This document shows positions 1 through 64,000 of a stretch of 64,000 bases of DNA, in pieces. The DNA is taken from NCBI GenBank assembly GCA_013822345.1, contig PNKH01000032.1, positions 643 through 64,642 on the forward strand, in the 5' to 3' direction. The stretch comes from Isosphaera sp. Lineage in GTDB: Bacteria > Planctomycetota > Planctomycetia > Gemmatales > Gemmataceae. Both the position numbers and the translations under genes were made by a program. Every line of letters starts with the position of its first letter. The first letter of the stretch is position 1. The notes beneath the pieces were generated by a model. It had not been told where the DNA came from and did not search any database. It worked only from the letters and a program-made list of their open reading frames with translations.

Positions 1-1
1 G

Positions 2-1351
2 GTGACCGGGTCGCGGCACCTGGTCCGGGCCGGCGGCCGGGCGGTGCTGCTCGATTGCGGGCTGTTCCAGGGGCCGAAGCCGCTCCGTGAGCGGAACCGG
101 GAGCACTTCCCGTTCGCCCCCCGCTCGCTCGACGCGGTGGTCCTCAGCCACGCCCACCTGGACCACTCCGGGGCGTTGCCACTATTGGTCAAGGCCGGGT
201 TTCGGGGGCCGGTGTTCTGTACCCCGGGGACGGCCGACCTGCTCGGCCCGCTCCTGCGGGACGCCGCGCACCTCCAGGAGGAGGAGGCCGCCCACGCCAA
301 CCGGCACGGGTACTCGAAGCACCGGCCGGCCCTGCCGCTGTTCACCGCCGCCGACGCCGAGGCCGTCTTCCCGCTCCTCCGCCGACAGCCTTACGGTGAA
401 TCGTTCCCGGTAGCCCCGGGGTTCGCAGCCACCCTCCGGCGGGCCGGACACATCCTCGGCTCGGCGTCGGTCGAACTGCGGGTCGATGGGACACACCCGG
501 TCACCCTGGCCTTCTCCGGCGACCTGGGCCGGCGGGGCCACCCGATCCTGCGGGCGGCGGACCCCGTGCCGGCGGCCGACGTGGTCTTGGTCGAATCGAC
601 CTACGGGGACCGCACCCACCCGCCCGACCCGTCCAGCGAAGTGGCGCGGGTGATCCGGGAGGCGGTCGAGCGAGGCGGCGCGGTGCTGGTGCCGGCGTTC
701 GCCGTCGGCCGGACCCAGGAACTGATCTGGATGCTCCGGAAGCTGGAGGACGCGGGGGCGATCCCGCCGGTCCCGGTCTACATCGACACCCCGATGGGGA
801 TCGACGTGACCGACCTGTTCTGCCGGCACCCGGAGGACCACACGCTGGACATGGCCGAACTGATGGACGCCGGCCGGTGCCCGCTCTGCTGCCGGCAGTA
901 CCACCTGACCCGGACCCCGGCCGAGTCGAAGGCGCTGAACGACCGGACCGGGCCGCTGGTGATCGTTGCCGGGAGCGGGATGGTGACGGGCGGGCGAATC
1001 CTCCACCACATGCGGCGGCGGCTTCCGGACCTGCGGACGACGGTGCTGCTGGTCGGGTATCAGGCCGAAGGAACGCGTGGGCGGGCCCTCCAGTACGGGG
1101 CCGACGCGGTAACAATCTTTGGGGAACGAGTTCCCGTCCGGGCGAAGGTGGAGACGGTCCACGGGCTGTCCGGGCACGCGGACCGGGACGACCTCCTCGC
1201 CTGGATGGGCGGGTTCTCGCGCCCCCCGCAGGTGGTCTGCGCGGTTCACGGGGAGCCCGGCCCGGCGCGCGGCCTGGCCGAGGCGGTGCGGACCCGATTC
1301 GGTTGGGACGTCCGGGTCGCGGCGGACGGGGAGACAGTGCCCCTGTCGTGA
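2..1351 (+). CDS. MBL-fold metallo-hydrolase, beta-CASP/RNA-specificity type (5' end probably outside window)
   Basis: LDCGLFQG, SHAHLDHSG, GHILGS, FSGDLG, ESTYGDR, PAFAVGRTQE, LSGHAD and VHGE motifs. Confidence 0.9.
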   Translation: MTGSRHLVRAGGRAVLLDCGLFQGPKPLRERNREHFPFAPRSLDAVVLSHAHLDHSGALPLLVKAGFRGPVFCTPGTADLLGPLLRDAAHLQEEEAAHANRHGYSKHRPALPLFTAADAEAVFPLLRRQPYGESFPVAPGFAATLRRAGHILGSASVELRVDGTHPVTLAFSGDLGRRGHPILRAADPVPAADVVLVESTYGDRTHPPDPSSEVARVIREAVERGGAVLVPAFAVGRTQELIWMLRKLEDAGAIPPVPVYIDTPMGIDVTDLFCRHPEDHTLDMAELMDAGRCPLCCRQYHLTRTPAESKALNDRTGPLVIVAGSGMVTGGRILHHMRRRLPDLRTTVLLVGYQAEGTRGRALQYGADAVTIFGERVPVRAKVETVHGLSGHADRDDLLAWMGGFSRPPQVVCAVHGEPGPARGLAEAVRTRFGWDVRVAADGETVPLS

Positions 1352-1439
1352 GGAACCCGTGGCGGGTGAGGCGGCACGCGGTTCGATACGCCCCCTCCCG
1401 AACGAACATCCGGGGCCGATACGGGCGGAGACGTTGACC

Positions 1440-3323
1440 ATGACGGCGATCACGAACGACCCGGTCTGCGGCATGCCGGTCCCCGGCGGCGGGGCCTTCT
1501 CCGCCGAGTACCTCGGGCGGCGGTTCGCGTTCTGCTCCGAGTTCTGCCGGGACGCCTTCCTCGCGACCCCCGAGGTCTACGCCGGGGCCGCGGCTCCCAC
1601 CGCCGGCCGGGCCGACGCCCCCCGACGGGTCGCGTACTTCTCGATGGAGGTGGCCGTCGATCCGGGCATGCCGACCTACAGCGGCGGCCTGGGGGTGCTG
1701 GCCGGGGACACCCTGAAGTCCGCGGCCGACCTCGGGCTGCCCGTCCTCGCCGTCTCGCTCCTGAACGCGAAGGGGTACTTCGAGCAGACCCTGGACCCAT
1801 CGGGCAACCAACAGGAGCGGCCGTCGGTCTGGAACCCCGCCAAGTTCATCCGCCCGCTCCCCGGCCAGGTGAAGGCCGACGCCGAGCGGCCGGTCAACCC
1901 CGAGGTGGGGGTGACCATCGAGGGGCGGACGGTCAGGGTTCGCGGCTGGCAGTACGACGTGGTTGGGGCTACGGGCTTCGTCGTCCCCCTGATCCTGCTC
2001 GACACCGACTTGCCCGGGAACGACCCCCGCGACCGGGAGTTGACCGCTCACTTGTACGGCGGGGACGACCGCTACCGGCTGGCACAGGAGGTCATCCTGG
2101 GCGTCGGCGGCGTTCGCATGCTTCGGGCGCTCGGGCACACCTCCATCAGCCGGTTCCACATGAATGAGGGGCACGCCGCGCTCCTCGTCCTGGAGTTGCT
2201 CGGGACCGTGCCGGTCGAGCCGGGGCCGGATTGGAACTTCCACGGGACCCGGGCGGAGTGCGTGTTCACCACCCACACGCCGGTCCCGGCCGGGCACGAC
2301 TCCTTTCCCTACGACCTCGTCGACCGCGTCCTGGGCGTACCGCTGCCCGAGCCGGTGGTCCGGATGCTCGGCGGTGCCGACCGGCTCGACATGACCCACC
2401 TGGGGATCAACATGAGCCGTTACGTCAACGGGGTCGCCAAGCGGCACGCCGAGGTGTCCCGCGAGATGTTCCCGGGCCAGCCGATCGGCGCGATCACCAA
2501 CGGGGTCCACTCCCGGACCTGGACCTGCGACGGCTTCAAGGAACTGTACGACCGGCACATCCCGGGGTGGGGGAACGATCCGGCCGCCCTCCGCTCGGCC
2601 GTGGGCATCCCGAAGCCGGAGGTTTGGGAGGCCCACGCCCGCGCCAAGGAACGGCTGATCGACGAGGTGCGGGGACGGACCGGTGTGACGCTGGCTCCGG
2701 ATGCGTTCACGATCGGGTTCGCCCGCAGGGCGACCGCGTACAAGCGGGCCGACCTGGTCTTCCGCGACCCCGAGCGGCTGGCCGCAATCGCCCGGGAGGT
2801 CGGCCCCATCCAGTTCGTCTTCGCGGGGAAGGCCCACCCAAGGGACGAGGGGGGGAAGGAGGAGATTCGCCGGGTCTTCGCGGCGGCGGACCGGCTCCGG
2901 GACCGGGTTCCGGTCGTGTACCTGGAGAACTACGACCTGGCGCTCGCCGGTCTGTTGACGGCGGGTGCGGACGTGTGGCTGAACACCCCGCGGCGGCCGC
3001 TGGAGGCGTCCGGCACGTCGGGGATGAAGGCGGCCCACAACGGGGTGCCGAGCCTGAGCACCCTCGACGGCTGGTGGGCCGAGGGGCACGTCGAGGGCGT
3101 GACCGGGTGGTCGATCGGCCCCGCGGGCACGGACCCGAACCGGGACGCCGACGCCCAGGACGCGGAGGACCTCTACCGAAAGCTCCGCGAGGTCGTCGTG
3201 CCGCTCTACCATCGTGACCGCGATGGGTGGATCGGGGTGATGCGGCACGCGATAGCGCTGAACGCCTCGTTCTTCAACACCCACCGGATGGTCCAGCAGT
3301 ACGCCGCCAACGCCTACGTGTAG
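1440..3323 (+). CDS. glgP: Alpha-glucan phosphorylase with N-terminal YHS domain
   Basis: N-terminal DPVCGM...FAFCSEFC (YHS), then YFSME, YSGGLGVLAGD, HMNEGH, FTTHTPVPAGHD, ITNGVH, GFARRATAYKR, EASGTSGMKA, DGWW. Start moved to ATG 1440. Confidence 0.9.
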   Translation: MTAITNDPVCGMPVPGGGAFSAEYLGRRFAFCSEFCRDAFLATPEVYAGAAAPTAGRADAPRRVAYFSMEVAVDPGMPTYSGGLGVLAGDTLKSAADLGLPVLAVSLLNAKGYFEQTLDPSGNQQERPSVWNPAKFIRPLPGQVKADAERPVNPEVGVTIEGRTVRVRGWQYDVVGATGFVVPLILLDTDLPGNDPRDRELTAHLYGGDDRYRLAQEVILGVGGVRMLRALGHTSISRFHMNEGHAALLVLELLGTVPVEPGPDWNFHGTRAECVFTTHTPVPAGHDSFPYDLVDRVLGVPLPEPVVRMLGGADRLDMTHLGINMSRYVNGVAKRHAEVSREMFPGQPIGAITNGVHSRTWTCDGFKELYDRHIPGWGNDPAALRSAVGIPKPEVWEAHARAKERLIDEVRGRTGVTLAPDAFTIGFARRATAYKRADLVFRDPERLAAIAREVGPIQFVFAGKAHPRDEGGKEEIRRVFAAADRLRDRVPVVYLENYDLALAGLLTAGADVWLNTPRRPLEASGTSGMKAAHNGVPSLSTLDGWWAEGHVEGVTGWSIGPAGTDPNRDADAQDAEDLYRKLREVVVPLYHRDRDGWIGVMRHAIALNASFFNTHRMVQQYAANAYV

Positions 3324-3378
3324 TTGGCCCGCGACGGTTGATCCGAGGGTAATCAGAACCCGCAACTAGGAGACGGAC

Positions 3379-3912
3379 ATGCGAACGACAGCCGTAGCCT
3401 TGCTCGTGTCGTCGGTATTGGTGGGCGGGTGCAAACAACCCGCGGCCACCGCGCCTTCGACTGGCCCCAACGGCGGGGACGTGGTGCCGATCAAGAACGG
3501 GACCGCCTACGCCGAACTCCTGGCTAACCCGACACCGGGGAGTTGATGGTCCACACCTGGGACAAGGACCTGAAGACCCCGCGGCCGGTCGAGAAGGAGC
3601 CGATCACCGTGGGCAGCGCCGACAACAGCGCCGAGGTGATGCCCCACCCGATCGCCTCGGACCCGGCCGGGACGTGCAGCCGGTTCTACGGCCACGCCGA
3701 CTGGCCCGCGGCGGAACCATCCGTCACGGCTGGATGGCAATGCGCGCCGACGGGGGGTCAGAGGCACTCGTTCGACTGGCAGGGGGTGCTGGCAGGGCGT
3801 CCGGACGCACGGGCGGATGTGGGAGGAGATGGGCGAACATCGCCGCACGGGGCCGGGGCACGGCCTCGGGCGGTCCGGGCGGAGACCGCTGACCCCTCAC
3901 GCCGGTGACTGA
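3379..3912 (+). pseudogene. Frameshifted GxHGG-type lipoprotein
   Basis: AGGAGA RBS, then MRTTAVALLVSSVLVGGC lipobox and GPNGG. The frame stops at 3546, but family-like text (DTGELMVHTWD...DPAGTCSRF) continues in another frame after a short C run at 3528-3530. Confidence 0.65.
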
Positions 3913-3942
3913 TTGATCCGTGTTGTCGAACGGGAGAACTCG

Positions 3943-5271
3943 ATGCGCCACCGCTCCTCTCACTCGTTGCTCGGCCACCTCGTGTGCCTGCTGCCGATCC
4001 TGCTGCTCCTGGCCCTCGCCGCCTTCGAGGTCCGGCTCCCCCTCCTGCTGCTGCCGGTCGTCATGCTCCTGTGCTGCCTGGCGATGGCCTACCTGATGGC
4101 CGACGCCTGCTCGCACAACCACCACCCGGCCCCGGACCGCGTCCCGGAGTCGCCCCCGGCCCCCGACGCTCCCGAGGCGATGACCGACGACGTCTTCCGG
4201 GTCGAGCGAGTTCGGCGGGCGGGCGCGGCCACCGTCCTGGAGGGGGAGTTGCTGGGCGAGCCGGGTGAGGTGTATGAAACGCTCAGGCGGCGCTACGAGG
4301 GCACCGGCACCGTACCGCTGCTCCAGGAGGGCGCGGACGGCCGACCGGTCGTGGTCCTCGTCCCGCGCGGGTCGGAGTCGGGTGACGCGCCCGCCCCGCG
4401 GCTGTGGGTCCACGCGCTGCTCCTCGTCGCCACGCTGGCGACCACCACCTGGGTGGGGGCGGCCCACGCCGGGGTGGACCTGCTCCGCGAGCCGGGCCGG
4501 TTCGCCGCCGGCCTGCCGTACGCGCTGGCGCTCTTGCTCATCCTCGGGGTCCACGAGTCCGGGCACTACCTGGCCGCCCGCGCGCACGGGATGCGGGTGA
4601 GCCCGCCGTACTTCATTCCGGCCCCGGTCGGCCTGGGGACGTTCGGGGCGTTCATCCAGCTCCGCTCGCCCGCGGAGAACCGCCGGGCGCTTTTCGACGT
4701 CGCGGCGGCCGGGCCGCTGGCGGGCCTCGCCGTCGCCGTCCCCGCACTCTGGATCGGGCTGCAATACTCGTCGGTCGTGCCCGCGCAGGGGTCGGGCGGG
4801 CACGCCGGGGGCGTGGACGCCGGCTCGTCGGTACTCCTGGCGGTGGTGGCGAAGCTGTCGCTGGGGGACGACCTGGCCCGGGGGCACGTCCTGGTGCTGC
4901 ACCCGCTGGCCTTCGCCGGCTGGCTGGGGCTCCTGATCACCGCCCTGAACCTGTTGCCCATCGGCCAGCTCGACGGCGGGCACGTCGCCGACGCCATGTT
5001 CGGCCGCCGGCGCGGCGCGGCCGTCGCCGCGGCGGCGCTCGTGGCGCTGTTCGGGCTGGGCCTGTTCGTCTGGAGCGGGCTGCTCGGCTGGGCGATCCTG
5101 GTCTACTTCATCGCCGGCGCGAAGGGGCTCCCGCCGCTCGACGACGTCTCCGGACCGGGAGCGGGGCGCCTTGCACTGGGGTGGCTCACGTTCGCCCTCT
5201 TGGTCCTCATTCTGGTGCCCGTGCCCCACCGGTTGTACGAATCACTCAACCTCGGCTGCCCGTACCTCTGA
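3943..5271 (+). CDS. Site-2 protease (peptidase M50) membrane metalloprotease
   Basis: HESGH, AAAGPLAG and NLLPIGQLDGGH motifs; many hydrophobic segments. Confidence 0.9.
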   Translation: MRHRSSHSLLGHLVCLLPILLLLALAAFEVRLPLLLLPVVMLLCCLAMAYLMADACSHNHHPAPDRVPESPPAPDAPEAMTDDVFRVERVRRAGAATVLEGELLGEPGEVYETLRRRYEGTGTVPLLQEGADGRPVVVLVPRGSESGDAPAPRLWVHALLLVATLATTTWVGAAHAGVDLLREPGRFAAGLPYALALLLILGVHESGHYLAARAHGMRVSPPYFIPAPVGLGTFGAFIQLRSPAENRRALFDVAAAGPLAGLAVAVPALWIGLQYSSVVPAQGSGGHAGGVDAGSSVLLAVVAKLSLGDDLARGHVLVLHPLAFAGWLGLLITALNLLPIGQLDGGHVADAMFGRRRGAAVAAAALVALFGLGLFVWSGLLGWAILVYFIAGAKGLPPLDDVSGPGAGRLALGWLTFALLVLILVPVPHRLYESLNLGCPYL

Positions 5272-5405
5272 CGGCGGCCGGTCGCAGGGTGGTGGCATTG
5301 CGAACCAGAGGCCGCGAGACGGAAACGGCGTCTGGAACCCGGCGCGGCCGTCGCAAGTGAACCCGCGGTCCCGTTGCCCGGACGGGCCGCACTCGGGAGG
5401 GCGTC

Positions 5406-5903
5406 ATGGACCTCTTCGCTCACAGCAACACGGGCTCGCCCTCCGGCGGACTGTTCCCGCCGTGGGAGGCACACCCGGCCACGGTCCACTTCCCGATCGC
5501 GTTCCTCGTCGGGGCGGTCGCGCTCGATCTGTACGCCTGGTGGCGGGGGCGGGCGGACCTCGCGCGGGTGGCGACCGGGCTCATGGCGGCGGGTGTGCTC
5601 ACCGGGGTCGTGGCGGCCGCGACCGGGGCGGTGGCGTTCTTCACCGTGCCCGCGCACACCCGCGAGGCCCACCGCCTCATGTACTGGCACCTCGGGCTGA
5701 TGGCCGGCGTTCTGACTCTGTTCACCGGGGTGGTTGTCGCCCGTCGGCGCGACGAGACGCCGGCTGTGTGGGTGCGCGTCGCCGGGCTGTTCGGGGTTGC
5801 GGTGCTGCTGGTCGGGGCCTACCTCGGCGGCAGCCTGGTCTACCGCGGCGGAGCCGGGGTCGATCCCGCGATCCTCGCCCCGGAGGTGCGGCACGGGCAT
5901 TAA
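5406..5903 (+). CDS. DUF2231-like membrane protein
   Basis: HPATVHFPIA motif, conserved His in MYWHLG, four hydrophobic segments, YLGGSLVY. Confidence 0.75.
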   Translation: MDLFAHSNTGSPSGGLFPPWEAHPATVHFPIAFLVGAVALDLYAWWRGRADLARVATGLMAAGVLTGVVAAATGAVAFFTVPAHTREAHRLMYWHLGLMAGVLTLFTGVVVARRRDETPAVWVRVAGLFGVAVLLVGAYLGGSLVYRGGAGVDPAILAPEVRHGH

Positions 5904-6083
5904 CACGCCGGCGGGGTCGGTTCATCCGATCACGGCCGGGTTGTACCGTCTCTCGGGCCGGGCGCTTCGCGGGGTGCGGGCCGAACCCCCAATCGGGCGG
6001 CACTGCCCGCCGTGGCGTCGGGTAGAATTCGGTGGTGCGGGGAACGGCTGGCGGGCGCGTGACCCTAACTGAAGAGGTGCCTC

Positions 6084-7664
6084 ATGAGTGCGGAATCCGA
6101 TCGTCGCAACTTCCTCCTCGGAGGCTCGGCCCTCGCCGGCGGGCTCCTCGCCGGGTCGGCCGGGGCGCAGGACAAGCCGCCCGCGAAGGACGATCACGCC
6201 GGGCACGACCGCGGCAAGCTGGTGGCCGGCCTGCGGAAGCCGGGCGACCCGCCCGTCCCGGTCGAGTGCCCCGACGTGCCGAAGCTGAAGTGGGAGATGA
6301 AGGACGGGGTGAAGGAATTCCACCTCCGCGCCCAGCACCTGAAGCGGGAGTTCCTCCCCGACCAGTGGTTCGACGTCTGGGGGTACAACGGCAGCATGCC
6401 CGGGCCGACGATCGAGGTCACCGAGGGGGACAAGGTCCGGATCGTCGTCCACAACGAGCTGCCCGAGCCGACCATTCTGCACTGGCACGGCCTGGAAGTC
6501 CCGGTCGCGATGGACGGCGTGGAGTTCGTGACCCAGGACCCGATCGAGCCCGGCAAATCGTTCGCCTACGAGTTCACCCTCCACCAGAACGGCACGTTCG
6601 CCTACCACACCCACGTGGCCATGCAGCAGGGCATGGGGATGGTGGGCCTGTTCATCGTCCACCCCAAGTCGGCCCACTCCCCGCCGGTGGACCGCGACTT
6701 CGGCCTCGTCATCCAGGAGTGGGCCATCCTGCCGGGGTCCACGATCCACAACACCATGTCGATGGAGTTCAACCTCTTCACGCTCAACGGCCGGGCGGCC
6801 CCGTACATCACGCCCCTGGTCATCAAGCAGGGCGAGCGGGTGCGCATCCGCTTCTTCAACTTCAGCGCCATCGACCACCACCCGATGCACCTGCACGGGC
6901 TGACCTTCTGGATCACCGGCACGGAGGCCGGGCGCATCCCGGACACCGCCTGGATCCCCAGCAACAACGTCCTGGTGGCGGTGGCCCAGGCCCGCGACAT
7001 CGAGTTCGTGGCCAACAACCCGGGTGACTGGGTGTTCCACTGCCACATGTTCCACCACATGATGAACTTCATGTCCTCGATGGCCGGCCCGATGGTGTCC
7101 CACATGAAGGGGCCGCCGGCCGGCACCGCGATGGGCACGAGCATGGGGATGCTCACCCGCGGGCCGGCCCTGAACCCGGAGTTCGGGGCCGCGCTCGGCC
7201 GGGGGACGGGGGAGAACACCGGGACCGACCGGGCGGTCGGGAACGGCCCCCAGCTCGGACAACCCGGAATGCCGGCCATGCCCGGGATGCCCGGCGGCCA
7301 GCCGAAGGGGGGCGGCCACGAGGGTCACGGCGGGCCGGCCAAGCTGGTGCCCGGCTTCCCGCAGAGCATGGGCGAGATGGTGATGTACACCCCGGCGCAG
7401 ATCAAGAAGCTCAACAAGCCCGAGACCCGCGGCATGCGGAACGGGTGGTTCGGGGGGGTCGAGGGGCTGATGACCGTGGTCCGGGTGCTGCCGCCGGACC
7501 TGTACGACAAGGTGGTCTCCGGGAAGGGCGAGGTGGCCCCGGGGGCCAGCGTCCCGGGAGCCACTCCCGGCAAGGTGGTCGGCGGGGGCCACGAGGGGCA
7601 CGACATGCCGAAGAAGGACTCACCGTCCAAGAAGGACGAACACGAGGGTCACAAGAAGGAGTGA
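6084..7664 (+). CDS. Tat-exported two-domain multicopper oxidase with Met/His/Gly-rich C-terminus
   Basis: RRNFL twin-arginine signal; HWHG, YHTH, HPMHLHG and HCHMFHH copper motifs. Confidence 0.9.
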   Translation: MSAESDRRNFLLGGSALAGGLLAGSAGAQDKPPAKDDHAGHDRGKLVAGLRKPGDPPVPVECPDVPKLKWEMKDGVKEFHLRAQHLKREFLPDQWFDVWGYNGSMPGPTIEVTEGDKVRIVVHNELPEPTILHWHGLEVPVAMDGVEFVTQDPIEPGKSFAYEFTLHQNGTFAYHTHVAMQQGMGMVGLFIVHPKSAHSPPVDRDFGLVIQEWAILPGSTIHNTMSMEFNLFTLNGRAAPYITPLVIKQGERVRIRFFNFSAIDHHPMHLHGLTFWITGTEAGRIPDTAWIPSNNVLVAVAQARDIEFVANNPGDWVFHCHMFHHMMNFMSSMAGPMVSHMKGPPAGTAMGTSMGMLTRGPALNPEFGAALGRGTGENTGTDRAVGNGPQLGQPGMPAMPGMPGGQPKGGGHEGHGGPAKLVPGFPQSMGEMVMYTPAQIKKLNKPETRGMRNGWFGGVEGLMTVVRVLPPDLYDKVVSGKGEVAPGASVPGATPGKVVGGGHEGHDMPKKDSPSKKDEHEGHKKE

Positions 7665-7808
7665 TCCGTCGATGTACCGGTCGATCCTGCCCACGACTCC
7701 TAAAACCTCCCAAAACCCCTGAAGGCGCGAATTCAGGGTTGATATTGCGGTGGAGTTCGGCTACGCCCCGTGCCGGCTGGCGGGGGGAACTTCACAGGGG
7801 GATGGAAC

Positions 7809-7952
7809 ATGTCCGCACGGAAGTGGGTCGTTCGGTTGGTGGTGCTGGCGGTGGTCTGTGCCGCCGTTCTCGGCGGGGTGACGGGCTGCGAATCGACCGG
7901 TGGTTCGGGCGGCTCGGTCGGGAGCGACGGGCACGTGGGGCACAGCCACTGA
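7809..7952 (+). CDS. 47-aa lipoprotein with His-rich tail
   Basis: MSARKWVVRLVVLAVVCAAVLGGVTG-C lipobox; ends DGHVGHSH. Confidence 0.55.
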   Translation: MSARKWVVRLVVLAVVCAAVLGGVTGCESTGGSGGSVGSDGHVGHSH

Positions 7953-8092
7953 CCCGGGCCGGGCTCCCGGTCGCGATTGCCCGCGCCGCCGCGACTTCGT
8001 AACCTGTCCGGCGGCGCGGGAACGACGAGTTGGTTCGGTTGCAAGTGGGGCACGAGTCCCGCGCCGGACCGATTCACACAGGGAGACGAGTG

Positions 8093-8626
8093 ATGACGAA
8101 GTTCGCCATGCTGACCGCCGCGGTTGGAATGCTGGCCTCGACGGCCCCGGCGGGGGCGGCGGAAACGAACGTCGAGCTGAAGAAGGTGCACATGTGCTGC
8201 GGGGGTTGCGCCAAGGAGGTGGCCAAGATCCTCGCGAAGGTCGAAGGCGTCACGGGCGTTACGGTCGATCAGAAGACCACGAAGGCGCGGTTCACCGCGG
8301 CGGATGCCAAGGCGGCCCAGCGGGCACTCGACGCCCTGGCCGAAGGAGGCTTCCACGGGGACACGGGCGGCGCGAAGGACTTCGCCTTCAAGGACGACAG
8401 CGGTGTCAAGCCTGGCAATGTCAAGTCGGTCACGGTGACGGGCTTCCACAACTCCTGCGGCGGCTGCGTCGATTCGTTCCGGGAGGCGATCAAGGACGTG
8501 AAGGGCGTGACCGGCGACAACGCCAAGGCGAAAGTCACCACCGCCGAAGTGACCGGCGACTTCGACGCGGCCGAACTGGTCCAGGCACTGAACAAGGCCG
8601 GCTTCCACGTCAAGGTCAAGCAATGA
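8093..8626 (+). CDS. Exported protein with two HMA (CxxC) domains
   Basis: Signal peptide; HMCCGGC and HNSCGGC motifs in two repeated ferredoxin-like units; GGGAGA RBS. Confidence 0.85.
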   Translation: MTKFAMLTAAVGMLASTAPAGAAETNVELKKVHMCCGGCAKEVAKILAKVEGVTGVTVDQKTTKARFTAADAKAAQRALDALAEGGFHGDTGGAKDFAFKDDSGVKPGNVKSVTVTGFHNSCGGCVDSFREAIKDVKGVTGDNAKAKVTTAEVTGDFDAAELVQALNKAGFHVKVKQ

Positions 8627-8734
8627 TTGGCCGGTCAACTGTATCGTGGGATCCCTGCTGAGGCAGTAGCAGCGGTCGAGCGAAAGACGACGGGCCGGAC
8701 GTGTCTCCGGCCCGTCGTGCGTTTGACCATCGCG

Positions 8735-10216
8735 TCACCGCGGCTTCGGGGTGGCGTTGATGTGGCCCGGCGGGACCGGCTCCCGCGGGGCGGTCAGACC
8801 GTCCACAAGGAGCAGCCCGCGAACCTCGACCTCGGCCCGGCGGAACTCAAGTAGGGACCGGTTGTAGTCCTCGTTGAGTTGGAACACGGTCCGCTGGGCG
8901 ACGAGCACCTGCGGGAACGCCGCCCGCCGGTTCTTGAACTGCTCTTCATACAACTCGGACGCCTTGCGGGCCTTCGGCAGGGCCTCGGTCCGGAAGTTCT
9001 CGACCTGGTCCCGTGCCGTCTGGTAGCGGGTGAAGGCGTCCGCCAGGCGCCGCCGGAGGTCGAGCTGGACCCGGGTCACCTCGGCCCGGGACCGGCCCAG
9101 GTCGGCCAGCGCCTGGCGGACCGTCCCCTGGTTCCGGTCGAACAACGGGAGCGGCAGGGTGAACGCGGCGTCGGCCGTGTTGTTCCGGGTCTCGAAGTTG
9201 TACCCGACGCCGCCGCGGACGGTGACGTTCGGGATCGGCTCCCGCCGCTCGCGCTCGACGATGATCTCGTCCTGACTCACCTTCGCCACCGCGAACAACA
9301 GCTCGGGGCTTTCCTGGTAGAGCCGGGCGAGCGCCTCGTCCCAGGTAAGCGGCGGGCCGTCCGGCTCCAGGCTGCCGACGAGGGGCTGCTGGGGCAGGTC
9401 CGGGACGCCGACGATGGTAACCAGGTGCGTCCAGTCCTGGCGGAGCCGGGCCTCGGCGGTCCGCAGCGCGACCCGGGCCTGGGACGCATCGACCTGGGCC
9501 TGGAGGAGGTCCTGCTGGTTCCCCTGGCCGACGTTGACGAGTTGCTCGGTGGTCTTGACCGCCGCCTCGGCGTTTTCCAGCAGCCGGCGCTCGTTCTCGA
9601 CCGTCCGCTGGGCCGCCAGGACGCCGAAGTAGGCGGACGTGATCCCGTTGACCACCCGCAGCCGCTGGGCGGACGCCTGGATCTCGGCCAGCTCGGCCTC
9701 CTTCTGGTACTTCAGCCGGCTGAGCCGGAGCTTGCCCCCGGTGACGATCTGCTGCTGGAGGGTGAACCACCGGGCCTCGCCGAAGGTGTTCCCGGCACCG
9801 ATCTGCTCGAACGTCTGCCCGACCGTCGGGTTGAACGGCAGCCCGGCCTGGGTGGCCTTCCCCCGCGCGGCGTCCACGAACGCCGCCGCCTGGACGAGCG
9901 TGGGGTTGTGAGCCAGGGCGAGTCGCTCCAGGTCGGCGACGGTGAGCGGGGCACCGGGCACCGCGACCGGAAACTCGCCCGGGGCGGTTCCCCCGGCCTG
10001 AGTCACCACTCCGGTCGGGCCGACCGCGCCTGGCGAGCCGACCGGAGCGACGGGCACGGCGGTATCTTGCTTGAGGGTCGGTGGGATCCCCCGCGGCAAG
10101 TCCGGGACGGGGTGCGCGGGTCGGGGGGACGGGTCGGGCGTCTGGCACCCCGCCAGCCCGGTCGCGGAGAGGGAAACGCCCAGCACGAACGTGCGGGCAC
10201 CGGAAAAGGCACGCAT
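8735..10216 (-). CDS. TolC-family outer-membrane efflux lipoprotein
   Basis: LAGC lipobox; LALAHNP, LPLFDRNQG and FPQVLVAQR OEP motifs. Start taken at ATG 10216. Confidence 0.85.
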   Translation of the reverse strand: MRAFSGARTFVLGVSLSATGLAGCQTPDPSPRPAHPVPDLPRGIPPTLKQDTAVPVAPVGSPGAVGPTGVVTQAGGTAPGEFPVAVPGAPLTVADLERLALAHNPTLVQAAAFVDAARGKATQAGLPFNPTVGQTFEQIGAGNTFGEARWFTLQQQIVTGGKLRLSRLKYQKEAELAEIQASAQRLRVVNGITSAYFGVLAAQRTVENERRLLENAEAAVKTTEQLVNVGQGNQQDLLQAQVDASQARVALRTAEARLRQDWTHLVTIVGVPDLPQQPLVGSLEPDGPPLTWDEALARLYQESPELLFAVAKVSQDEIIVERERREPIPNVTVRGGVGYNFETRNNTADAAFTLPLPLFDRNQGTVRQALADLGRSRAEVTRVQLDLRRRLADAFTRYQTARDQVENFRTEALPKARKASELYEEQFKNRRAAFPQVLVAQRTVFQLNEDYNRSLLEFRRAEVEVRGLLLVDGLTAPREPVPPGHINATPKPR

Positions 10217-10538
10217 GCGAGAACTCCCAAAGAACGGCTCCGAGGCCGGTGAGCGCCCGCCAGCACTTCCGGTCGTGACTCTGGATCGGCCTGGAGGGTT
10301 GCGGGGCTTGAGCACGTCTGGCGCGAATGCGCTGAAAAGATTGAAGGGGACGAGCGATCCCGTCGTGCGACGTGAGCCCGTCTGCATGGTTTGGGGGATC
10401 TGTGCGCGAAGAGTCCGGACGTCACGCTCCGCCGCGTTCCGCCGGGAACCCTGATTTCGGGTGGACTTGATCCTTAACCGCGCCGATACTATGACTACGC
10501 GTGTCACTCGGACACGCGGTTCTGGGGTTTGACCCACG

Positions 10539-11033
10539 ATGTTGCGCCGGGCGTTGATTTACCAACTGATTCTCGCCGTGGCGGTGGGGCCTCTGCTCTG
10601 CTGCTGCTCGGCCGGGAAGTTGTTGGCGAACTCGCCCCCGCTGTCTGGAACTCCGGCGTCCTCGCACTCCCACGGTCCCACCGAGCGGGTTTCTCACTCG
10701 TGCTGCTCGCACAAGCACCAACCCGCGAACCCCGGCCAGAACCCCGCACCCTCGAAGAAGTCGGACCCTTCGAAGCCCGGTCACCCGGCGGACAAGTGCC
10801 CGTGCAAGGATGGGGGTGGCGAGCCGCAGGCGACCCAGGCCGATTCCGCCCTGACCGGCGTCTCGACCTTTCTCCGGACGCTCACGCTGGACCCGGTCGC
10901 GCCGTTCATTTCCCCGACCATCGGTGAAACGGTCGCGTCGTGCGTCGGTGGGCGTGACGGCCGACGATGTCCTCCCCACCACTCTCTGACGACCGCCGAA
11001 CTCCTCTACGCGCACCACAACCTCCGCTGCTAA
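10539..11033 (+). CDS. Cys/His-rich leader-like ORF (DUF2946/CzcI-like)
   Basis: N-terminal hydrophobic stretch with CCC, then SCCSHKH, KCPCKD and C-terminal RCPPHH...HHNLRC; first ORF of the metal-efflux operon. Confidence 0.6.
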   Translation: MLRRALIYQLILAVAVGPLLCCCSAGKLLANSPPLSGTPASSHSHGPTERVSHSCCSHKHQPANPGQNPAPSKKSDPSKPGHPADKCPCKDGGGEPQATQADSALTGVSTFLRTLTLDPVAPFISPTIGETVASCVGGRDGRRCPPHHSLTTAELLYAHHNLRC

Positions 11034-11240
11034 CCCGTTCCCCGCGGTCGCGTCCCACTGCCCACGGGGCGTGACGTGTTCCGTCGTGACATTGTCGGCC
11101 GTTCCGGCCTGACCCCCGTCGCGCACGTTCCCCACGATCCACCTCCGACGCGGCCCGCCGCTGGACGGGGTGGGACAGATTCCGGTTTCAACCCAGCGGG
11201 TCCGGGTGCGTTCGTCCGGCCCGCACAACAGGAGACTCAC

Positions 11241-11834
11241 ATGGTCCGCAATCTCCTCGTTCTCGGCAGCCTCGGGGTCGCCCTCGTGGCGTTTACCCTC
11301 GTCGGGTGCAACAAGACGCAGCCCACGTCCGCCCCACCTCCCGGCGGCGAGCCGAAGCCCGGCGACCCGAAGAAGGACGGCCACGGCGACCACAAGCCGG
11401 GTGACGGCAAGAAGGACGACCACGGGGATCACAAGGCCGGTGACGGCAAGAAGGACGACCACGGCCACGCCCACAAGCCCGGCGCGCACGGCGGGACCAT
11501 CGTCTCGCTGGGCAAGGACAGCTACCACGCCGAGGCCGTGTTCGAGAAGGACGGGGCGATCCGACTGTACATGCTCGGCAAGGACGAGTCCAAGCCCCAG
11601 GAGATCGAGGTCCAGGAACTCGTCGCCCACGTGACCCCGGCCGGTTCGACGGACGCGGTGCAAGTGAAACTCACCGCCGATCCGCCGAAGGGGACCACCG
11701 CTGGGAAGACGACGGTGTTCGTGGGCAAGCTGCCGCACGAACTCCACGGGAAGAAGGTTCAGGTGACCATCAACAACATCCAGATCGGCACGGAGCGCTT
11801 CCGGATCACGTTCGCCAACGAGAAGGCGCACTAG
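11241..11834 (+). CDS. GxHGG-type His-rich lipoprotein
   Basis: AGGAGA RBS; LVG-C lipobox; His/Asp/Lys repeats; GAHGG...YHAEAVFE. Confidence 0.8.
   Translation: MVRNLLVLGSLGVALVAFTLVGCNKTQPTSAPPPGGEPKPGDPKKDGHGDHKPGDGKKDDHGDHKAGDGKKDDHGHAHKPGAHGGTIVSLGKDSYHAEAVFEKDGAIRLYMLGKDESKPQEIEVQELVAHVTPAGSTDAVQVKLTADPPKGTTAGKTTVFVGKLPHELHGKKVQVTINNIQIGTERFRITFANEKAH
11355..11483 (+). repeat. About 3 copies of a 39-bp in-frame repeat encoding KKD(G/D)HGDHK(P/A)GDG
   Basis: Units start at 11370, 11409 and 11448 (aagaaggacg...). Confidence 0.85.
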
Positions 11835-11950
11835 AGACCGCGATGCCGGCCGGGGTCGGCGGCGGTGAGAGGACCATTCCGTTTCAAGTGTCTACCATGC
11901 CGGCGGTCCCGGGTGCGATTGCCCGCGACGCGCCAGCACAGGAGGATTCC

Positions 11951-12793
11951 ATGCTGCGTAAGGCTGTTCTGTTCGGCGGCCTCGCTATCGCCGCCGCGAC
12001 CGTCGTGATCGTCGGGTGCGACAACAACCAGCCGCCGAGTGAGAAGGCTGCCGAGCCCAAAGCGCCGCCCGTGAAGCCGGACGAGGAGCACGGGCACAAG
12101 CCCGGTTCGCACGGCGGGATCATCGTCTCGCTCGGCAAGGACAGCTACCACGCCGAGGCGGTGTTTGAGAAAGGCCGGAAGGTCCGCCTCTACATGCTCG
12201 GCAAGGAGGAGACCCGGATCCAGGAGGTAGACGCCCAGGACTTGGCCGCGTTCGTCACGCCCGAGGGATCGACCGAGGCGGTCCCGGTCACGTTCAAGCC
12301 CGAGCCGCAGGCGGGCGACGCGAAGGGCAAGACCTCCCTGTTCGTGGCCACCCTGCCCGAGGAAATGTCCGGCAAAAAGGTGCAGGTGACCGTCAACAAC
12401 ATCCAGGTCGGGATCGAGCGGTTCCGGATCGCGTTCTCGAACGAGAAGGCGGCGCACGACGGCGACGGAATGCCCTCGAAGGTGGCCGACGAAGACGAGA
12501 AGAAGCTCTACCTGACGCCCGGCGGTATGTACACCGATGCCGACATCAAGGCCAATGGCGGCGTGGTCGCGTCGGTGAAGTTCAAGGGGCTGAAGGCCGA
12601 ACACGACCTGAAGCCCAAGACCGGCGTGAAGATCTGCCCGGTCACCCTCACTAAGGCCAGCCCGAAGTTTTCCTGGGTGATCGGCGGCAAGACCTACGAG
12701 TTCTGCTGCCCGCCGTGCGTGGACGAGTTCGTCGCGCTCGCCAAGGAGAATCCGGACAAGGTTCTCGACCCGTCGGCTTACATCAAGAAGTGA
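11951..12793 (+). CDS. GxHGG-type lipoprotein paralog with C-terminal YHS/TRASH-like domain
   Basis: IVG-C lipobox; GSHGGIIVSLGKDSYHAEAVFE nearly identical to the preceding gene; ICPVT...EFCCPPC. Confidence 0.8.
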   Translation: MLRKAVLFGGLAIAAATVVIVGCDNNQPPSEKAAEPKAPPVKPDEEHGHKPGSHGGIIVSLGKDSYHAEAVFEKGRKVRLYMLGKEETRIQEVDAQDLAAFVTPEGSTEAVPVTFKPEPQAGDAKGKTSLFVATLPEEMSGKKVQVTVNNIQVGIERFRIAFSNEKAAHDGDGMPSKVADEDEKKLYLTPGGMYTDADIKANGGVVASVKFKGLKAEHDLKPKTGVKICPVTLTKASPKFSWVIGGKTYEFCCPPCVDEFVALAKENPDKVLDPSAYIKK

Positions 12794-12893
12794 CGCGGCG
12801 GGTCGGCGGCAGGTGCGGGTTGGTCCCGCACCCCGTCGAACCCCTGACCGAAGCACGCCGGTCGAGTTCGGCCGGCATTTCCGGAGGCACATC

Positions 12894-13265
12894 ATGAGAA
12901 ACTCGAGCACGAGGTTCCCGCGTTTCGCGGTCATCGCGACCCTTGCCCTGATCTCCGTGGGGTGGGCGACGACCGACGTCCAGGCCGGTCCGTTGCGGTA
13001 TCGCGGTCCCCAGGACCGCTGGCACGGCTCCTACTACTCCGCTCCGGTCTACGGCGGCCACTACTCCGCCCCGGCCTACGGGGGCGTGTACTCCTATCCG
13101 GGCACCACGTACTCCGTCGCGCCGGTGGTGCCACAGTCGTACTACTACGCCCCGTCGTTCGCCCCCCGCGTTTACCCGGCCGGCGGGTACTACTACGGTT
13201 CCGGCTACGGCGGTTACTACGGTGGCGGCCACTACGTCCCGCACCACCACCATCCCCACCACTGA
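12894..13265 (+). CDS. Small secreted Tyr/Gly/Pro-rich protein with poly-His tail
   Basis: GGAGG RBS; signal peptide ending VQA; ends VPHHHHPHH. Confidence 0.65.
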   Translation: MRNSSTRFPRFAVIATLALISVGWATTDVQAGPLRYRGPQDRWHGSYYSAPVYGGHYSAPAYGGVYSYPGTTYSVAPVVPQSYYYAPSFAPRVYPAGGYYYGSGYGGYYGGGHYVPHHHHPHH

Positions 13266-13283
13266 ACCCAGACTGGGAGAACC

Positions 13284-13652
13284 ATGAACTTCAAGACGAT
13301 TGGGGTCGTGTTGCTGGCGGCCGCGATTGCGGCCGGGGGCGGTTACGCCGCCTGGAAATACTACGGCCACGGCTGCTGCCGGGCCGTCGCGGGTGCGGAC
13401 GAGCCGAAATCCGCTGGCACCACGCCGGAGCCGGACGACGCGGCGCTAATTGCGTCCCAGGGCTACTGCCCGGTTATGCCGGACACCAAGCTCGGCGAGA
13501 TGGGAGAGCCCATCAAACTGATGGTCAAGGGCAAGGACGGGAAGGAAGAGCCGGTGTTCATCTGCTGCAAGGGGTGCAAGCGGAAGGTTCTGGCCGACCC
13601 GGATATGGCGCTCGCCAAGGTGACCGAGCTGAGGGCCGCTGCCGGGAAGTGA
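13284..13652 (+). CDS. Membrane-anchored YHS/TRASH-like protein
   Basis: N-terminal TM; YCPVM...LGEMGEP...FICCKGC. Confidence 0.75.
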   Translation: MNFKTIGVVLLAAAIAAGGGYAAWKYYGHGCCRAVAGADEPKSAGTTPEPDDAALIASQGYCPVMPDTKLGEMGEPIKLMVKGKDGKEEPVFICCKGCKRKVLADPDMALAKVTELRAAAGK

Positions 13653-13728
13653 CGGATCGGCGCGGGCGCAGCGGACGCGCCTGCGATTCTCACGGCTCGA
13701 TGTTCGGGCCGATCAAGGAGGACTGAAG

Positions 13729-14127
13729 GTGATTAAGCAGTTGCTCGTGACCGTGCTGAGTGGGGTGACGGTGGCCCTGGTGGTGCCGCTCGTCACCGGG
13801 TGTTCGAGCCCCGGCGGGTGCCGGAGCTGCCGGAAGGAGTCGCCGGGGCCGCCCCCGGCCCCGACCCTACCGGCCGCCAACCCGAGTGTCGGGGCCGGCG
13901 GTCCGGCCCAGCCTTACGGGCCGGCGAGTGCCCCGACCACCGCCCTACCGTTCGGGGGGCAGAAGACGTGCCCGGTGACCGGCGAGGAACTCGGTTCGAT
14001 GGGCAAGCCCATTGCCGTGACCGTGAAGGGCCAGACCGTTTACGTGTGCTGCCGCGGGTGCGCCGCCAAGGCCCAGGCGGACCCCGACAAGACGCTCGCG
14101 GCCGTCGCGGCCGACCGGGCGCGGTAG
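13729..14127 (+). CDS. Lipoprotein with YHS/TRASH-like domain
   Basis: VTG-C lipobox; GCRSC; TCPVTGEELGSMGKP...YVCCRGC. Confidence 0.75.
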   Translation: MIKQLLVTVLSGVTVALVVPLVTGCSSPGGCRSCRKESPGPPPAPTLPAANPSVGAGGPAQPYGPASAPTTALPFGGQKTCPVTGEELGSMGKPIAVTVKGQTVYVCCRGCAAKAQADPDKTLAAVAADRAR

Positions 14128-14277
14128 CACCCCGACATCGGCCGCAAGGCCGGGGGCCTCGCGCCGTCCCGAGTTTCGGGCGTTCGTGCCCGCCAGCCGA
14201 CGTCCTGACCCGGGCGGCCGAGGTCCGATCCAGGTGACGGGGCGAACAGACCCTGCCCCGAACGAGGGAGACCGACC

Positions 14278-16638
14278 ATGACACCCGTTCGACGCCCTCG
14301 GGTCTTCACCCGCAGCCGTCGGCTGTCGCTCGTCGCGCTGGTCACCGTCGGGGTCGCGGCCCTGCTCGCGCACGAGGGGCACGCCCCCCTCCCGACCAAG
14401 GGGGCGCAGGTAGACGCCGTTGCGGGCACCCTCCTCCTCACGGCGGACGCCCGCTCCGGTATCGACGTGGAGACGGCGGCCGTCGAGGTGCGGCCGGTCG
14501 AGGAGCGGGTGCTCGCCTACGCCTCGGTCGCGGCCCCGTGGCGCAACCACGCCTTCGCCACCGCGAAGGTGGCGGGGAGGATCGTCCGCGTGTCCGTTAC
14601 GCCGGGCCAGGTCGTCAAGGCGGGGGACACGATCGCCGAGGTCGAGAGCATGGAACTCGACACCCTCCAACTCGACGTCCTCGCCGCCCGCAACGACATC
14701 GCCCTGTCCGAGAAACTGGTTGCCGCGCTGACGAAGTCCGCCGACCAGGGGACCGTGTCGGGGCAAGCGGTGATCGACGCCGAGGGCACCCTGGCCCGGC
14801 ACCGCAACGCCCTGGATCTGGCCCGGAGCAAGTGGCTTGGCCTCGGCTTGCCCGCAGCCCAGTTCGACGAACTGCTCCGCCGCGGCGAGCCGCTCCCCGG
14901 CCTCGCCCTGCCCGTTACCGCCCCCGTGTCCGGCACCGTCGTCCACGCCGAACTGACGACCGGGAAGGTGGTCGAACCGACCGAACACCTGGCCGAGGTG
15001 ATCGACCTCTCGACCGTCTGGGTCCGGGTCGAGGTTCTGGAGAAGGACCTGCGCCGGGTGGTCGTCGGCCAGCCGGTCGAGCTGCACTTGGTCGCGTACC
15101 CGGGCGAGGTATTCCGCACGACGGTGAAGGCGAAGAGCCAGTTCCTCGACCCGGCGACGAACGTGACCACCGCGTGGGCCGAACTGAGTAACCCGAGCGG
15201 CCCCGAACCACGGTTCCGCCCGGGCATGTCCGGGCAGGCGTATCTCGTCGCGGTCGAGGAGGTGCCCGTACCGCCCGCGCTCGCGGCGGTCACCGGCGGG
15301 ATGGGCGTGGCAGTCCCGCCGGTGACCCCCGGCAGACTCCGCCCGACGATCCCGGCCGACGCCGTCCTTCGTGAGGGGGTCGAGCGGTTCGTCCTGGTCG
15401 AGGATGCGAAGACGGCCGGGTCGTCCGAGTACCGCCGGGTGCCGGTCGTGGTCGGGCGCGAGGGCGGCGGGCGTGTCGAGATCCTCGCGGGCGACGTCTT
15501 CCCCGGCGACCGGGTGGTCACCCGCGGCGGGCACGAACTCGGCCCGTTCTTCACGCCCGGGGTGCTGAAACTCAGTCCCGAGGCCGAGCGGAACGTCGGG
15601 CTCAGGGGCGCGAGGGACACGTCCGGACGGGACGCTGCCCTCAAGGTCGAACCCGCCCGGATCGTCGCGATCGACGAGATCCTCGCCCTGGACGGCGCGG
15701 TCGATGTCCCGCCCGCCCGCCGCGGGTTCGCCGCGTCCCAACTGCCCGGCACCGTGCAGGCGATCCGGGTGGACCGCGGGCAGGCCGTGGCCGCGGGCGA
15801 GGTACTGGCGGAGGTGTTCAGCCCGGACCTCTTGACCATGCAGCAGGAGTTACTCCGGGTCCACCTGGAGGCCGCGCTCGCCGCCGACACGCTCGGCCGC
15901 TGGCGGAAGACCGGGGGCGGGGTCGCGGCCCAGCGGGTGTGGGAACTGGAGAGCCAGTTGAACGGCCTGAAGACCCAGTCGGACACCCTCCGGCGGAAGC
16001 TCGTGACCGCGGGACTGACACCGGCCCGGGTCGAGCAGGTTCTCGCCGACAAGCGGCCCGTCGGCGTCGCGCCGGTCCGCGCCCCGTTCGCCGGGGTGGT
16101 GGTGGACTTCGACAAGGTGCTGGGCCAGGCCGTGGCCGCGCACGAGTCGCTGTTCGAGGTCCGCGACGCGGCGGCCCGCGCGCCGGTCCGGGGGTTCGTG
16201 GCCGAACGGGACGTCGGCCGGATCAGGCCCGACCAGGAGGTTCGCGTCCGGCTCGTGGCCGACCCGGCCTTCGTGGGCACCGGCCGGGTGGCGCGGAGCG
16301 GGCGGACCTTCGGGGCGGAGAACCGCACCCAGTCCGTCTGGGTGGAACTCGACGGCGACCCGGAACGATCGCTCTTACACGGCCAACTCGCCAGGCTGAC
16401 GGTCGTCCTCGGCCGCCGGCCGGCGGCGCTTGCGGTTCCACGGTCGGCGGTGGCCGCCGAGGGCACTGCGTCGTTCGTGTTCGTGCGGAAGCCGGACGGG
16501 GTGTTCGACCGCCGTTCCGTCGAGACGGGTCCGGCGGACGACCGCTTCGTGACGGTCACCCGCGGCCTGACCGAGGGCGAGCCGGTCGCGGTGGCCGGGG
16601 TGAACGAGTTGATGACCGGGTTCGCCTCGCTCAGGTAA
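14278..16638 (+). CDS. RND periplasmic adaptor (CzcB/CusB-like) with two tandem MFP modules
   Basis: Two sets of lipoyl/hairpin motifs (GRIVRV..VTPGQVVKAGD...VTAPVSG and GTVQAIRVDRGQAVAAGE...VRAPFAG); 786 aa. Confidence 0.85.
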   Translation: MTPVRRPRVFTRSRRLSLVALVTVGVAALLAHEGHAPLPTKGAQVDAVAGTLLLTADARSGIDVETAAVEVRPVEERVLAYASVAAPWRNHAFATAKVAGRIVRVSVTPGQVVKAGDTIAEVESMELDTLQLDVLAARNDIALSEKLVAALTKSADQGTVSGQAVIDAEGTLARHRNALDLARSKWLGLGLPAAQFDELLRRGEPLPGLALPVTAPVSGTVVHAELTTGKVVEPTEHLAEVIDLSTVWVRVEVLEKDLRRVVVGQPVELHLVAYPGEVFRTTVKAKSQFLDPATNVTTAWAELSNPSGPEPRFRPGMSGQAYLVAVEEVPVPPALAAVTGGMGVAVPPVTPGRLRPTIPADAVLREGVERFVLVEDAKTAGSSEYRRVPVVVGREGGGRVEILAGDVFPGDRVVTRGGHELGPFFTPGVLKLSPEAERNVGLRGARDTSGRDAALKVEPARIVAIDEILALDGAVDVPPARRGFAASQLPGTVQAIRVDRGQAVAAGEVLAEVFSPDLLTMQQELLRVHLEAALAADTLGRWRKTGGGVAAQRVWELESQLNGLKTQSDTLRRKLVTAGLTPARVEQVLADKRPVGVAPVRAPFAGVVVDFDKVLGQAVAAHESLFEVRDAAARAPVRGFVAERDVGRIRPDQEVRVRLVADPAFVGTGRVARSGRTFGAENRTQSVWVELDGDPERSLLHGQLARLTVVLGRRPAALAVPRSAVAAEGTASFVFVRKPDGVFDRRSVETGPADDRFVTVTRGLTEGEPVAVAGVNELMTGFASLR

Positions 16639-16651
16639 TGGGGGTCCGACC

Positions 16652-19600
16652 GTGCTGAACCGCGTGATCGCGTTCTCGCTCCAGAACCGGGTGTTGGTGC
16701 TGATCGCCGCCCTCGTGGTCGCCGCCGCCGGCCTCTACCAACTCGTCCGCACGCCGGTAGACGTATTCCCGGACTTGAACCGCCCGACCGTCACCATCCT
16801 CACCGAGGCACCGGGCCTTGCACCCGAAGAGGTCGAGGCGCTCGTCAGCCGGCCGATCGAGTACCAGGTGAACGGGGCGACCGGGGTGAAGCGGGTCCGG
16901 TCCGCGTCGGGCATCGGGCTGTCGGTGGTGTGGGTCGAGTTCGACTGGGGCACGGACATCTACCGGGACCGGCAGATCGTCGCCGAGCGGCTCCAACTCG
17001 TGCGGGAGCGGCTGCCCCAGGACGTGAACCCGGTGATGGCCCCGATCTCGTCCATCATGGGCGAGGTCATGATCCTGGGCCTGCGCCCGGCCGAGTCGCC
17101 GAAGACCCCGGAGGAGGCCCTCCAGAAGGGAATGGACCTGCGGACGTTCGGCGAGTTCACCGTCCGGAACCGGCTCCTGGCGATCGACGGCGTGTCGCAG
17201 GTCACGGTGATGGGCGGCTACCTGAAGCAGTACCAGGTGGTGACCTCACCCGAGCGGCTGGCGGCCCAGAAGGTCACCCTCCAGCAGCTCACCGACGCCG
17301 CCGAGAAGTCCTACGTACTGGCCGGCGGCGGGGTGATGGAGCGGGGCACGCGCGAATCGCTCATCCGGATCAGCGCGCAGAGCCTGACGCCGCAACAAAT
17401 CGAGGAAACCCCGGTCGTCTGGCGGGGCGACCGGGCGGTCCGGATCAAGGATGTGGCCGACGTCCGGTTCGCCGGCCCGGTCCGCCGCGGGGACGGAAGC
17501 ACCCTGGTCCGGGAGGGCGACCGCGTCGCCGGCGGCCCGTCGGTCATCCTGGCAGTCCAGAAGCAGCCGGGGGCGAACACCCTGGACCTCACCCCCAAGC
17601 TGGACGCCGCCCTGGCCCAACTCCAGGCCGACGCCCCACCCGGCGTGGTCGTGGAGCGCCGCGTGTTCCGACAGGCCGACTTCATCGAGACGGCCATCGA
17701 CAACGTGATCGAAGCGATCCGCGACGGGACGGTCTGGGTGTTCGTCGTCCTGCTGCTGTTCCTGGCCAGCATACGGACGAGTGTCATTACCCTGACCGCC
17801 ATTCCGCTCTCGATCCTGACCACCGTGCTGGTGTTCAGCTACTTCGGGATCACCATCAACACGATGACCCTCGGCGGCATCGCGGTCGCGGTCGGCGAAC
17901 TGGTGGACGACGCCATCGTGGACGTGGAGAACATTTTCCGCCGGCTGCGCGAGAACCGGCTGAAGGCCAACCCCGACCCGGCGCTCAAGGTGATCTTCAA
18001 GGCGTCGAGCGAGGTGCGCAACTCGATCGTCTACGCCACCCTGATCGTCTGCCTCGTCGTGTTGCCGCTCTTCGCCCTGTCCGGACTCGAAGGCCGGATG
18101 TTCGCCCCGCTCGGCCTCGCGTACCTGGTCGCGCTCCTCGCGTCGCTGGCCGTGTCCCTGACCGTCACGCCGGTCCTGGCGTCGCTCCTGCTGGGGCGGG
18201 CGGGGGCCACGGCCCACCCCCGAGACCCGCTCCTGCTCCGCGGCCTCAAGTGGGTGGACACCCGAGTCCTCCGGTACACCCTCCGGCACCCGCGGCCGAT
18301 CCTGGTCGCATCGCTCCTGCTGTCGGCGGTCACCATGCTCGCGGTGTTCGGGATGGGGTCCGAGTTCCTCCCCCCGTTCAACGAGGGGACGGTCACGGTC
18401 AACCTCCAACTCCCGCCGGGCACGAGCCTTGCCGAGAGCGGAAGGGTCGCGGCGCGGGCCGAGCAATCCCTGTTGCAGATCCCCGAGGTGGTGTCGGTGT
18501 CCCGGCGGACCGGGCGGGCCGAGCAGGACGAGCACGCCGAGGGGGTGAACACGTCCGAAATCGAGGTGCGGTTGACCCCGCACGAGCGGCCGAAGCCGGG
18601 GGTGGGGTACGCCCTCCTGCGGGCTGTCCCCGGCCTCCACGGGTACGGGGTCGAGAAGTCCGGCCGGCCGCACGACCAGGTGCTGGCCGACATCCGCGAC
18701 CGGGTGAGCAGCATCCCGAACGTGAAGGCGAACGTGGGGCAACCGATCAGCCACCGGCTCGACCACGTCATGTCCGGGGTGCGCGCCCAGGTCGCGGTCA
18801 AGGTGTTCGGTTCGGACCTCCAGGAACTGCGGAACGCGGCCCAGGAGATCCAGGACGCGATGGCGAAGGTCCCCGGCGTGGTGGACTTGCAGGTCGAGCC
18901 GCAGGTGGAAATCTCGCAGGTCCGGCTCCGGGTGAAGGTGGATGAGGCGGCTCGGTACGGCCTCGCCCCCGGCGACGTGTCGAGGCTGCTCGAAACCGCC
19001 TACAAGGGCCGGGTCGTGGCGACCGTGCTGGACGCGGAGAAGTACTTCAGCCTGGTGGTGTGGTACGACGAGGCGTCGCGGAACTCGCCCGCGGTGATCG
19101 GCCAGACCATCCTCGACACCCCGTCCGGCAAACGGGTGTCGCTCGACCAGGTGGCCGAGGTGCTGGACACGACCGGGCCGAACACCCTGAATCACGAGAA
19201 CGTGGCCCGGCGGGTAGTGGTGTCGTGCAACGTCCAGGGCCGGAGCCTCGGGGACGTGGTCGCCGACATCAAGCGGGCCGTCCGCCCGGTCGAAGAGAAG
19301 CTCCGGGCCAAGGGCGGGGAGTACCGGATCGAGGACGACGGCCAGTACCGCGCGCAGCAGGAGGCGAACAGCCGGCTCCTGGTGTTCGGTACGGCCGCCG
19401 TGGTCGGGGTGTTCCTGCTGCTGTGCCAGTGCCTGGGGTCGTGGCGGGCGGCGCTGATGGTCCTCGGCGTGAACATCCCGCTCGCCGGCCTGGGAGCAGT
19501 GGCGGCAATGCTGATCATTAACCGACCCGACCCTGCGGCCTTGCACGCCGCCCCGTGGTGGAAGTGGCCGGCGGTGTGGGCGCAGGCGACGACGCTCTCG

Positions 19601-20176
19601 GTCGCCCACTGGGTCGGGTTCATCACGCTCATCGGGATCGTCAGCCGCAACGGGATCATGATGATCGCCCACTACATCCACCTGATGCGGGAAGAGGGTG
19701 AGCCGTTCGGGAAGGACATGATCGTCCGCGGGAGCCTGGAGCGGCTGGCCCCGGTGCTGATGACTGCCAGCGTCGCGGTGATCGGACTGGTGCCGCTGGC
19801 ACTCGGGGCCGGGCAGACGGGCAAGGAGATCCTCCACCCGCTGGCCGTGGTGGTGATCGGCGGGCTGGTCACCTCGACCCTGATGGACCAGGTCGTGACC
19901 CCGGCCGTGTTCCTCCTCTTCGGCCGGAAGGTGTACACCCCGGAGGCACCGGCCTCCGACGGCAGGCGTGCCGTCGGTTGGGACGATGCGTGGCTGGCCG
20001 AACGCCCGGAACCGTTACCGCGGTCCGGGATCGTCCCGCCGCCACCGCCGATCGCCCACGAACCGCCCGCGCCGGGAGCCAAGGGACACCCGGAGGCGAA
20101 CGGGCCGGGTGGTCCGCCGGCCTCCGAACCGGCGGCGATACCGGCATCACAGTCCGCGCCGGCCCCCGAGGGATAG
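16652..20176 (+). CDS. CusA/CzcA-family heavy-metal efflux RND permease
   Basis: PVDVFPDLNRP, SASGIGLSVVWVEFDW, GELVDDAIVDVEN, ERLAPVLMTA, PLAVVVIGGLVTST. Confidence 0.92.
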   Translation: MLNRVIAFSLQNRVLVLIAALVVAAAGLYQLVRTPVDVFPDLNRPTVTILTEAPGLAPEEVEALVSRPIEYQVNGATGVKRVRSASGIGLSVVWVEFDWGTDIYRDRQIVAERLQLVRERLPQDVNPVMAPISSIMGEVMILGLRPAESPKTPEEALQKGMDLRTFGEFTVRNRLLAIDGVSQVTVMGGYLKQYQVVTSPERLAAQKVTLQQLTDAAEKSYVLAGGGVMERGTRESLIRISAQSLTPQQIEETPVVWRGDRAVRIKDVADVRFAGPVRRGDGSTLVREGDRVAGGPSVILAVQKQPGANTLDLTPKLDAALAQLQADAPPGVVVERRVFRQADFIETAIDNVIEAIRDGTVWVFVVLLLFLASIRTSVITLTAIPLSILTTVLVFSYFGITINTMTLGGIAVAVGELVDDAIVDVENIFRRLRENRLKANPDPALKVIFKASSEVRNSIVYATLIVCLVVLPLFALSGLEGRMFAPLGLAYLVALLASLAVSLTVTPVLASLLLGRAGATAHPRDPLLLRGLKWVDTRVLRYTLRHPRPILVASLLLSAVTMLAVFGMGSEFLPPFNEGTVTVNLQLPPGTSLAESGRVAARAEQSLLQIPEVVSVSRRTGRAEQDEHAEGVNTSEIEVRLTPHERPKPGVGYALLRAVPGLHGYGVEKSGRPHDQVLADIRDRVSSIPNVKANVGQPISHRLDHVMSGVRAQVAVKVFGSDLQELRNAAQEIQDAMAKVPGVVDLQVEPQVEISQVRLRVKVDEAARYGLAPGDVSRLLETAYKGRVVATVLDAEKYFSLVVWYDEASRNSPAVIGQTILDTPSGKRVSLDQVAEVLDTTGPNTLNHENVARRVVVSCNVQGRSLGDVVADIKRAVRPVEEKLRAKGGEYRIEDDGQYRAQQEANSRLLVFGTAAVVGVFLLLCQCLGSWRAALMVLGVNIPLAGLGAVAAMLIINRPDPAALHAAPWWKWPAVWAQATTLSVAHWVGFITLIGIVSRNGIMMIAHYIHLMREEGEPFGKDMIVRGSLERLAPVLMTASVAVIGLVPLALGAGQTGKEILHPLAVVVIGGLVTSTLMDQVVTPAVFLLFGRKVYTPEAPASDGRRAVGWDDAWLAERPEPLPRSGIVPPPPPIAHEPPAPGAKGHPEANGPGGPPASEPAAIPASQSAPAPEG

Positions 20177-20286
20177 AGGCGCGGGCCGCCGTACACGCCG
20201 GGGCGGTGAGGATTGCGTGTTGCAACCCGTCCCTGGCCGTGTGGTAGGAGAGGCGGCTCGGTGCCGCCAAGGAGAGAGACCTTTCG

Positions 20287-20622
20287 ATGATGCGATTCGT
20301 GTACGCCCTGGCGGCCGCTGCGGCGCTGGGCACCGCCTGGACCGCGACCGCCGACGACAAGAAGGAAACCAAGCTGACCGGCACACTCGTGTGCGGGAAG
20401 TGCAGCCTCAAGGCGACGCCGAAGTGCAGCAACGTCCTCCAGGTGAAGGAGGGCGACAAGCTCGTCAACTACTTCCTCGACGACAAGGGGAACGGCGAGC
20501 CGTACCACGAGGGCGTCTGCGGCGGTGACAAGGTCGAGAATGTGGCCGTCACCGGCACCGTCACCGAGAAGGACGGCAAGAAGACGGTCAAGCCGACCAA
20601 GGTCGAGTTGCCCAAGAAGTGA
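20287..20622 (+). CDS. Small exported Cys-motif protein (DUF6370-like)
   Basis: Signal peptide; LVCGKCSLK..KC.NVLQV...H..VCG...VTGTVTEKDGKK. Confidence 0.7.
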   Translation: MMRFVYALAAAAALGTAWTATADDKKETKLTGTLVCGKCSLKATPKCSNVLQVKEGDKLVNYFLDDKGNGEPYHEGVCGGDKVENVAVTGTVTEKDGKKTVKPTKVELPKK

Positions 20623-20754
20623 CGTGGAGTCGGGGCCCGGTGTCGAACCCTTCGGGCGGCACCCGGCCCCGGCGGTCACCAGTGGCCCAACGAGGGTCCG
20701 GCGGGAAGCCCCGACCGCGGCCGGGGCCGGCACCCTCAGCGACACGAGGAACTG

Positions 20755-22140
20755 ATGCAGCCCCAAATCACGATCTCGTCGGCCCAGTTTACGGGCTCAC
20801 AAACACTTGAGACGGGCTGGCAATACCATCGGGCAGGGCAGCACGCCCAGGCCGAACAGGTCTGCCGCCAGTTGCTGCAGGCCAACCCCGAGGACGCGCA
20901 GGCCTTGCGACTCCTCGGCCTGACCTGCCAGGCACAGAACAAGCTCGCGGACGCCGAGGCTCATTACCGCCGGGCGTTGTCCCTCCAGCCCGACGACGCC
21001 GAGATTCACAACGACCTGGGGGTGGCCCTGGGCAGGCGAGGCGACCTCGTCCAGGCCGTGCCCTCGTTCGAGCAAGCGGTCCGGCTCATGCCGAACCACG
21101 TGATCGCCCACAACAACCTGGCACAAGTCTTCCTCCAGCTCGGCCAGCCGAACAGAGCAGCCTTCCACTCATCTGAGGTCGTGCGTCTCCAGCCCGGCAG
21201 TGCCGACGCCCACAACCAGATGGGGGTGATCCTCGCCCAGCAAGGTCAATTCGACCCGGCCATGAACTCGTTCGAGCAGGCCCTCCGGATCAAGCCGGAC
21301 CACCCGGTCGCCGGCATGAATCTGGACAAGGTCCGATTTCTACAGCAGACCCAATTGCAGAACGCGACGAACCAGTTACTGGGAGCCATCTATTACAACC
21401 AGTTCCTGTCGATGGATCGCTACGCGGACCCGAAGAGGCTGTTGAAGTACGGCTACAAGGTCTACTCGCAGGGGTACGGGGACGGAATGATCCAGGAGAT
21501 TTTCTCCAGGGTCGGCATAACGAACAAGAGGTTCATCGAGTTCGGGGTGGAGACGCAAGAAAACAACACGTTGTTTTTGCTGCTGTCCGGCTGGTCAGGA
21601 CTCTGGCTCGACGCCCGGGCGTTGGACCTCGGGCCTGTAGCAAACCACATCAAGAACGGGACGCTCAAGTTCGCGCAGGTTGTCGTCACCGCCGAGAACA
21701 TCAACGGTGCGATCCGCGAGCACTACGGGGTGGGGGAAATCGACCTGTTGAGCATCGACATCAGCGGTAACGATTATTGGGTGTGGAAGGCACTCGACGC
21801 CGTTCGCCCCCGCGTGGTGGTGGTCGAGTACAACTCGTCCTTCTCCCCCCTCGGCAGCATGACCGTCAAGTACATGGCCGACGACCAGGTCAAGCTGGCG
21901 GCGCGCCTCAACGACTTCGGCGCCAGTCTGAAGGCGTACGAGAAACTGGGGGTGGAGAAAGGCTACCGGCTGGTCGGGTGCGATCTGCGAGGGGTGGATG
22001 CGTTCTTCGTCCGCGAGGACCTGGTCGGCGATCGCTTCTGCGAACCATTCACCTCGGAAAACCATTACGAGCCGCCACGATTCTTTCCACCACGATTACC
22101 TCACAACATGTTCGCACAAGGGGAATTCAAAGAAATCTAA
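20755..22140 (+). CDS. TPR-repeat protein fused to FkbM-like methyltransferase-fold domain
   Basis: About 5-6 TPRs (e.g. AEIHNDLGVAL, ADAHNQMGVIL), then YSQ..DG.IQEIF, FIEFG, SIDISGNDYW, VVVEYN, GASL, DAFFVR; visibly more A/T-ending codons than its neighbours. Confidence 0.75.
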   Translation: MQPQITISSAQFTGSQTLETGWQYHRAGQHAQAEQVCRQLLQANPEDAQALRLLGLTCQAQNKLADAEAHYRRALSLQPDDAEIHNDLGVALGRRGDLVQAVPSFEQAVRLMPNHVIAHNNLAQVFLQLGQPNRAAFHSSEVVRLQPGSADAHNQMGVILAQQGQFDPAMNSFEQALRIKPDHPVAGMNLDKVRFLQQTQLQNATNQLLGAIYYNQFLSMDRYADPKRLLKYGYKVYSQGYGDGMIQEIFSRVGITNKRFIEFGVETQENNTLFLLLSGWSGLWLDARALDLGPVANHIKNGTLKFAQVVVTAENINGAIREHYGVGEIDLLSIDISGNDYWVWKALDAVRPRVVVVEYNSSFSPLGSMTVKYMADDQVKLAARLNDFGASLKAYEKLGVEKGYRLVGCDLRGVDAFFVREDLVGDRFCEPFTSENHYEPPRFFPPRLPHNMFAQGEFKEI

Positions 22141-22200
22141 AGTGTGAAGAAAGCACGGCGGCGGTAGCCGCAACGCGACAGGGGGCCGGCGCACAGGCCG

Positions 22201-22314
22201 CCGCCCGGGTTCCTGGCGACGCACTACGGCATCGGCACGCCGCTCGCGGTGCTGGTCGCCCACGTGGCGTTCGGCACCATCCTCGGAGCCTTCTGTGACA
22301 TCGACCTTCGCTGA
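22201..22314 (+). repeat. Orphan copy of the last 114 bp of the membrane-protein gene (26707-26820)
   Basis: Encodes PPGFLATHYGIGTPLAVLVAHVAFGTILGAFCDIDLR*; 22247-22314 is identical to 26753-26820 (68 bp). Confidence 0.92.
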
Positions 22315-22357
22315 TCGTCAGCATGCCTCGACATTCTTCACGTGCCGAGGGCTGCGG

Positions 22358-22428
22358 CCGGCAGCGTCACCGAGAAGGACGGCAAGAAGACGGTCAAGCC
22401 GACCAAAGTCGAGCTACCCAAGAAATGA
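22358..22428 (+). repeat. Orphan copy of the last 71 bp of the DUF6370-like gene (20552-20622)
   Basis: 66 of 71 nt match, including the stop codon; differences are mostly synonymous. Confidence 0.92.
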
Positions 22429-22676
22429 TCGAGCGGAGTTACCCGAACGGGGCCGGACCGAATGCCGCCGCGGCGCTATTCGCGGACGGGCACCCAGCCG
22501 CCCGTCCGGGGCAGCTACCGCGGGGCGATGACACTCCACCACGGCGGAAGGCGGTAGTGTTCCGCCGCGAAGTATGGCCAGCCGAGCGGCGGTGGCTCCC
22601 CCGGGCCCCTCGAACCTGAATCCGGGCCGTGGGCCACTCGACTCGGATGTTGTTTCCCCCTCTCCGGAGATTGACG

Positions 22677-23114
22677 ATGCGACACCTCGTTCCCCCAAGC
22701 CTGTGCCTCGTGGCCGTGGTCGTCGTCGCGGGGGCCCTCACGACGGGTTCCACCACACCAAGCCCGGCCGCCCAGCCGCAGAACGATCCCGTGAAGACGC
22801 TCCAGAAGGAGCGTCTGACGGCCCTCCAGAAGATTCACGACGAGTCGCTCCGGGCCTACAAGGGCGGTCAACTGCCTCTCGACCAGGTGCTGTCCGCCCA
22901 CCTCGCGCTGCTCAACGGCAAACTCGACCTGTGCGAGACGAACGCCGAGCGGGTTAAGATTCACGAGGAGATGGTCCGGGTGGCCGAGGAGTTCTTGAAG
23001 AGCGTCCGGAAGCTGGCGGAAGCCAAGCAGGTCAGCAGCCTCGACGTGCTCAAGGCCGAGGTCCAACTTCTGGACGCCCGGATCGGGCTGGAAAAGGCCA
23101 AGGCCGCCAAGTGA
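22677..23114 (+). CDS. Small secreted all-helical protein resembling one TolC/OEP helical repeat
   Basis: GGAGA RBS; signal peptide; VSSLDVLKAEVQLLDARIGLEK. Confidence 0.65.
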   Translation: MRHLVPPSLCLVAVVVVAGALTTGSTTPSPAAQPQNDPVKTLQKERLTALQKIHDESLRAYKGGQLPLDQVLSAHLALLNGKLDLCETNAERVKIHEEMVRVAEEFLKSVRKLAEAKQVSSLDVLKAEVQLLDARIGLEKAKAAK

Positions 23115-23338
23115 CGGGGTATTGCCAGGACGGGTGCCAACACCGGCACGCACAGGGCATCCACAGGATCGGCTGCATCGGCAGAGGGCTTGTCGTCACG
23201 ACGGACGAGTAGAACAGCAATCGCTTGATGTACAGCCGGGCCGTAAGGCTGTGGACACCGACCCGCATCGTTGCCCTTCGGCTCGCCAAATCTCATAACC
23301 GAGTGAAGTGATATCCCAACAGGCGACAGGCCAATGCG

Positions 23339-25192
23339 ATGACAGGAGCGACGCCGAAAATCCAGGACTATGCCGTCATCGGTGACGGGCGGGCGGGCGC
23401 GCTGGTGTCCCGGGACGGCTCCATCGACTGGCTGTGCTGGCCCCGGTTCGATAGCCCGTCGCTGTTCGGGGCGCTCTTGGACCGGCGGGTCGGAGGTGCC
23501 TGGAGCGTCACGCCCGCCCTGCCGGCCGAAGTCGAACGCCGCTACATCGACGAAACGAACGTGCTACAGACCCGGTTCCGCACGGCCACGGGGGCGATGA
23601 CCCTCACCGACTTCATGGTGGCATTCTCCGAGGAGGACAAGCGGCGGCGGCTCATGCCGGAGCACGAGTTGGTGAGGCGGGTGGAGTGCGAGCACGGGGA
23701 AGTGGAAATCCTCGCCCACTTCGACCCGCGCCCCGACTACGGCCGGGCCGAGTTCCGCATCCGCGACGCCGGGGCGCTCGGCCTCCGTATTGACATGGGG
23801 TCGTGGCTGGTCGCGCTCCACGGCGGCGTGAAGTTCGCCCCGGCCGCGGAAGGCGGGGCGTCGGCGCGCGTCACGCTGAGAGCCGGGGAGTCTACCACCT
23901 TCTCACTCACGTACTCGGCCGAGGGGCCGGCCGTGGTCCCGCACCTCGGCGAGGGCGCCGCGGAGAAGCTCGCGCTCACCGTCGGGTGGTGGCAGCGCTG
24001 GGCGGCCCGTGCCCGTTACGACGGCCCGTACCGCGACGCCGTCGTCCGCAGCGCGCTCGTACTCAAGCTGCTGTCCTATGCCCCGTCGGGGGCCATCGTC
24101 GCGGCACCGACCACGTCCCTGCCAGAGCGGCTCGGCGGCGACCTGAACTGGGACTACCGCTTCTGCTGGCTGCGCGACGCCGCGTTCACGGCCCGCGCCC
24201 TCTTCGGCCTCGGCTACGAGGAGGAAGCCGAAGCGTTTTGCAGTTGGATGCTGCACGCGACGCGGCTCACCCGCCCGGAGCTGCGGGTCCTCTACGACGT
24301 GTTCGGCGAAACCCTCCCGAAGGAGACGGACCTGCCACACCTCGAAGGGTACGCCGGGTCGCGCCCGGTCCGCGTCGGGAACGCGACGCGGGACCAGCTC
24401 CAGCTCGACGTGTACGGCGAGGTCGTCGAGGCGTGTACATACTTCGCCGGGCGCGGCGGCGCGCTCGACCGCGACACGCAGCAGATGCTCCGCCACTTCG
24501 GCGAGTACGTCTGCCGCCACTGGCAGGAGCCGGACAACGGCATCTGGGAGCCGCGCGGGGTGCGGCAGCACTTCACCCACTCGCGGCTCCTGTGCTGGGT
24601 GGCCCTGGACCGCCTCCTCGCACTGCACCGGGCGGGTCGCATCCGCGGCATCCCGGCAGACCGGTTCGCGGCAAATCGGGAGCGCATCCGGCGCGACATC
24701 GAGGAGCGGGGCTGGAACCCGACGCTGGAAAGTTACACCGCGGTCCTGGGCGGGGAGACCCTCGACACGACCGTCCTCCAGATGGCGTTCCTGGGGTTTG
24801 CCGAGGCGTCTTCGGAGCGGATGCGGCAGACCTGCCGGAGGCTCCGGGAGCGCCTGGGCGCGGGGCCGGGGCTGATCTACCGCTACGAGCAGAGTTTCGA
24901 GGGCCGCGAGGGCGCGTTCGCCATGTGCTGTTTCTGGGTCGCCGATTTCCTCGCCCGGGGCGGCGGCAGCCTGGGCGAGGCGCACGACTCCTTCGCCCGG
25001 ACGCTCGCGTACGCCAACGACCTGGGGCTGTTCGCCGAGGAGATCGACCCGCGGACCGGGGACGCGCTGGGCAACTTCCCGCAGGCGTTCACCCACGTCG
25101 GCCTCATCAACGCCGCCCTCTCGCTGGCGGAACGGGAGGAGCGGGACCGCCGCCAGGAAGGAGCCGCTGCCCGCGGCCGTCCCTTTCGGTAA
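23339..25192 (+). CDS. Glycoside hydrolase family 15 (trehalase/glucoamylase-like)
   Basis: IQDYAVIGD, SIDWLCWPRFDS, AAPTTSLPE..GG..NWDYRFCWLRDA, QLDVYGE, GNFPQAFTHVGLI. Confidence 0.9.
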   Translation: MTGATPKIQDYAVIGDGRAGALVSRDGSIDWLCWPRFDSPSLFGALLDRRVGGAWSVTPALPAEVERRYIDETNVLQTRFRTATGAMTLTDFMVAFSEEDKRRRLMPEHELVRRVECEHGEVEILAHFDPRPDYGRAEFRIRDAGALGLRIDMGSWLVALHGGVKFAPAAEGGASARVTLRAGESTTFSLTYSAEGPAVVPHLGEGAAEKLALTVGWWQRWAARARYDGPYRDAVVRSALVLKLLSYAPSGAIVAAPTTSLPERLGGDLNWDYRFCWLRDAAFTARALFGLGYEEEAEAFCSWMLHATRLTRPELRVLYDVFGETLPKETDLPHLEGYAGSRPVRVGNATRDQLQLDVYGEVVEACTYFAGRGGALDRDTQQMLRHFGEYVCRHWQEPDNGIWEPRGVRQHFTHSRLLCWVALDRLLALHRAGRIRGIPADRFAANRERIRRDIEERGWNPTLESYTAVLGGETLDTTVLQMAFLGFAEASSERMRQTCRRLRERLGAGPGLIYRYEQSFEGREGAFAMCCFWVADFLARGGGSLGEAHDSFARTLAYANDLGLFAEEIDPRTGDALGNFPQAFTHVGLINAALSLAEREERDRRQEGAAARGRPFR

Positions 25193-26308
25193 CATCACAA
25201 CAGACGTACAAGTTTGGCGGGCTCAGAACAAAGGGAGGACGCTGTGAAGTGGAGATTATTTCTGTTGCTCGGGACCGCTTTGCTCCCGACTGCCGCGATA
25301 GGGGCGGAGGAAGGGAAGCAGCCCGTGAAGTGTGTGGGACACGAGGCGATCGTCACCGCAGTCGCCCTCTCCCCCGATGGCAAGGTGGCCGTTTCCAACA
25401 GCGACGATCGCACGCTGCGCTTTTGGAACACGGCCGACGGCAAAGAGATCCGGAAGGTGGAAGCCGGTTTCTGGATCGGCGGCGTCCGCTTCTCGCCCGA
25501 TGGCAAGTACTTGGCCACCACGGCGACGGATTCGGTGCGCTTCTGGGATCCCGCGACTGGCAAAGAAGTCGGAAAAGACATCAAGGAACACTTGACCGTA
25601 AAGGAGCCCGGGTACGGTCTGGCGTTCTCGGCGGACGGCTCCAAACTGGTCGTTGCCTGCGGTACTGGGGCGGAGGTCTGGGACGCGAGGCTCGGCCGGA
25701 AGCTGCGGGATTTCCGGCCGAAGGACAAAGGCTTCGGCAATGCCCGGCAGGTGGCAATTTCGCCGGACGGCTCGCTCGTGGCCGCCGCCTTGCTCGGCGA
25801 GGGCGGCAGAGATACGGAGGAGGGGTTTCCCGCGGTGCGCGTTTGGGAGGCGAAAAGCGGGGAGGAAATGTTCAAAACGTGGGCTGGAACAAGCGCAGAC
25901 GCCGTCGCGTTCTCGCCCAGCGGGAAGCAACTGGCGATTGGCGGGATGCTTCCTGACGGGGCAGACCACAACGGGGTGCTCGAAATCTGGGATCTCGACC
26001 CGAACGGGAGCAGGCTCCTTTCGCGGGTACGGGCCGACAAGCACGGCCTGTTCTGCCTGGCCTTCAGCCCGGACGGCAAGACCATCGCCACGGGCGGGAC
26101 CGAGCCGGCGGTCAAGCTGTGGAACGCAACCACCGGCGAGTTGATCGGGAAGCTGGAAGGGCACTCCGACCAAGTTCACGCCCTCGCCTTCTCCGCAGAC
26201 GGGAGGAGCCTCGCTTCGGCGGGAAGGGATAAGCTCGTCTTGATCTGGCCGATGGGAGGTGGCCGGAGGTAAACCGCCTCACGCCAAGAAGCAGCCGCAG
26301 CCCGCGGC
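25151..26308 (+). repeat. 27-bp imperfect direct repeat (25151-25177 and 26282-26308) bracketing the WD40 gene
   Basis: cgccaggaaggagccgctgcccgcggc vs cgccaagaagcagccgcagcccgcggc (24/27). Confidence 0.8.
25244..26272 (+). CDS. Secreted WD40-repeat protein
   Basis: GGAGG RBS and GTG start; signal peptide; repeated GH...V..VA.SPDG...LRFWN/VKLWN units. Confidence 0.88.
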   Translation: MKWRLFLLLGTALLPTAAIGAEEGKQPVKCVGHEAIVTAVALSPDGKVAVSNSDDRTLRFWNTADGKEIRKVEAGFWIGGVRFSPDGKYLATTATDSVRFWDPATGKEVGKDIKEHLTVKEPGYGLAFSADGSKLVVACGTGAEVWDARLGRKLRDFRPKDKGFGNARQVAISPDGSLVAAALLGEGGRDTEEGFPAVRVWEAKSGEEMFKTWAGTSADAVAFSPSGKQLAIGGMLPDGADHNGVLEIWDLDPNGSRLLSRVRADKHGLFCLAFSPDGKTIATGGTEPAVKLWNATTGELIGKLEGHSDQVHALAFSADGRSLASAGRDKLVLIWPMGGGRR

Positions 26309-26337
26309 GACCGTGAACAGGCTCCGGAGGCGCGTCG

Positions 26338-26820
26338 ATGAACTTCGGTAGCTGGCTGCTGTGGGGCTTCGTGGGCACGGTCGTGCTGAGCGTCATCGTC
26401 GCCGCGAGCCAGGGGTTGGGCCTGACGCGGATGAACATGCCGTACCTGCTCGGCACCGTCTTCACGCCGGACCGGGACCGGGCGAAGCTGATCGGCGTCG
26501 CGTGCCACTTCGCCAGCGGCTGGCTTTTCGCCCTCGTCTACTTCGCCGCCTTCCACGCCCTGGGCACGGCGACGTGGTGGCTCGGGGCACTGGCGGGGCT
26601 GGTCCACGGCTCCTTCGTCCTGACGGTCGGCATGCCCCTGCTGCCCGCCCTGCACCCCCGCATGGCCAACGAGCAGTACGGGCCGACCGTGGTCCGGCAG
26701 TTGGAGCCGCCGGGGTTCCTGGGGTTGCATTACGGCATCGGTACGCCGGTTTCGGTGCTGGTCGCCCACGTGGCGTTCGGCACCATCCTCGGAGCCTTCT
26801 GTGACATCGACCTTCGCTGA
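26338..26820 (+). CDS. Conserved membrane protein
   Basis: Four hydrophobic segments; GLTRMNMPYLLGT, HPRMA, PPGFLG. Confidence 0.75.
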   Translation: MNFGSWLLWGFVGTVVLSVIVAASQGLGLTRMNMPYLLGTVFTPDRDRAKLIGVACHFASGWLFALVYFAAFHALGTATWWLGALAGLVHGSFVLTVGMPLLPALHPRMANEQYGPTVVRQLEPPGFLGLHYGIGTPVSVLVAHVAFGTILGAFCDIDLR

Positions 26821-26862
26821 CAGTCGGCACGCCCGACCTCATGCACGGCCCGAGGGCTGGGG

Positions 26863-26895
26863 CCGGCACCGGCCCGAGGAGGACGGCAGGAAGAC
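26863..26895 (+). repeat. Degenerate further copy of the DUF6370-like 3' segment
   Basis: ccggcaccggcccgaggaggacggcaggaagac vs ccggcaccgtcaccgagaaggacggcaagaagac; preceded by the same spacer as the 22358 copy. Confidence 0.7.
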
Positions 26896-26956
26896 CGCCG
26901 GAGGAGAGTGCGCCGGCATCGATTCGGCACCACGAATTCGTGAAGAGGGGATTGAG

Positions 26957-27427
26957 ATGGCCGGGTGTTGCGGGTCGAACGAGCGGTCGCGGGCGAGGAA
27001 GTTGCTCGGGCCGGTGGTCTGGCTGCTGATCGGGGTCTTCGTGGTCGGACTCGCAATCTGGGAGCGGCAGCCGCACCACCACGCTGACGTCGGGCCGCAC
27101 GGCGGCCCGCTGGCCGACTGGGACGACGGGGCGATCCACTTGGAGATCGACATCGGCCGGGACGAGGAGACGGCGACCATCTACGCCCTCGACCGGTGGG
27201 CCAAGAGGCCGAAGCCGATCGACGCCAAGCCGCTCACCCTCACCCTGAAGACCGACCCGGAGAGGGTGGTGATTTTCGACCCGGACCCAGACGCGGGCGA
27301 CCCGCCCGGCCGGTCCAGCCGGTTCACCGCGCGTCACCACGTCTTCTGGCCGCAGGCCAAGGTGCGCGGGACCGTATCCGGGACGGCCGAGGGCAAGCCG
27401 TACTCCGGCGACGTTAGCGAAAAGTAG
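26957..27427 (+). CDS. GxHGG-type membrane-anchored protein
   Basis: N-terminal GCCG and TM; HHHADVGPHGG...HLEI...DAGDPPGRSSRF. Confidence 0.7.
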   Translation: MAGCCGSNERSRARKLLGPVVWLLIGVFVVGLAIWERQPHHHADVGPHGGPLADWDDGAIHLEIDIGRDEETATIYALDRWAKRPKPIDAKPLTLTLKTDPERVVIFDPDPDAGDPPGRSSRFTARHHVFWPQAKVRGTVSGTAEGKPYSGDVSEK

Positions 27428-27530
27428 TCCGCCGCGCAACTCGCGGGCGGGGGGTCGTTCCACTGCCGGGCGGTGCGGGCGGCGGGTCGTTCGACTCCCC
27501 CGCCACCCGCCCCACCAGAGGAGTTCAGCC

Positions 27531-27872
27531 ATGCGAGCGTTCGTTACCGCGTGCCTGGCGGCGGTGGCCGTCGCTTTCTCCGCCGGCGTCGCGTCAGCCC
27601 AGCACGGTGGGGGCCACGGCGGCGGTCACGTCGTCGTTCCGGCCCACGCCGGGGGTCACGCCCCGGTCTACCACCCGCCGGCGCACTACGCCCACGGCGG
27701 GTACGCCGTCCCCTCCGGCGGGTTCGGCATCGGGGTGTACGCGGGGCCGACCTACGGGCCGCCGGTCGGCGCCTACCCCGGCCCTGCGGTGGTTCCCGCC
27801 CCGTACTACCCCGGGTACGGCTCCGGCTACAGCTACGGCCACCACCGACCTCACCGCCTGTTCCACCATTGA
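27531..27872 (+). CDS. Small secreted Gly/His/Tyr/Pro-rich protein
   Basis: GAGGAG RBS; signal peptide ending ASA; QHGGGHGGGH...HHRPHRLFHH. Confidence 0.65.
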   Translation: MRAFVTACLAAVAVAFSAGVASAQHGGGHGGGHVVVPAHAGGHAPVYHPPAHYAHGGYAVPSGGFGIGVYAGPTYGPPVGAYPGPAVVPAPYYPGYGSGYSYGHHRPHRLFHH

Positions 27873-27975
27873 TCCCGACTCGGGATCGCGCGGCTGCCAG
27901 GGCGGGTCCGGGGCCGATGGGGCTGCGGCCCGCCGGGCCGCCTGGTGGACGCGCTCTTCTGGAGACCGACGAACG

Positions 27976-29439
27976 ATGCATGGCGACCCTTCGGCCCCAC
28001 CGGCCATCCCCCGCCGTGGCATCGGATTCCACACGGCTGTTGCGGTGAACGTCGTGCTGCTCGCCGGCGTCGCCGGGTTCCTGGTGTTCGATGCCGCCCG
28101 GGAGACCCGACAGCGGGAGCGGGAGAAGGTAACCGCGCTGGACGAGGAGGCGATGACCCTGCACCAGGCCGTCGCCCACCTCACCCACCACTCGGCGGAC
28201 GAGATCCAGGCGTTCGTGGACGGGGTGTGCGGGCGGATGACCGACGCGGCCTCGCCGGGTCATCATATCGTGGCCGAGGCGGGCGGGCGGGTGTACCAGG
28301 CCCGCGCCCACGGGCGGGACTCGGACGACACCGTCCGGACAGTCCGCGCGGCCGCACAGGCCCCCGACCGCCGGGGCGCGATCCAGGGGGAAGTTGTCGT
28401 CGTCGGGACGCACGACGAGGGCGGCGTCCGCGTCTTCGTGGCCGAGCGGCTGGACACCATCCGCCGCGAGGTCCGCACCCAGGTCGCCCTCCGGGCCGCG
28501 GGGGTGCTGGCGTTCGGCCTGGTGCTGGCGGCGGCCGTCAACCTCACCGTCTACCGGCTGGTGACCCGCCCGCTGCGGCGACTGGCGCGAACCCTCGGGG
28601 CGATCCGGGCCGGTGAGCTGGGGGCCCGGGCGGGCGCGTACAAAAGCCGGGAACTCGCCGTCCTGGCCGCCGCCGTGAACGACATGAGCCGGGCGCTGGC
28701 CGCGGACGAGGCCCGCCGCCGGGCGGCCATCGCGCACGCCCGGCGGGTGCAGGAGAACCTGCTGCCGAAGCCCGCCCGGGCGGTCCCCGGGGTCACGATC
28801 GCCGCCGTCCACCACCCGGCCGACGGGGTGGCCGGGGACTACTACGACGCCCTCCCGCTCCCCGACGGGTCGGTGCTGGTGTGCGTGGCCGACGTGGTCG
28901 GGCACGGGGTGCCGGCGGCGATGGTGGCGGCCGTCCTCAAGGTGCTGGTGCTGGACGCGGCCGAGGCCGACCCGGACCCCGGGCGGGTGGTGCGGCGGGT
29001 GAACGCCCGGTTCACCGCCCTCGGCATCCCGGACGGGTTCGCGTCGCTCCTGGTCGCCCGCTGGTGCCCCGCGCGGCAGACTCTGTGGTACGCCAGCGCC
29101 GGGCACGAGCCGGGGTTGTTGGCGGCCGGCTCGGACCCGCCGGTCCCCCTCGACGCGACCGGCACGCTGCTCGGCGTTGTGGAGGACGGGGAGTGGGCAA
29201 GCCTCGCCGTTCCGGCCGGTTCGGGGGCCACGCTGCTGTTGCTGACCGACGGGGTCACGGAAGCGATGGACGCGGACGGCGTCCAGTTCGGACGGTCCCG
29301 GCTGCGCGAGGTCGTTGCCGGGGTCGGGAGCGGGGATCCCGAGCGCGTGGTCGGGGCGGTGGACGCGGGCGTGCGGGAGCACCTGGCCGGCCACCCGCCG
29401 GCGGACGACTACACCCTAGTGGTTGTCCGGTTCGGGTGA
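27976..29439 (+). CDS. Membrane SpoIIE/RsbU-type PP2C phosphatase with HAMP domain
   Basis: Two TMs, HAMP (RPLRRLA...RELAVLAAAVNDM), VAGDYYD, VADVVGHG, SAGHEP, LLTDGVTEA, DDYTLV. Confidence 0.88.
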   Translation: MHGDPSAPPAIPRRGIGFHTAVAVNVVLLAGVAGFLVFDAARETRQREREKVTALDEEAMTLHQAVAHLTHHSADEIQAFVDGVCGRMTDAASPGHHIVAEAGGRVYQARAHGRDSDDTVRTVRAAAQAPDRRGAIQGEVVVVGTHDEGGVRVFVAERLDTIRREVRTQVALRAAGVLAFGLVLAAAVNLTVYRLVTRPLRRLARTLGAIRAGELGARAGAYKSRELAVLAAAVNDMSRALAADEARRRAAIAHARRVQENLLPKPARAVPGVTIAAVHHPADGVAGDYYDALPLPDGSVLVCVADVVGHGVPAAMVAAVLKVLVLDAAEADPDPGRVVRRVNARFTALGIPDGFASLLVARWCPARQTLWYASAGHEPGLLAAGSDPPVPLDATGTLLGVVEDGEWASLAVPAGSGATLLLLTDGVTEAMDADGVQFGRSRLREVVAGVGSGDPERVVGAVDAGVREHLAGHPPADDYTLVVVRFG

Positions 29440-30794
29440 CCCGTCCGGCCGCGACCCGAGCCGGTTGAGCAGCTTGGGTTGGCGTCACGCTTGCCAAAAT
29501 CCCAACGTTCGGCAGCCAATCGCCCGCCAGCCGGGTCGCCGTCCGGCCGCAACAGGATCCCAGCTTCGGCGGCAATGTCCTTCAGGATCTTGGTGAGCAG
29601 CCCGCCCGGATTCCGGACCGGGGACGACCGGGCGGTCTCCCGGAGTTGGCCCAGGGCGCGGTCGATCGGCCCCGGCCCGAGCCGCCGGACGCAGTGCGTC
29701 CACCACGCCCGGTCGTCTCCCCCGACCGCCTCGACGATACGCTCGACCTGGGCGGCCAGTGGTCCCGGCACCTGAGCCGCCCCATTACCGCACCGCCGCG
29801 GAATGCGGGGGGCGGCCGTCCCCCGGCGGAACACGGCCCACCAGTCACCGTCCGCCCCGGCCTCGCAGCTGAAGTCGGCCAGCAGTCCCGCCCAGTCGGC
29901 CTCCAACCGCCGGGCCGACCTGGCGAGCACCTTGCGGGCGTCGGCCGCGCTGGCCGCCTCGGTCGGCAACGCCCGGGCCAGGTCCGCCACCCGACGGCGG
30001 TGGACCGTCTGGTACGTGAACACCTTGGCCAGGTACACCGCCAGCCGCCCGGCCAGCGGCGGCAGCCGGTGGAAGACGGCCGCATCGAACCCGAGTCGGA
30101 ACAGCCCGCGGCTGAGTAGTGCGGCCCGGAACGTCGGGCTGAGTTCGATGAACCCGTGCGGCTGCTCGTCCGCGTCGCCCGGCCCGGCTTTGAAGTAGTA
30201 CACCGCCCCGAACAGCCGCCAGTCCATGTCCGCGTACGCCCGCCGGGCCGGGTCCCAGTAGGCGTTCTTGCAGCTGAAGTCGTACCCGCGGAGGACGGCG
30301 AAGTCCCGCCGCAGCCGGTCGTAGTCCTTCTTCGACGGGTTCCGCTCGCCGCGGCGGAGGAACAGCGACCGGAGGGTACCGAAATGGATGCGGGAGCCGC
30401 GGCCTCCCTGCTCGGCGTACAGTTGCAAGAGGTCGAACAGGAGGGCGTGGGCGGTCGGCCCCCCGACCCCGAGCCGGCCGGGGTAGGCGGTCCAGGAGCG
30501 GGTGACCGGCCGCCCGTCCTTGCCGCGGATCCTGTCGGAGTAGGTCATCGGGGCGAACGGGTCGCGGGGCGGTCGCTTGCCGAACGAGAACAGCGGGAAC
30601 TCGGCCAGGTCGAAGTCGTAGCAGGCCGGGCCGCCCCACCGCCCAGTGACCGGCGCGTCGGCACCCGCCCCCGCCTCCGAGCTGGCCGACCCGGCGGGCG
30701 GCTCTGTAGTGGGCTGGACCTTGGCCATCAGCCGGGCGAGGACGGCCGCCAGCGGTTCCGGCCCTTCCCGTTTAATGCATTGATCTTTCTTCAT
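29409..30794 (-). CDS. Plasmid-type replication initiator (RepA/TrfA-like)
   Basis: DLAEFPLFS motif, ALLFDLLQLY...YDRLRRDF.VL winged-helix-like region, C-terminal RNPGGLL; AGGAGA RBS; upstream repeats. Confidence 0.7.
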   Translation of the reverse strand: MKKDQCIKREGPEPLAAVLARLMAKVQPTTEPPAGSASSEAGAGADAPVTGRWGGPACYDFDLAEFPLFSFGKRPPRDPFAPMTYSDRIRGKDGRPVTRSWTAYPGRLGVGGPTAHALLFDLLQLYAEQGGRGSRIHFGTLRSLFLRRGERNPSKKDYDRLRRDFAVLRGYDFSCKNAYWDPARRAYADMDWRLFGAVYYFKAGPGDADEQPHGFIELSPTFRAALLSRGLFRLGFDAAVFHRLPPLAGRLAVYLAKVFTYQTVHRRRVADLARALPTEAASAADARKVLARSARRLEADWAGLLADFSCEAGADGDWWAVFRRGTAAPRIPRRCGNGAAQVPGPLAAQVERIVEAVGGDDRAWWTHCVRRLGPGPIDRALGQLRETARSSPVRNPGGLLTKILKDIAAEAGILLRPDGDPAGGRLAAERWDFGKRDANPSCSTGSGRGRTGHPNRTTTRV

Positions 30795-30848
30795 TCTCCT
30801 CTTTCCGTGCCCGGTTCGATTGAGATGCCGGAGCGTTACCCTTCGGTT

Positions 30849-30930
30849 CGGGACTGTCGGCACGAACCCGGTCCCGCGCCCCGGGACCGAAAGCACGAGC
30901 CCCGACGGGCGGCCGGGACCGAAAGCACGA
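30849..30930. promoter_or_regulatory. Three iteron-like 17-bp direct repeats upstream of rep
   Basis: cgggactgtcggcacga (30849), cgggaccgaaagcacga (30882 and 30914); spacing 33 and 32 bp. Confidence 0.65.
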
Positions 30931-30948
30931 ACGTGACCGCACCTCCGG

Positions 30949-31266
30949 TCAGCCAGTCCGGTATCGGGCGACCAGCCCGTCCAGGTCCGGGGCCGACCGC
31001 AGGTGGTCGAGGGCCAGCCGGACCAGCTCCTCGATGGTCAGCTTGGGGGCGCGGGGGTGCCGCCGGTGGTACGTCCGGGCCTGGTCCTGGAGCCAGGCGA
31101 TCTGGTCGGCCCGGACACGGGTCGTCAGCTTGCACGTCCCGGTGCCCGGCTCGGCAGCCGCGGCCGGGGGACGGGCTTCGATCAGGGCGGCCGCCCGGTC
31201 GCCGGCGTCGGCCCGTCGGGGGGCGGCGAGCGGGACGGCCGCCCGGAGCTGTTCGCGGCTACTCAT
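30949..31266 (-). CDS. Small ParA partner, possible ParG/RHH-type DNA-binding protein
   Basis: Overlaps the parA stop; KLTTRVRADQIAWL...LTIEELVRLALDHL fits a strand-helix-helix pattern. Confidence 0.55.
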   Translation of the reverse strand: MSSREQLRAAVPLAAPRRADAGDRAAALIEARPPAAAAEPGTGTCKLTTRVRADQIAWLQDQARTYHRRHPRAPKLTIEELVRLALDHLRSAPDLDGLVARYRTG

Positions 31267-32035
31267 CCCCCAGCACCTCCGCGGTCAGGGCCCCCATCTC
31301 GCGGGCCGCCCGGGGAGCGGTCCCGGCCGGGTGCCGGGCGGCGTAGTCGTACACCGTCTCCCCGTTCGCCCGGGCCTTCGGGAACGCCTCCGAGCGGTGG
31401 ACGCGGGTCTCGTACACGGCCGCCCCGAGCGGGGCCAGGTGGTCGTCCAGCCAGTCGTTGAGCACCTTCCGGCGGGCGTCCACCTGCGTCACGACCACCC
31501 GGCAGAAGCCGGCCGGGTCCAGTTCCGGGCGGTGGGTGAGGTAGGTCTGCACGGTGCGGAACGTCCGCCCCAAGCTGCGGACCGACTCGGCGTCGGCGTC
31601 GCACGGCAGGATCGCCCGGTCGGCCGCCATGACGGCGTTGAGCGTCACCAGGTCGAGCGTCGGCGGGGTGTCGATAACCACGGCGTCGAACCGGCCGCGG
31701 AGGTCACCGAGTGCCAGCCGGAGGGCCGTCGCACGGTTCGGGAGGGCGGCGAACGACTCCGGCTCCAGCCCCGGGTCGCCGGGGGCGACGAACAGGTTCG
31801 GGGTCGGGGCGGGGACGATCACGTCGGCCAGCACCCGGGCGGCGATGGCGTCGGCCAGCGGGATGAGCCCGTCCGGTGGTTGCACGCCGGCCCCCGGGGC
31901 GGCCGGGGCCTGGGGGTCGAGGTCGAGGAGCAGCGTGCGGCGGCCGGCGCGGGCCAGGCCGGCGGCGAGGTGGATCGCGGTGGTCGTCTTGGCGACCCCG
32001 CCCTTCTGTTGGGTGACGGCGATGGTGACGGTCAT
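31259..32035 (-). CDS. parA: ParA-family partition ATPase
   Basis: QQKGGVAKTTT, LLDLDPQ, VIDTPP; no N-terminal HTH (type Ib-like). Confidence 0.88.
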   Translation of the reverse strand: MTVTIAVTQQKGGVAKTTTAIHLAAGLARAGRRTLLLDLDPQAPAAPGAGVQPPDGLIPLADAIAARVLADVIVPAPTPNLFVAPGDPGLEPESFAALPNRATALRLALGDLRGRFDAVVIDTPPTLDLVTLNAVMAADRAILPCDADAESVRSLGRTFRTVQTYLTHRPELDPAGFCRVVVTQVDARRKVLNDWLDDHLAPLGAAVYETRVHRSEAFPKARANGETVYDYAARHPAGTAPRAAREMGALTAEVLGDE

Positions 32036-32188
32036 GGTTCTCCGTGAGGGTGGTTGCCGGCCGGGGTCCGCCCGGCCGTCACCCGGCAGCCTGCCACGGG
32101 CCGGGCCGTCGTGGCAAGTCCCTGCCGGGGGGTTACGGTTTCGCGGCCGGGATACGGCCGGTTCGCGGCCGGCATCCGCCCGGCGGCA

Positions 32189-32204
32189 GGCCGGTTGAGT
32201 AGGC
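32189..32204. promoter_or_regulatory. 16-bp motif ggccggttgagtaggc, identical copy at 42390-42405
   Basis: Exact match in two intergenic regions (upstream of parA and upstream of mobC). Confidence 0.5.
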
Positions 32205-32471
32205 TTGCGAGTGGCGCTACGCTGGAGCGGCCCGGTGAAACGGAGACTGGCTCTGCGGGGACGCAACCACGTCGAGGGATAGCCGGGCCGACGGTGCGTC
32301 GATGGACGCCGTTCGAGCGCCCCGGCGGGAGCTTCATCTCTCCCGCCGGGGCCGTTTTCGCTCAGGTTCTCGGGCTTCGGCCGGGTGTGCCCCGAACCAA
32401 ACACCCGCAACCCCTGGTGTGAGGAATGTGGCGGACCACCGCAACTTGCAACGGGGCGGGGCGCTTGACAG

Positions 32472-33644
32472 TCAGCGGCCGTCGTCGGGCGGGCGCGCGG
32501 CCAGGGCGTTGCGGGTCCGCTCGACTTCCTGCCGCAGTTCCTCGGCCGGCGGCAGGGCGGTCTGGTAGCGGGACGCGAACACCTGGGCGTTGATCCCGGC
32601 CGTCGCGTACCGCACCACGGTGTCGCTCTTCTCGGAGCACAGGATGATGCCGATCGGGTCGGCCTCCCCCGGCTCGGTCAGGTGTTCCTTGGCGTAATTC
32701 AGGTACAGGTTGATCTGGCCGGCGTCGGCGTGGGAGAACTTCCCCACCTTCAGGTCGATCACCACCAGGCACCGCAGCCGCCGGTGGAACAGCACCAGGT
32801 CCATCTTGTACCAGACGGTGTCGATCAGGATGCGCTTCTGCCGGGCGACGAACGTGAACCCGTTGCCGAGTTCCAGCAGGAACTGCTCCAGGTGCTTGAC
32901 GAGGGCGTCCTCCAGGTCGGTCTCGGCGTACTCGTCCGTCAGGTCCAGGAACTCCAGGAGGTACGGGTCGCGGACCATGTCGGTCACGGCGACGGCGTCC
33001 TCGGGCTTCGGCTCCTGACCGCGGCGGAGCATCTTCGCCCTGTCCTTCGAGTGGGCCAGCCGCTCGTAAAACTGGGTGGCGATCTGGCGGTCGAGTTGGC
33101 GGACCGACCACCCGCCGCGGACGGCTTCCTCCTCGTAGAACGCCCGCGGCGTGTCGTCCGGGACGCTCATCAGCCGGACGTAGTGGGACCACGGGAGCGG
33201 GAAGGCGTCGGCGAGGGCGGCCACCGCGGGCGGGGCCGCCGGCCCGGTTACACCCGATCCGCCGCCGGAAACCGGGAGCCGGACGCGGGCGCTCAATTTG
33301 GCCGACGGTGTCGGCCAAATCTCCCACCCCTGGTAGAACGCCCGCATCTTCCGCAGCCCGCGCGCGGAGAACCCGCGGCCGAACGCCTTCGACAGGTCGG
33401 CACCCAACCGGGCCAGGAGTTCCTCGCCGTACCCGGCCCGGGCGTGGCCGCCCTGCTCGTGCTCGACGATCCGCCGGCCGACCTCCCAGTACGTCGCCGT
33501 CAGCACGCCGTTGACCGCCCGGGCGGCCGCCCGGCGGGCCTGGTCGAGCAACTCGGCGATGCCGGCCCGGAAGGCGTCGTACCCGGCGTCGGCCGGGGCG
33601 AGGGAGCGGTTCGGGGCGGCTGGTTTCTTCCGCGGTCGGGTCAC
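32472..33644 (-). CDS. YhcG/DUF1016-family PD-(D/E)XK nuclease-domain protein
   Basis: YWEVGRRIVE, RGFSARGL, LPWSHY, GGWSVRQL, RDPYLLEFL, ELGNGFTFVARQ, DLKVGKF, GQINLY. Confidence 0.9.
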   Translation of the reverse strand: MTRPRKKPAAPNRSLAPADAGYDAFRAGIAELLDQARRAAARAVNGVLTATYWEVGRRIVEHEQGGHARAGYGEELLARLGADLSKAFGRGFSARGLRKMRAFYQGWEIWPTPSAKLSARVRLPVSGGGSGVTGPAAPPAVAALADAFPLPWSHYVRLMSVPDDTPRAFYEEEAVRGGWSVRQLDRQIATQFYERLAHSKDRAKMLRRGQEPKPEDAVAVTDMVRDPYLLEFLDLTDEYAETDLEDALVKHLEQFLLELGNGFTFVARQKRILIDTVWYKMDLVLFHRRLRCLVVIDLKVGKFSHADAGQINLYLNYAKEHLTEPGEADPIGIILCSEKSDTVVRYATAGINAQVFASRYQTALPPAEELRQEVERTRNALAARPPDDGR

Positions 33645-33838
33645 GGTCGCCTCCGGATCGCCAGCCAGAGCCGAGCCGCCCGGCCCCGCGCAGTCGCGGC
33701 CCGGCGGGGCCGTCTCGTGGGGACGGGCGGGAGCGTCACGTCCGACCAGTCGGCCGCGTCGGGGTCAGGGTTCGAGGCCGGCGGCTCGGGCGGCCGCGGC
33801 GGTTCGGTCTTCGGCTTCTTCCTGCGGATCAGCAACAT
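33641..33838 (-). CDS. Small hypothetical protein
   Basis: GGAGG RBS; stop overlaps the yhcG-like start. Confidence 0.4.
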   Translation of the reverse strand: MLLIRRKKPKTEPPRPPEPPASNPDPDAADWSDVTLPPVPTRRPRRAATARGRAARLWLAIRRRP

Positions 33839-34027
33839 CGGTCCTCCGTCGGGTCATTGTGGGCGGCCCGGCCCCATCGAACACCGGAGCCATGCCTCGG
33901 AAAATCCCGGGGGCGCGGGGGCAGAGCCCCCGCAACCACCGGGCGGGAGAGGGGTGAGGGGAGCGGGGTGCGATAAGAACCTTGGGAAGAACCGGCCCGG
34001 GCGTCCGTGCCTGGGCCGTGGGGCGGG

Positions 34028-34384
34028 TCAGAACGGGATGTCGTCACCGGACGGGGGCGGCGGGGTGCCGTCCGGTCCAGGGCCCGACGGGTGTTGCTGC
34101 TGGCGGAAGATCCACAGGGCGGCCTCCTCGCACACCTTGGCGGCGGGCAGGAGGTCGTCCCGGTTCAGGCCCGGTGACGCCTTCCACCCGTCGTCGGTCT
34201 TGTACAGCCGGGTCAGCTTGACGCTGTACCACGGCCCCGTGTCCGACTCGTTCCGCCAGATCGAGCCCCGCACCCGCCCGAGCCGAACCTCGTGAACGGG
34301 ACGATCACCCGCGTGGGCCGGTTCGGACGTGGGGGCCGGCGGGGTCTCGGCCGGTCGTGGTTGGGTTGCTTTCGTCTTCGCCAT
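34028..34384 (-). CDS. Putative ssDNA-binding protein (PC4-like pattern) with SSB-type DDIPF tail
   Basis: PVHEVRLGRVRGSIWRN...YSVKLTRLYK...GW...RDDL; C-terminus GDDIPF. Confidence 0.55.
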   Translation of the reverse strand: MAKTKATQPRPAETPPAPTSEPAHAGDRPVHEVRLGRVRGSIWRNESDTGPWYSVKLTRLYKTDDGWKASPGLNRDDLLPAAKVCEEAALWIFRQQQHPSGPGPDGTPPPPSGDDIPF

Positions 34385-34469
34385 CGTCTGGTCCTCCGTT
34401 GGGAACGGGGCCGGGCGCGTCCACCGGACGGCCCGGCCTTGGGAAAGGGGAGTGGGTGACCGCTCACGA

Positions 34470-35588
34470 TCAAGCCGCCAGGACCGGCTCGGCCGGACCC
34501 GACGCCGCGGCCCGACCGCCGGCGTCCGACCCGCGAACCCGTACGGCGAGTTGCGGGGCCGCGAGCCGGAGCAGTCCGGACACCTTCGCGTCCGCCGCCG
34601 CCCGGTCCCCGGCGTACGGGATGTCCCGGGTCAGTGACGTTAGGGCGTCCACCAGCGCGAAGATCGTGAAGCGCTGGCCGCGGCCGGCGACCAACTCCAC
34701 CGCCTTCTTGCCGAGCGCCTGCGGGACGTTCTCGCCGGCCAAGAGCTTGAGCGCCTCCTCGGCGTCCGCCCCGGCCGACTCGGCCATCGCCTTCTTGATG
34801 ACCGCGGCGAACGTGTCGCGGCGTTCGTCCCGGCGGCGGACGAGGGCGTCGAGCATCCGCCGGATCTGGTTCAGGGCGTCGCCGACCTGGGCGGTGTGTT
34901 TCCAGGTCGCCTCGGCCACGTCCACCGCGTCCCACACGATGTGGTTGCGGCAGACCTGCTGGAACCAGAACGTCTGCACGCCCAGGGTGCGGCGGCCGAC
35001 CTCCGAGTTCCACACGAAGAACCCGGGGGCGAACGCCTCGCCGTCGATCTCGACCCAGCCGGCCGGGTCGATCAGGAACGCGAACAGGTCCTGCTCACCG
35101 GCGTACAGCCCGGTCCCGCCGGTGCAGCCGGCCGGGGGCGGGGAGAAGTCCACCGCGAACTCGCGGACCGCGGCCAGCAGTTCCGCGTCCCACAGCCGGG
35201 TGTAGGCCGTCCCGTGCAGACTCCGCACGCGGCCGTCCTCGGTCAGCGCCTGGACCGGCTTGCCGCCGGTCGGCAGCGTCTCGTCGAACGCCCGGGCCGC
35301 GGTCTCCGGGGTGAGCCGGTTGACGGTGTCCTTGGCGACCCCGGCCATCCGGCACAGGCTGCCGAAGCTCCAGTCGTTCAGCTCGAACGCCCCGTCGGTA
35401 CCGAGGGCGAGCCTCAGCCGGCCGCCGTCGGCGACGGCCCGGACCGAGCCGGGCAGTTGCCAGCGGTCGGTCCCGCGGGCCTTGCGGTCGCGGCAGTGGG
35501 CCTCCAGGGCGGCGAGGTCGGGGAACGCCTCGTCCGGCGTCCGCCGGAACAGCTCCCGGCTCGCCCGCGTCAGGTTCGTCTTGGTCAT
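34470..35588 (-). CDS. DUF932-family protein
   Basis: ELFRRTPDE, LNDWSFGSLC, YTRLWD, PGFFVWNSEVG, FQQVCRNHIVW. Confidence 0.75.
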   Translation of the reverse strand: MTKTNLTRASRELFRRTPDEAFPDLAALEAHCRDRKARGTDRWQLPGSVRAVADGGRLRLALGTDGAFELNDWSFGSLCRMAGVAKDTVNRLTPETAARAFDETLPTGGKPVQALTEDGRVRSLHGTAYTRLWDAELLAAVREFAVDFSPPPAGCTGGTGLYAGEQDLFAFLIDPAGWVEIDGEAFAPGFFVWNSEVGRRTLGVQTFWFQQVCRNHIVWDAVDVAEATWKHTAQVGDALNQIRRMLDALVRRRDERRDTFAAVIKKAMAESAGADAEEALKLLAGENVPQALGKKAVELVAGRGQRFTIFALVDALTSLTRDIPYAGDRAAADAKVSGLLRLAAPQLAVRVRGSDAGGRAAASGPAEPVLAA

Positions 35589-36655
35589 CGTCCGTCCTCC
35601 GTCGGTGGGAAAAGGGAGCGGCCCGGTCCACAGTGGACCGGGCCGCCGAAGGGTCGGGCGGCGAACTGGTGTAATCAAAACCGTGTCGCACCACGCCCCT
35701 CGACGGCCGGCCGCGGGCGGCGGGCGGTCGAGGGGCGGTCAGTGAGCTTCGTCTACCCGGGCGGGTCGGCTGGGGCCGGTCCCTCAGAAGTGGTGAACGG
35801 GATTTCAGCACGACCCAGGCGGCTAGTCAAACGCCGTGTCCGCGGCCGCCTGTAAACGCCCGAACGTCCGGCACCGTCGGGAGTTCCGGGCAACGGGCCG
35901 GCCGCCCGTTCACAGAGTGTAAACGCGGGGAACTGCCTGTCCCGATTGGAGTTGTCGCCGAACCCTGCCGCCCGCCGTCGGCAGCACACCCGGGTGCATC
36001 GGGTGTGGTCCTCAAAATGTGCTTTCCCGGCGGCCGTCACAAGAATTGTGATTTGCGAAGGGGGCGTGCCACTGACCGGGCGGTGGGGGCCGGTGCCGAT
36101 GGCGGTTTAGTGGCTGAAGCGGCCGATCCGTACGGTGTCGATAGCGGATTCTGTGGAGTGACGCCGACGGGTCAAGCTCGGGTGAGCAGTGGCCAGACGG
36201 TGGGTAGGACCTGCGCGATCAGGCTTCTCCGCCTGCCCGTCTGTCGCGCGACGATGTTGCCGGCTGCTGCCGGTACCTCCAGTTATCGTCATCGTGTTCG
36301 CTCGGCGGTTTGCGGCTCTCGGACACGGCGGGTAAGCTGCCGTAGCGAGCAGGCTGCCCGCCGCCGGCAAGCACCGACCGGGGGCGCGGGGCAGAAATGC
36401 GACTGCCGGGCGGGGACGCCAGCAGGTGCTGGGCGTTGTGCCGACGGTCGAGACTATCGGCCCCAGCGGGCGGGCGCTGTTGGTGCCGCCGGCGGGCGGT
36501 GAGGTTCGCGCGGGTGGGACAGATGATCGGTTGTCGGGCCACGGCCGCGACGTTTCCGCTTGGCGAAATCTGGTCGCTCTGGCCGGCCTGGGATGGCGGG
36601 TGACCGCCGGCCGTGAGCGACTGGGCGCGGCGAACCGCGCCCCGCTGAAGCCGGA

Positions 36656-36991
36656 TCACTCGACCGCGTCGAGCACCTCGTCTTCGGTGATCTCCTCCAG
36701 GTAAGACGCGGCGATCTCGTCCCAATCGACTTCGCCCAGGGCAGCGTTTAGCAGATCGGTGTACAGCCCGGCGTCCGGACATGGAATCCCTTCTTCCAGT
36801 TCGTCCTTGAGCCGTTCGGCCAAGGAGAAGCGGGCCTCCTCGATCCGCGTGAACTGGGATGTCGGTTCCGCGCCCGCGAGCACTTCCCGGGCCGCGTCGC
36901 GCCAGTATTCGGACGTCCCCGCGTCGTTGTCGAGCCACAGGCTCACCGCCCAGGTCTCGTAGTTCTTCCAGCCGTTGTATCTACAGGTCAT
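36656..36991 (-). CDS. Small highly acidic protein (YNGW.NYETW family)
   Basis: YNGWKNYETWAVSLWLDND; about 27 Asp/Glu vs 8 Lys/Arg in 111 aa; GAGGA RBS. Confidence 0.75.
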   Translation of the reverse strand: MTCRYNGWKNYETWAVSLWLDNDAGTSEYWRDAAREVLAGAEPTSQFTRIEEARFSLAERLKDELEEGIPCPDAGLYTDLLNAALGEVDWDEIAASYLEEITEDEVLDAVE

Positions 36992-37281
36992 ATGTCCTCT
37001 CGTTGTCGTTAGTCGGGTTTGCGGCGTCACGCCGATGGCGTGCTGCTGCAAACCCTTACCGACTCGGTCCCGGCGGGGGTGAGCGGTCAAGGTGGAGGCC
37101 GGGGGAGGGGGATCACCCGGGCTACACAAGCGCAGCGCGGAAGCCCGGGGATACCCCCGGCTCGACCTGGACGGCGAGGGGGCCGCAGGTCCCCTCCTCA
37201 AAGAGGTGAGTACCGCCGTGGAGCGGGGACGGCCGGCGGCGAGTGAGAGAAGGCGGTCGTCAGGCGGGGCGAGTTCTGGAG

Positions 37282-38229
37282 TCACCTCGGCGACGACGGG
37301 ACGGCCGTCACCGTCGGGAAGGTGCGGGACGTGCTGACCGCCTCCGGGCTCCCGATACCTAGGGTCCGCAGCCGGAAGCTGCCGGCGGTCTTCTTCAGGT
37401 TGACCACGCTCAGCCGGACCGGCCGGCCGTCGTAGTGCAGGACGAGGCCGGCGGCGTCGAGGAAGGCGTTCACGCGGGCGGTCACGTCCCGGGCCTGGCT
37501 GGCCTGGGCGGCGGACTTCCCGGCCAGGGCGTCCAAGATCGGCTGGAGTCGGGCCGCGGCCTCGGCGGGTGTCCCGCCCACGACCCGCAGGGCAGCCAGG
37601 TCGGTGACGGCTTCGGCCGAAAACAACTCGTGTGCCTTCGGCTTGCGGCCGGCCGGGGCGGTCGCGGACCGGGCCGGGGTGGTGGTCGTCGCGAACTCGA
37701 CCCGCACCCAGCCGCCGCCCCCGGGGTGATAGACCACCGTCCGTCCCGGTTGGGCGACCTTCGGCCCGCGGAGTCCGCTCAGGTAGGCCGCCAGTACGGC
37801 GGTGAAGTCCGGGCCGAAGGTCACGCCGGTGCCGGCCGCCTGGCCGGTGAAGTGCAGGTACCGACCGCGGCCGGCGATCGCCAGGTCGGCCGCGGTCATC
37901 TCGGCCGTCCGCACCGCCTCCTCGAACGCCACCTTGAACACCCAACCGCGGGTCGCGTCCGTCCCGGCGAGCAGTTGCCGGGGGAGCGGCCCGAGGCCGG
38001 GTTCTGCGTCCCAGGTCCGCCACTCGTTCCCGGCCAGGTCGAGATAGACGGCGAACGGTTTCGGTTCGGGCGGGGCCGGCGCGCGCGGCCCCGTGCCCGT
38101 CGGTACGGGTTCCCGGCCGCCGCCGCGGGGTTCCCGCCCGAGGTCGAGCGGGCGGGACGCCGGGTCCGTGCCCGGCTGCTGCCGGCCGCGACCCCGGCCG
38201 CCTCCCGAATCGCCCGTCTTGTCCGCCAT
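37282..38229 (-). CDS. Hypothetical protein
   Basis: Long ORF with GC-rich third positions, divergent from parB; start uncertain (38229 or 38253). Confidence 0.6.
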   Translation of the reverse strand: MADKTGDSGGGRGRGRQQPGTDPASRPLDLGREPRGGGREPVPTGTGPRAPAPPEPKPFAVYLDLAGNEWRTWDAEPGLGPLPRQLLAGTDATRGWVFKVAFEEAVRTAEMTAADLAIAGRGRYLHFTGQAAGTGVTFGPDFTAVLAAYLSGLRGPKVAQPGRTVVYHPGGGGWVRVEFATTTTPARSATAPAGRKPKAHELFSAEAVTDLAALRVVGGTPAEAAARLQPILDALAGKSAAQASQARDVTARVNAFLDAAGLVLHYDGRPVRLSVVNLKKTAGSFRLRTLGIGSPEAVSTSRTFPTVTAVPSSPR

Positions 38230-38339
38230 CTTATTCCCCTCGGTCCCGGCCATTATCCGCGTTCGCACACCCGTTTTCGACCCTTCTCTGCCGGCAGCGG
38301 TTGGTGCGGGCATTTCGTGAGCAGGGGGCTTGGCGCTGT

Positions 38340-38362
38340 TTGGATTACAATATAGAATCCAA
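38340..38362. promoter_or_regulatory. AT-rich 7-9-7 inverted repeat in a divergent promoter
   Basis: ttggatt-acaatatag-aatccaa. Confidence 0.55.
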
Positions 38363-38422
38363 TTAGCACCCGCCACCCCAACTCGCTCACAAGTCGTTCG
38401 CCTGCCTCCCACGGAGAATCCG

Positions 38423-39304
38423 ATGACCGCCCCGCCGCAACCCACACCGGCTGCCACCCCGCCGCCGGCCGGGCCGATCCGTGACATCCCACTCGACCAG
38501 ATCCACACCGCCAAGCAGCCCCGCGAGGGGTTCGACGAGGCCCGGATGGCCGAGCTGGTGGCCAGCTTCAAAGCCGTCGGCCAGCTCGCGCCGGTCCGCG
38601 TCCGGCCCCGCCCGGCCGGCGGGTTCGACCTGGTCTTTGGCGAGCGCCGCTATCGCGCCGCCAAGCAAATCGGCTGGACATCAATCCGGGCCGAGGTGGC
38701 GGCCGGCGACCCGTCCCCGGCCGACGTGCTCCACGAGCAACTGGCCGAGAACTTGTTCCGCGACGCCTTCAAGCCGGTCGAGCGGGCCCGCGGGTTCCGC
38801 GACCTCATGCAACTGAAGGGGTGGACCGCCAAGCAACTGGCGGCGGCACTCGCCCTGTCCGAGGCGACCGTCAGCCAGGCTCTGCGGCTCCTCGACCTGC
38901 ACCCGGACCTACAAGCCGCGATCGACGCCGGCCGGGTGACGGCCGCCGCCGGGTACGAGTTGGCGAAGCGCCCGGTTGCCGAGCAGCAGGAGGCGGCCCG
39001 GCAGGCCCGCCAGGGGCGTCCGGCCCGCGCGGGGGCCAAGGCGAAGGCCGCCAAGCGGCCGCCCCTGACCCTCTCCCTGCCCGGCAACCACTTCGACTTC
39101 GAGGTGGTCGGCAACCGGGTGACGGTCAAGGGCAAGGAGATCGACTCCGTCCGCCTGCTGAACGACGTGCTGCTCGAACTCGTCGCCGCCGTCCGCGCCC
39201 ACCTCCGCTCGACCGAGCTTCCGAACGCGAACACGAAGTCGAAATCTCAACCGCTCGCCCCTCACCCCAAGCCGTCCGACCCGGACGGCCGTGCGTCCGC
39301 GTGA
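38423..39304 (+). CDS. parB: ParB/RepB/Spo0J-family protein
   Basis: IPLDQI...QPRE.FD, GQLAPVRV, LVFGERRYRAA, QLAENL.R, HTH (WTAKQLAAALALSEATVSQAL). Confidence 0.85.
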   Translation: MTAPPQPTPAATPPPAGPIRDIPLDQIHTAKQPREGFDEARMAELVASFKAVGQLAPVRVRPRPAGGFDLVFGERRYRAAKQIGWTSIRAEVAAGDPSPADVLHEQLAENLFRDAFKPVERARGFRDLMQLKGWTAKQLAAALALSEATVSQALRLLDLHPDLQAAIDAGRVTAAAGYELAKRPVAEQQEAARQARQGRPARAGAKAKAAKRPPLTLSLPGNHFDFEVVGNRVTVKGKEIDSVRLLNDVLLELVAAVRAHLRSTELPNANTKSKSQPLAPHPKPSDPDGRASA

Positions 39305-39321
39305 CGCGAAGGAGGACTGCC

Positions 39322-40035
39322 GTGTCCCAGTTAGCCGTGTCCAAGTGGCTCCCGCCGGCCTTGGTGCCGCTCGCCCGGCGGAAGCCCGCGCCCCCGTCGG
39401 CCAGCCCCAACCCGCGGGTACCGTGCGTCGTGGTCCTCGACTGCTCGACCTCGATGGCCGGCGACCCAATCACCCAGGTGAACGCCGGGACGGCCGAGTT
39501 CGCCCGGTTCCTCAAGGCCGATCGCCTGACCGCGGCCGACGTCGAGGTCGCCGTGGTGACGGTCGGCGGCGAGGCGAAGGTCGCCCACCCGTTCACCCCC
39601 GCGGCGGAGTTCGACCCGCCGGTCCTGACTGCCGGCGGCGGCACCCCGCTCGGCCGCGGGCTGGCCACCGGCCTGCAACTCCTCCACGAGCGGCAACAGG
39701 TGTACCGGGACCTCGACCTGGACGCCCACAAGCCGTGCCTGCTGCTCCTGACCGACGGGGCGGAGACCGCCTCCCCGGACGAGTTCCGCCGGGCCGGGGA
39801 AGCGACCCGCGCCCTCCAGCAGCGGGGCCTGATCCGCTTCTACCCCGTCGGCGTGGACGGGGCCGACATGGCGGCCCTGGCCACCCTCACGGTGGACGAG
39901 CCGTACCGGCTCCGCGGGCTGAACTTCCAGGCCCTGTTCGCCTGGCTCGGCCGATCCCTCCGGTCGGTCAGCCGCAGCCGACCCGGAGACGACTTCGAGC
40001 CGGACGACCCCCGCGACTGTGGGATCGCCGAGTGA
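39322..40035 (+). CDS. TerY/YegL-like vWA domain protein
   Basis: MIDAS VLDCSTSM, GGTPLG, LLLTDG, F.WLGRSLRSVSRS; GGAGG RBS and GTG start. Confidence 0.85.
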   Translation: MSQLAVSKWLPPALVPLARRKPAPPSASPNPRVPCVVVLDCSTSMAGDPITQVNAGTAEFARFLKADRLTAADVEVAVVTVGGEAKVAHPFTPAAEFDPPVLTAGGGTPLGRGLATGLQLLHERQQVYRDLDLDAHKPCLLLLTDGAETASPDEFRRAGEATRALQQRGLIRFYPVGVDGADMAALATLTVDEPYRLRGLNFQALFAWLGRSLRSVSRSRPGDDFEPDDPRDCGIAE

Positions 40036-40048
40036 GGGGGAAGTAATC

Positions 40049-41209
40049 GTGAAGCTGCGGTGCCACAAGTCCGGCGACGTGCTCACGCCCGCCGACCCAC
40101 TCGGGGTCGGCGGGCAGGCGTCCGTGTACGGCGTCGCGGGCCGACCGGACTTGGCGGTCAAGGTGTACGACACCCCGCCGACCGACCTCGGGGACCGGCT
40201 GGCCGCCATGCTCGCCCGCCCTCCGGCCGGGCTGCTGGACGTGACCGCCCCCGCAGCCGTCGCCTGGCCGCTCGACTCCGTGATCGGGGCGAACGGGCGG
40301 TGCGTCGGTTTGGTGCTCCCGCGGGTGACCGGACGGACCAGCTTCGGTGAGGTGGTCAACCCGGCCGCCCGCCCCGTCGGCGTCGGGTTCGGCGTGCTGG
40401 TGCGGGCTGCCCGGAACCTGGCGGCGGCGGTTGCGGGACTGCACGCGGCCGGCGTGCAGCCCGGCGACCTGAACCCGAACAACGCCCTGGTCGGGCCGAA
40501 CGGGGAGGTCGTTCTGATCGACACCGACTCCGCCCAAGTCCCGGCGCCAAACGGACTGTTCCGGTGCCCGGTCGGGGTGCCCGAGTGGCGGCCGCCGGAA
40601 CTGCAAGGGCTTCCGATCGGGTCGGTTGACCTCCGCCCGTGCCACGACTTGTTCGCCCTCGGGGCGTTGGTGTTCACGGCCTTGATGGACGGGAATCACC
40701 CGTTCGCCGGTGCCCCGGTCCGGGGAACTGCCGTCCCGGTGCCCGAGCGGATCAAACAAGGCTGGTGGCCGTACGCCCGGCGGTCGCCGTACCGCCCGCG
40801 CCGCCAGTCCCCGCCGTTCGCCGGGCTGCCCGGCGAAGTCCAAGCCCTGTTCCGGCAGTGTTTCGAGGCCGGGCACGCCGCGCCACTGGCCCGACCGTCG
40901 GCGACCACCTGGGTGGACGTGCTCGACCGTGTCCTGACCGGCCCGGTCGTCCCGCCCGCCGCGGCCACCCCGACCGTCACCGTCCCGGCTTCAACGATCT
41001 GGCCGGACTGGGTCCGCATCCGGGAGTGGGCCGCCCGCCGGTGGGGGCCGGTCCGGCGACGGCCTCGAACGGCGGCGGCCGTTGCGCTGCTGACCGCCGC
41101 CGGCGTCGCGGCGGGCGTGTGGGTGCAGAAACCGAAACAACCACCCGGCCCGGGCGGGAAACCGACCCCGGCCCTGTGGCAGGAACTCCGCCGCGAACCA
41201 CGGCGGTGA
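40049..41209 (+). CDS. YegI-like Ser/Thr kinase with C-terminal TM segment
   Basis: LGVGGQASVY, LAVKVY, VAWP, GDLNPNN, LIDTDS, PPELQG, DLFALG, GNHPF. Confidence 0.8.
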   Translation: MKLRCHKSGDVLTPADPLGVGGQASVYGVAGRPDLAVKVYDTPPTDLGDRLAAMLARPPAGLLDVTAPAAVAWPLDSVIGANGRCVGLVLPRVTGRTSFGEVVNPAARPVGVGFGVLVRAARNLAAAVAGLHAAGVQPGDLNPNNALVGPNGEVVLIDTDSAQVPAPNGLFRCPVGVPEWRPPELQGLPIGSVDLRPCHDLFALGALVFTALMDGNHPFAGAPVRGTAVPVPERIKQGWWPYARRSPYRPRRQSPPFAGLPGEVQALFRQCFEAGHAAPLARPSATTWVDVLDRVLTGPVVPPAAATPTVTVPASTIWPDWVRIREWAARRWGPVRRRPRTAAAVALLTAAGVAAGVWVQKPKQPPGPGGKPTPALWQELRREPRR

Positions 41210-41294
41210 CGTTTTCGCAGCCCTACTGGTTGCCCGGCGCTCGCCGGGCGGGGCGGCGAAGACGGATTGATGGTTCGAGTTCGGGAGACTTCCC

Positions 41295-42332
41295 ATGAAG
41301 AACGCAGTGTTCTTCGCGGCGGCCGTAACGGCCGCCACCCTGGCGGCCGCGGCCGCCAACGCGGCCGGGCCGGACGCGGCCCCGCCCGACCCGAAGGTGC
41401 GGATGGCCCAGATCGCCAAGGAGGAGGTCGAGTACGCCGAGAAGGCGCTCGCCAAGACCGAGGCGGACATCCTCAAGGAGGTGGACGAGGCCGTCGCCGG
41501 CATGGCCCTGGACAAGCCGGGGGCCGAGAAGCTGGCGGTCGACGGCATGCGTCGGGTGGCGGCCCGCGGTCGCGCCCTGGCCAAGAAGCTGGTCGAGGGG
41601 CACGCCGCCTACGCGGCCAGCGCCAAGGCGCTCAAGGGCGTCTACGCCCGCAGCCCGGCCGTGTTCCGGGACGCGGCCAAGACGTTCCGCGGGTACGCCG
41701 CCGAGGAGGAGTTCGAGGACATCCGCAAGGACTACCTCACCTGCGCCGAGACCTGGGAGTCGCTGGCCAAGGTGATGGAGAAGCGGGTCGAGGCGATCGC
41801 GGAGGAGGAGAAGGCGATCGCCGAGACGATGCGGATGGTCGAGCGGACCGGGGTGTTCCTGGAGCGGTTCGAGGCGCACCTGGCGAGCTATCCGGACCTG
41901 TCGGCCGGGGAGGACCGGCAGAAGTTCCTCGACCAGCTCCGGCGGTACGTGCAGACGTACGAGGGGCTGCGCGGGAGCCTGGGCAAGTTCAACGAGCAGC
42001 TCAAGAAGCAGGCCCTGGCCCCGGACCTCCGGCCCAAGGCCGGGGACGCGGCCGTCGCCAGCGGCCGGCCGGACGCAGCCCGGCAGCCGGCCGTCAACCC
42101 GGCGGTGAAGCCCGCGACCCCGGCCGAGCCGGCGGCCCCCGTCAATCACACCCCGGTGACGCCGGCGACAACCGCCGTCGCGGGGCAGGCTGACGGCACC
42201 GTGAGGATCCCGGTCGGCGAGTTCGTGGTTATCGAGAACGGCCGGGCCTACTTGGTCCGGATGTCGGTCCTCGCCCGCCCGGTGCCCGCCGCCGGGACTG
42301 GGAGCACCAGCCTGGCCATGACAGGCCGTTAG
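41295..42332 (+). CDS. Secreted coiled-coil protein
   Basis: Ala-rich signal peptide; long Lys/Glu/Ala helical region; Pro/Ala linker; short C-terminal beta domain. Confidence 0.7.
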   Translation: MKNAVFFAAAVTAATLAAAAANAAGPDAAPPDPKVRMAQIAKEEVEYAEKALAKTEADILKEVDEAVAGMALDKPGAEKLAVDGMRRVAARGRALAKKLVEGHAAYAASAKALKGVYARSPAVFRDAAKTFRGYAAEEEFEDIRKDYLTCAETWESLAKVMEKRVEAIAEEEKAIAETMRMVERTGVFLERFEAHLASYPDLSAGEDRQKFLDQLRRYVQTYEGLRGSLGKFNEQLKKQALAPDLRPKAGDAAVASGRPDAARQPAVNPAVKPATPAEPAAPVNHTPVTPATTAVAGQADGTVRIPVGEFVVIENGRAYLVRMSVLARPVPAAGTGSTSLAMTGR

Positions 42333-42341
42333 CCGTCTCTC

Positions 42342-42371
42342 GCCGGCCCGGGTATCGAACCCCGGGCCGGC
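42342..42371. terminator. 11-bp perfect hairpin after the kinase operon (terminator-like or oriT-associated)
   Basis: gccggcccggg-tatcgaac-cccgggccggc; no clear U-tract. Confidence 0.4.
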
Positions 42372-42466
42372 TCCCCTCCCGCCCGCGCGGGCCGGTTGAG
42401 TAGGCCCGCGGGGCGTGGTAGGGATCGCCCTCGAACCGCAATCAAACCCCGTTTTTCCGTGGTGCC

Positions 42467-42763
42467 ATGTCCACCCGTTCCAAACCGGTCGGCTTCCGCC
42501 TGTCCACCCCCGCCGCCAAGCGGCTTGCGGCCGCGGCCGCCCGGCACGGGCTGTCCCCGGGCACCTATGCCCGCCGGCTGGTGCTGGCGGGCCTGGACGA
42601 CGACGCCGGCCGGCAGGCGCTGGACGAACTGGCCGCCGTCCGGGAGCAGTTGGCCCGGCTTCGGGCCGACCTGGTCCGGGTCGCCGTGGCCCTCTTGACC
42701 GACGCCGGCAAGGCCGAACTGGACGATGCCGAGGCGTGGGCCCGCGATCACCTTCGGGGATGA
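42467..42763 (+). CDS. MobC-like relaxosome accessory protein
   Basis: KPVGFRL...KRLAAAAARHGLSPGTYARRLV RHH pattern followed by a coiled coil; directly upstream of the relaxase. Confidence 0.65.
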   Translation: MSTRSKPVGFRLSTPAAKRLAAAAARHGLSPGTYARRLVLAGLDDDAGRQALDELAAVREQLARLRADLVRVAVALLTDAGKAELDDAEAWARDHLRG

Positions 42764-42787
42764 CCTGTCATGTTGTGGGTGTTCGTC

Positions 42788-45298
42788 ATGCTGTCGATCT
42801 CCGCGATGGCCAACGGCCAGGAGAACTACTACCTGTCGCTCGCCCGGGAGGACTACTACCTCGCCGGCGGCGAGCCGCCCGGCCAGTGGGCCGGCGGCGG
42901 GGCCGCCCTCCTGCGGCTGGCGGGTGACGTCCGCCCCGACCAACTGCGGCCACTGTTCGCGGGGTTCGCCCCGCCCGGCCTCACGCCGGCCGTAGTCGGG
43001 TCGGACCGCACCAAGCTGGTGGCCAACGCCGGCGCGGACGACCGTCAAGCCGGGTGGGACCTGACGTTCTCCGCCCCGAAGAGCGTGAGCGTCTACTGGG
43101 CCCAGGCCGACGCGGACAGGCGGGTCGCCGTCCAAGCCGCGCAGGCGGCCGCGGTCCGGGCCGCCCTCCGCTACCTGGACGAGGAGTGTGCCTGGACCCG
43201 CCGGGGCAAGGGCGGGGTCGAGGTCGAGCGGTGCGGGCTGGTGACAGCCCTGTTCGAGCACGGCACGTCCCGCGCGCAGGACCCCAACCTGCACACCCAC
43301 GTCCTGGTCCTCAACGTCGGCGTCCGGGCCGACGGCACCACCGGCACCGTGCTGTCCCGGCCGTTCTACGAGGCCAAGATGGCGGCCGGGGCCGTCTACC
43401 GGGCGGAACTCGCCCACCAACTTCAACTCCGGCTCGGGCTTGAGTGCCGGGCGGAGAAGACGTGGTTCGAGCTGGCGAACGTCCCCCAGGCCGCCCTCGA
43501 CGCCTTCTCCACCCGCCGGGCGGAGATCGAGGCGTCGTTGAACGGGTCCGGCCGGTCCGGGCCGCGGGCCGCCGAGTACGCCGCCCTCGACACCCGAACG
43601 GCCAAGGAGTGCCGCCCCCGTGCCGACCTGTTCCACGACTGGCTGGCCGCCGGCCGGAACGTCGGGTTCGGTCCCGACCAGGCCCGCGACCTCGAAGGCC
43701 GTGTCCGCCCGGATGCCGACCCGGTGGCCCGGCTCCGGGCCGTCCTCGCCGAATCGGCCGTGGCACTGGCGGATAGCCTCGGCCATTTCACCGAGCGGGC
43801 GTTGTTGCGGCGGACGGCCGAGGCCGTCCAGACCGCCGGGGTGCCCGTCGCGGCCGTCCGGGCGGCGGTCAAGGATTACCTGCACCACTCCCCGGACCTG
43901 GTCCGGCTCGGCGACAAGGACCGGACGCCCCACTACACCACGGCCGACGTGTACGCCGTCGAGCAGGGTCTGCTCAAGCTCGCCCAGGCCGGGCACGGCA
44001 ACCGCCACCACGACCTCCCGAGCCGGACCGTCGAGGAAACGCGGGCCGCGTTCCCGCGGCTGAACGCCGAGCAGACGGGTGCCCTGCTGCACCTCGCCCG
44101 GGGCGGGGGCACGATCCGGGTCGTCGGCGGGCTGGCCGGAACCGGCAAGACGACACTTTTGGACGCGGCCCGCGACGCCTGGGAGCGGGACGGCCGCACG
44201 GTCGTCGGCGCGGCCCTGGCCGGCAAGGCCGCTCAAGGACTCCAGGACGGGGCGAAGATCGCCAGTGAGACGATTCACCGCCAACTGATGGACTTGGATT
44301 CCGGACGGCTGACGCTCGACGCCAAGTCCGTACTGGTGGTGGACGAGGCGGGGATGGTCGGCACCCGGCTGCTCGCCCGGCTGGCCGAACACGCCCGTAA
44401 GGCCGACGCCCTGCTGGTCCTGGTCGGCGACCACCGACAACTTCAGAGCATCGACGCCGGCGGGGCGTTCAAGGCCCTCGGCGACCGGCTCGGCCGGGCC
44501 GAGTTGACCCAGATCACCCGCCAGACGGAGCGGTGGGCGAGGGACGCCGTCCGCCAGGTGGCCGAGGGGGATGCGGCGGCGGCCCTCCGGAAGTTCGCCG
44601 ACCGCGGGCTACTGACGGTTTGTGACGACCGGTTTGCCGCAGCCCGGCAGATCGCCGCCGACTGGGGGCGGGCCGGGGCGGTGGCACCGGAGCGTCACCT
44701 GGTCTTCACGGGCGAGAACCGGGACGCCGCTCTCCTCAACCGGCTGTGTCAGGCCGAGCGGGCGGCTCGGGGGTTTCTTCACGGCCCCGGAGTCGATGTC
44801 GGTGGCGACCATTATCGGGCCGGCGACCGGGTGCTGTTCACCCGCAACTCGAAGCTGGTCGGCGTGAAGAACGGCAGCCTCGGCACCGTGACCGGGGTCA
44901 ACCCGGCGACCCAGGCCCTCCGCGTCCGACTGGATGGCGGGGCGACCGTCCACGTCCCACTCTCCGAGTACGCCCACCTGCGGCTCGGCTACGCGGTGAC
45001 CACGCACAAGGGCCAGGGGGTGACGGTGGACCACGCCTACGTGCTGGCCGGCGGGGCCATGACCGACCGCGAACTGTCTTACGTCCAACTCTCCCGGGCC
45101 CGCCACACCACCCGCGTCTACGTGGACCGAGCCGAGGCCGGGACGGACCTCGCCGACCTGGCCCGGGCCATGACCAAGTCGCGGCAGCACACCCTCGCCC
45201 ACGATGCCGTCCCAACCCAGGCTCCCCAGCCGAAGGCGGCCCCGACTCCCGATCCCGATCCGAAACCCGCCCCCCTTCGCCCGGAGGTATCCCGATGA
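42788..45298 (+). CDS. mobF: MOBF (TrwC-type) relaxase fused to RecD-like helicase
   Basis: NYYLSLAREDYY, DLTFSAPKSVS, HGTSRAQDPNLHTH; GLAGTGKT, VDEAGM, GDHRQL, GYAVTTHKGQG. Confidence 0.93.
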   Translation: MLSISAMANGQENYYLSLAREDYYLAGGEPPGQWAGGGAALLRLAGDVRPDQLRPLFAGFAPPGLTPAVVGSDRTKLVANAGADDRQAGWDLTFSAPKSVSVYWAQADADRRVAVQAAQAAAVRAALRYLDEECAWTRRGKGGVEVERCGLVTALFEHGTSRAQDPNLHTHVLVLNVGVRADGTTGTVLSRPFYEAKMAAGAVYRAELAHQLQLRLGLECRAEKTWFELANVPQAALDAFSTRRAEIEASLNGSGRSGPRAAEYAALDTRTAKECRPRADLFHDWLAAGRNVGFGPDQARDLEGRVRPDADPVARLRAVLAESAVALADSLGHFTERALLRRTAEAVQTAGVPVAAVRAAVKDYLHHSPDLVRLGDKDRTPHYTTADVYAVEQGLLKLAQAGHGNRHHDLPSRTVEETRAAFPRLNAEQTGALLHLARGGGTIRVVGGLAGTGKTTLLDAARDAWERDGRTVVGAALAGKAAQGLQDGAKIASETIHRQLMDLDSGRLTLDAKSVLVVDEAGMVGTRLLARLAEHARKADALLVLVGDHRQLQSIDAGGAFKALGDRLGRAELTQITRQTERWARDAVRQVAEGDAAAALRKFADRGLLTVCDDRFAAARQIAADWGRAGAVAPERHLVFTGENRDAALLNRLCQAERAARGFLHGPGVDVGGDHYRAGDRVLFTRNSKLVGVKNGSLGTVTGVNPATQALRVRLDGGATVHVPLSEYAHLRLGYAVTTHKGQGVTVDHAYVLAGGAMTDRELSYVQLSRARHTTRVYVDRAEAGTDLADLARAMTKSRQHTLAHDAVPTQAPQPKAAPTPDPDPKPAPLRPEVSR

Positions 45299-47277
45299 CA
45301 TCCCGCTGGACCCCGGTCCTCGCCCCGCCCGCGCTGCTCCTGATCGCCGCCGCCTGCGGGCTGGCCGGCTACCGGCTGACCGCCGCCATCGACTACCCGA
45401 TCTGGGCGATGGTTGTAGCCGGGGCGATCGCCGGGTACGCCGCCTGGACGGTCGGCGACGGCCGCTACTCCGACCTCCGCCAGCGGCAGCGGCAGGGCGG
45501 CCCGCCGTCGCTCGACGCCCTGGCCGGGCTGCTCGCCCGACTCGAACTGCTGTTCGCCTTGCAACTGCTGACGGCGGCCGCCGTGTACCGGCTCGCGGCC
45601 GGCGCCTGGCCGGACGGCCCGCTGGCCGCCTTCTTCCCGGACGGGCGGCCGGACCGCGGCACCGAACTGGCCGACCGGCTGGTCCGGGAGATGGGTCGGC
45701 TGGTTCCCGCCCTGCTCGCGGTCGGGGCGGTACAGCACGTGGCAAGCCGGTTGCTGTTCCCCGACCACCCGTTCGAGCCGTTCGCCCGCGGCCGCCAACT
45801 GTCCACCGCCGGGGCGGCCCGCCGGAAGGCCGACCGCGCCCGGCCGCCCGACGACCCCGGGCTGCCGTGGGGGGCGTGCCGGCTGCCGTCCGCGGCCGCC
45901 GTCCTGCACTGGCTGGTGGTCGGCACCACCGGGTCGGGCAAGACGCTCACCCTGCGGCTGCTCATGCAGGACGCCCTGCGGCTCATCACCCCCGGCTCGG
46001 ACGCCCGGGCTCTGGTGTACGACGCCAAGCGGGACGCCCTCCCGCTCCTGGCCGGGATGGGGCTGTCCTGCCCGGTCAAGACCCTCAACCCGCTGGACGA
46101 GCGGGGGGTGGCCTGGGCGATCGCCCGGGACTGCACCGCCCCGGCCACCGCCGTCCAGCTCGCCGAGGTGTTCGTCCCGGACCAGGACCGGGGCGACAAC
46201 GGCTTCTTCGCCAAGGCCGTCCGCGACCTCTTGTCCGGGGTGTTCACCGCCCTCGACCTGACGGCCCCGCGGGCCTGGACCCTGCGCGACGTGGTCCTGG
46301 CCATGACCTCGCCCCGGCTCCGGGAGCTGCTGGACCGGTTCGACGAAACCCGCGACCGGCTCCGGTACTTCGCCGACGACCGGACCCTGGCCAACATCAT
46401 GGCCACCGTCAGCACCGAACTGGCCCCATACCGGGCCGTCGCCGCCGCCTGGGACCGTGCCCCGAACGCCATCAGCCTGGCAGACTGGGTGCGGGGCGAG
46501 TTCGTCCTGGTCCTCGGCAACGACGAGTCCGTCCGGGCCCCGCTCGACGCCATCAACCGGGCGATCGTCCAGCGGGCCACCGAACTCCTCCTCAACCTGC
46601 CGGAGTCCTCGACCCGCCGGGTCTGGCTGTTCCTCGACGAGGTCCGGGAGGCCGGTCGGCTGGACGGCCTGCGGTCGCTGCTCAACAAGGGGCGGTCGAA
46701 GGGGGCGTGCGTGGTCCTCGGGTGCCAAGCCATTGAGGGGCTGTGGGCCGAGTACGGCAGGGACGAGGCGAACGAGATCGCTGGGGAGTGCAACCACGCC
46801 GCCTTCCTGCGGGTCGAGAGCCCGGAGACGGCCCGGTGGATGGCCGACCGGGTGGGCGAGTTCGAGCGGCGGGAGGTGAAGCCGGGCCAGGCCGGCGGGG
46901 CCGGCCAGACCTCGCTTAGTGAGGACACGGCCCGGCGGCCGGTGGTGCTGCCGTCGGAGTTCCAGGACCTGCCGGTGACCGACCGGGCCAACGGGCTGAC
47001 CGGCTACTACCTGAGCCCGGTCACCGGGGTCTACCGGCACACCACGCCGTCCGCCGACCTGACCGCCCGGTTGCTGCCGCCGGACGCCAACACGCCCGAC
47101 CACGTCCCGCGGCCGGCCGACGCCCAGTACCTGCGACCGTGGGACGCCGACGACCTACGCCGGCTCGGCTTCGCGGCGGAGCCGCCGCCGGTCCCGCCGC
47201 CCCCCGCCCCGACGCCCCAGCCCGACCCGAAACCGCGGCTGAAGGTCGTCAAGCGACAGACCACGGACCGGACGTAA
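45295..47277 (+). CDS. Type IV coupling protein (TrwB/TraD-like)
   Basis: N-terminal TMs; GTTGSGKT, VYDAK, NPLDERG..W, LFLDE, KGRSKG.CVVLG.Q; ATGA overlap with the relaxase stop. Confidence 0.9.
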   Translation: MTSRWTPVLAPPALLLIAAACGLAGYRLTAAIDYPIWAMVVAGAIAGYAAWTVGDGRYSDLRQRQRQGGPPSLDALAGLLARLELLFALQLLTAAAVYRLAAGAWPDGPLAAFFPDGRPDRGTELADRLVREMGRLVPALLAVGAVQHVASRLLFPDHPFEPFARGRQLSTAGAARRKADRARPPDDPGLPWGACRLPSAAAVLHWLVVGTTGSGKTLTLRLLMQDALRLITPGSDARALVYDAKRDALPLLAGMGLSCPVKTLNPLDERGVAWAIARDCTAPATAVQLAEVFVPDQDRGDNGFFAKAVRDLLSGVFTALDLTAPRAWTLRDVVLAMTSPRLRELLDRFDETRDRLRYFADDRTLANIMATVSTELAPYRAVAAAWDRAPNAISLADWVRGEFVLVLGNDESVRAPLDAINRAIVQRATELLLNLPESSTRRVWLFLDEVREAGRLDGLRSLLNKGRSKGACVVLGCQAIEGLWAEYGRDEANEIAGECNHAAFLRVESPETARWMADRVGEFERREVKPGQAGGAGQTSLSEDTARRPVVLPSEFQDLPVTDRANGLTGYYLSPVTGVYRHTTPSADLTARLLPPDANTPDHVPRPADAQYLRPWDADDLRRLGFAAEPPPVPPPPAPTPQPDPKPRLKVVKRQTTDRT

Positions 47278-47375
47278 TCGACCCCGCCCGTTAGACCGGG
47301 CAAGTGGTCCGGCCGACGAATGCCCACAGTTCGGCGACTGGCGGCCCCGGTCGTGACCTTCGACGAGGACCGACG

Positions 47376-48161
47376 ATGTCGAGAAAAACCAGCCTCCCGC
47401 CCGTAGCGCGACGGCTGACGGCGACCTGTGAGACGATGACCTTCGTCCTCGGGGGGGTGCGGGTGACGGTGACCGCCAGCCGCCGCTCGGATCCCGCCGT
47501 CATCGTTCGGTCGTTTCGAGCGATCACCGAATTCGTGGACCCCGACCAGCCGCGGTTCGGGAACGGCCGTGACGTCCGTTTCGACAGCCTTCCTCATTCC
47601 GGGCTGACGATCCAGCGGCGCGAGGGTCCATACCTGAGCGGCCGTGACATCCTTCGCGCCCTGAACGCGGCCGCCGACCGGGTGGAAACCGAGAGGTTTC
47701 CCGAACCGCCGCGTCCGCGGACGTTCCCACCCGCCGTGCAAACCGACCCCATCCGGTTCGGCGCGGAAACGTTGCACTGGCGGGAGTTCGAGCAGCGGGT
47801 GGTGGCGCAAAGTGACGTGTCCCTCGCTTGGGACGACGCGCTGGCCGACGGCTTCAACCGCTACTTCTGCGACCGGGTGGCGGGGTGCCCGCCCAAGCCG
47901 ATTGTCTTCGACTTCCGCCCGGGCACCCGGTCGCTCCTCGGCGTCCACTGCCGCGACCGCATCCGGCTGCGGGCCGACATCCCCGACGACGAAAAGTGGC
48001 GGACGCTGTTCCACGAACTCGCCCACTACCGCGTGCGGCATCACCGCCGCACCTTCGTCCGCGAACTCGCACTCGTGTACCGCACCTGGATCGCCTTCCG
48101 ATCCGCCCCCGAGGCCGAGTCCTCCCCGAAGCACCCGACCGACAACCCCACACCACGGTGA
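47376..48161 (+). CDS. HExxH zinc-metallopeptidase-like protein (YgjP/SprT-like C-terminus)
   Basis: TLFHELAHYRVRHHRRTF. Confidence 0.55.
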   Translation: MSRKTSLPPVARRLTATCETMTFVLGGVRVTVTASRRSDPAVIVRSFRAITEFVDPDQPRFGNGRDVRFDSLPHSGLTIQRREGPYLSGRDILRALNAAADRVETERFPEPPRPRTFPPAVQTDPIRFGAETLHWREFEQRVVAQSDVSLAWDDALADGFNRYFCDRVAGCPPKPIVFDFRPGTRSLLGVHCRDRIRLRADIPDDEKWRTLFHELAHYRVRHHRRTFVRELALVYRTWIAFRSAPEAESSPKHPTDNPTPR

Positions 48162-48164
48162 CCG

Positions 48165-48605
48165 ATGGAGATCATTCACCAACGCCCGGCGGGGTGGCCG
48201 ACCGTGGTCGGAGGCGGTGGCAACGCCCTCCCGTGCGGCACGCGGGCGGTGCCGGCACGGCCGCCTGCCGCCCCCTTGAGTGCCGCCGTCCGACCCAGGC
48301 CGAACAAAGCGAGCGCGGCGGCCCCGCCACAAACCGGTGACTGTTTCGTGGTCGTCAACTGCCGCGGGCAATGCTGGGACGGGGCGACGTGGGTTGACCG
48401 CTGGGACAAGGCGCTCCAGTTCCGCCGCCCGTCTTCTGCTTACGAGCTGTGCGACAGCGCCGCCCGCGAGGCGGAGCGGATGACCGGCGTGGCCGGCATG
48501 GTGAGCTACATCCCGCCCGGCACGCCGCCGGTGTCCCTGGCCCCCTTCCCCGACCTATCTCAAGTCGACTTGCGGGACTTCGCCCTCAAGCCCGAGGTGT
48601 GCTGA
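48165..48605 (+). CDS. Hypothetical protein convergent on the integrase
   Basis: The C-terminal half (CFVVVNCRGQCWDG...) reads as coding; start uncertain. Confidence 0.45.
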   Translation: MEIIHQRPAGWPTVVGGGGNALPCGTRAVPARPPAAPLSAAVRPRPNKASAAAPPQTGDCFVVVNCRGQCWDGATWVDRWDKALQFRRPSSAYELCDSAAREAERMTGVAGMVSYIPPGTPPVSLAPFPDLSQVDLRDFALKPEVC

Positions 48606-50173
48606 ATCGCCAGCTTCTTGATCGTCCCGTTCCGGAGGTGAATCTGAACCTGGGCGACGCGGCTCATGTGGGTCACGCGGGTGATGTGGACCCAGATTTC
48701 GCTGACCACGCTACGGACCTTCGCCTTCAGCTTCCGCCGCACCTCTTTCAGTTCGTCGCCCCTCACCGATCCGAGCAAGCCGAGTAACGACTGCACTTCG
48801 CCGAGGTTGACCGCCTTGCAACTCGCGGCGTCGGCCTTCAACTCCTCCAGGCGGCGGACCGTCTCCCGCTTGGTCTTGTGCAACGTCTTGAGCAGCCCGA
48901 CGTAGACTTCCGGTGTTTCTTCTTCCGGGTCCGACGCCTTCTGCTCGGCGTCCTGGATGCGGTGGTCGAGCACGACCAACTTGCCGGTGAGGTCGGCGAT
49001 CTCTGCCTCACGCTCGTCACCCTCCTCTTCTCCTCCGAGGACATCGGCGGCTGTCAGTTCGGAGAGGGCCTGGAGGACGGCCTGCTCGAATGGCGGGTAG
49101 GGGAACGACAACCCTTTTCCCCGGCGCGTCGATCCGTTTGCCGTCGCCCCGGAAGTGAGGTAGCGGTACGGCCGCGTTTCCCCGCCGGCGGTGGTCGCCT
49201 GCCGGAACGTGTGGACCGACATCGTGGTCCGGTCCTCGGCGTGGAAGACGATCCCGGTGAACAGGTTCGTCTCGAACTCGCCCGGCCTTCCCATCACGCG
49301 GAACCTCGCCTTCATCCCGGCCTGGACCTGGAAGAACAGTTCCTCACTGATGACCGGCGGGAAATAGTTCTTGATCGGCTGGCCACAATCGACCCGCTTG
49401 TTCCCCTCTTCCCGCATCTGGGGTTGGAACTCTCCGAACGTCGCCCGGTTGGACAGGATCTGGAGGACGTAGGAATCACGCCACCGCCCGGAATCGCCGA
49501 ACGGCGGGTGCTTCTTCGGGTTGGCGACCAAGTAGTTCAGGATGCGTTGTACCCCCATGCCCTCGGCACTCAACCGGAAGATTTCGCGGACGGTCGCCGC
49601 CCGGTCGGGGATGAGCTTGTAGCCCTTCTCGGTCAGTTCCAACCAGCGAGGGGCCATCCTGGTCATCGGCAGCCCTTGTGTCGCCGCCCGCTCCTTCTTC
49701 TTGGCCCAGGCGTCTTTCAACCGGAACGACTTCGTGGCCGACTCCTCGTGGGCACGGCTCATGTAGATGAGCGGTTCCAGAAGGGCGGCGATGTCGTTGA
49801 TCGAGTCCTGCGTGTACGTCCGCCGCGGTTCGCGGGTGACTATCGAGACCCCGCTGTTTAGGATGGAAATGAAGAGCTGGAGCGCCGCGCCGACCTTGTT
49901 CCGCGAGAGCCGGTCGATGCTCTCAATGATCAGGACCGATCCCCTCAGCACCCGTCCGGTGCGGATCGCCTCCAGGAACTCGGCGAGGGCACCGACCTTG
50001 GCGTTGTTGCCCCGAAAGGCCGAGACGCCGAGATCGTTCAGTGTCAAGGTCTCGTCGAGCACCCAACCGTTCTCGCGGCAGACTTCGACGGCGAACTCGG
50101 CCTGGCGGCGGAACGATTCGCCCCTCTGCTGCTTTTTGGACGAGAATCGGATGTAGGAGAACGCTCGTGACAT
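48560..50173 (-). CDS. Large serine recombinase (integrase)
   Basis: YIRFSS catalytic motif, GESFRRQ, GVSAF, IESIDRLSR, recombinase domain, long coiled coil. Confidence 0.93.
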   Translation of the reverse strand: MSRAFSYIRFSSKKQQRGESFRRQAEFAVEVCRENGWVLDETLTLNDLGVSAFRGNNAKVGALAEFLEAIRTGRVLRGSVLIIESIDRLSRNKVGAALQLFISILNSGVSIVTREPRRTYTQDSINDIAALLEPLIYMSRAHEESATKSFRLKDAWAKKKERAATQGLPMTRMAPRWLELTEKGYKLIPDRAATVREIFRLSAEGMGVQRILNYLVANPKKHPPFGDSGRWRDSYVLQILSNRATFGEFQPQMREEGNKRVDCGQPIKNYFPPVISEELFFQVQAGMKARFRVMGRPGEFETNLFTGIVFHAEDRTTMSVHTFRQATTAGGETRPYRYLTSGATANGSTRRGKGLSFPYPPFEQAVLQALSELTAADVLGGEEEGDEREAEIADLTGKLVVLDHRIQDAEQKASDPEEETPEVYVGLLKTLHKTKRETVRRLEELKADAASCKAVNLGEVQSLLGLLGSVRGDELKEVRRKLKAKVRSVVSEIWVHITRVTHMSRVAQVQIHLRNGTIKKLAIQHTSGLRAKSRKST

Positions 50174-50238
50174 GGGAGCTTCCGTGCTTTTGCGGCGAAC
50201 GACCATGACGGCACCTCGACCCGTGGGAAGTTTATGGT

Positions 50239-50275
50239 ATTATATGCAAAGTGGCCAGCCGTTCGACATCGCGAC
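50239..50275. other. Putative att junction of the island
   Basis: AT-rich element sequence switches at about 50259 into ccgttcgacatcgcgacgtgc (PFDIATC of YgiQ). Confidence 0.65.
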
Positions 50276-50642
50276 GTGCATGTACTACACCGGGATCGAC
50301 CCGTTCACGAACAAGCCGGTGAAGACGGCGAAGAACCTCGGCGACCGGAAGCTGCAGCGGGCGCTGATGCAGTTCTTCAAGCCGGAGAACTACTTCGCGG
50401 TGCGGGAGGCGCTGGTGAAGGCCGGCCGGGGCGACCTGATCGGCGGGTGCGACGGGCTGATCCCGTCCGACCCGCCGAAGGACGCGATCGAGGCCCGCCG
50501 GCGGTCGGCGAACAGCCCCGACCACTACCACGCCGTCCCGAAGACGGCCGCGAAGACTGGTTACCGCCCGAACCGCCCGACGCAGACCCGCCGAACGAAG
50601 CCGGGCCGCGGCCCGAACCCGTCCCCCCCGACCGGAGGCTAA
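50259..50642 (+). pseudogene. ygiQ: 3' remnant of a YgiQ-family radical SAM gene (DUF3362-like C-terminal domain)
   Basis: PFDIATCMYYTGIDP...RKLQRALMQFFKPENY..VREAL.KAGR.DLIG; the whole radical SAM core is missing. Confidence 0.8.
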
Positions 50643-50644
50643 CG

Positions 50645-51133
50645 ATGGCCGACGACAACCCGCTGACGGTGTTCGTGGCCGAGAACGCGCAGGTCGCGGA
50701 CGCGGTCATCGGCCTGCTGGCCGGGGCCGGGATCCCGGCGGACGCGGTCGTCCCCCCGGCGGAAGCGTCGTCCGACCCGCTCACCGGGGCGTCGGAGGTG
50801 GTGTGGCGGCGGAACGAGTTCGAGGTCCGGGTCCGGGACGGGGCGCAGGCCGGGGCGGCGAAGGAGTTGCTCGACGGGGCACTGGCGGCGGCGGCGGTGC
50901 GGGCGGTGCGGGAGCGGCGGGCCGGGCGGACCGGGACGGTGGCGGCGGTGTGCGAGGAGTGCGGGGCGGCGTCGGAGTGGGCGGCGGCCGAGATGGGGAC
51001 GACGCAGGACTGCCCGCACTGCGGGGCGTACATGGACATCCCGGACCCGGACGACGACTGGTCAGGCGTGGACACCGGGGCGGACGACGAGGAAGATGGT
51101 GACGGCCCGGAACCGGAGGAGGGGAAGACGTGA
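50645..51133 (+). CDS. Hypothetical protein with C-terminal zinc ribbon
   Basis: GGAGG RBS; CEECG...CPHCG; acidic tail. Confidence 0.75.
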   Translation: MADDNPLTVFVAENAQVADAVIGLLAGAGIPADAVVPPAEASSDPLTGASEVVWRRNEFEVRVRDGAQAGAAKELLDGALAAAAVRAVRERRAGRTGTVAAVCEECGAASEWAAAEMGTTQDCPHCGAYMDIPDPDDDWSGVDTGADDEEDGDGPEPEEGKT

Positions 51134-51555
51134 CTGCGACCGCGACCACCCGGGTGGAGATCGACGACGCGATCCGCGCGAACCCGGGCATGCTCCGGGC
51201 GGCGGACGAGGCGACGGCGCACGTCCTCAAGCTGGTCGGGAATCTCACCCCGATCGGGGTGATCCGGTGGCGGGTCGCGCCGCACGACCCGGAGTTCATC
51301 GAGCTGAGGATGATCGAGACCCCAGAACTCGGCGGGGCCGTCGCCACCCACACCTTCCCCGCCCGATACTTGAACGACCCGGTCAGCCGCGACACCGCGG
51401 CCCGCCGCCCGTTCGGCGATCTACTCGAGAAGCGGTCGGCGGCGAACATGGCCCGGATCGACCAGCTCATCCGGGGCATGGATTTCGAAGCCCTCCAGGC
51501 CGCTTACGACGCGATCCGGAACCGGGCCCAGACCGGCACCACCCCGCAGGAGTAG
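51130..51555 (+). CDS. Hypothetical protein
   Basis: GTGA overlap with the previous gene; coding-like codon usage. Confidence 0.6.
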   Translation: MTATATTRVEIDDAIRANPGMLRAADEATAHVLKLVGNLTPIGVIRWRVAPHDPEFIELRMIETPELGGAVATHTFPARYLNDPVSRDTAARRPFGDLLEKRSAANMARIDQLIRGMDFEALQAAYDAIRNRAQTGTTPQE

Positions 51556-51557
51556 CA

Positions 51558-51893
51558 ATGGCAGGCAAGACGCCCACCGAACTCAACGACCTCATCGCCG
51601 GGCTGCGGACCGAGTTGGAGGTGCTGGCCGGGGAGGTCCGGGGCCTCCGGGCGGACTTCGACCGGAACGACCTGAACCAGCTCCGCGAGCGCCTGGTCAA
51701 GCTCGAAGCCGTCCTCCAGGCGGTCAACGTTCCGGCCCTACTCTTGCAACTCGGGGTGCTCCAGGAGCAGATCGCAGAACTACGGAAGTGGCGGGAGGAG
51801 GCCGACCGGCGGCGGTGGCAGGTGCTCATGCTGTTCGCCGGGTCGCTCCTCACCCTCCTCGTCCAGGTCGCCCTGCTCGCGGTCAAGAAGTAG
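51558..51893 (+). CDS. Coiled-coil protein with C-terminal TM
   Basis: AGGAG RBS; heptad-rich sequence, then WQVLMLFAGSLLTLLVQVALL. Confidence 0.65.
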   Translation: MAGKTPTELNDLIAGLRTELEVLAGEVRGLRADFDRNDLNQLRERLVKLEAVLQAVNVPALLLQLGVLQEQIAELRKWREEADRRRWQVLMLFAGSLLTLLVQVALLAVKK

Positions 51894-51895
51894 CC

Positions 51896-52870
51896 ATGCC
51901 CGCCGCCCTCCCCCCGTTCGCCGTCTCCCCCCAAGAGGCCGGCCACACCCTCGCCAAGGTCCTCCGCTCGCGCCTCGGTGGGCCGTCCTGGGCCGACGTC
52001 CGGAAGCTGATCGCCGCCCGCCGGGTCAAGGTCGGCGACGCCGTCTGCTCGGACGACGCCCGCCGGCTCAAGGAGGGCGAGGTCGTCGTCCTCCTCGAGC
52101 ACCCCAAGCCGCTCCCGAAGGCCGCCCACCCCGACCGCCTCCCCGTCCGCCACCTCGACGAACACGTCGTCGTGGTCGAGAAGCCGGCCGGGGTGAACAC
52201 CGTCCGCCACCCGGCCGAGCTGGAGTGGTCCGAGCAGCGGCGCGAGCTCGACCCCACCCTCGAAGACCTCACCCAGTGGGTCGTCGCGAAGCAACTCGGC
52301 CGGCCGGCCCGCGACCTCCCGCGCCTCCGCATCGTCCACCGCCTCGACAAGGAGACGAGCGGGCTGGTCGTGTTCGCCCGGTCGGTCCTCGCCGAGCGCG
52401 AACTCGGCCTCCAGTTCCGCAAGCACACCGTCGTCCGCCGCTACCTGGCCGTCGTCCCGGGCTACCTCTCGCCGCGGACGATCCGGTCCCGCCTCGTCCC
52501 GGACCGCGGCGACGGGCGGCGCGGCAGCACCCCGCACCCGACCCAGGGGAAGGAGGCCGTCACCCACGTCGCGGTGGAGGAGCGGTTGCCGGGGTACACG
52601 GTGTTGTCGTGCCGGCTGGAGACCGGGCGGACGCACCAGATCCGCATCCACCTCGCGGAGGCCGGGCACCCGGTGTGCGGCGACAAGGTGTACGTCAAGA
52701 AGCGCGACGGCACGATGTTCGACGACGCGAGCGGGGCGCCGCGGCTCGCCCTGCACGCGACCGAGCTGGGGTTCGCCCACCCGGCGTCCGGGGCGGGCCT
52801 CCACTGGGCGATGCCGCTGCCCGGCGACCTGGCGAGGTTCGTGGACGGGTTGCGGAACCGCCCCGCGTAG
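51896..52870 (+). CDS. RluA-family pseudouridine synthase
   Basis: S4-like N-terminus; VEKPAG, IVHRLDKETSG, GRTHQIR, LALHA. Confidence 0.92.
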   Translation: MPAALPPFAVSPQEAGHTLAKVLRSRLGGPSWADVRKLIAARRVKVGDAVCSDDARRLKEGEVVVLLEHPKPLPKAAHPDRLPVRHLDEHVVVVEKPAGVNTVRHPAELEWSEQRRELDPTLEDLTQWVVAKQLGRPARDLPRLRIVHRLDKETSGLVVFARSVLAERELGLQFRKHTVVRRYLAVVPGYLSPRTIRSRLVPDRGDGRRGSTPHPTQGKEAVTHVAVEERLPGYTVLSCRLETGRTHQIRIHLAEAGHPVCGDKVYVKKRDGTMFDDASGAPRLALHATELGFAHPASGAGLHWAMPLPGDLARFVDGLRNRPA

Positions 52871-52890
52871 CCGCGACGCGGGTGCCGGGG

Positions 52891-54843
52891 TCACTTCTTC
52901 AGCTCGTACTTCTCGATCTTCCGGTCCAGCGTGGACCGCTCGATCCCGAGGATCGCGGCCGCCTTCGACTTGTTCCAGTCGGTGTGCTTGAGCGTCTCCA
53001 GGATGTGCCGCTTCTCCACCTCGTCGAGCAGCTCCGGGCGGTACGCCGCCGGGCACGGGCCGGCCGCCGCCGGCCCCCCGCCGTCCAGTCCGTAGATCAG
53101 GATGTCGGCCGCGTCGAGGACCGGCCCGGTCCCGAGCGCCACCGCCCCCTCGACCGCGTTCCGCAGCTCCCGCACGTTCCCCGGCCACCGGTGCGCCCCG
53201 AGCTTCTCCAGCGCCGCCGCGGTGAACCCCTTCAGCTTCCGCCCCGTCTCCCGGACGAACTTCTTCAGGAAGTGCTCGGCCAACAGCGGGATGTCGGACT
53301 GCCGGTCCCGCAGCGGCGGGACGGTGAGCTGGACCACCTGCAGGCGGTAGAACAGGTCGAGCCGGAACGTCCCGGCCCGGACCGCCTCCTCCAGCGCCCG
53401 GTTGGTCGCCGCCACCACCCGCACGTCCGCCTTGATCGGGGTGTTCCCGCCGACCCGCTCGAACGGGTGGCCCTCCAGCACCCGCAGGAACTTCGTCTGG
53501 GTGGACAGGGCCATCTCCCCGATCTCGTCCAGGAAGATCGTCCCGCCGTCGGCCGCCTCGAACTTCCCGGCCATCCGCTCGGTCGCCCCGGTGAACGCCC
53601 CCTTCTCGTGCCCGAACAGCTCGCTCTCCAGGAGCGTCTCGGTCAGGGCGGCGCAGTTCAGGCAGACGAACGGCCCGTCCCGCCGCGGGCTGCCGGCGTG
53701 GATCGCCCGGGCCACCAGCTCCTTCCCGCTCCCGCTCTCCCCGCGGATCAGCACCGTCGCCTTCGTCTCCGCCACCTTCCGCGCCTGCTCGACGACCGCG
53801 TTCAGGGCCGGGCTCTCGCCGACGATCTGCGACTCGACCTTGAGCTGGTCCCGGAGGCTCTTCACCTCGACCGTCAGGGTGGCCGCCCGGCGGAGCCGGT
53901 GCCACACCGCCCCGAGCTGGCGGGCCACCGCCAGGGTGAACTCCAGGTCGTCCGGGTTGAGCGGCAGGTGCGGGGTCGCCCGGTACAGGTGCAGCAGCCC
54001 GAGCACCTGGTTGTCGAACACGATCGGGGCGCAGATCAGGCTCGCCACCTTCAGCTCGGTGATGCTGTCCCGGTTCTTCAGGGCGGCGTCCGCGGCCACG
54101 TTCTCGGCCAGGATCGCCTGCCGGGACGACAGCACCTCGTGGCTGACGTAGTTCGACACCTTGTGGTACGTCCGGGCGACCGGCCCGCGGGTCCGGTGGA
54201 CGACCGGGGCCGGCTCCTTCCCGTCCTTCAGGGACAGGACCGCGGCCACGTCCGCCGGGGTCGCCCGGAACACCGCGTCGACGACCAGGTCGCACAGGGC
54301 CGGGACGTCGGCCGCCCCGGCCATGTCCAGGGCCAGCCGGTACAGGACGGCCACCGCCTGGGCCGGGGTGGCCCGCGGCTCGCTCCGGGTGTCCTCCTCC
54401 CCGGCCGGGGCCGGCGGGTGGTACCGGGTCTGCCCGAGCCGCTTGCGGATCTCGAGCCCCTCGGCCCGCTCCGCCGCCGGGGCCGGGGCCGGCTGCATCC
54501 CGACGGCCGACCGCGGGGCCTCCGGCAGCTGCCCCATCTCGTCCACGTAGACCAGCCGGGTCCGCCCGACCCGCAGCTCGTCCAGCGGGCGGAGCGACCG
54601 CTCCCCCTTCACCGCCTCCCCGTTGACGTGCGTCCCGTTCAGGCTCCCGAGGTCGCGGACGAGCCACGCCCCGGCGTCCGGGAACACCTCGGCGTGCTCC
54701 CGGCTGCACAGGTCGTCCCGGACGATCACCTTGCTGGTCGGGGCCCGGCCGAGGGTGTACCGGTTCCCCGGGTGAAGGGGGGTGATGTCGCCGAACCCGT
54801 CCGGCCGGCGCGCGACCAGGAAGCCTGTCGGGGGCGGGGGCAT
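52891..54843 (-). CDS. FHA-GAF sigma-54-dependent transcriptional activator
   Basis: FHA (LGR...SREHA...DLGSLNGT), GAF, GESGSGKE, ESELFGHEKGAFTGA, WPGNVREL, Fis HTH. Confidence 0.92.
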   Translation of the reverse strand: MPPPPTGFLVARRPDGFGDITPLHPGNRYTLGRAPTSKVIVRDDLCSREHAEVFPDAGAWLVRDLGSLNGTHVNGEAVKGERSLRPLDELRVGRTRLVYVDEMGQLPEAPRSAVGMQPAPAPAAERAEGLEIRKRLGQTRYHPPAPAGEEDTRSEPRATPAQAVAVLYRLALDMAGAADVPALCDLVVDAVFRATPADVAAVLSLKDGKEPAPVVHRTRGPVARTYHKVSNYVSHEVLSSRQAILAENVAADAALKNRDSITELKVASLICAPIVFDNQVLGLLHLYRATPHLPLNPDDLEFTLAVARQLGAVWHRLRRAATLTVEVKSLRDQLKVESQIVGESPALNAVVEQARKVAETKATVLIRGESGSGKELVARAIHAGSPRRDGPFVCLNCAALTETLLESELFGHEKGAFTGATERMAGKFEAADGGTIFLDEIGEMALSTQTKFLRVLEGHPFERVGGNTPIKADVRVVAATNRALEEAVRAGTFRLDLFYRLQVVQLTVPPLRDRQSDIPLLAEHFLKKFVRETGRKLKGFTAAALEKLGAHRWPGNVRELRNAVEGAVALGTGPVLDAADILIYGLDGGGPAAAGPCPAAYRPELLDEVEKRHILETLKHTDWNKSKAAAILGIERSTLDRKIEKYELKK

Positions 54844-54970
54844 GGGGGCGCGAGGTTGGACGCGGGGCGAGCCACACCCCACCATACGGGGCGGCCGGGG
54901 TCCGGGGCAACCCGGAACGGCCGCCGCCGGCGGGTTTCCCGGCCGGTGTCACCCGGGACCCGGGACAACG

Positions 54971-55052
54971 GCCGGGCGAACCGCGACCGTCAGGGAGCGG
55001 GTGCCGCCCCGCGGACGGACACCCGCTCCCTGACGGTCGCGGTTCGCCCGGC
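54971..55052. repeat. REP-like hairpin, 33-bp perfect arms
   Basis: gccgggcgaaccgcgaccgtcagggagcgggtg at 54971-55003; exact reverse complement at 55020-55052. Confidence 0.85.
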
Positions 55053-55068
55053 TAACGGCAGATGCGGG

Positions 55069-56502
<1,434 letters not shown>

Positions 56503-56852
56503 TCAAGAAGGAAGCCGACCGGCCCCGGCGTGGTGTGCGTCGTGGAGGGCGGCCCGCGGGCGTCATGCCCGACGGGTTCGCCCGGGGTACGTCTGCCGGG
56601 GCCGGCCGGTCGGGGCCGCGGGAAGGTCCGGGACCGGGCGGCGTCGGGGGCCGCGCGCCCGCTCGACCGGACCCGGTCGGGGAGGGGGGTCGACGGCAAC
56701 AGAGGCTGCCGGACCGCACCCGCCCGACCTCTTCCCGCGATCCTGTCTCGCCGCCAGTGGTTGGGTGCCACCCGCGGCTCGACGCCCCTATTGATCGGCG
56801 GCGCCCGATCCGGGCTTGACGCGCTTCTTCACAAAACCCCAACCGCGGCCCG

Positions 56853-57731
56853 TCACCCCGCCCGCGCGACCGGCGCGTCGGCGAGGAACCCCTGGAGGAC
56901 GGCGAGGTTCACCGGGTCCATCGCCTCGCCGGCGGGGCCCTCCTTCGGCGTCTCCAGAACCATCGGCAGGTGGGCGAACCGCGTGTCGGTGACCAGCCGG
57001 CGGAACGGCTCCGGCCCGATCATCCCGAGGCCGATCCCGGCGTGCCGGTCGACCCGGCTGCCACGCCCCTTCACGCTGTCGTTCAGGTGGAACAGCTCCA
57101 GCCGCGACAGGCCGACCACCCGGTCGAACTCGTCGACCGTCGCCGCGTACTCGTCGGCGGTGGCCAGCCCGTACCCGGCGGCGAAGACGTGGCAGGTGTC
57201 GAGGCACACCCCGAGCCAGTCGGCGTCCGTCACGTGGTCGAGGATGGTGCGGAGGTGCTCGAACCGGTGCCCGAGGCACGTCCCCTGCCCGGCGGTCGTC
57301 TCCAGCAACACCTTCACCTTGACCCCGGGGCACCGGCCGCGGACCTCGTCCAGCCCCGCCGCGACGCGGGCCAGGCCGGCGTCCTCCCCGCTGCCGGTGT
57401 GCGCCCCGGGGTGGGTGACGAGGTAGCTGAGGCCGAGCGCCTCGGCCCGCTCGACCTCGACCGCTAACGCCGCCACCGACTTCCGGAACGCCGCGTCGTC
57501 CGGGGCGGCGAGGTTGATGAGGTACGAGTCGTGGGCGGTCGGGAACCGCAGCCCGGCGGCCGCGACCGCAGCCCGGAAGGCGCGGACGTCCGCGTCGGCG
57601 AGCGGCTTCGCCTCCCAGGCGTTCGGGCTCTTGGTGAAGATCTGGACCGTGCCGCACCCGAGGGCGGCCGCGGCCTCCGCGGCCTTGCGCAGGCCGCCCG
57701 CGACCGACAGGTGGGCGCCGAGGACGGGCAT
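56853..57731 (-). CDS. nfo: Endonuclease IV
   Basis: LGAHLS, HDSYLINL, HPG, LETTAGQG, CLDTCH, HLNDS, DRHA, LETP. Confidence 0.95.
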   Translation of the reverse strand: MPVLGAHLSVAGGLRKAAEAAAALGCGTVQIFTKSPNAWEAKPLADADVRAFRAAVAAAGLRFPTAHDSYLINLAAPDDAAFRKSVAALAVEVERAEALGLSYLVTHPGAHTGSGEDAGLARVAAGLDEVRGRCPGVKVKVLLETTAGQGTCLGHRFEHLRTILDHVTDADWLGVCLDTCHVFAAGYGLATADEYAATVDEFDRVVGLSRLELFHLNDSVKGRGSRVDRHAGIGLGMIGPEPFRRLVTDTRFAHLPMVLETPKEGPAGEAMDPVNLAVLQGFLADAPVARAG

Positions 57732-57747
57732 CGCGAAACTCCGTGAC

Positions 57748-57775
57748 TGGACAACCCTCCTCCCCGGTGTATGAT
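57748..57775 (+). promoter_or_regulatory. Sigma-70-like promoter upstream of the cimA leader
   Basis: TGGACA-16 bp-TATGAT. Confidence 0.45.
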
Positions 57776-57806
57776 TCCCCCGACCCCAGGTCCGTGGGAA
57801 ACCCCC

Positions 57807-57887
57807 GTGAACCCGTCCGCCCCGAGCACCCCGATCACGATTACCGCCGCGCAGGGAGTGCGCGCCATCGTCGTCACGGTCGGGTGA
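57807..57887 (+). CDS. Attenuator leader peptide MNPSAPSTPITITAAQGVRAIVVTVG
   Basis: GTG start; ITIT and IVVTV codon clusters; followed by alternative hairpins and a terminator. Confidence 0.7.
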   Translation: MNPSAPSTPITITAAQGVRAIVVTVG

Positions 57888-57914
57888 GCGGGGTCGTCGG
57901 AACCGAACCAGCCG

Positions 57915-57943
57915 ACCCCGGAGCAGACGCTTCGGGGTTTTTT
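57915..57943 (+). terminator. Attenuator intrinsic terminator
   Basis: accccggagc-agac-gcttcggggt stem followed by a T run; ggggtcg (57890-57896) can pair with cgacccc (57913-57919) as antiterminator. Confidence 0.8.
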
Positions 57944-57976
57944 GTTTCCCGCGCCGCACACACGGGGTCGCACGCC

Positions 57977-59557
57977 ATGAGCCGGGTCTTCGTCTACGAC
58001 ACCACCCTCCGCGACGGCAGCCAGGGCGAGGGGGTGAACTTCTCGCTCCAGGACAAGCTCCTCCTGACGCGCCGGCTCGACGAGATCGGCGTGGATTACG
58101 TCGAGGGCGGGTACCCGCTGTCGAACCCGAAGGACGCGGAGTACTTCCGGGCGGTGCGCGAGCTGCCGCTGCGGCACGCGAAGGTGTGCGCGTTCGGGAT
58201 GACCCGGCGGAAGAACAGCCCGCCCGAGACCGACACGTGCCTGAAGGCGCTGCTCGACGCGGAGACGCCGGTGGTCACCATCGTCGGGAAGACGTGGGAC
58301 TTCCACGTCACCGACGTGCTCGGGACGACGCTCGACGAGAACCTGCGGATGATCGCCGACTCGGTCGCGTTCTGCCGGGCCGCCGGCCGCGAGGTGTTCT
58401 ACGACGCGGAGCACTTCTTCGACGGATACCGGGCGAACCCGGGGTACGCCCTGCGGACGCTCGCGGCGGCCGCCGGCGGGGGCGCGTCGGTCGTGATCCT
58501 CTGCGACACGAACGGCGGGACGATGCCGGAGCGGGTGGCCGAGGTGGTGGCGGTTGTGCGGCGGGAACTGGGCTGCGCGGTCGGCATCCACTGCCACAAC
58601 GACTGCGACCTGGCGGTGGCGAACACGCTGGCCGCGGTGCGGGCCGGGGCGACGCAGGTGCAGGGGACCGTGAACGGGATCGGCGAGCGGTGCGGGAACG
58701 TCGACCTGGTGAGCGTGGTGGCGAACCTCGCCCTGAAGTACGGGTACGAGGTGCTCGCCCCGGACAGCCTGTCCCGGCTGACCGAGACCTCGCGGTACGT
58801 CTACGAGCTGGCGAACATGAACTTCCGGCCGGGCCAGCCGTTCGTCGGGCAGAGCGCGTTCGCCCACAAGGGCGGGATGCACACCCACGCGGTGGCGAAG
58901 GACCCGACGACCTACGAGCACGTCCGCCCGGAGGCGGTCGGGAACGAGCGGCGGATCCTGGTGTCGGAGCTGTCGGGCCACTCCACCATCCTGGCGAAGA
59001 CGACGAAGTACCAGGTGACGCACGACAAGGCGCTGATGACGAAGATCCTGACGCGGGTGCAGGACCTGGAGAACGAGGGGTACGAGTTCGAGGCGGCGGA
59101 GGCGTCGTTCGACCTGCTGGTGAAGCGGCAGGCCGGGCTGTACCGGCCGTGGTTCTCGCGGGTCGCGTACCGGGTGGACATCGACGCCGGGTGGGACGGG
59201 GTGGTGACGACCGAGGCGACGGTGAAGGTGCAGGTGGACGGGAAGGCGGAGCACACGGTGAGCGACGGGGACGGGCCGGTGAACGCGCTGGACGGGGCGT
59301 TGCGGAAGGCGCTGCTCCCGCACTTCCCGCGGCTGGCGGAGATGCAGCTGGTGGACTACAAGGTGCGGGTGGTGAACGCCCGGGCGGGGACGGCGGCCCG
59401 GGTGCGGGTGGTGATCGAGAGCCGGGACGGGGCGGACGTGTGGGGGACGGTCGGGGTGAGCGAGAACGTGGTGGAGGCGAGCTGGCTCGCGTTGTCCGAC
59501 AGCTTCGAGTACAAACTGTTCAAGGACGCGGAGGCCCCGACCGGAGGTGAGGCATGA
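57977..59557 (+). CDS. cimA: Citramalate synthase
   Basis: YDTTLRDGSQGEG, EGGYPLSNPKD, GKTWDFHV, YDAEHFFDG, LCDTNGG, HCHND, FAHKGGMH, FEAAEASF. Confidence 0.92.
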   Translation: MSRVFVYDTTLRDGSQGEGVNFSLQDKLLLTRRLDEIGVDYVEGGYPLSNPKDAEYFRAVRELPLRHAKVCAFGMTRRKNSPPETDTCLKALLDAETPVVTIVGKTWDFHVTDVLGTTLDENLRMIADSVAFCRAAGREVFYDAEHFFDGYRANPGYALRTLAAAAGGGASVVILCDTNGGTMPERVAEVVAVVRRELGCAVGIHCHNDCDLAVANTLAAVRAGATQVQGTVNGIGERCGNVDLVSVVANLALKYGYEVLAPDSLSRLTETSRYVYELANMNFRPGQPFVGQSAFAHKGGMHTHAVAKDPTTYEHVRPEAVGNERRILVSELSGHSTILAKTTKYQVTHDKALMTKILTRVQDLENEGYEFEAAEASFDLLVKRQAGLYRPWFSRVAYRVDIDAGWDGVVTTEATVKVQVDGKAEHTVSDGDGPVNALDGALRKALLPHFPRLAEMQLVDYKVRVVNARAGTAARVRVVIESRDGADVWGTVGVSENVVEASWLALSDSFEYKLFKDAEAPTGGEA

Positions 59558-60378
59558 CGCCCGACCTGGAGATGGCGGTCCCGGAGCCGGTGCCGACGCC
59601 GGACGACCCGTTCGCCCTCGGGTGGAGGCACACCCCCGACGGGTCGGCCGACTGGCGGGTGCCGCTGACGGAGGACGACCTCCTCTACCCACAGGAGGGG
59701 GATTTCGTCGTGAACAACGCCGCCCACGACGACGACCGCCGTTACCTGGTAACGGTGTTCCGGGAGCGGGTCGCCGGCCGGGAGGGCTTGCGGGTCTTCG
59801 GCGACCACCTGATCGACTTCGGGGTGCCGGGGCTGCCCAACCTCGGCCCGGACGTGATCCTGCTGAACAGCGAGCCGCGGGAGTGGGACCGGCACCGGGC
59901 CGTCTTCCCGGTGACGGACATGGCCGCCCGGCCACTGGTCGTAGTCGAACTGACCTCGCCGACCACGCGGAAGAAGGACCTGACGGAGAAGCCGGGACTG
60001 TTCTACCGGGCCGGGGTGCCACTACTCGTCCTGATCGACCTGCGGTACGGGGGCGGGAAGCGGCCGGGCGGGATCGCCGCGTTCCAGGCCGGCCCGTCCG
60101 GGTACGAGGTCCTACCTACGGAACCGGACGGGCGGGTCTGGGTCGAGGTGGTGGACGTGTTCCTCGCCGCGGAGAACGACCAGGTCGTGTGCTACGACCC
60201 GGACGGGAACCGGATCGAGAATTACCACGGGCTCCGCGCCCAACGGGACGAGGAGCGGCGGCGGGCCGAAGCCGAGAAGGCCCGGGCCGACGCAGAGAAG
60301 CAACGGGCGGATGAGACCGCCAGGAAAATCGCGGACCTCGAGGCCGAGCTGAAGCGCCTCCGCGGCGACGCGAACTGA
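59554..60378 (+). CDS. Uma2-family endonuclease-like protein with C-terminal coiled coil
   Basis: LTEDDLLYPQEGD, GPDV, VVELTSPTTRKKD, YRAGVP; RAEAEKARADAEKQRAD. Confidence 0.8.
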   Translation: MTPDLEMAVPEPVPTPDDPFALGWRHTPDGSADWRVPLTEDDLLYPQEGDFVVNNAAHDDDRRYLVTVFRERVAGREGLRVFGDHLIDFGVPGLPNLGPDVILLNSEPREWDRHRAVFPVTDMAARPLVVVELTSPTTRKKDLTEKPGLFYRAGVPLLVLIDLRYGGGKRPGGIAAFQAGPSGYEVLPTEPDGRVWVEVVDVFLAAENDQVVCYDPDGNRIENYHGLRAQRDEERRRAEAEKARADAEKQRADETARKIADLEAELKRLRGDAN

Positions 60379-60399
60379 ACCCCGAACACCCCGGACCAC

Positions 60400-63384
60400 A
60401 TGGCGACCGAACTGGCGAAGGCGTACGACCCGAAGGCGGCCCAGGAGCGGTTCCTCCGCGAGTGGGAGGACAAGGGGTACTTCCGCTCCGACCCGGACGG
60501 GCGGAAGCCGTTCACCATCGTCATCCCGCCGCCGAACGTGACCGGCGCCCTCCACATGGGCCACGCCCTGAACAACACCCTGCAGGACGTGCTGATCCGG
60601 TGGCGGCGGGCGCAGGGGTACAACGCCCTGTGGATGCCCGGCACCGACCACGCCGGGATCGCCACCCAGGCGGTGGTGGAGCGGCTCGTGTTCGCCCAGG
60701 AGAAGAAGACCCGGCACGACCTCGGCCGGGACGAGCTGGTGCGCCGCATCTGGGACTGGAAGGGCCGGTACGAGGCCCGCATCCTCGGCCAACTGCGGCA
60801 GATGGGGGCGAGCTGCGACTGGCGGCGGACGCGGTTCACGCTCGACGACACCTGCGCCCGGGCGGTGCGCGAAACCTTCTTCCGCATGTTCCGCGACGGG
60901 TACATCTACCGCGGCAAGCGACTCGTGAACTGGGACGCCCACCTGCAGACATCGGTGGCCGACGACGAGACGTACACGGAGGACACCAAGGGCGGGTTCT
61001 GGACGTTCAAGTATCCCGTGAACGGGGTGACGGACACCTACATCCGGTTCAGCACGACGCGGCCCGAGACGATGCTCGGCGACACCGCCGTGTGCGTGCA
61101 CCCCAACGACGAGAGATACAAGTCCCTCATCGGCAAGACGGTGACGATCCCGCTCAACGGCCGCACCATCCCGATCATCGCCGACGGCCAGCTCGCGGAC
61201 CCGGAACTCGGCACCGGGTGCGTGAAGGTGACGCCGGCCCACGACCCGAACGACTACGCCTGCTGGCAGCGGCACCCTGAGATCGGGATCATCAACATCC
61301 TCAACCCGGACGGCACCCTCAACGACGCCGGGGGCGAGTTCAAAGGGATGGATCGGTACAAGGCCCGCGACGCCGTGGCGAAGAAGATGGAGGAGCTCGG
61401 TTTCTTCGAGGGGAAGGAAGACCGGGTAGTGCCGCTGAAGTATAGCGACCGGTCGAAGACGCCGATCGAGCCGCTGCTGTCGGACCAGTGGTTCGTGCGG
61501 ATGGGGGACCGCGACGACGGCAAGCCGAGTCTGGCGCAGATGGCGATGGACGCGGTGACGAGTGGGCGGGTGAAGTTCTTCCCGGAGCGGTACAAGGACG
61601 GCTACCTGGCGTGGCTCGGCGAGAAGCGCGACTGGTGCATCAGCCGGCAGCTCTGGTGGGGCCACCGCATCCCGGTGTGGGTGCTGCAAAGGACTTGGCA
61701 GACGGACGACGAATACAAATGGCACCCGGAACTCGTCGAGAAGATCGCGAAGTGGAAGCAGGAAGGGCGGCTCGACAGCAAAGACACCGAGGATGACGTG
61801 ATGGTGGACCGCATGCTCGTATGCGTGCGGGATGAGGGCGACACGGAAGTGACGGAGGCGCTGGAGAAGTTCGGGTTCTTCCGGCGTGACCCCGACGTGC
61901 TCGACACCTGGTTCTCGTCCGCCCTGTGGCCGCACAGCACCCTCGGGTGGCCGGAGCCGACGCCGGAGGTGAAGTACTACTACCCGACCTCCGTGCTCTG
62001 TACGAGCCGCGACATCATCACCCTGTGGGTGGCCCGGATGGTGCTCACCGGGCTGTACAACCTCAACGACATCCCGTTCCATCACGTGTACATCCACGCC
62101 CAACTGCAGGACGCGTTCGGCGAGCGGATGAGCAAGACTACGGGGAACGGCATCGACCCGCTCGACATCATCGAGCGGTACGGGGCCGACGCCCTCCGCT
62201 TCCAGATGGTGGCCCTCGCCGGCGACACCCAGGACAGCCGGGTGGCGGTGTCGAACGTGTGCCCGCACTGCGACACCCTGGTGCCCATCAAGCAAGAGCA
62301 CCTGAAGGGGCGGACCAAGAAGCTCGCCTGCCCGAACTGCAAGAAGCCGTTCCGGCCCGGCGGTCCGTGGACCAGCGACGACCCGGAGCTAATGACCGCG
62401 AAGCAGGCGTCGGAGCGGTTCGACCAGGGCCGGAACTTCGCGAACAAGATGTGGAACGCGACCCGGTTCCTCCTCCTCAATCTCGATGGGTACACCCCCG
62501 GCCCGGTCGACGTGGCGGCGCTGCCGACCGAAGACCGCTGGCTCCTGTCGCGACTCGCCACCACCACGAAGGAGGTGACCGCCGCGCTGGAGGCGTACAA
62601 GTTCAGCGAGGTGGCCCGGCTCGTGTACGACTTCGTGTGGTCCGAGTTCTGCGACTGGTACATCGAGATGTCGAAGGGCCGGCTCAAGGACCCGGCCGCC
62701 CGGGAACCCGCGCAGCGGGTTCTCGCCGGCGCCCTCGACGGCATCCTCCGCCTCGTGCAGCCGGTGATGCCGTTCGTGGCCGAGTCGCTGTGGCAGGCGC
62801 TCAACGAGGCCGCCCCCGAGCGCGGGCTGCCCGCCCCCGCGAAGGCCGAGGAGAGCGTGTGCATCGCGAGGTGGCCGGCATACCCCGATGCCTGGATCGA
62901 CGCCGGCGTGGAGACGCGGTTCGCCCGGATGCAGGAGCTGGTGCGCGGGGTGCGCGAGGTGCGGAACCGCTACCAGGTGGACGACAAGACCCGCCTCGAC
63001 GTGGCGGTGAAGTGTGCGGACGCGGTGGCCGCCGATTTCAACGTGCTGGCCGCGTTCATCGGCCCGCTCGCCGGGATCGCGAACCTGACCGCCGGGCCGA
63101 ACACCGCGAAGCCGAAGCAGGCCGGCGGGATCGTGCGGCCGGAGTTCGAGGCGTACGTGCCGCTCGCCGGGCTGATCGACCCGGCGGCCGAGGCGAAGCG
63201 GCTGGAGAAGCAGATCGCCGACAAGCGGAAGGCGCTCGACGCGATCCGGGCGAAGCTGGCGAACGAGAAGTTCGTGAGCGGCGCCCCGCCCGAGGTGGTG
63301 CAGCAGCAGCGCGAGTCGGCGGCCGACCTCGAGAAGCAAGTCGCCGCACTGGAGGAGAACCTGAAGGACATGCAGGCGGCGTGA
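60400..63384 (+). CDS. valS: Valine--tRNA ligase
   Basis: PPPNVTGALHMGHA (HIGH-like), RDWCISRQLWWGHRIP, DVLDTWFSS, RMSKT (KMSKS-like), C-terminal coiled coil. Confidence 0.98.
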   Translation: MATELAKAYDPKAAQERFLREWEDKGYFRSDPDGRKPFTIVIPPPNVTGALHMGHALNNTLQDVLIRWRRAQGYNALWMPGTDHAGIATQAVVERLVFAQEKKTRHDLGRDELVRRIWDWKGRYEARILGQLRQMGASCDWRRTRFTLDDTCARAVRETFFRMFRDGYIYRGKRLVNWDAHLQTSVADDETYTEDTKGGFWTFKYPVNGVTDTYIRFSTTRPETMLGDTAVCVHPNDERYKSLIGKTVTIPLNGRTIPIIADGQLADPELGTGCVKVTPAHDPNDYACWQRHPEIGIINILNPDGTLNDAGGEFKGMDRYKARDAVAKKMEELGFFEGKEDRVVPLKYSDRSKTPIEPLLSDQWFVRMGDRDDGKPSLAQMAMDAVTSGRVKFFPERYKDGYLAWLGEKRDWCISRQLWWGHRIPVWVLQRTWQTDDEYKWHPELVEKIAKWKQEGRLDSKDTEDDVMVDRMLVCVRDEGDTEVTEALEKFGFFRRDPDVLDTWFSSALWPHSTLGWPEPTPEVKYYYPTSVLCTSRDIITLWVARMVLTGLYNLNDIPFHHVYIHAQLQDAFGERMSKTTGNGIDPLDIIERYGADALRFQMVALAGDTQDSRVAVSNVCPHCDTLVPIKQEHLKGRTKKLACPNCKKPFRPGGPWTSDDPELMTAKQASERFDQGRNFANKMWNATRFLLLNLDGYTPGPVDVAALPTEDRWLLSRLATTTKEVTAALEAYKFSEVARLVYDFVWSEFCDWYIEMSKGRLKDPAAREPAQRVLAGALDGILRLVQPVMPFVAESLWQALNEAAPERGLPAPAKAEESVCIARWPAYPDAWIDAGVETRFARMQELVRGVREVRNRYQVDDKTRLDVAVKCADAVAADFNVLAAFIGPLAGIANLTAGPNTAKPKQAGGIVRPEFEAYVPLAGLIDPAAEAKRLEKQIADKRKALDAIRAKLANEKFVSGAPPEVVQQQRESAADLEKQVAALEENLKDMQAA

Positions 63385-63387
63385 CCC

Positions 63388-63452
63388 CCGGCGAGCCGGG
63401 AGCGTGAGCGACCGGAGGCGCCCTCCGGTCGCTCACGCTCCCGGCTCGCCGG
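63388..63452. repeat. REP-like hairpin, 31-bp perfect arms, between convergent valS and truB
   Basis: ccggcgagccgggagcgtgagcgaccggagg-cgc-reverse complement. Confidence 0.85.
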
Positions 63453-64000
63453 CCCGACCCGGGACCATGACCACCGGCTTGACCGTCCCGCCCCCGTGCG
63501 GCACGACCGTCCCGACGAACCCGCCGTCCGAGTCGAACGCCGCGACGTGCTGCCTCGGGTTCCCGAGCGGGTACGGGAGTTGGCACCGCACCAACTGTCC
63601 GTTCCGCAGCCGCGGGACGACTTCCGCGCCCAACGTGACCCGCGGCAGGCCCGACACCGCCTCCGACATCGGCCGGAGCGCGACCGACGCCGGCGCCGCA
63701 TCCACCCCGACCCCCTGCTCCGCCGTGAACGGCCCGACCCGCGTCCGGCGCAGCGTCTGCACCAAGCCGCCACAGCCGAGCACGTCGCCCACGTCCCGCG
63801 CGATCGAGCGGATGTACGTCCCCTTCCCGCAGTCCACCTCCACGTCCGCGAACGGCCACTCGTACCCCACCAGCCGCACCGCGTCGATGCGGACGGGCCG
63901 CGCCGCCAGCCGCACGTCCTTCCCCGCCCGGGCCAGGTCGTGCGCCCGCTCCCCGGACACCTTCAACGCCGAGAACGCCGGCGGCACCTGCTCGACGGTT
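63433..64000 (-). CDS. truB: tRNA pseudouridine(55) synthase (5' part outside window)
   Basis: QVPPAFSALKVSGERAHDLAR, VDCGKGTYIRSIARD, LRRTRVGPF. Confidence 0.93.
   Translation of the reverse strand, partial: TVEQVPPAFSALKVSGERAHDLARAGKDVRLAARPVRIDAVRLVGYEWPFADVEVDCGKGTYIRSIARDVGDVLGCGGLVQTLRRTRVGPFTAEQGVGVDAAPASVALRPMSEAVSGLPRVTLGAEVVPRLRNGQLVRCQLPYPLGNPRQHVAAFDSDGGFVGTVVPHGGGTVKPVVMVPGRAGEPGA

Follow-up and report, generated by a model that had tools for sequence, protein, structure and literature searches.

Closest described systems

TerY-P triads, in which a vWA protein, a PP2C phosphatase and a kinase are encoded together, are widespread; yegL-pphC(yegK)-yegI of E. coli is an example, and as a defence system they bear the name Gao_TerY. 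TerY-P was defined by Anantharaman et al. 2012, as related in PMC4978471 and PMC11090510, and the canonical triad has been reported as an anti-phage system (PMC7699616) with a kinase fused at its C terminus to a Zn ribbon or OB fold (PMC11090510). The locus described here, located in a window of 64,000 nucleotides (the whole stretch of DNA that was analysed), is, as comparison with its relatives shows, a derived TerY-P triad, in which the vWA and a catalytically intact kinase were kept and the PP2C was lost. It shares with the triads a homologous vWA and kinase, a vWA gene that is directly upstream and tightly coupled, and the membrane association of the kinase. It differs from them in that no PP2C is present; that the long C-terminal region, in triad kinases often multi-TM and Zn-ribbon-bearing, has been lost from the element kinases, leaving here a tail of ~90 aa with one TM and without Zn ribbon, OB fold or helix-hairpin-helix region; and that genes for exported helical proteins, one or two per locus, have been gained immediately behind the kinase gene. 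Whereas triads have a chromosomal or defence-island setting, this three-part module lies inside the relaxase/T4CP operon of integrative elements of Gemmataceae-type Planctomycetota. Because the relatives keep the arrangement, it is a stable new form of TerY-P.

The surrounding operon resembles the R388-type MOBF Dtr (DNA transfer and replication) operon trwA-trwB-trwC in its ribbon-helix-helix accessory protein, TrwC relaxase-helicase, TrwB coupling protein and conserved non-coding block, and differs in having Planctomycetota as hosts. To our knowledge, no Dtr operon has been described that combines a Ser/Thr kinase with a vWA protein and an exported partner. An integrase at the element's end, with no mating-pore genes seen, recalls integrative mobilizable elements that lack a T4SS but bring a relaxase and a coupling protein of their own. 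In extended Type III-A CoCoNuT operons, TerY-like vWA genes flank FtsK/EssC-like, SpoVK-like or VirB4-like ATPases (PMC11090510); as here, a TerY-like vWA is closely linked to a hexameric translocase-type P-loop ATPase, and some of those operons also encode small secreted helical (WXG100) proteins. However, CoCoNuTs serve restriction or defence, are built around McrBC-type cores and contain complete TerY-P triads, whereas our locus has a conjugative coupling protein as its ATPase, and its exported proteins, of 250-370 aa, are unrelated to WXG100 (best match E 0.096). The single-gene defence kinases Stk2 and PD-T4-6 share the Hanks-type kinase domain, but the matches are weak and limited to the catalytic core, and these systems have neither a vWA, nor an exported partner, nor a link to transfer genes. 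As to the function of the new variant, we favour, tentatively and at slightly under an even chance, a one-way phosphorylation switch that would connect the periplasm with the transfer machinery; the strongest competing idea is defence.

The vWA-kinase core

Positions 38423-42332 hold four closely packed genes on the + strand, parB, vWA, kinase and exported protein, separated by gaps of 17, 13 and 85 bp and followed directly 3' by the genes for NikA, the TrwC relaxase and the T4CP. All four reading frames are intact, with a third-codon-position G+C of 0.86-0.96 in three of them. This gene set, its close spacing and the 13 bp between vWA and kinase had been described in the original prediction, and each was found where expected, as were its TerY/YegL-like and YegI-like family assignments.

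The vWA gene (39322-40035, +) has a GTG start with the Shine-Dalgarno sequence GAAGGAGG ahead of it and encodes a cytoplasmic protein of 237 aa (Pfam VWA, 1.6e-8) with 42% identity to E. coli YegL (E 2e-45). Its MIDAS is intact (D40, S42, S44, T108, D145); across the element relatives D40, S44, T108 and D145 are invariant and S42 nearly so, and an SLRSVSRS motif at the C terminus is conserved. The kinase gene (40049-41209, +; 386 aa) begins with GTG 13 bp behind the vWA stop and has GGGGGAAG in the gap. The product scores slightly under the gathering threshold for Pkinase (3.6e-7), and its residues 8-293 are 37% identical to E. coli YegI (E 5e-51); JGI names of close homologues match COG4248. 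The catalytic residues K38, D140, N145 and D158 are present and, together with G21 and G22, invariant among 10 element kinases with identity down to 39%, which argues against a dead enzyme. In YegI, the residues equivalent to K38 and D140 (K39 and D141) have been mutated (bioRxiv 10.1101/819920).

A single hydrophobic segment in the kinase, with an Arg-rich stretch on its N-side, forms the TM at 341-360 and is followed by a tail of 25 aa containing GGKPTPALW. The pattern GGxxTPxLW after the TM is usual in the aligned element kinases; a regular expression found none in L019-L021 and L030. Past the kinase domain, none of the element kinases has a Cys or His motif, whereas several of the triad and solo kinases contain one that is Zn-ribbon-like. 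The C-terminal TM of the original prediction is present, but the whole kinase family is membrane-anchored, and this does not set the element kinases apart. PADLOC gave weak matches only for the kinase, to PD-T4-6 (1e-6 to 1e-4), MkoA and mad6 (MADS6), and none for ParB, the vWA or the exported protein.

The gap between vWA and kinase is 3-13 bp in all loci, which indicates tight translational coupling. Such coupling, together with the lack of a dedicated phosphatase, would suit an addiction module, in which a toxic kinase restrained by the vWA or the exported protein would stabilise the element after excision or loss. No known toxin-antitoxin pair, however, resembles a set of three to four genes with an exported component; the rapid turnover that marks addiction modules is not seen, and an integrated element with its own ParA/ParB and integrase has less need of one; we consider such a function very doubtful.

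Loss of the phosphatase and conservation among related elements

No TerY-P-type PP2C was detected in six frames of the window by tblastn and an HMM built from four triad PP2Cs, nor in any of the 13 element loci (window plus 12 related). The same HMM run was positive for all 15 comparison loci, i.e., non-element vWA+kinase loci called triads by HMMs (15/15, E <= 7e-24). A PPM-family HAMP-SpoIIE protein is encoded at 27607-29439, ~9 kb upstream, and could act in trans.

Where the record was named, the related loci belong to Gemmataceae, and their kinases have identities of 39-81%. Every complete element locus has vWA, kinase and exported protein(s) within the relaxase/T4CP operon, placed either 5' of nikA or between trwC and T4CP (L018-L021). 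The four-gene order without PP2C, which the original prediction had wanted checked in homologous elements, holds for these module genes, whereas ParB varies, being absent in L006, L018-L021 and L046. In the tree, all element kinases fall into a single clade (SH-aLRT 98) that lies within the triad kinases, which suggests a single origin of the element module.

The missing PP2C is the one point in favour of a decayed triad, in which a recent deletion in one element would have left non-functional remnants. This is hardly credible: the same architecture recurs in 12 further loci across the whole range of kinase identity, the catalytic residues do not vary and those of the MIDAS hardly do, no reading frame is broken and third-position G+C is high. 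The inference of the original prediction that the transfer backbone contains a variant lacking the phosphatase holds, and this is not a local deletion, since none of the 12 related element loci has a PP2C; relatives, invariant residues and kinase tree alike contradict both a simple deletion and a dead kinase.

Identities to L002 are 85% for the vWA, 79% for the kinase, 84% for the exported protein, 80% for TrwC and 81% for the T4CP, and those to L006 are 63%, 55%, 54%, 57% and 53%, respectively; the module has diverged together with the relaxase/T4CP backbone. The relaxase relatives L047 and L048 keep NikA-TrwC-T4CP and have no module, which rules out that it is essential to a minimal mating apparatus. 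The module has been lost at least twice and, because these two relatives lack it, we regard it as an old but dispensable accessory.

Dispensability would also fit an accessory that benefits the host, namely anti-phage or anti-plasmid defence by a TerY-P derivative acting through abortive infection. In this case, the exported protein and the membrane kinase would detect DNA injection or damage to the envelope, upon which the kinase would phosphorylate host or phage targets. For the parent TerY-P, protection against T7-like phages has been reported (PMC7699616, PMC11090510), the kinase has weak matches to the defence kinases PD-T4-6 and MADS6, and cargo near the relatives includes CRISPR-Cas (L001) and AbiE (L018, L047). 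However, the module occupies no variable cargo spot but lies inside the relaxase/T4CP operon in 13/13 loci, and it co-diverges with the backbone. Furthermore, conservation is higher in the exported protein than in the kinase (84-86% vs 75-79%), the opposite of arms-race diversification, the vWA lacks a PADLOC match, and both the PP2C and the nucleic-acid-binding tail of defence-type kinases are missing. Defence is therefore a possible but rather unlikely explanation, and we continue to prefer the transfer switch.

Transfer backbone and a candidate oriT

Three genes on the + strand make up the backbone: that of a NikA-like ribbon-helix-helix relaxosome accessory protein of 98 aa (42467-42763; Pfam NikA-like, 1.2e-4), that of an 842-aa MOBF relaxase-helicase with TrwC domain and AAA_30 (42770-45298; TrwC, 5e-76), and that of a TrwB/VirD4-like Type IV coupling protein (45295-47277; TrwB_AAD_bind, 3e-56), whose start overlaps the trwC stop (ATGA). 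In the loci listed gene by gene, a gene of 97-100 aa is found directly 5' of trwC, except in L046, where the nikA-type gene precedes the T4CP. Mating-pair-formation genes (VirB4-type ATPase and others) were not found by Pfam among the main ORFs of window positions 1-50 kb, and the genes listed for the related loci include none either. The term "transfer backbone" used in the prediction is hence right for relaxase and T4CP, but these appear to be all it comprises, with no mating-pore genes seen. A megablast of 38000-47300 against plasmid sequences gave no match.

Between the exported-protein gene and nikA lies a conserved non-coding block (42340-42460, +) consisting of a GC hairpin (42342-42371) followed by GTTGAGTA, GTG.TA..GATCG and AAAC...GTT, which are invariant. 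The block is kept even where the locus proteins are only ~55% identical and is a candidate for oriT and/or the promoter of the nikA-trwC operon. With this layout the module would lie on the first-entering side of the putative oriT and would point to oriT, analogous to the leading-region genes of R388 and F. Its place of action could then be the recipient cell or the cell surface, and its role establishment or entry/surface exclusion. Such a role would agree with the position of the candidate block, with the fact that all genes share one strand and are directed at the block, and with exported and membrane components suited to the envelope. Yet in L018-L021 the module lies between trwC and T4CP and would enter last, so that the leading position is not conserved; oriT and its nick site are putative, and exclusion proteins normally need no kinase and vWA partner. 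We regard this role as quite improbable compared with a switch acting on transfer.

The exported helical protein

The last gene of the module (41295-42332, +) encodes a protein of 345 aa from an unnamed family, in which a hydrophobic N-terminal segment (3-24) followed by ANA/AG is probably a signal peptide. AlphaFold2 predicts four long helices at 33-239 forming an elongated structure (pLDDT >90), followed by a linker rich in Pro and Ala and by a small beta hairpin (303-327); pLDDT rose from 54 with 7 sequences to 80 with 51. Searches of Pfam and NCBIfam gave nothing credible (best LemA 0.023, WXG100 0.096), and a scan of 51 family members produced only sporadic coiled-coil matches. Foldseek of the model against PDB returned nothing below E 0.1, the matches to ClyA-like and chemoreceptor bundles not being significant, and the only PDB sequences matched in a profile search were designed helical bundles.

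The family comprises 388 clusters at 50% identity and has no Pfam model. Its HMM matched directly 3' of the kinase in every element locus (1-2 copies, with tandem pairs in L001 and L018-L021) and in none of the 15 triad loci. A scan of metagenome contigs with the family yielded only 3 loci.

A possible switch for DNA transfer

In the transfer switch that we favour, the kinase would be oriented N-in/C-out by its one TM helix, with the conserved tail GGxxTPxLW predicted to lie in the periplasm, where the exported helical protein(s) might bind it or affect it in another way. An event in the periplasm or envelope, e.g., mating or contact with a helper element's secretion apparatus, would then turn on the cytoplasmic kinase. 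Its substrates may be the co-translated vWA, with candidate sites in SLRSVSRS, and/or the coupling protein or relaxosome, the latter link being suggested by gene order alone; the vWA might dock onto the kinase target through its MIDAS. As there is no dedicated phosphatase, the switch would be one-way during the short period of transfer-operon expression. TerY-like vWA genes recurrently adjoin FtsK/EssC-like and VirB4-like ATPases (PMC11090510).

Several observations point the other way. The module is dispensable (L047, L048), which fits any accessory role including defence; TerY-P was reported as anti-phage (PMC7699616), and the kinase is weakly similar to PD-T4-6; and the PPM-family HAMP-SpoIIE protein (27607-29439) is encoded in the same element. 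The fully specified device, in which vWA, tail-anchored kinase and exported protein(s) of a mobilizable element lacking its own secretion system sense an envelope or mating event in the periplasm and license the element's own coupling protein or relaxosome by Ser/Thr phosphorylation, we consider unlikely. If true, the device would be previously unrecognised and would have evolved from an anti-phage/stress triad, and conjugative DNA transfer would for the first time be seen to be gated by a kinase.

The variant dropped the phosphatase and the C-terminal domain of the kinase, kept both active sites, and has fixed exported and genomic (relaxase/T4CP) partners; fixed partners and retained active sites therefore narrow the range of functions and targets to be considered for the vWA-kinase core. 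The variant further draws attention to an unnamed exported protein family and adds to the picture of mobile-element organisation in Planctomycetota, in which conjugation is essentially unstudied. Control of transfer by the kinase would be a new regulatory principle for conjugation, whereas a defence function would mean that the TerY-P core can work without its phosphatase. The sequencing runs containing the locus sequence were DNA metagenomes only, with no RNA run matching; the host of the mobile DNA element is a planctomycete-like water bacterium.

ParB and the upstream region

The first gene of the block (38423-39304, +) encodes a ParB/KorB-like protein of 293 aa with an N-terminal ParB_N domain and an HTH (Pfam ParB_N 8e-16, HTH_ParB 1e-12; TIGR00180 3e-32) and, in its sequence, the motif GERRYRA of the CTP-binding type (GxxRxxA). 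No cognate ParA adjoins parB; the element's sole ParA is encoded 6 kb away (31259-32410, -), and L016 and L017 have parB with no ParA within 10 kb. Where present, ParB would most likely be a KorB-like operon regulator. A sigma-70-like promoter, TTGGCG-17-TAGAAT, overlaps the palindrome TTGGATT-N9-AATCCAA 5' of parB (38330-38370, +); 2 promoter-like sites were observed vs 0.1 expected from shuffles. As a conserved operator the palindrome has no support beyond L001, the closest relative and the only one to keep it. A divergent gene of unknown function (37282-38200, -; ~306 aa) has counterparts of similar size (~300-320 aa) at the same position in L001, L002, L006, L016 and L017, with sequence similarity of the product demonstrated only for that of L001. 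The parA gene has a small downstream gene of its own.

Gene content of the locus

The locus at 38423–42332 of the window is a conserved phosphatase-less derivative of the TerY-P system (vWA protein, PP2C phosphatase and kinase), with active sites intact by sequence. It has gained a predicted exported partner and is built into the relaxase/coupling-protein operon of an element family in Gemmataceae-type bacteria. Its four genes run in one direction with high third-position G+C and, as claimed in the original prediction, only 13 bp separate the vWA and kinase genes. The first gene (38423–39304, +) encodes ParB, with ParB_N and HTH_ParB domains, a TIGR00180 match and a GERRYRA motif. It is followed by the vWA gene (39322–40035, +; Pfam VWA, 1.6e-8), whose GTG start is preceded by GAAGGAGG, and by the kinase gene (40049–41209, +), also with a GTG start, whose 386-aa product is identical to that of the database gene model. 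The fourth gene (41295–42332, +) encodes the predicted exported protein of 345 aa, in which an N-terminal hydrophobic segment precedes an A-x-A site. Directly downstream of this set lie a NikA-like gene (42467–42763, +) and the genes for a TrwC relaxase-helicase (42770–45298, +) and a coupling protein (T4CP; 45295–47277, +). The start ATG of the T4CP gene overlaps the relaxase stop as ATGA (45295–45298), an arrangement also present in the related loci L002, L006, L016 and L017, which implies that the two genes would be translationally coupled.

Relationship to TerY-P systems

In tblastn searches of annotated plasmid and chromosome records, the closest neighbours of the kinase domain and the vWA protein were, respectively, yegI and yegL of E. 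coli, which belong to a triad with the gene order yegL-pphC-yegI. Pairwise comparison gave 42% identity between the vWA protein and YegL (E 2e-45) and 37% between kinase residues 8–293 and YegI (E 5e-51), bearing out the family assignments originally made for both proteins. Kinase residues K38 and D140 are the counterparts of YegI K39 and D141, the residues mutated in a previous study (bioRxiv 10.1101/819920). Together with G21, G22, N145 and D158 they are invariant across ten kinases of related mobile elements, down to 39% identity; judged by its sequence, the kinase is therefore not catalytically dead. The MIDAS residues of the vWA protein are invariant as well, S42 is nearly so, and two serines are invariant in the C-terminal SLRSVSRS motif that it has in common with YegL.

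Most triad kinases extend 166–765 aa beyond the kinase domain (leaving aside kinases truncated at the edge of a contig), usually with several transmembrane segments (TMs) and often with a Zn-ribbon-like C..H..C..C motif, whereas the element kinases have a short tail of 87–128 aa with one TM and no Zn ribbon. The TM of the proposed membrane-anchored variant is thus present, but anchoring is not special to it, as membrane association is a trait of the whole family; with corrections such as this one, the structural inference of the original prediction is supported overall. A GG..TP.LW motif common to the aligned element kinases follows the TM. An Arg-rich stretch ahead of the TM suggests an N-in/C-out topology, in which the tail carrying this motif would be periplasmic.

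Neither tblastn nor an HMM trained on four triad PP2Cs detected a PP2C when all frames of the window and its close relatives were searched. When species-representative genomes were scanned with the kinase alignment, 25 loci were recovered, and we annotated these with our own HMMs. Five loci labelled Gemmataceae or Frigoriglobus (L019, L020, L021, L022 and L030) carry the vWA, kinase and exported-protein genes with TrwC/T4CP and lack PP2C by this annotation. Fifteen loci from many phyla, including reference loci obtained outside the scan (E. coli, Granulicella and L009), have the order vWA-PP2C-kinase, and in none of the 15 did the HMMs detect the exported protein, the relaxase or T4CP. The phosphatase-less state is hence a property of the related element loci too, and a simple local deletion of PP2C is excluded because they keep the same arrangement. 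The sole PPM-family domain in the window, and the element's only phosphatase domain, belongs to a HAMP-SpoIIE membrane protein of 610 aa (27607–29439, +), encoded about 9 kb from the module where the metal cargo meets the replicon (putative rep/ParA). This protein represents a different PPM subfamily from the TerY-P-type PP2C, and in principle the substrates of the kinase could also be substrates for it.

Two further arrangements of YegI-like kinases were observed. An Anaerolineales contig (L031, 2202–9340) carries three kinase genes in tandem and no nearby match to vWA or PP2C, and an Acutalibacteraceae contig (L039, 2169–17761) holds an expanded cluster with two kinases, three PP2C matches and four vWA matches.

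The exported helical protein

The exported protein matched no Pfam model and belongs to an unnamed family, for which a word-based search returned only 7 clusters; when 1.84 billion representatives were searched with a profile, 388 clusters were recovered at E <= 1e-3, of which 66 reached E <= 1e-30. Members include an extra 288-aa gene product of L001, a 294-aa one of L016 and both post-kinase gene products of L018. Tandem paralogue pairs (L001 11249–13354; L018 16028–17938) combine a short form without a C-terminal beta hairpin and a long form with it. AlphaFold2, run on a 51-sequence alignment, predicted an elongated bundle of four long helices (residues 33–239, pLDDT above 90), to which a disordered, Pro/Ala-rich linker connects the small beta hairpin. 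Foldseek found no significant structural relative in the PDB; the best, non-significant matches were elongated bundles such as ClyA (TM 0.37, E 0.46–1.1) and chemoreceptor signalling domains. The helical domain is better conserved than the kinase among close relatives.

Conservation, evolution and possible role of the module

Close relatives on metagenome contigs (kinase 55–79% identity) have the order [ParB]-vWA-kinase-(exported protein)-NikA-TrwC-T4CP, and more distant element loci were found through a relaxase homologue search. L016 and L017 (relaxase 62–65% identity) keep this order, downstream of which lie an excisionase-like gene (HTH_17) and then a tyrosine integrase (L016 15393–16448; L017 15637–16692). 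L018, a Gemmataceae MAG locus (relaxase 50% identity) on the same contig as L022, reads NikA-TrwC-three small genes-vWA-kinase-two exported proteins-T4CP. In L046 (G+C 53%) the order is vWA-kinase-exported protein-NikA-T4CP, with TrwC on the opposite strand. The module is thus, as anticipated, part of the transfer backbone.

Maximum-likelihood analysis of the kinase domains placed the 11 element kinases in a single clade (SH-aLRT 98) within the triad kinases. The vWA protein, kinase and exported protein show identities to their relatives that parallel those of NikA, TrwC and T4CP, and the kinase and relaxase trees broadly mirror each other. Two loci, L047 and L048 (relaxase 56% and 51% identity), possess NikA-TrwC-T4CP without the module and both nest among module-bearing elements. 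The simplest reading is that a triad-derived pair was captured once by the element lineage, long co-inherited and lost at least twice, making the module old but dispensable.

This dispensability fits a defence role inherited from the TerY-P parent, for which such a role has been described (PMC7699616), as do weak PD-T4-6 matches of the kinase; defence is the main alternative to the reading that we prefer. The constant co-operonic position of the module with T4CP, its co-divergence with the backbone and the strong conservation of the exported protein instead lead us to infer a one-way phosphorylation switch through which the transfer machinery would respond to a periplasmic signal. The recurrent linkage of TerY-like vWA proteins to FtsK/VirB4-type ATPases in the literature (PMC11090510) is a further argument for this reading. 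An exclusion or establishment function, or a toxin-type function, appears less likely than either. The parent TerY-P system and conjugation in Planctomycetota are both poorly understood, and the variant provides defined partners.

Element context and non-coding features

Other parts of the window encode copper and metal cargo (1–27 kb), ParA (31259–32410), a serine recombinase (48560–50206, −) and a DUF3362 fragment of a radical-SAM gene (50172–50642). Recombinases therefore differ among elements with the same transfer operon, as L016 and L017 have the tyrosine integrase. Neither the window nor any of the related loci yielded a mating-pore family, which suggests that the element is an integrative mobilizable one and would depend on a helper secretion system. 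The sequence is present in biofilter and drinking-water metagenomes and was not found in RNA data.

Between the exported-protein gene and nikA lies a spacer of 134 bp, in which a GC hairpin and short invariant motifs persist even where the locus proteins are only about 55% identical; this conserved block is a candidate oriT and/or promoter. Its core, GTTGAGTAGGCC, lies at 42395–42406, with a one-mismatch near-copy of the GTTGAGTAGGC core at 32194–32205, near parA; a relaxosome or partition protein may bind at both sites. Upstream of parB, we identified a sigma-70-like promoter and a palindrome, the latter conserved in L001 only. In L001, a CRISPR-Cas cassette (367–6979; Cas3-like helicase, Cas_GSU0053 and Cas_GSU0054) is placed between a divergent gene of about 310 aa and a DUF7249 gene, so the spot upstream of parB accepts defence cargo.
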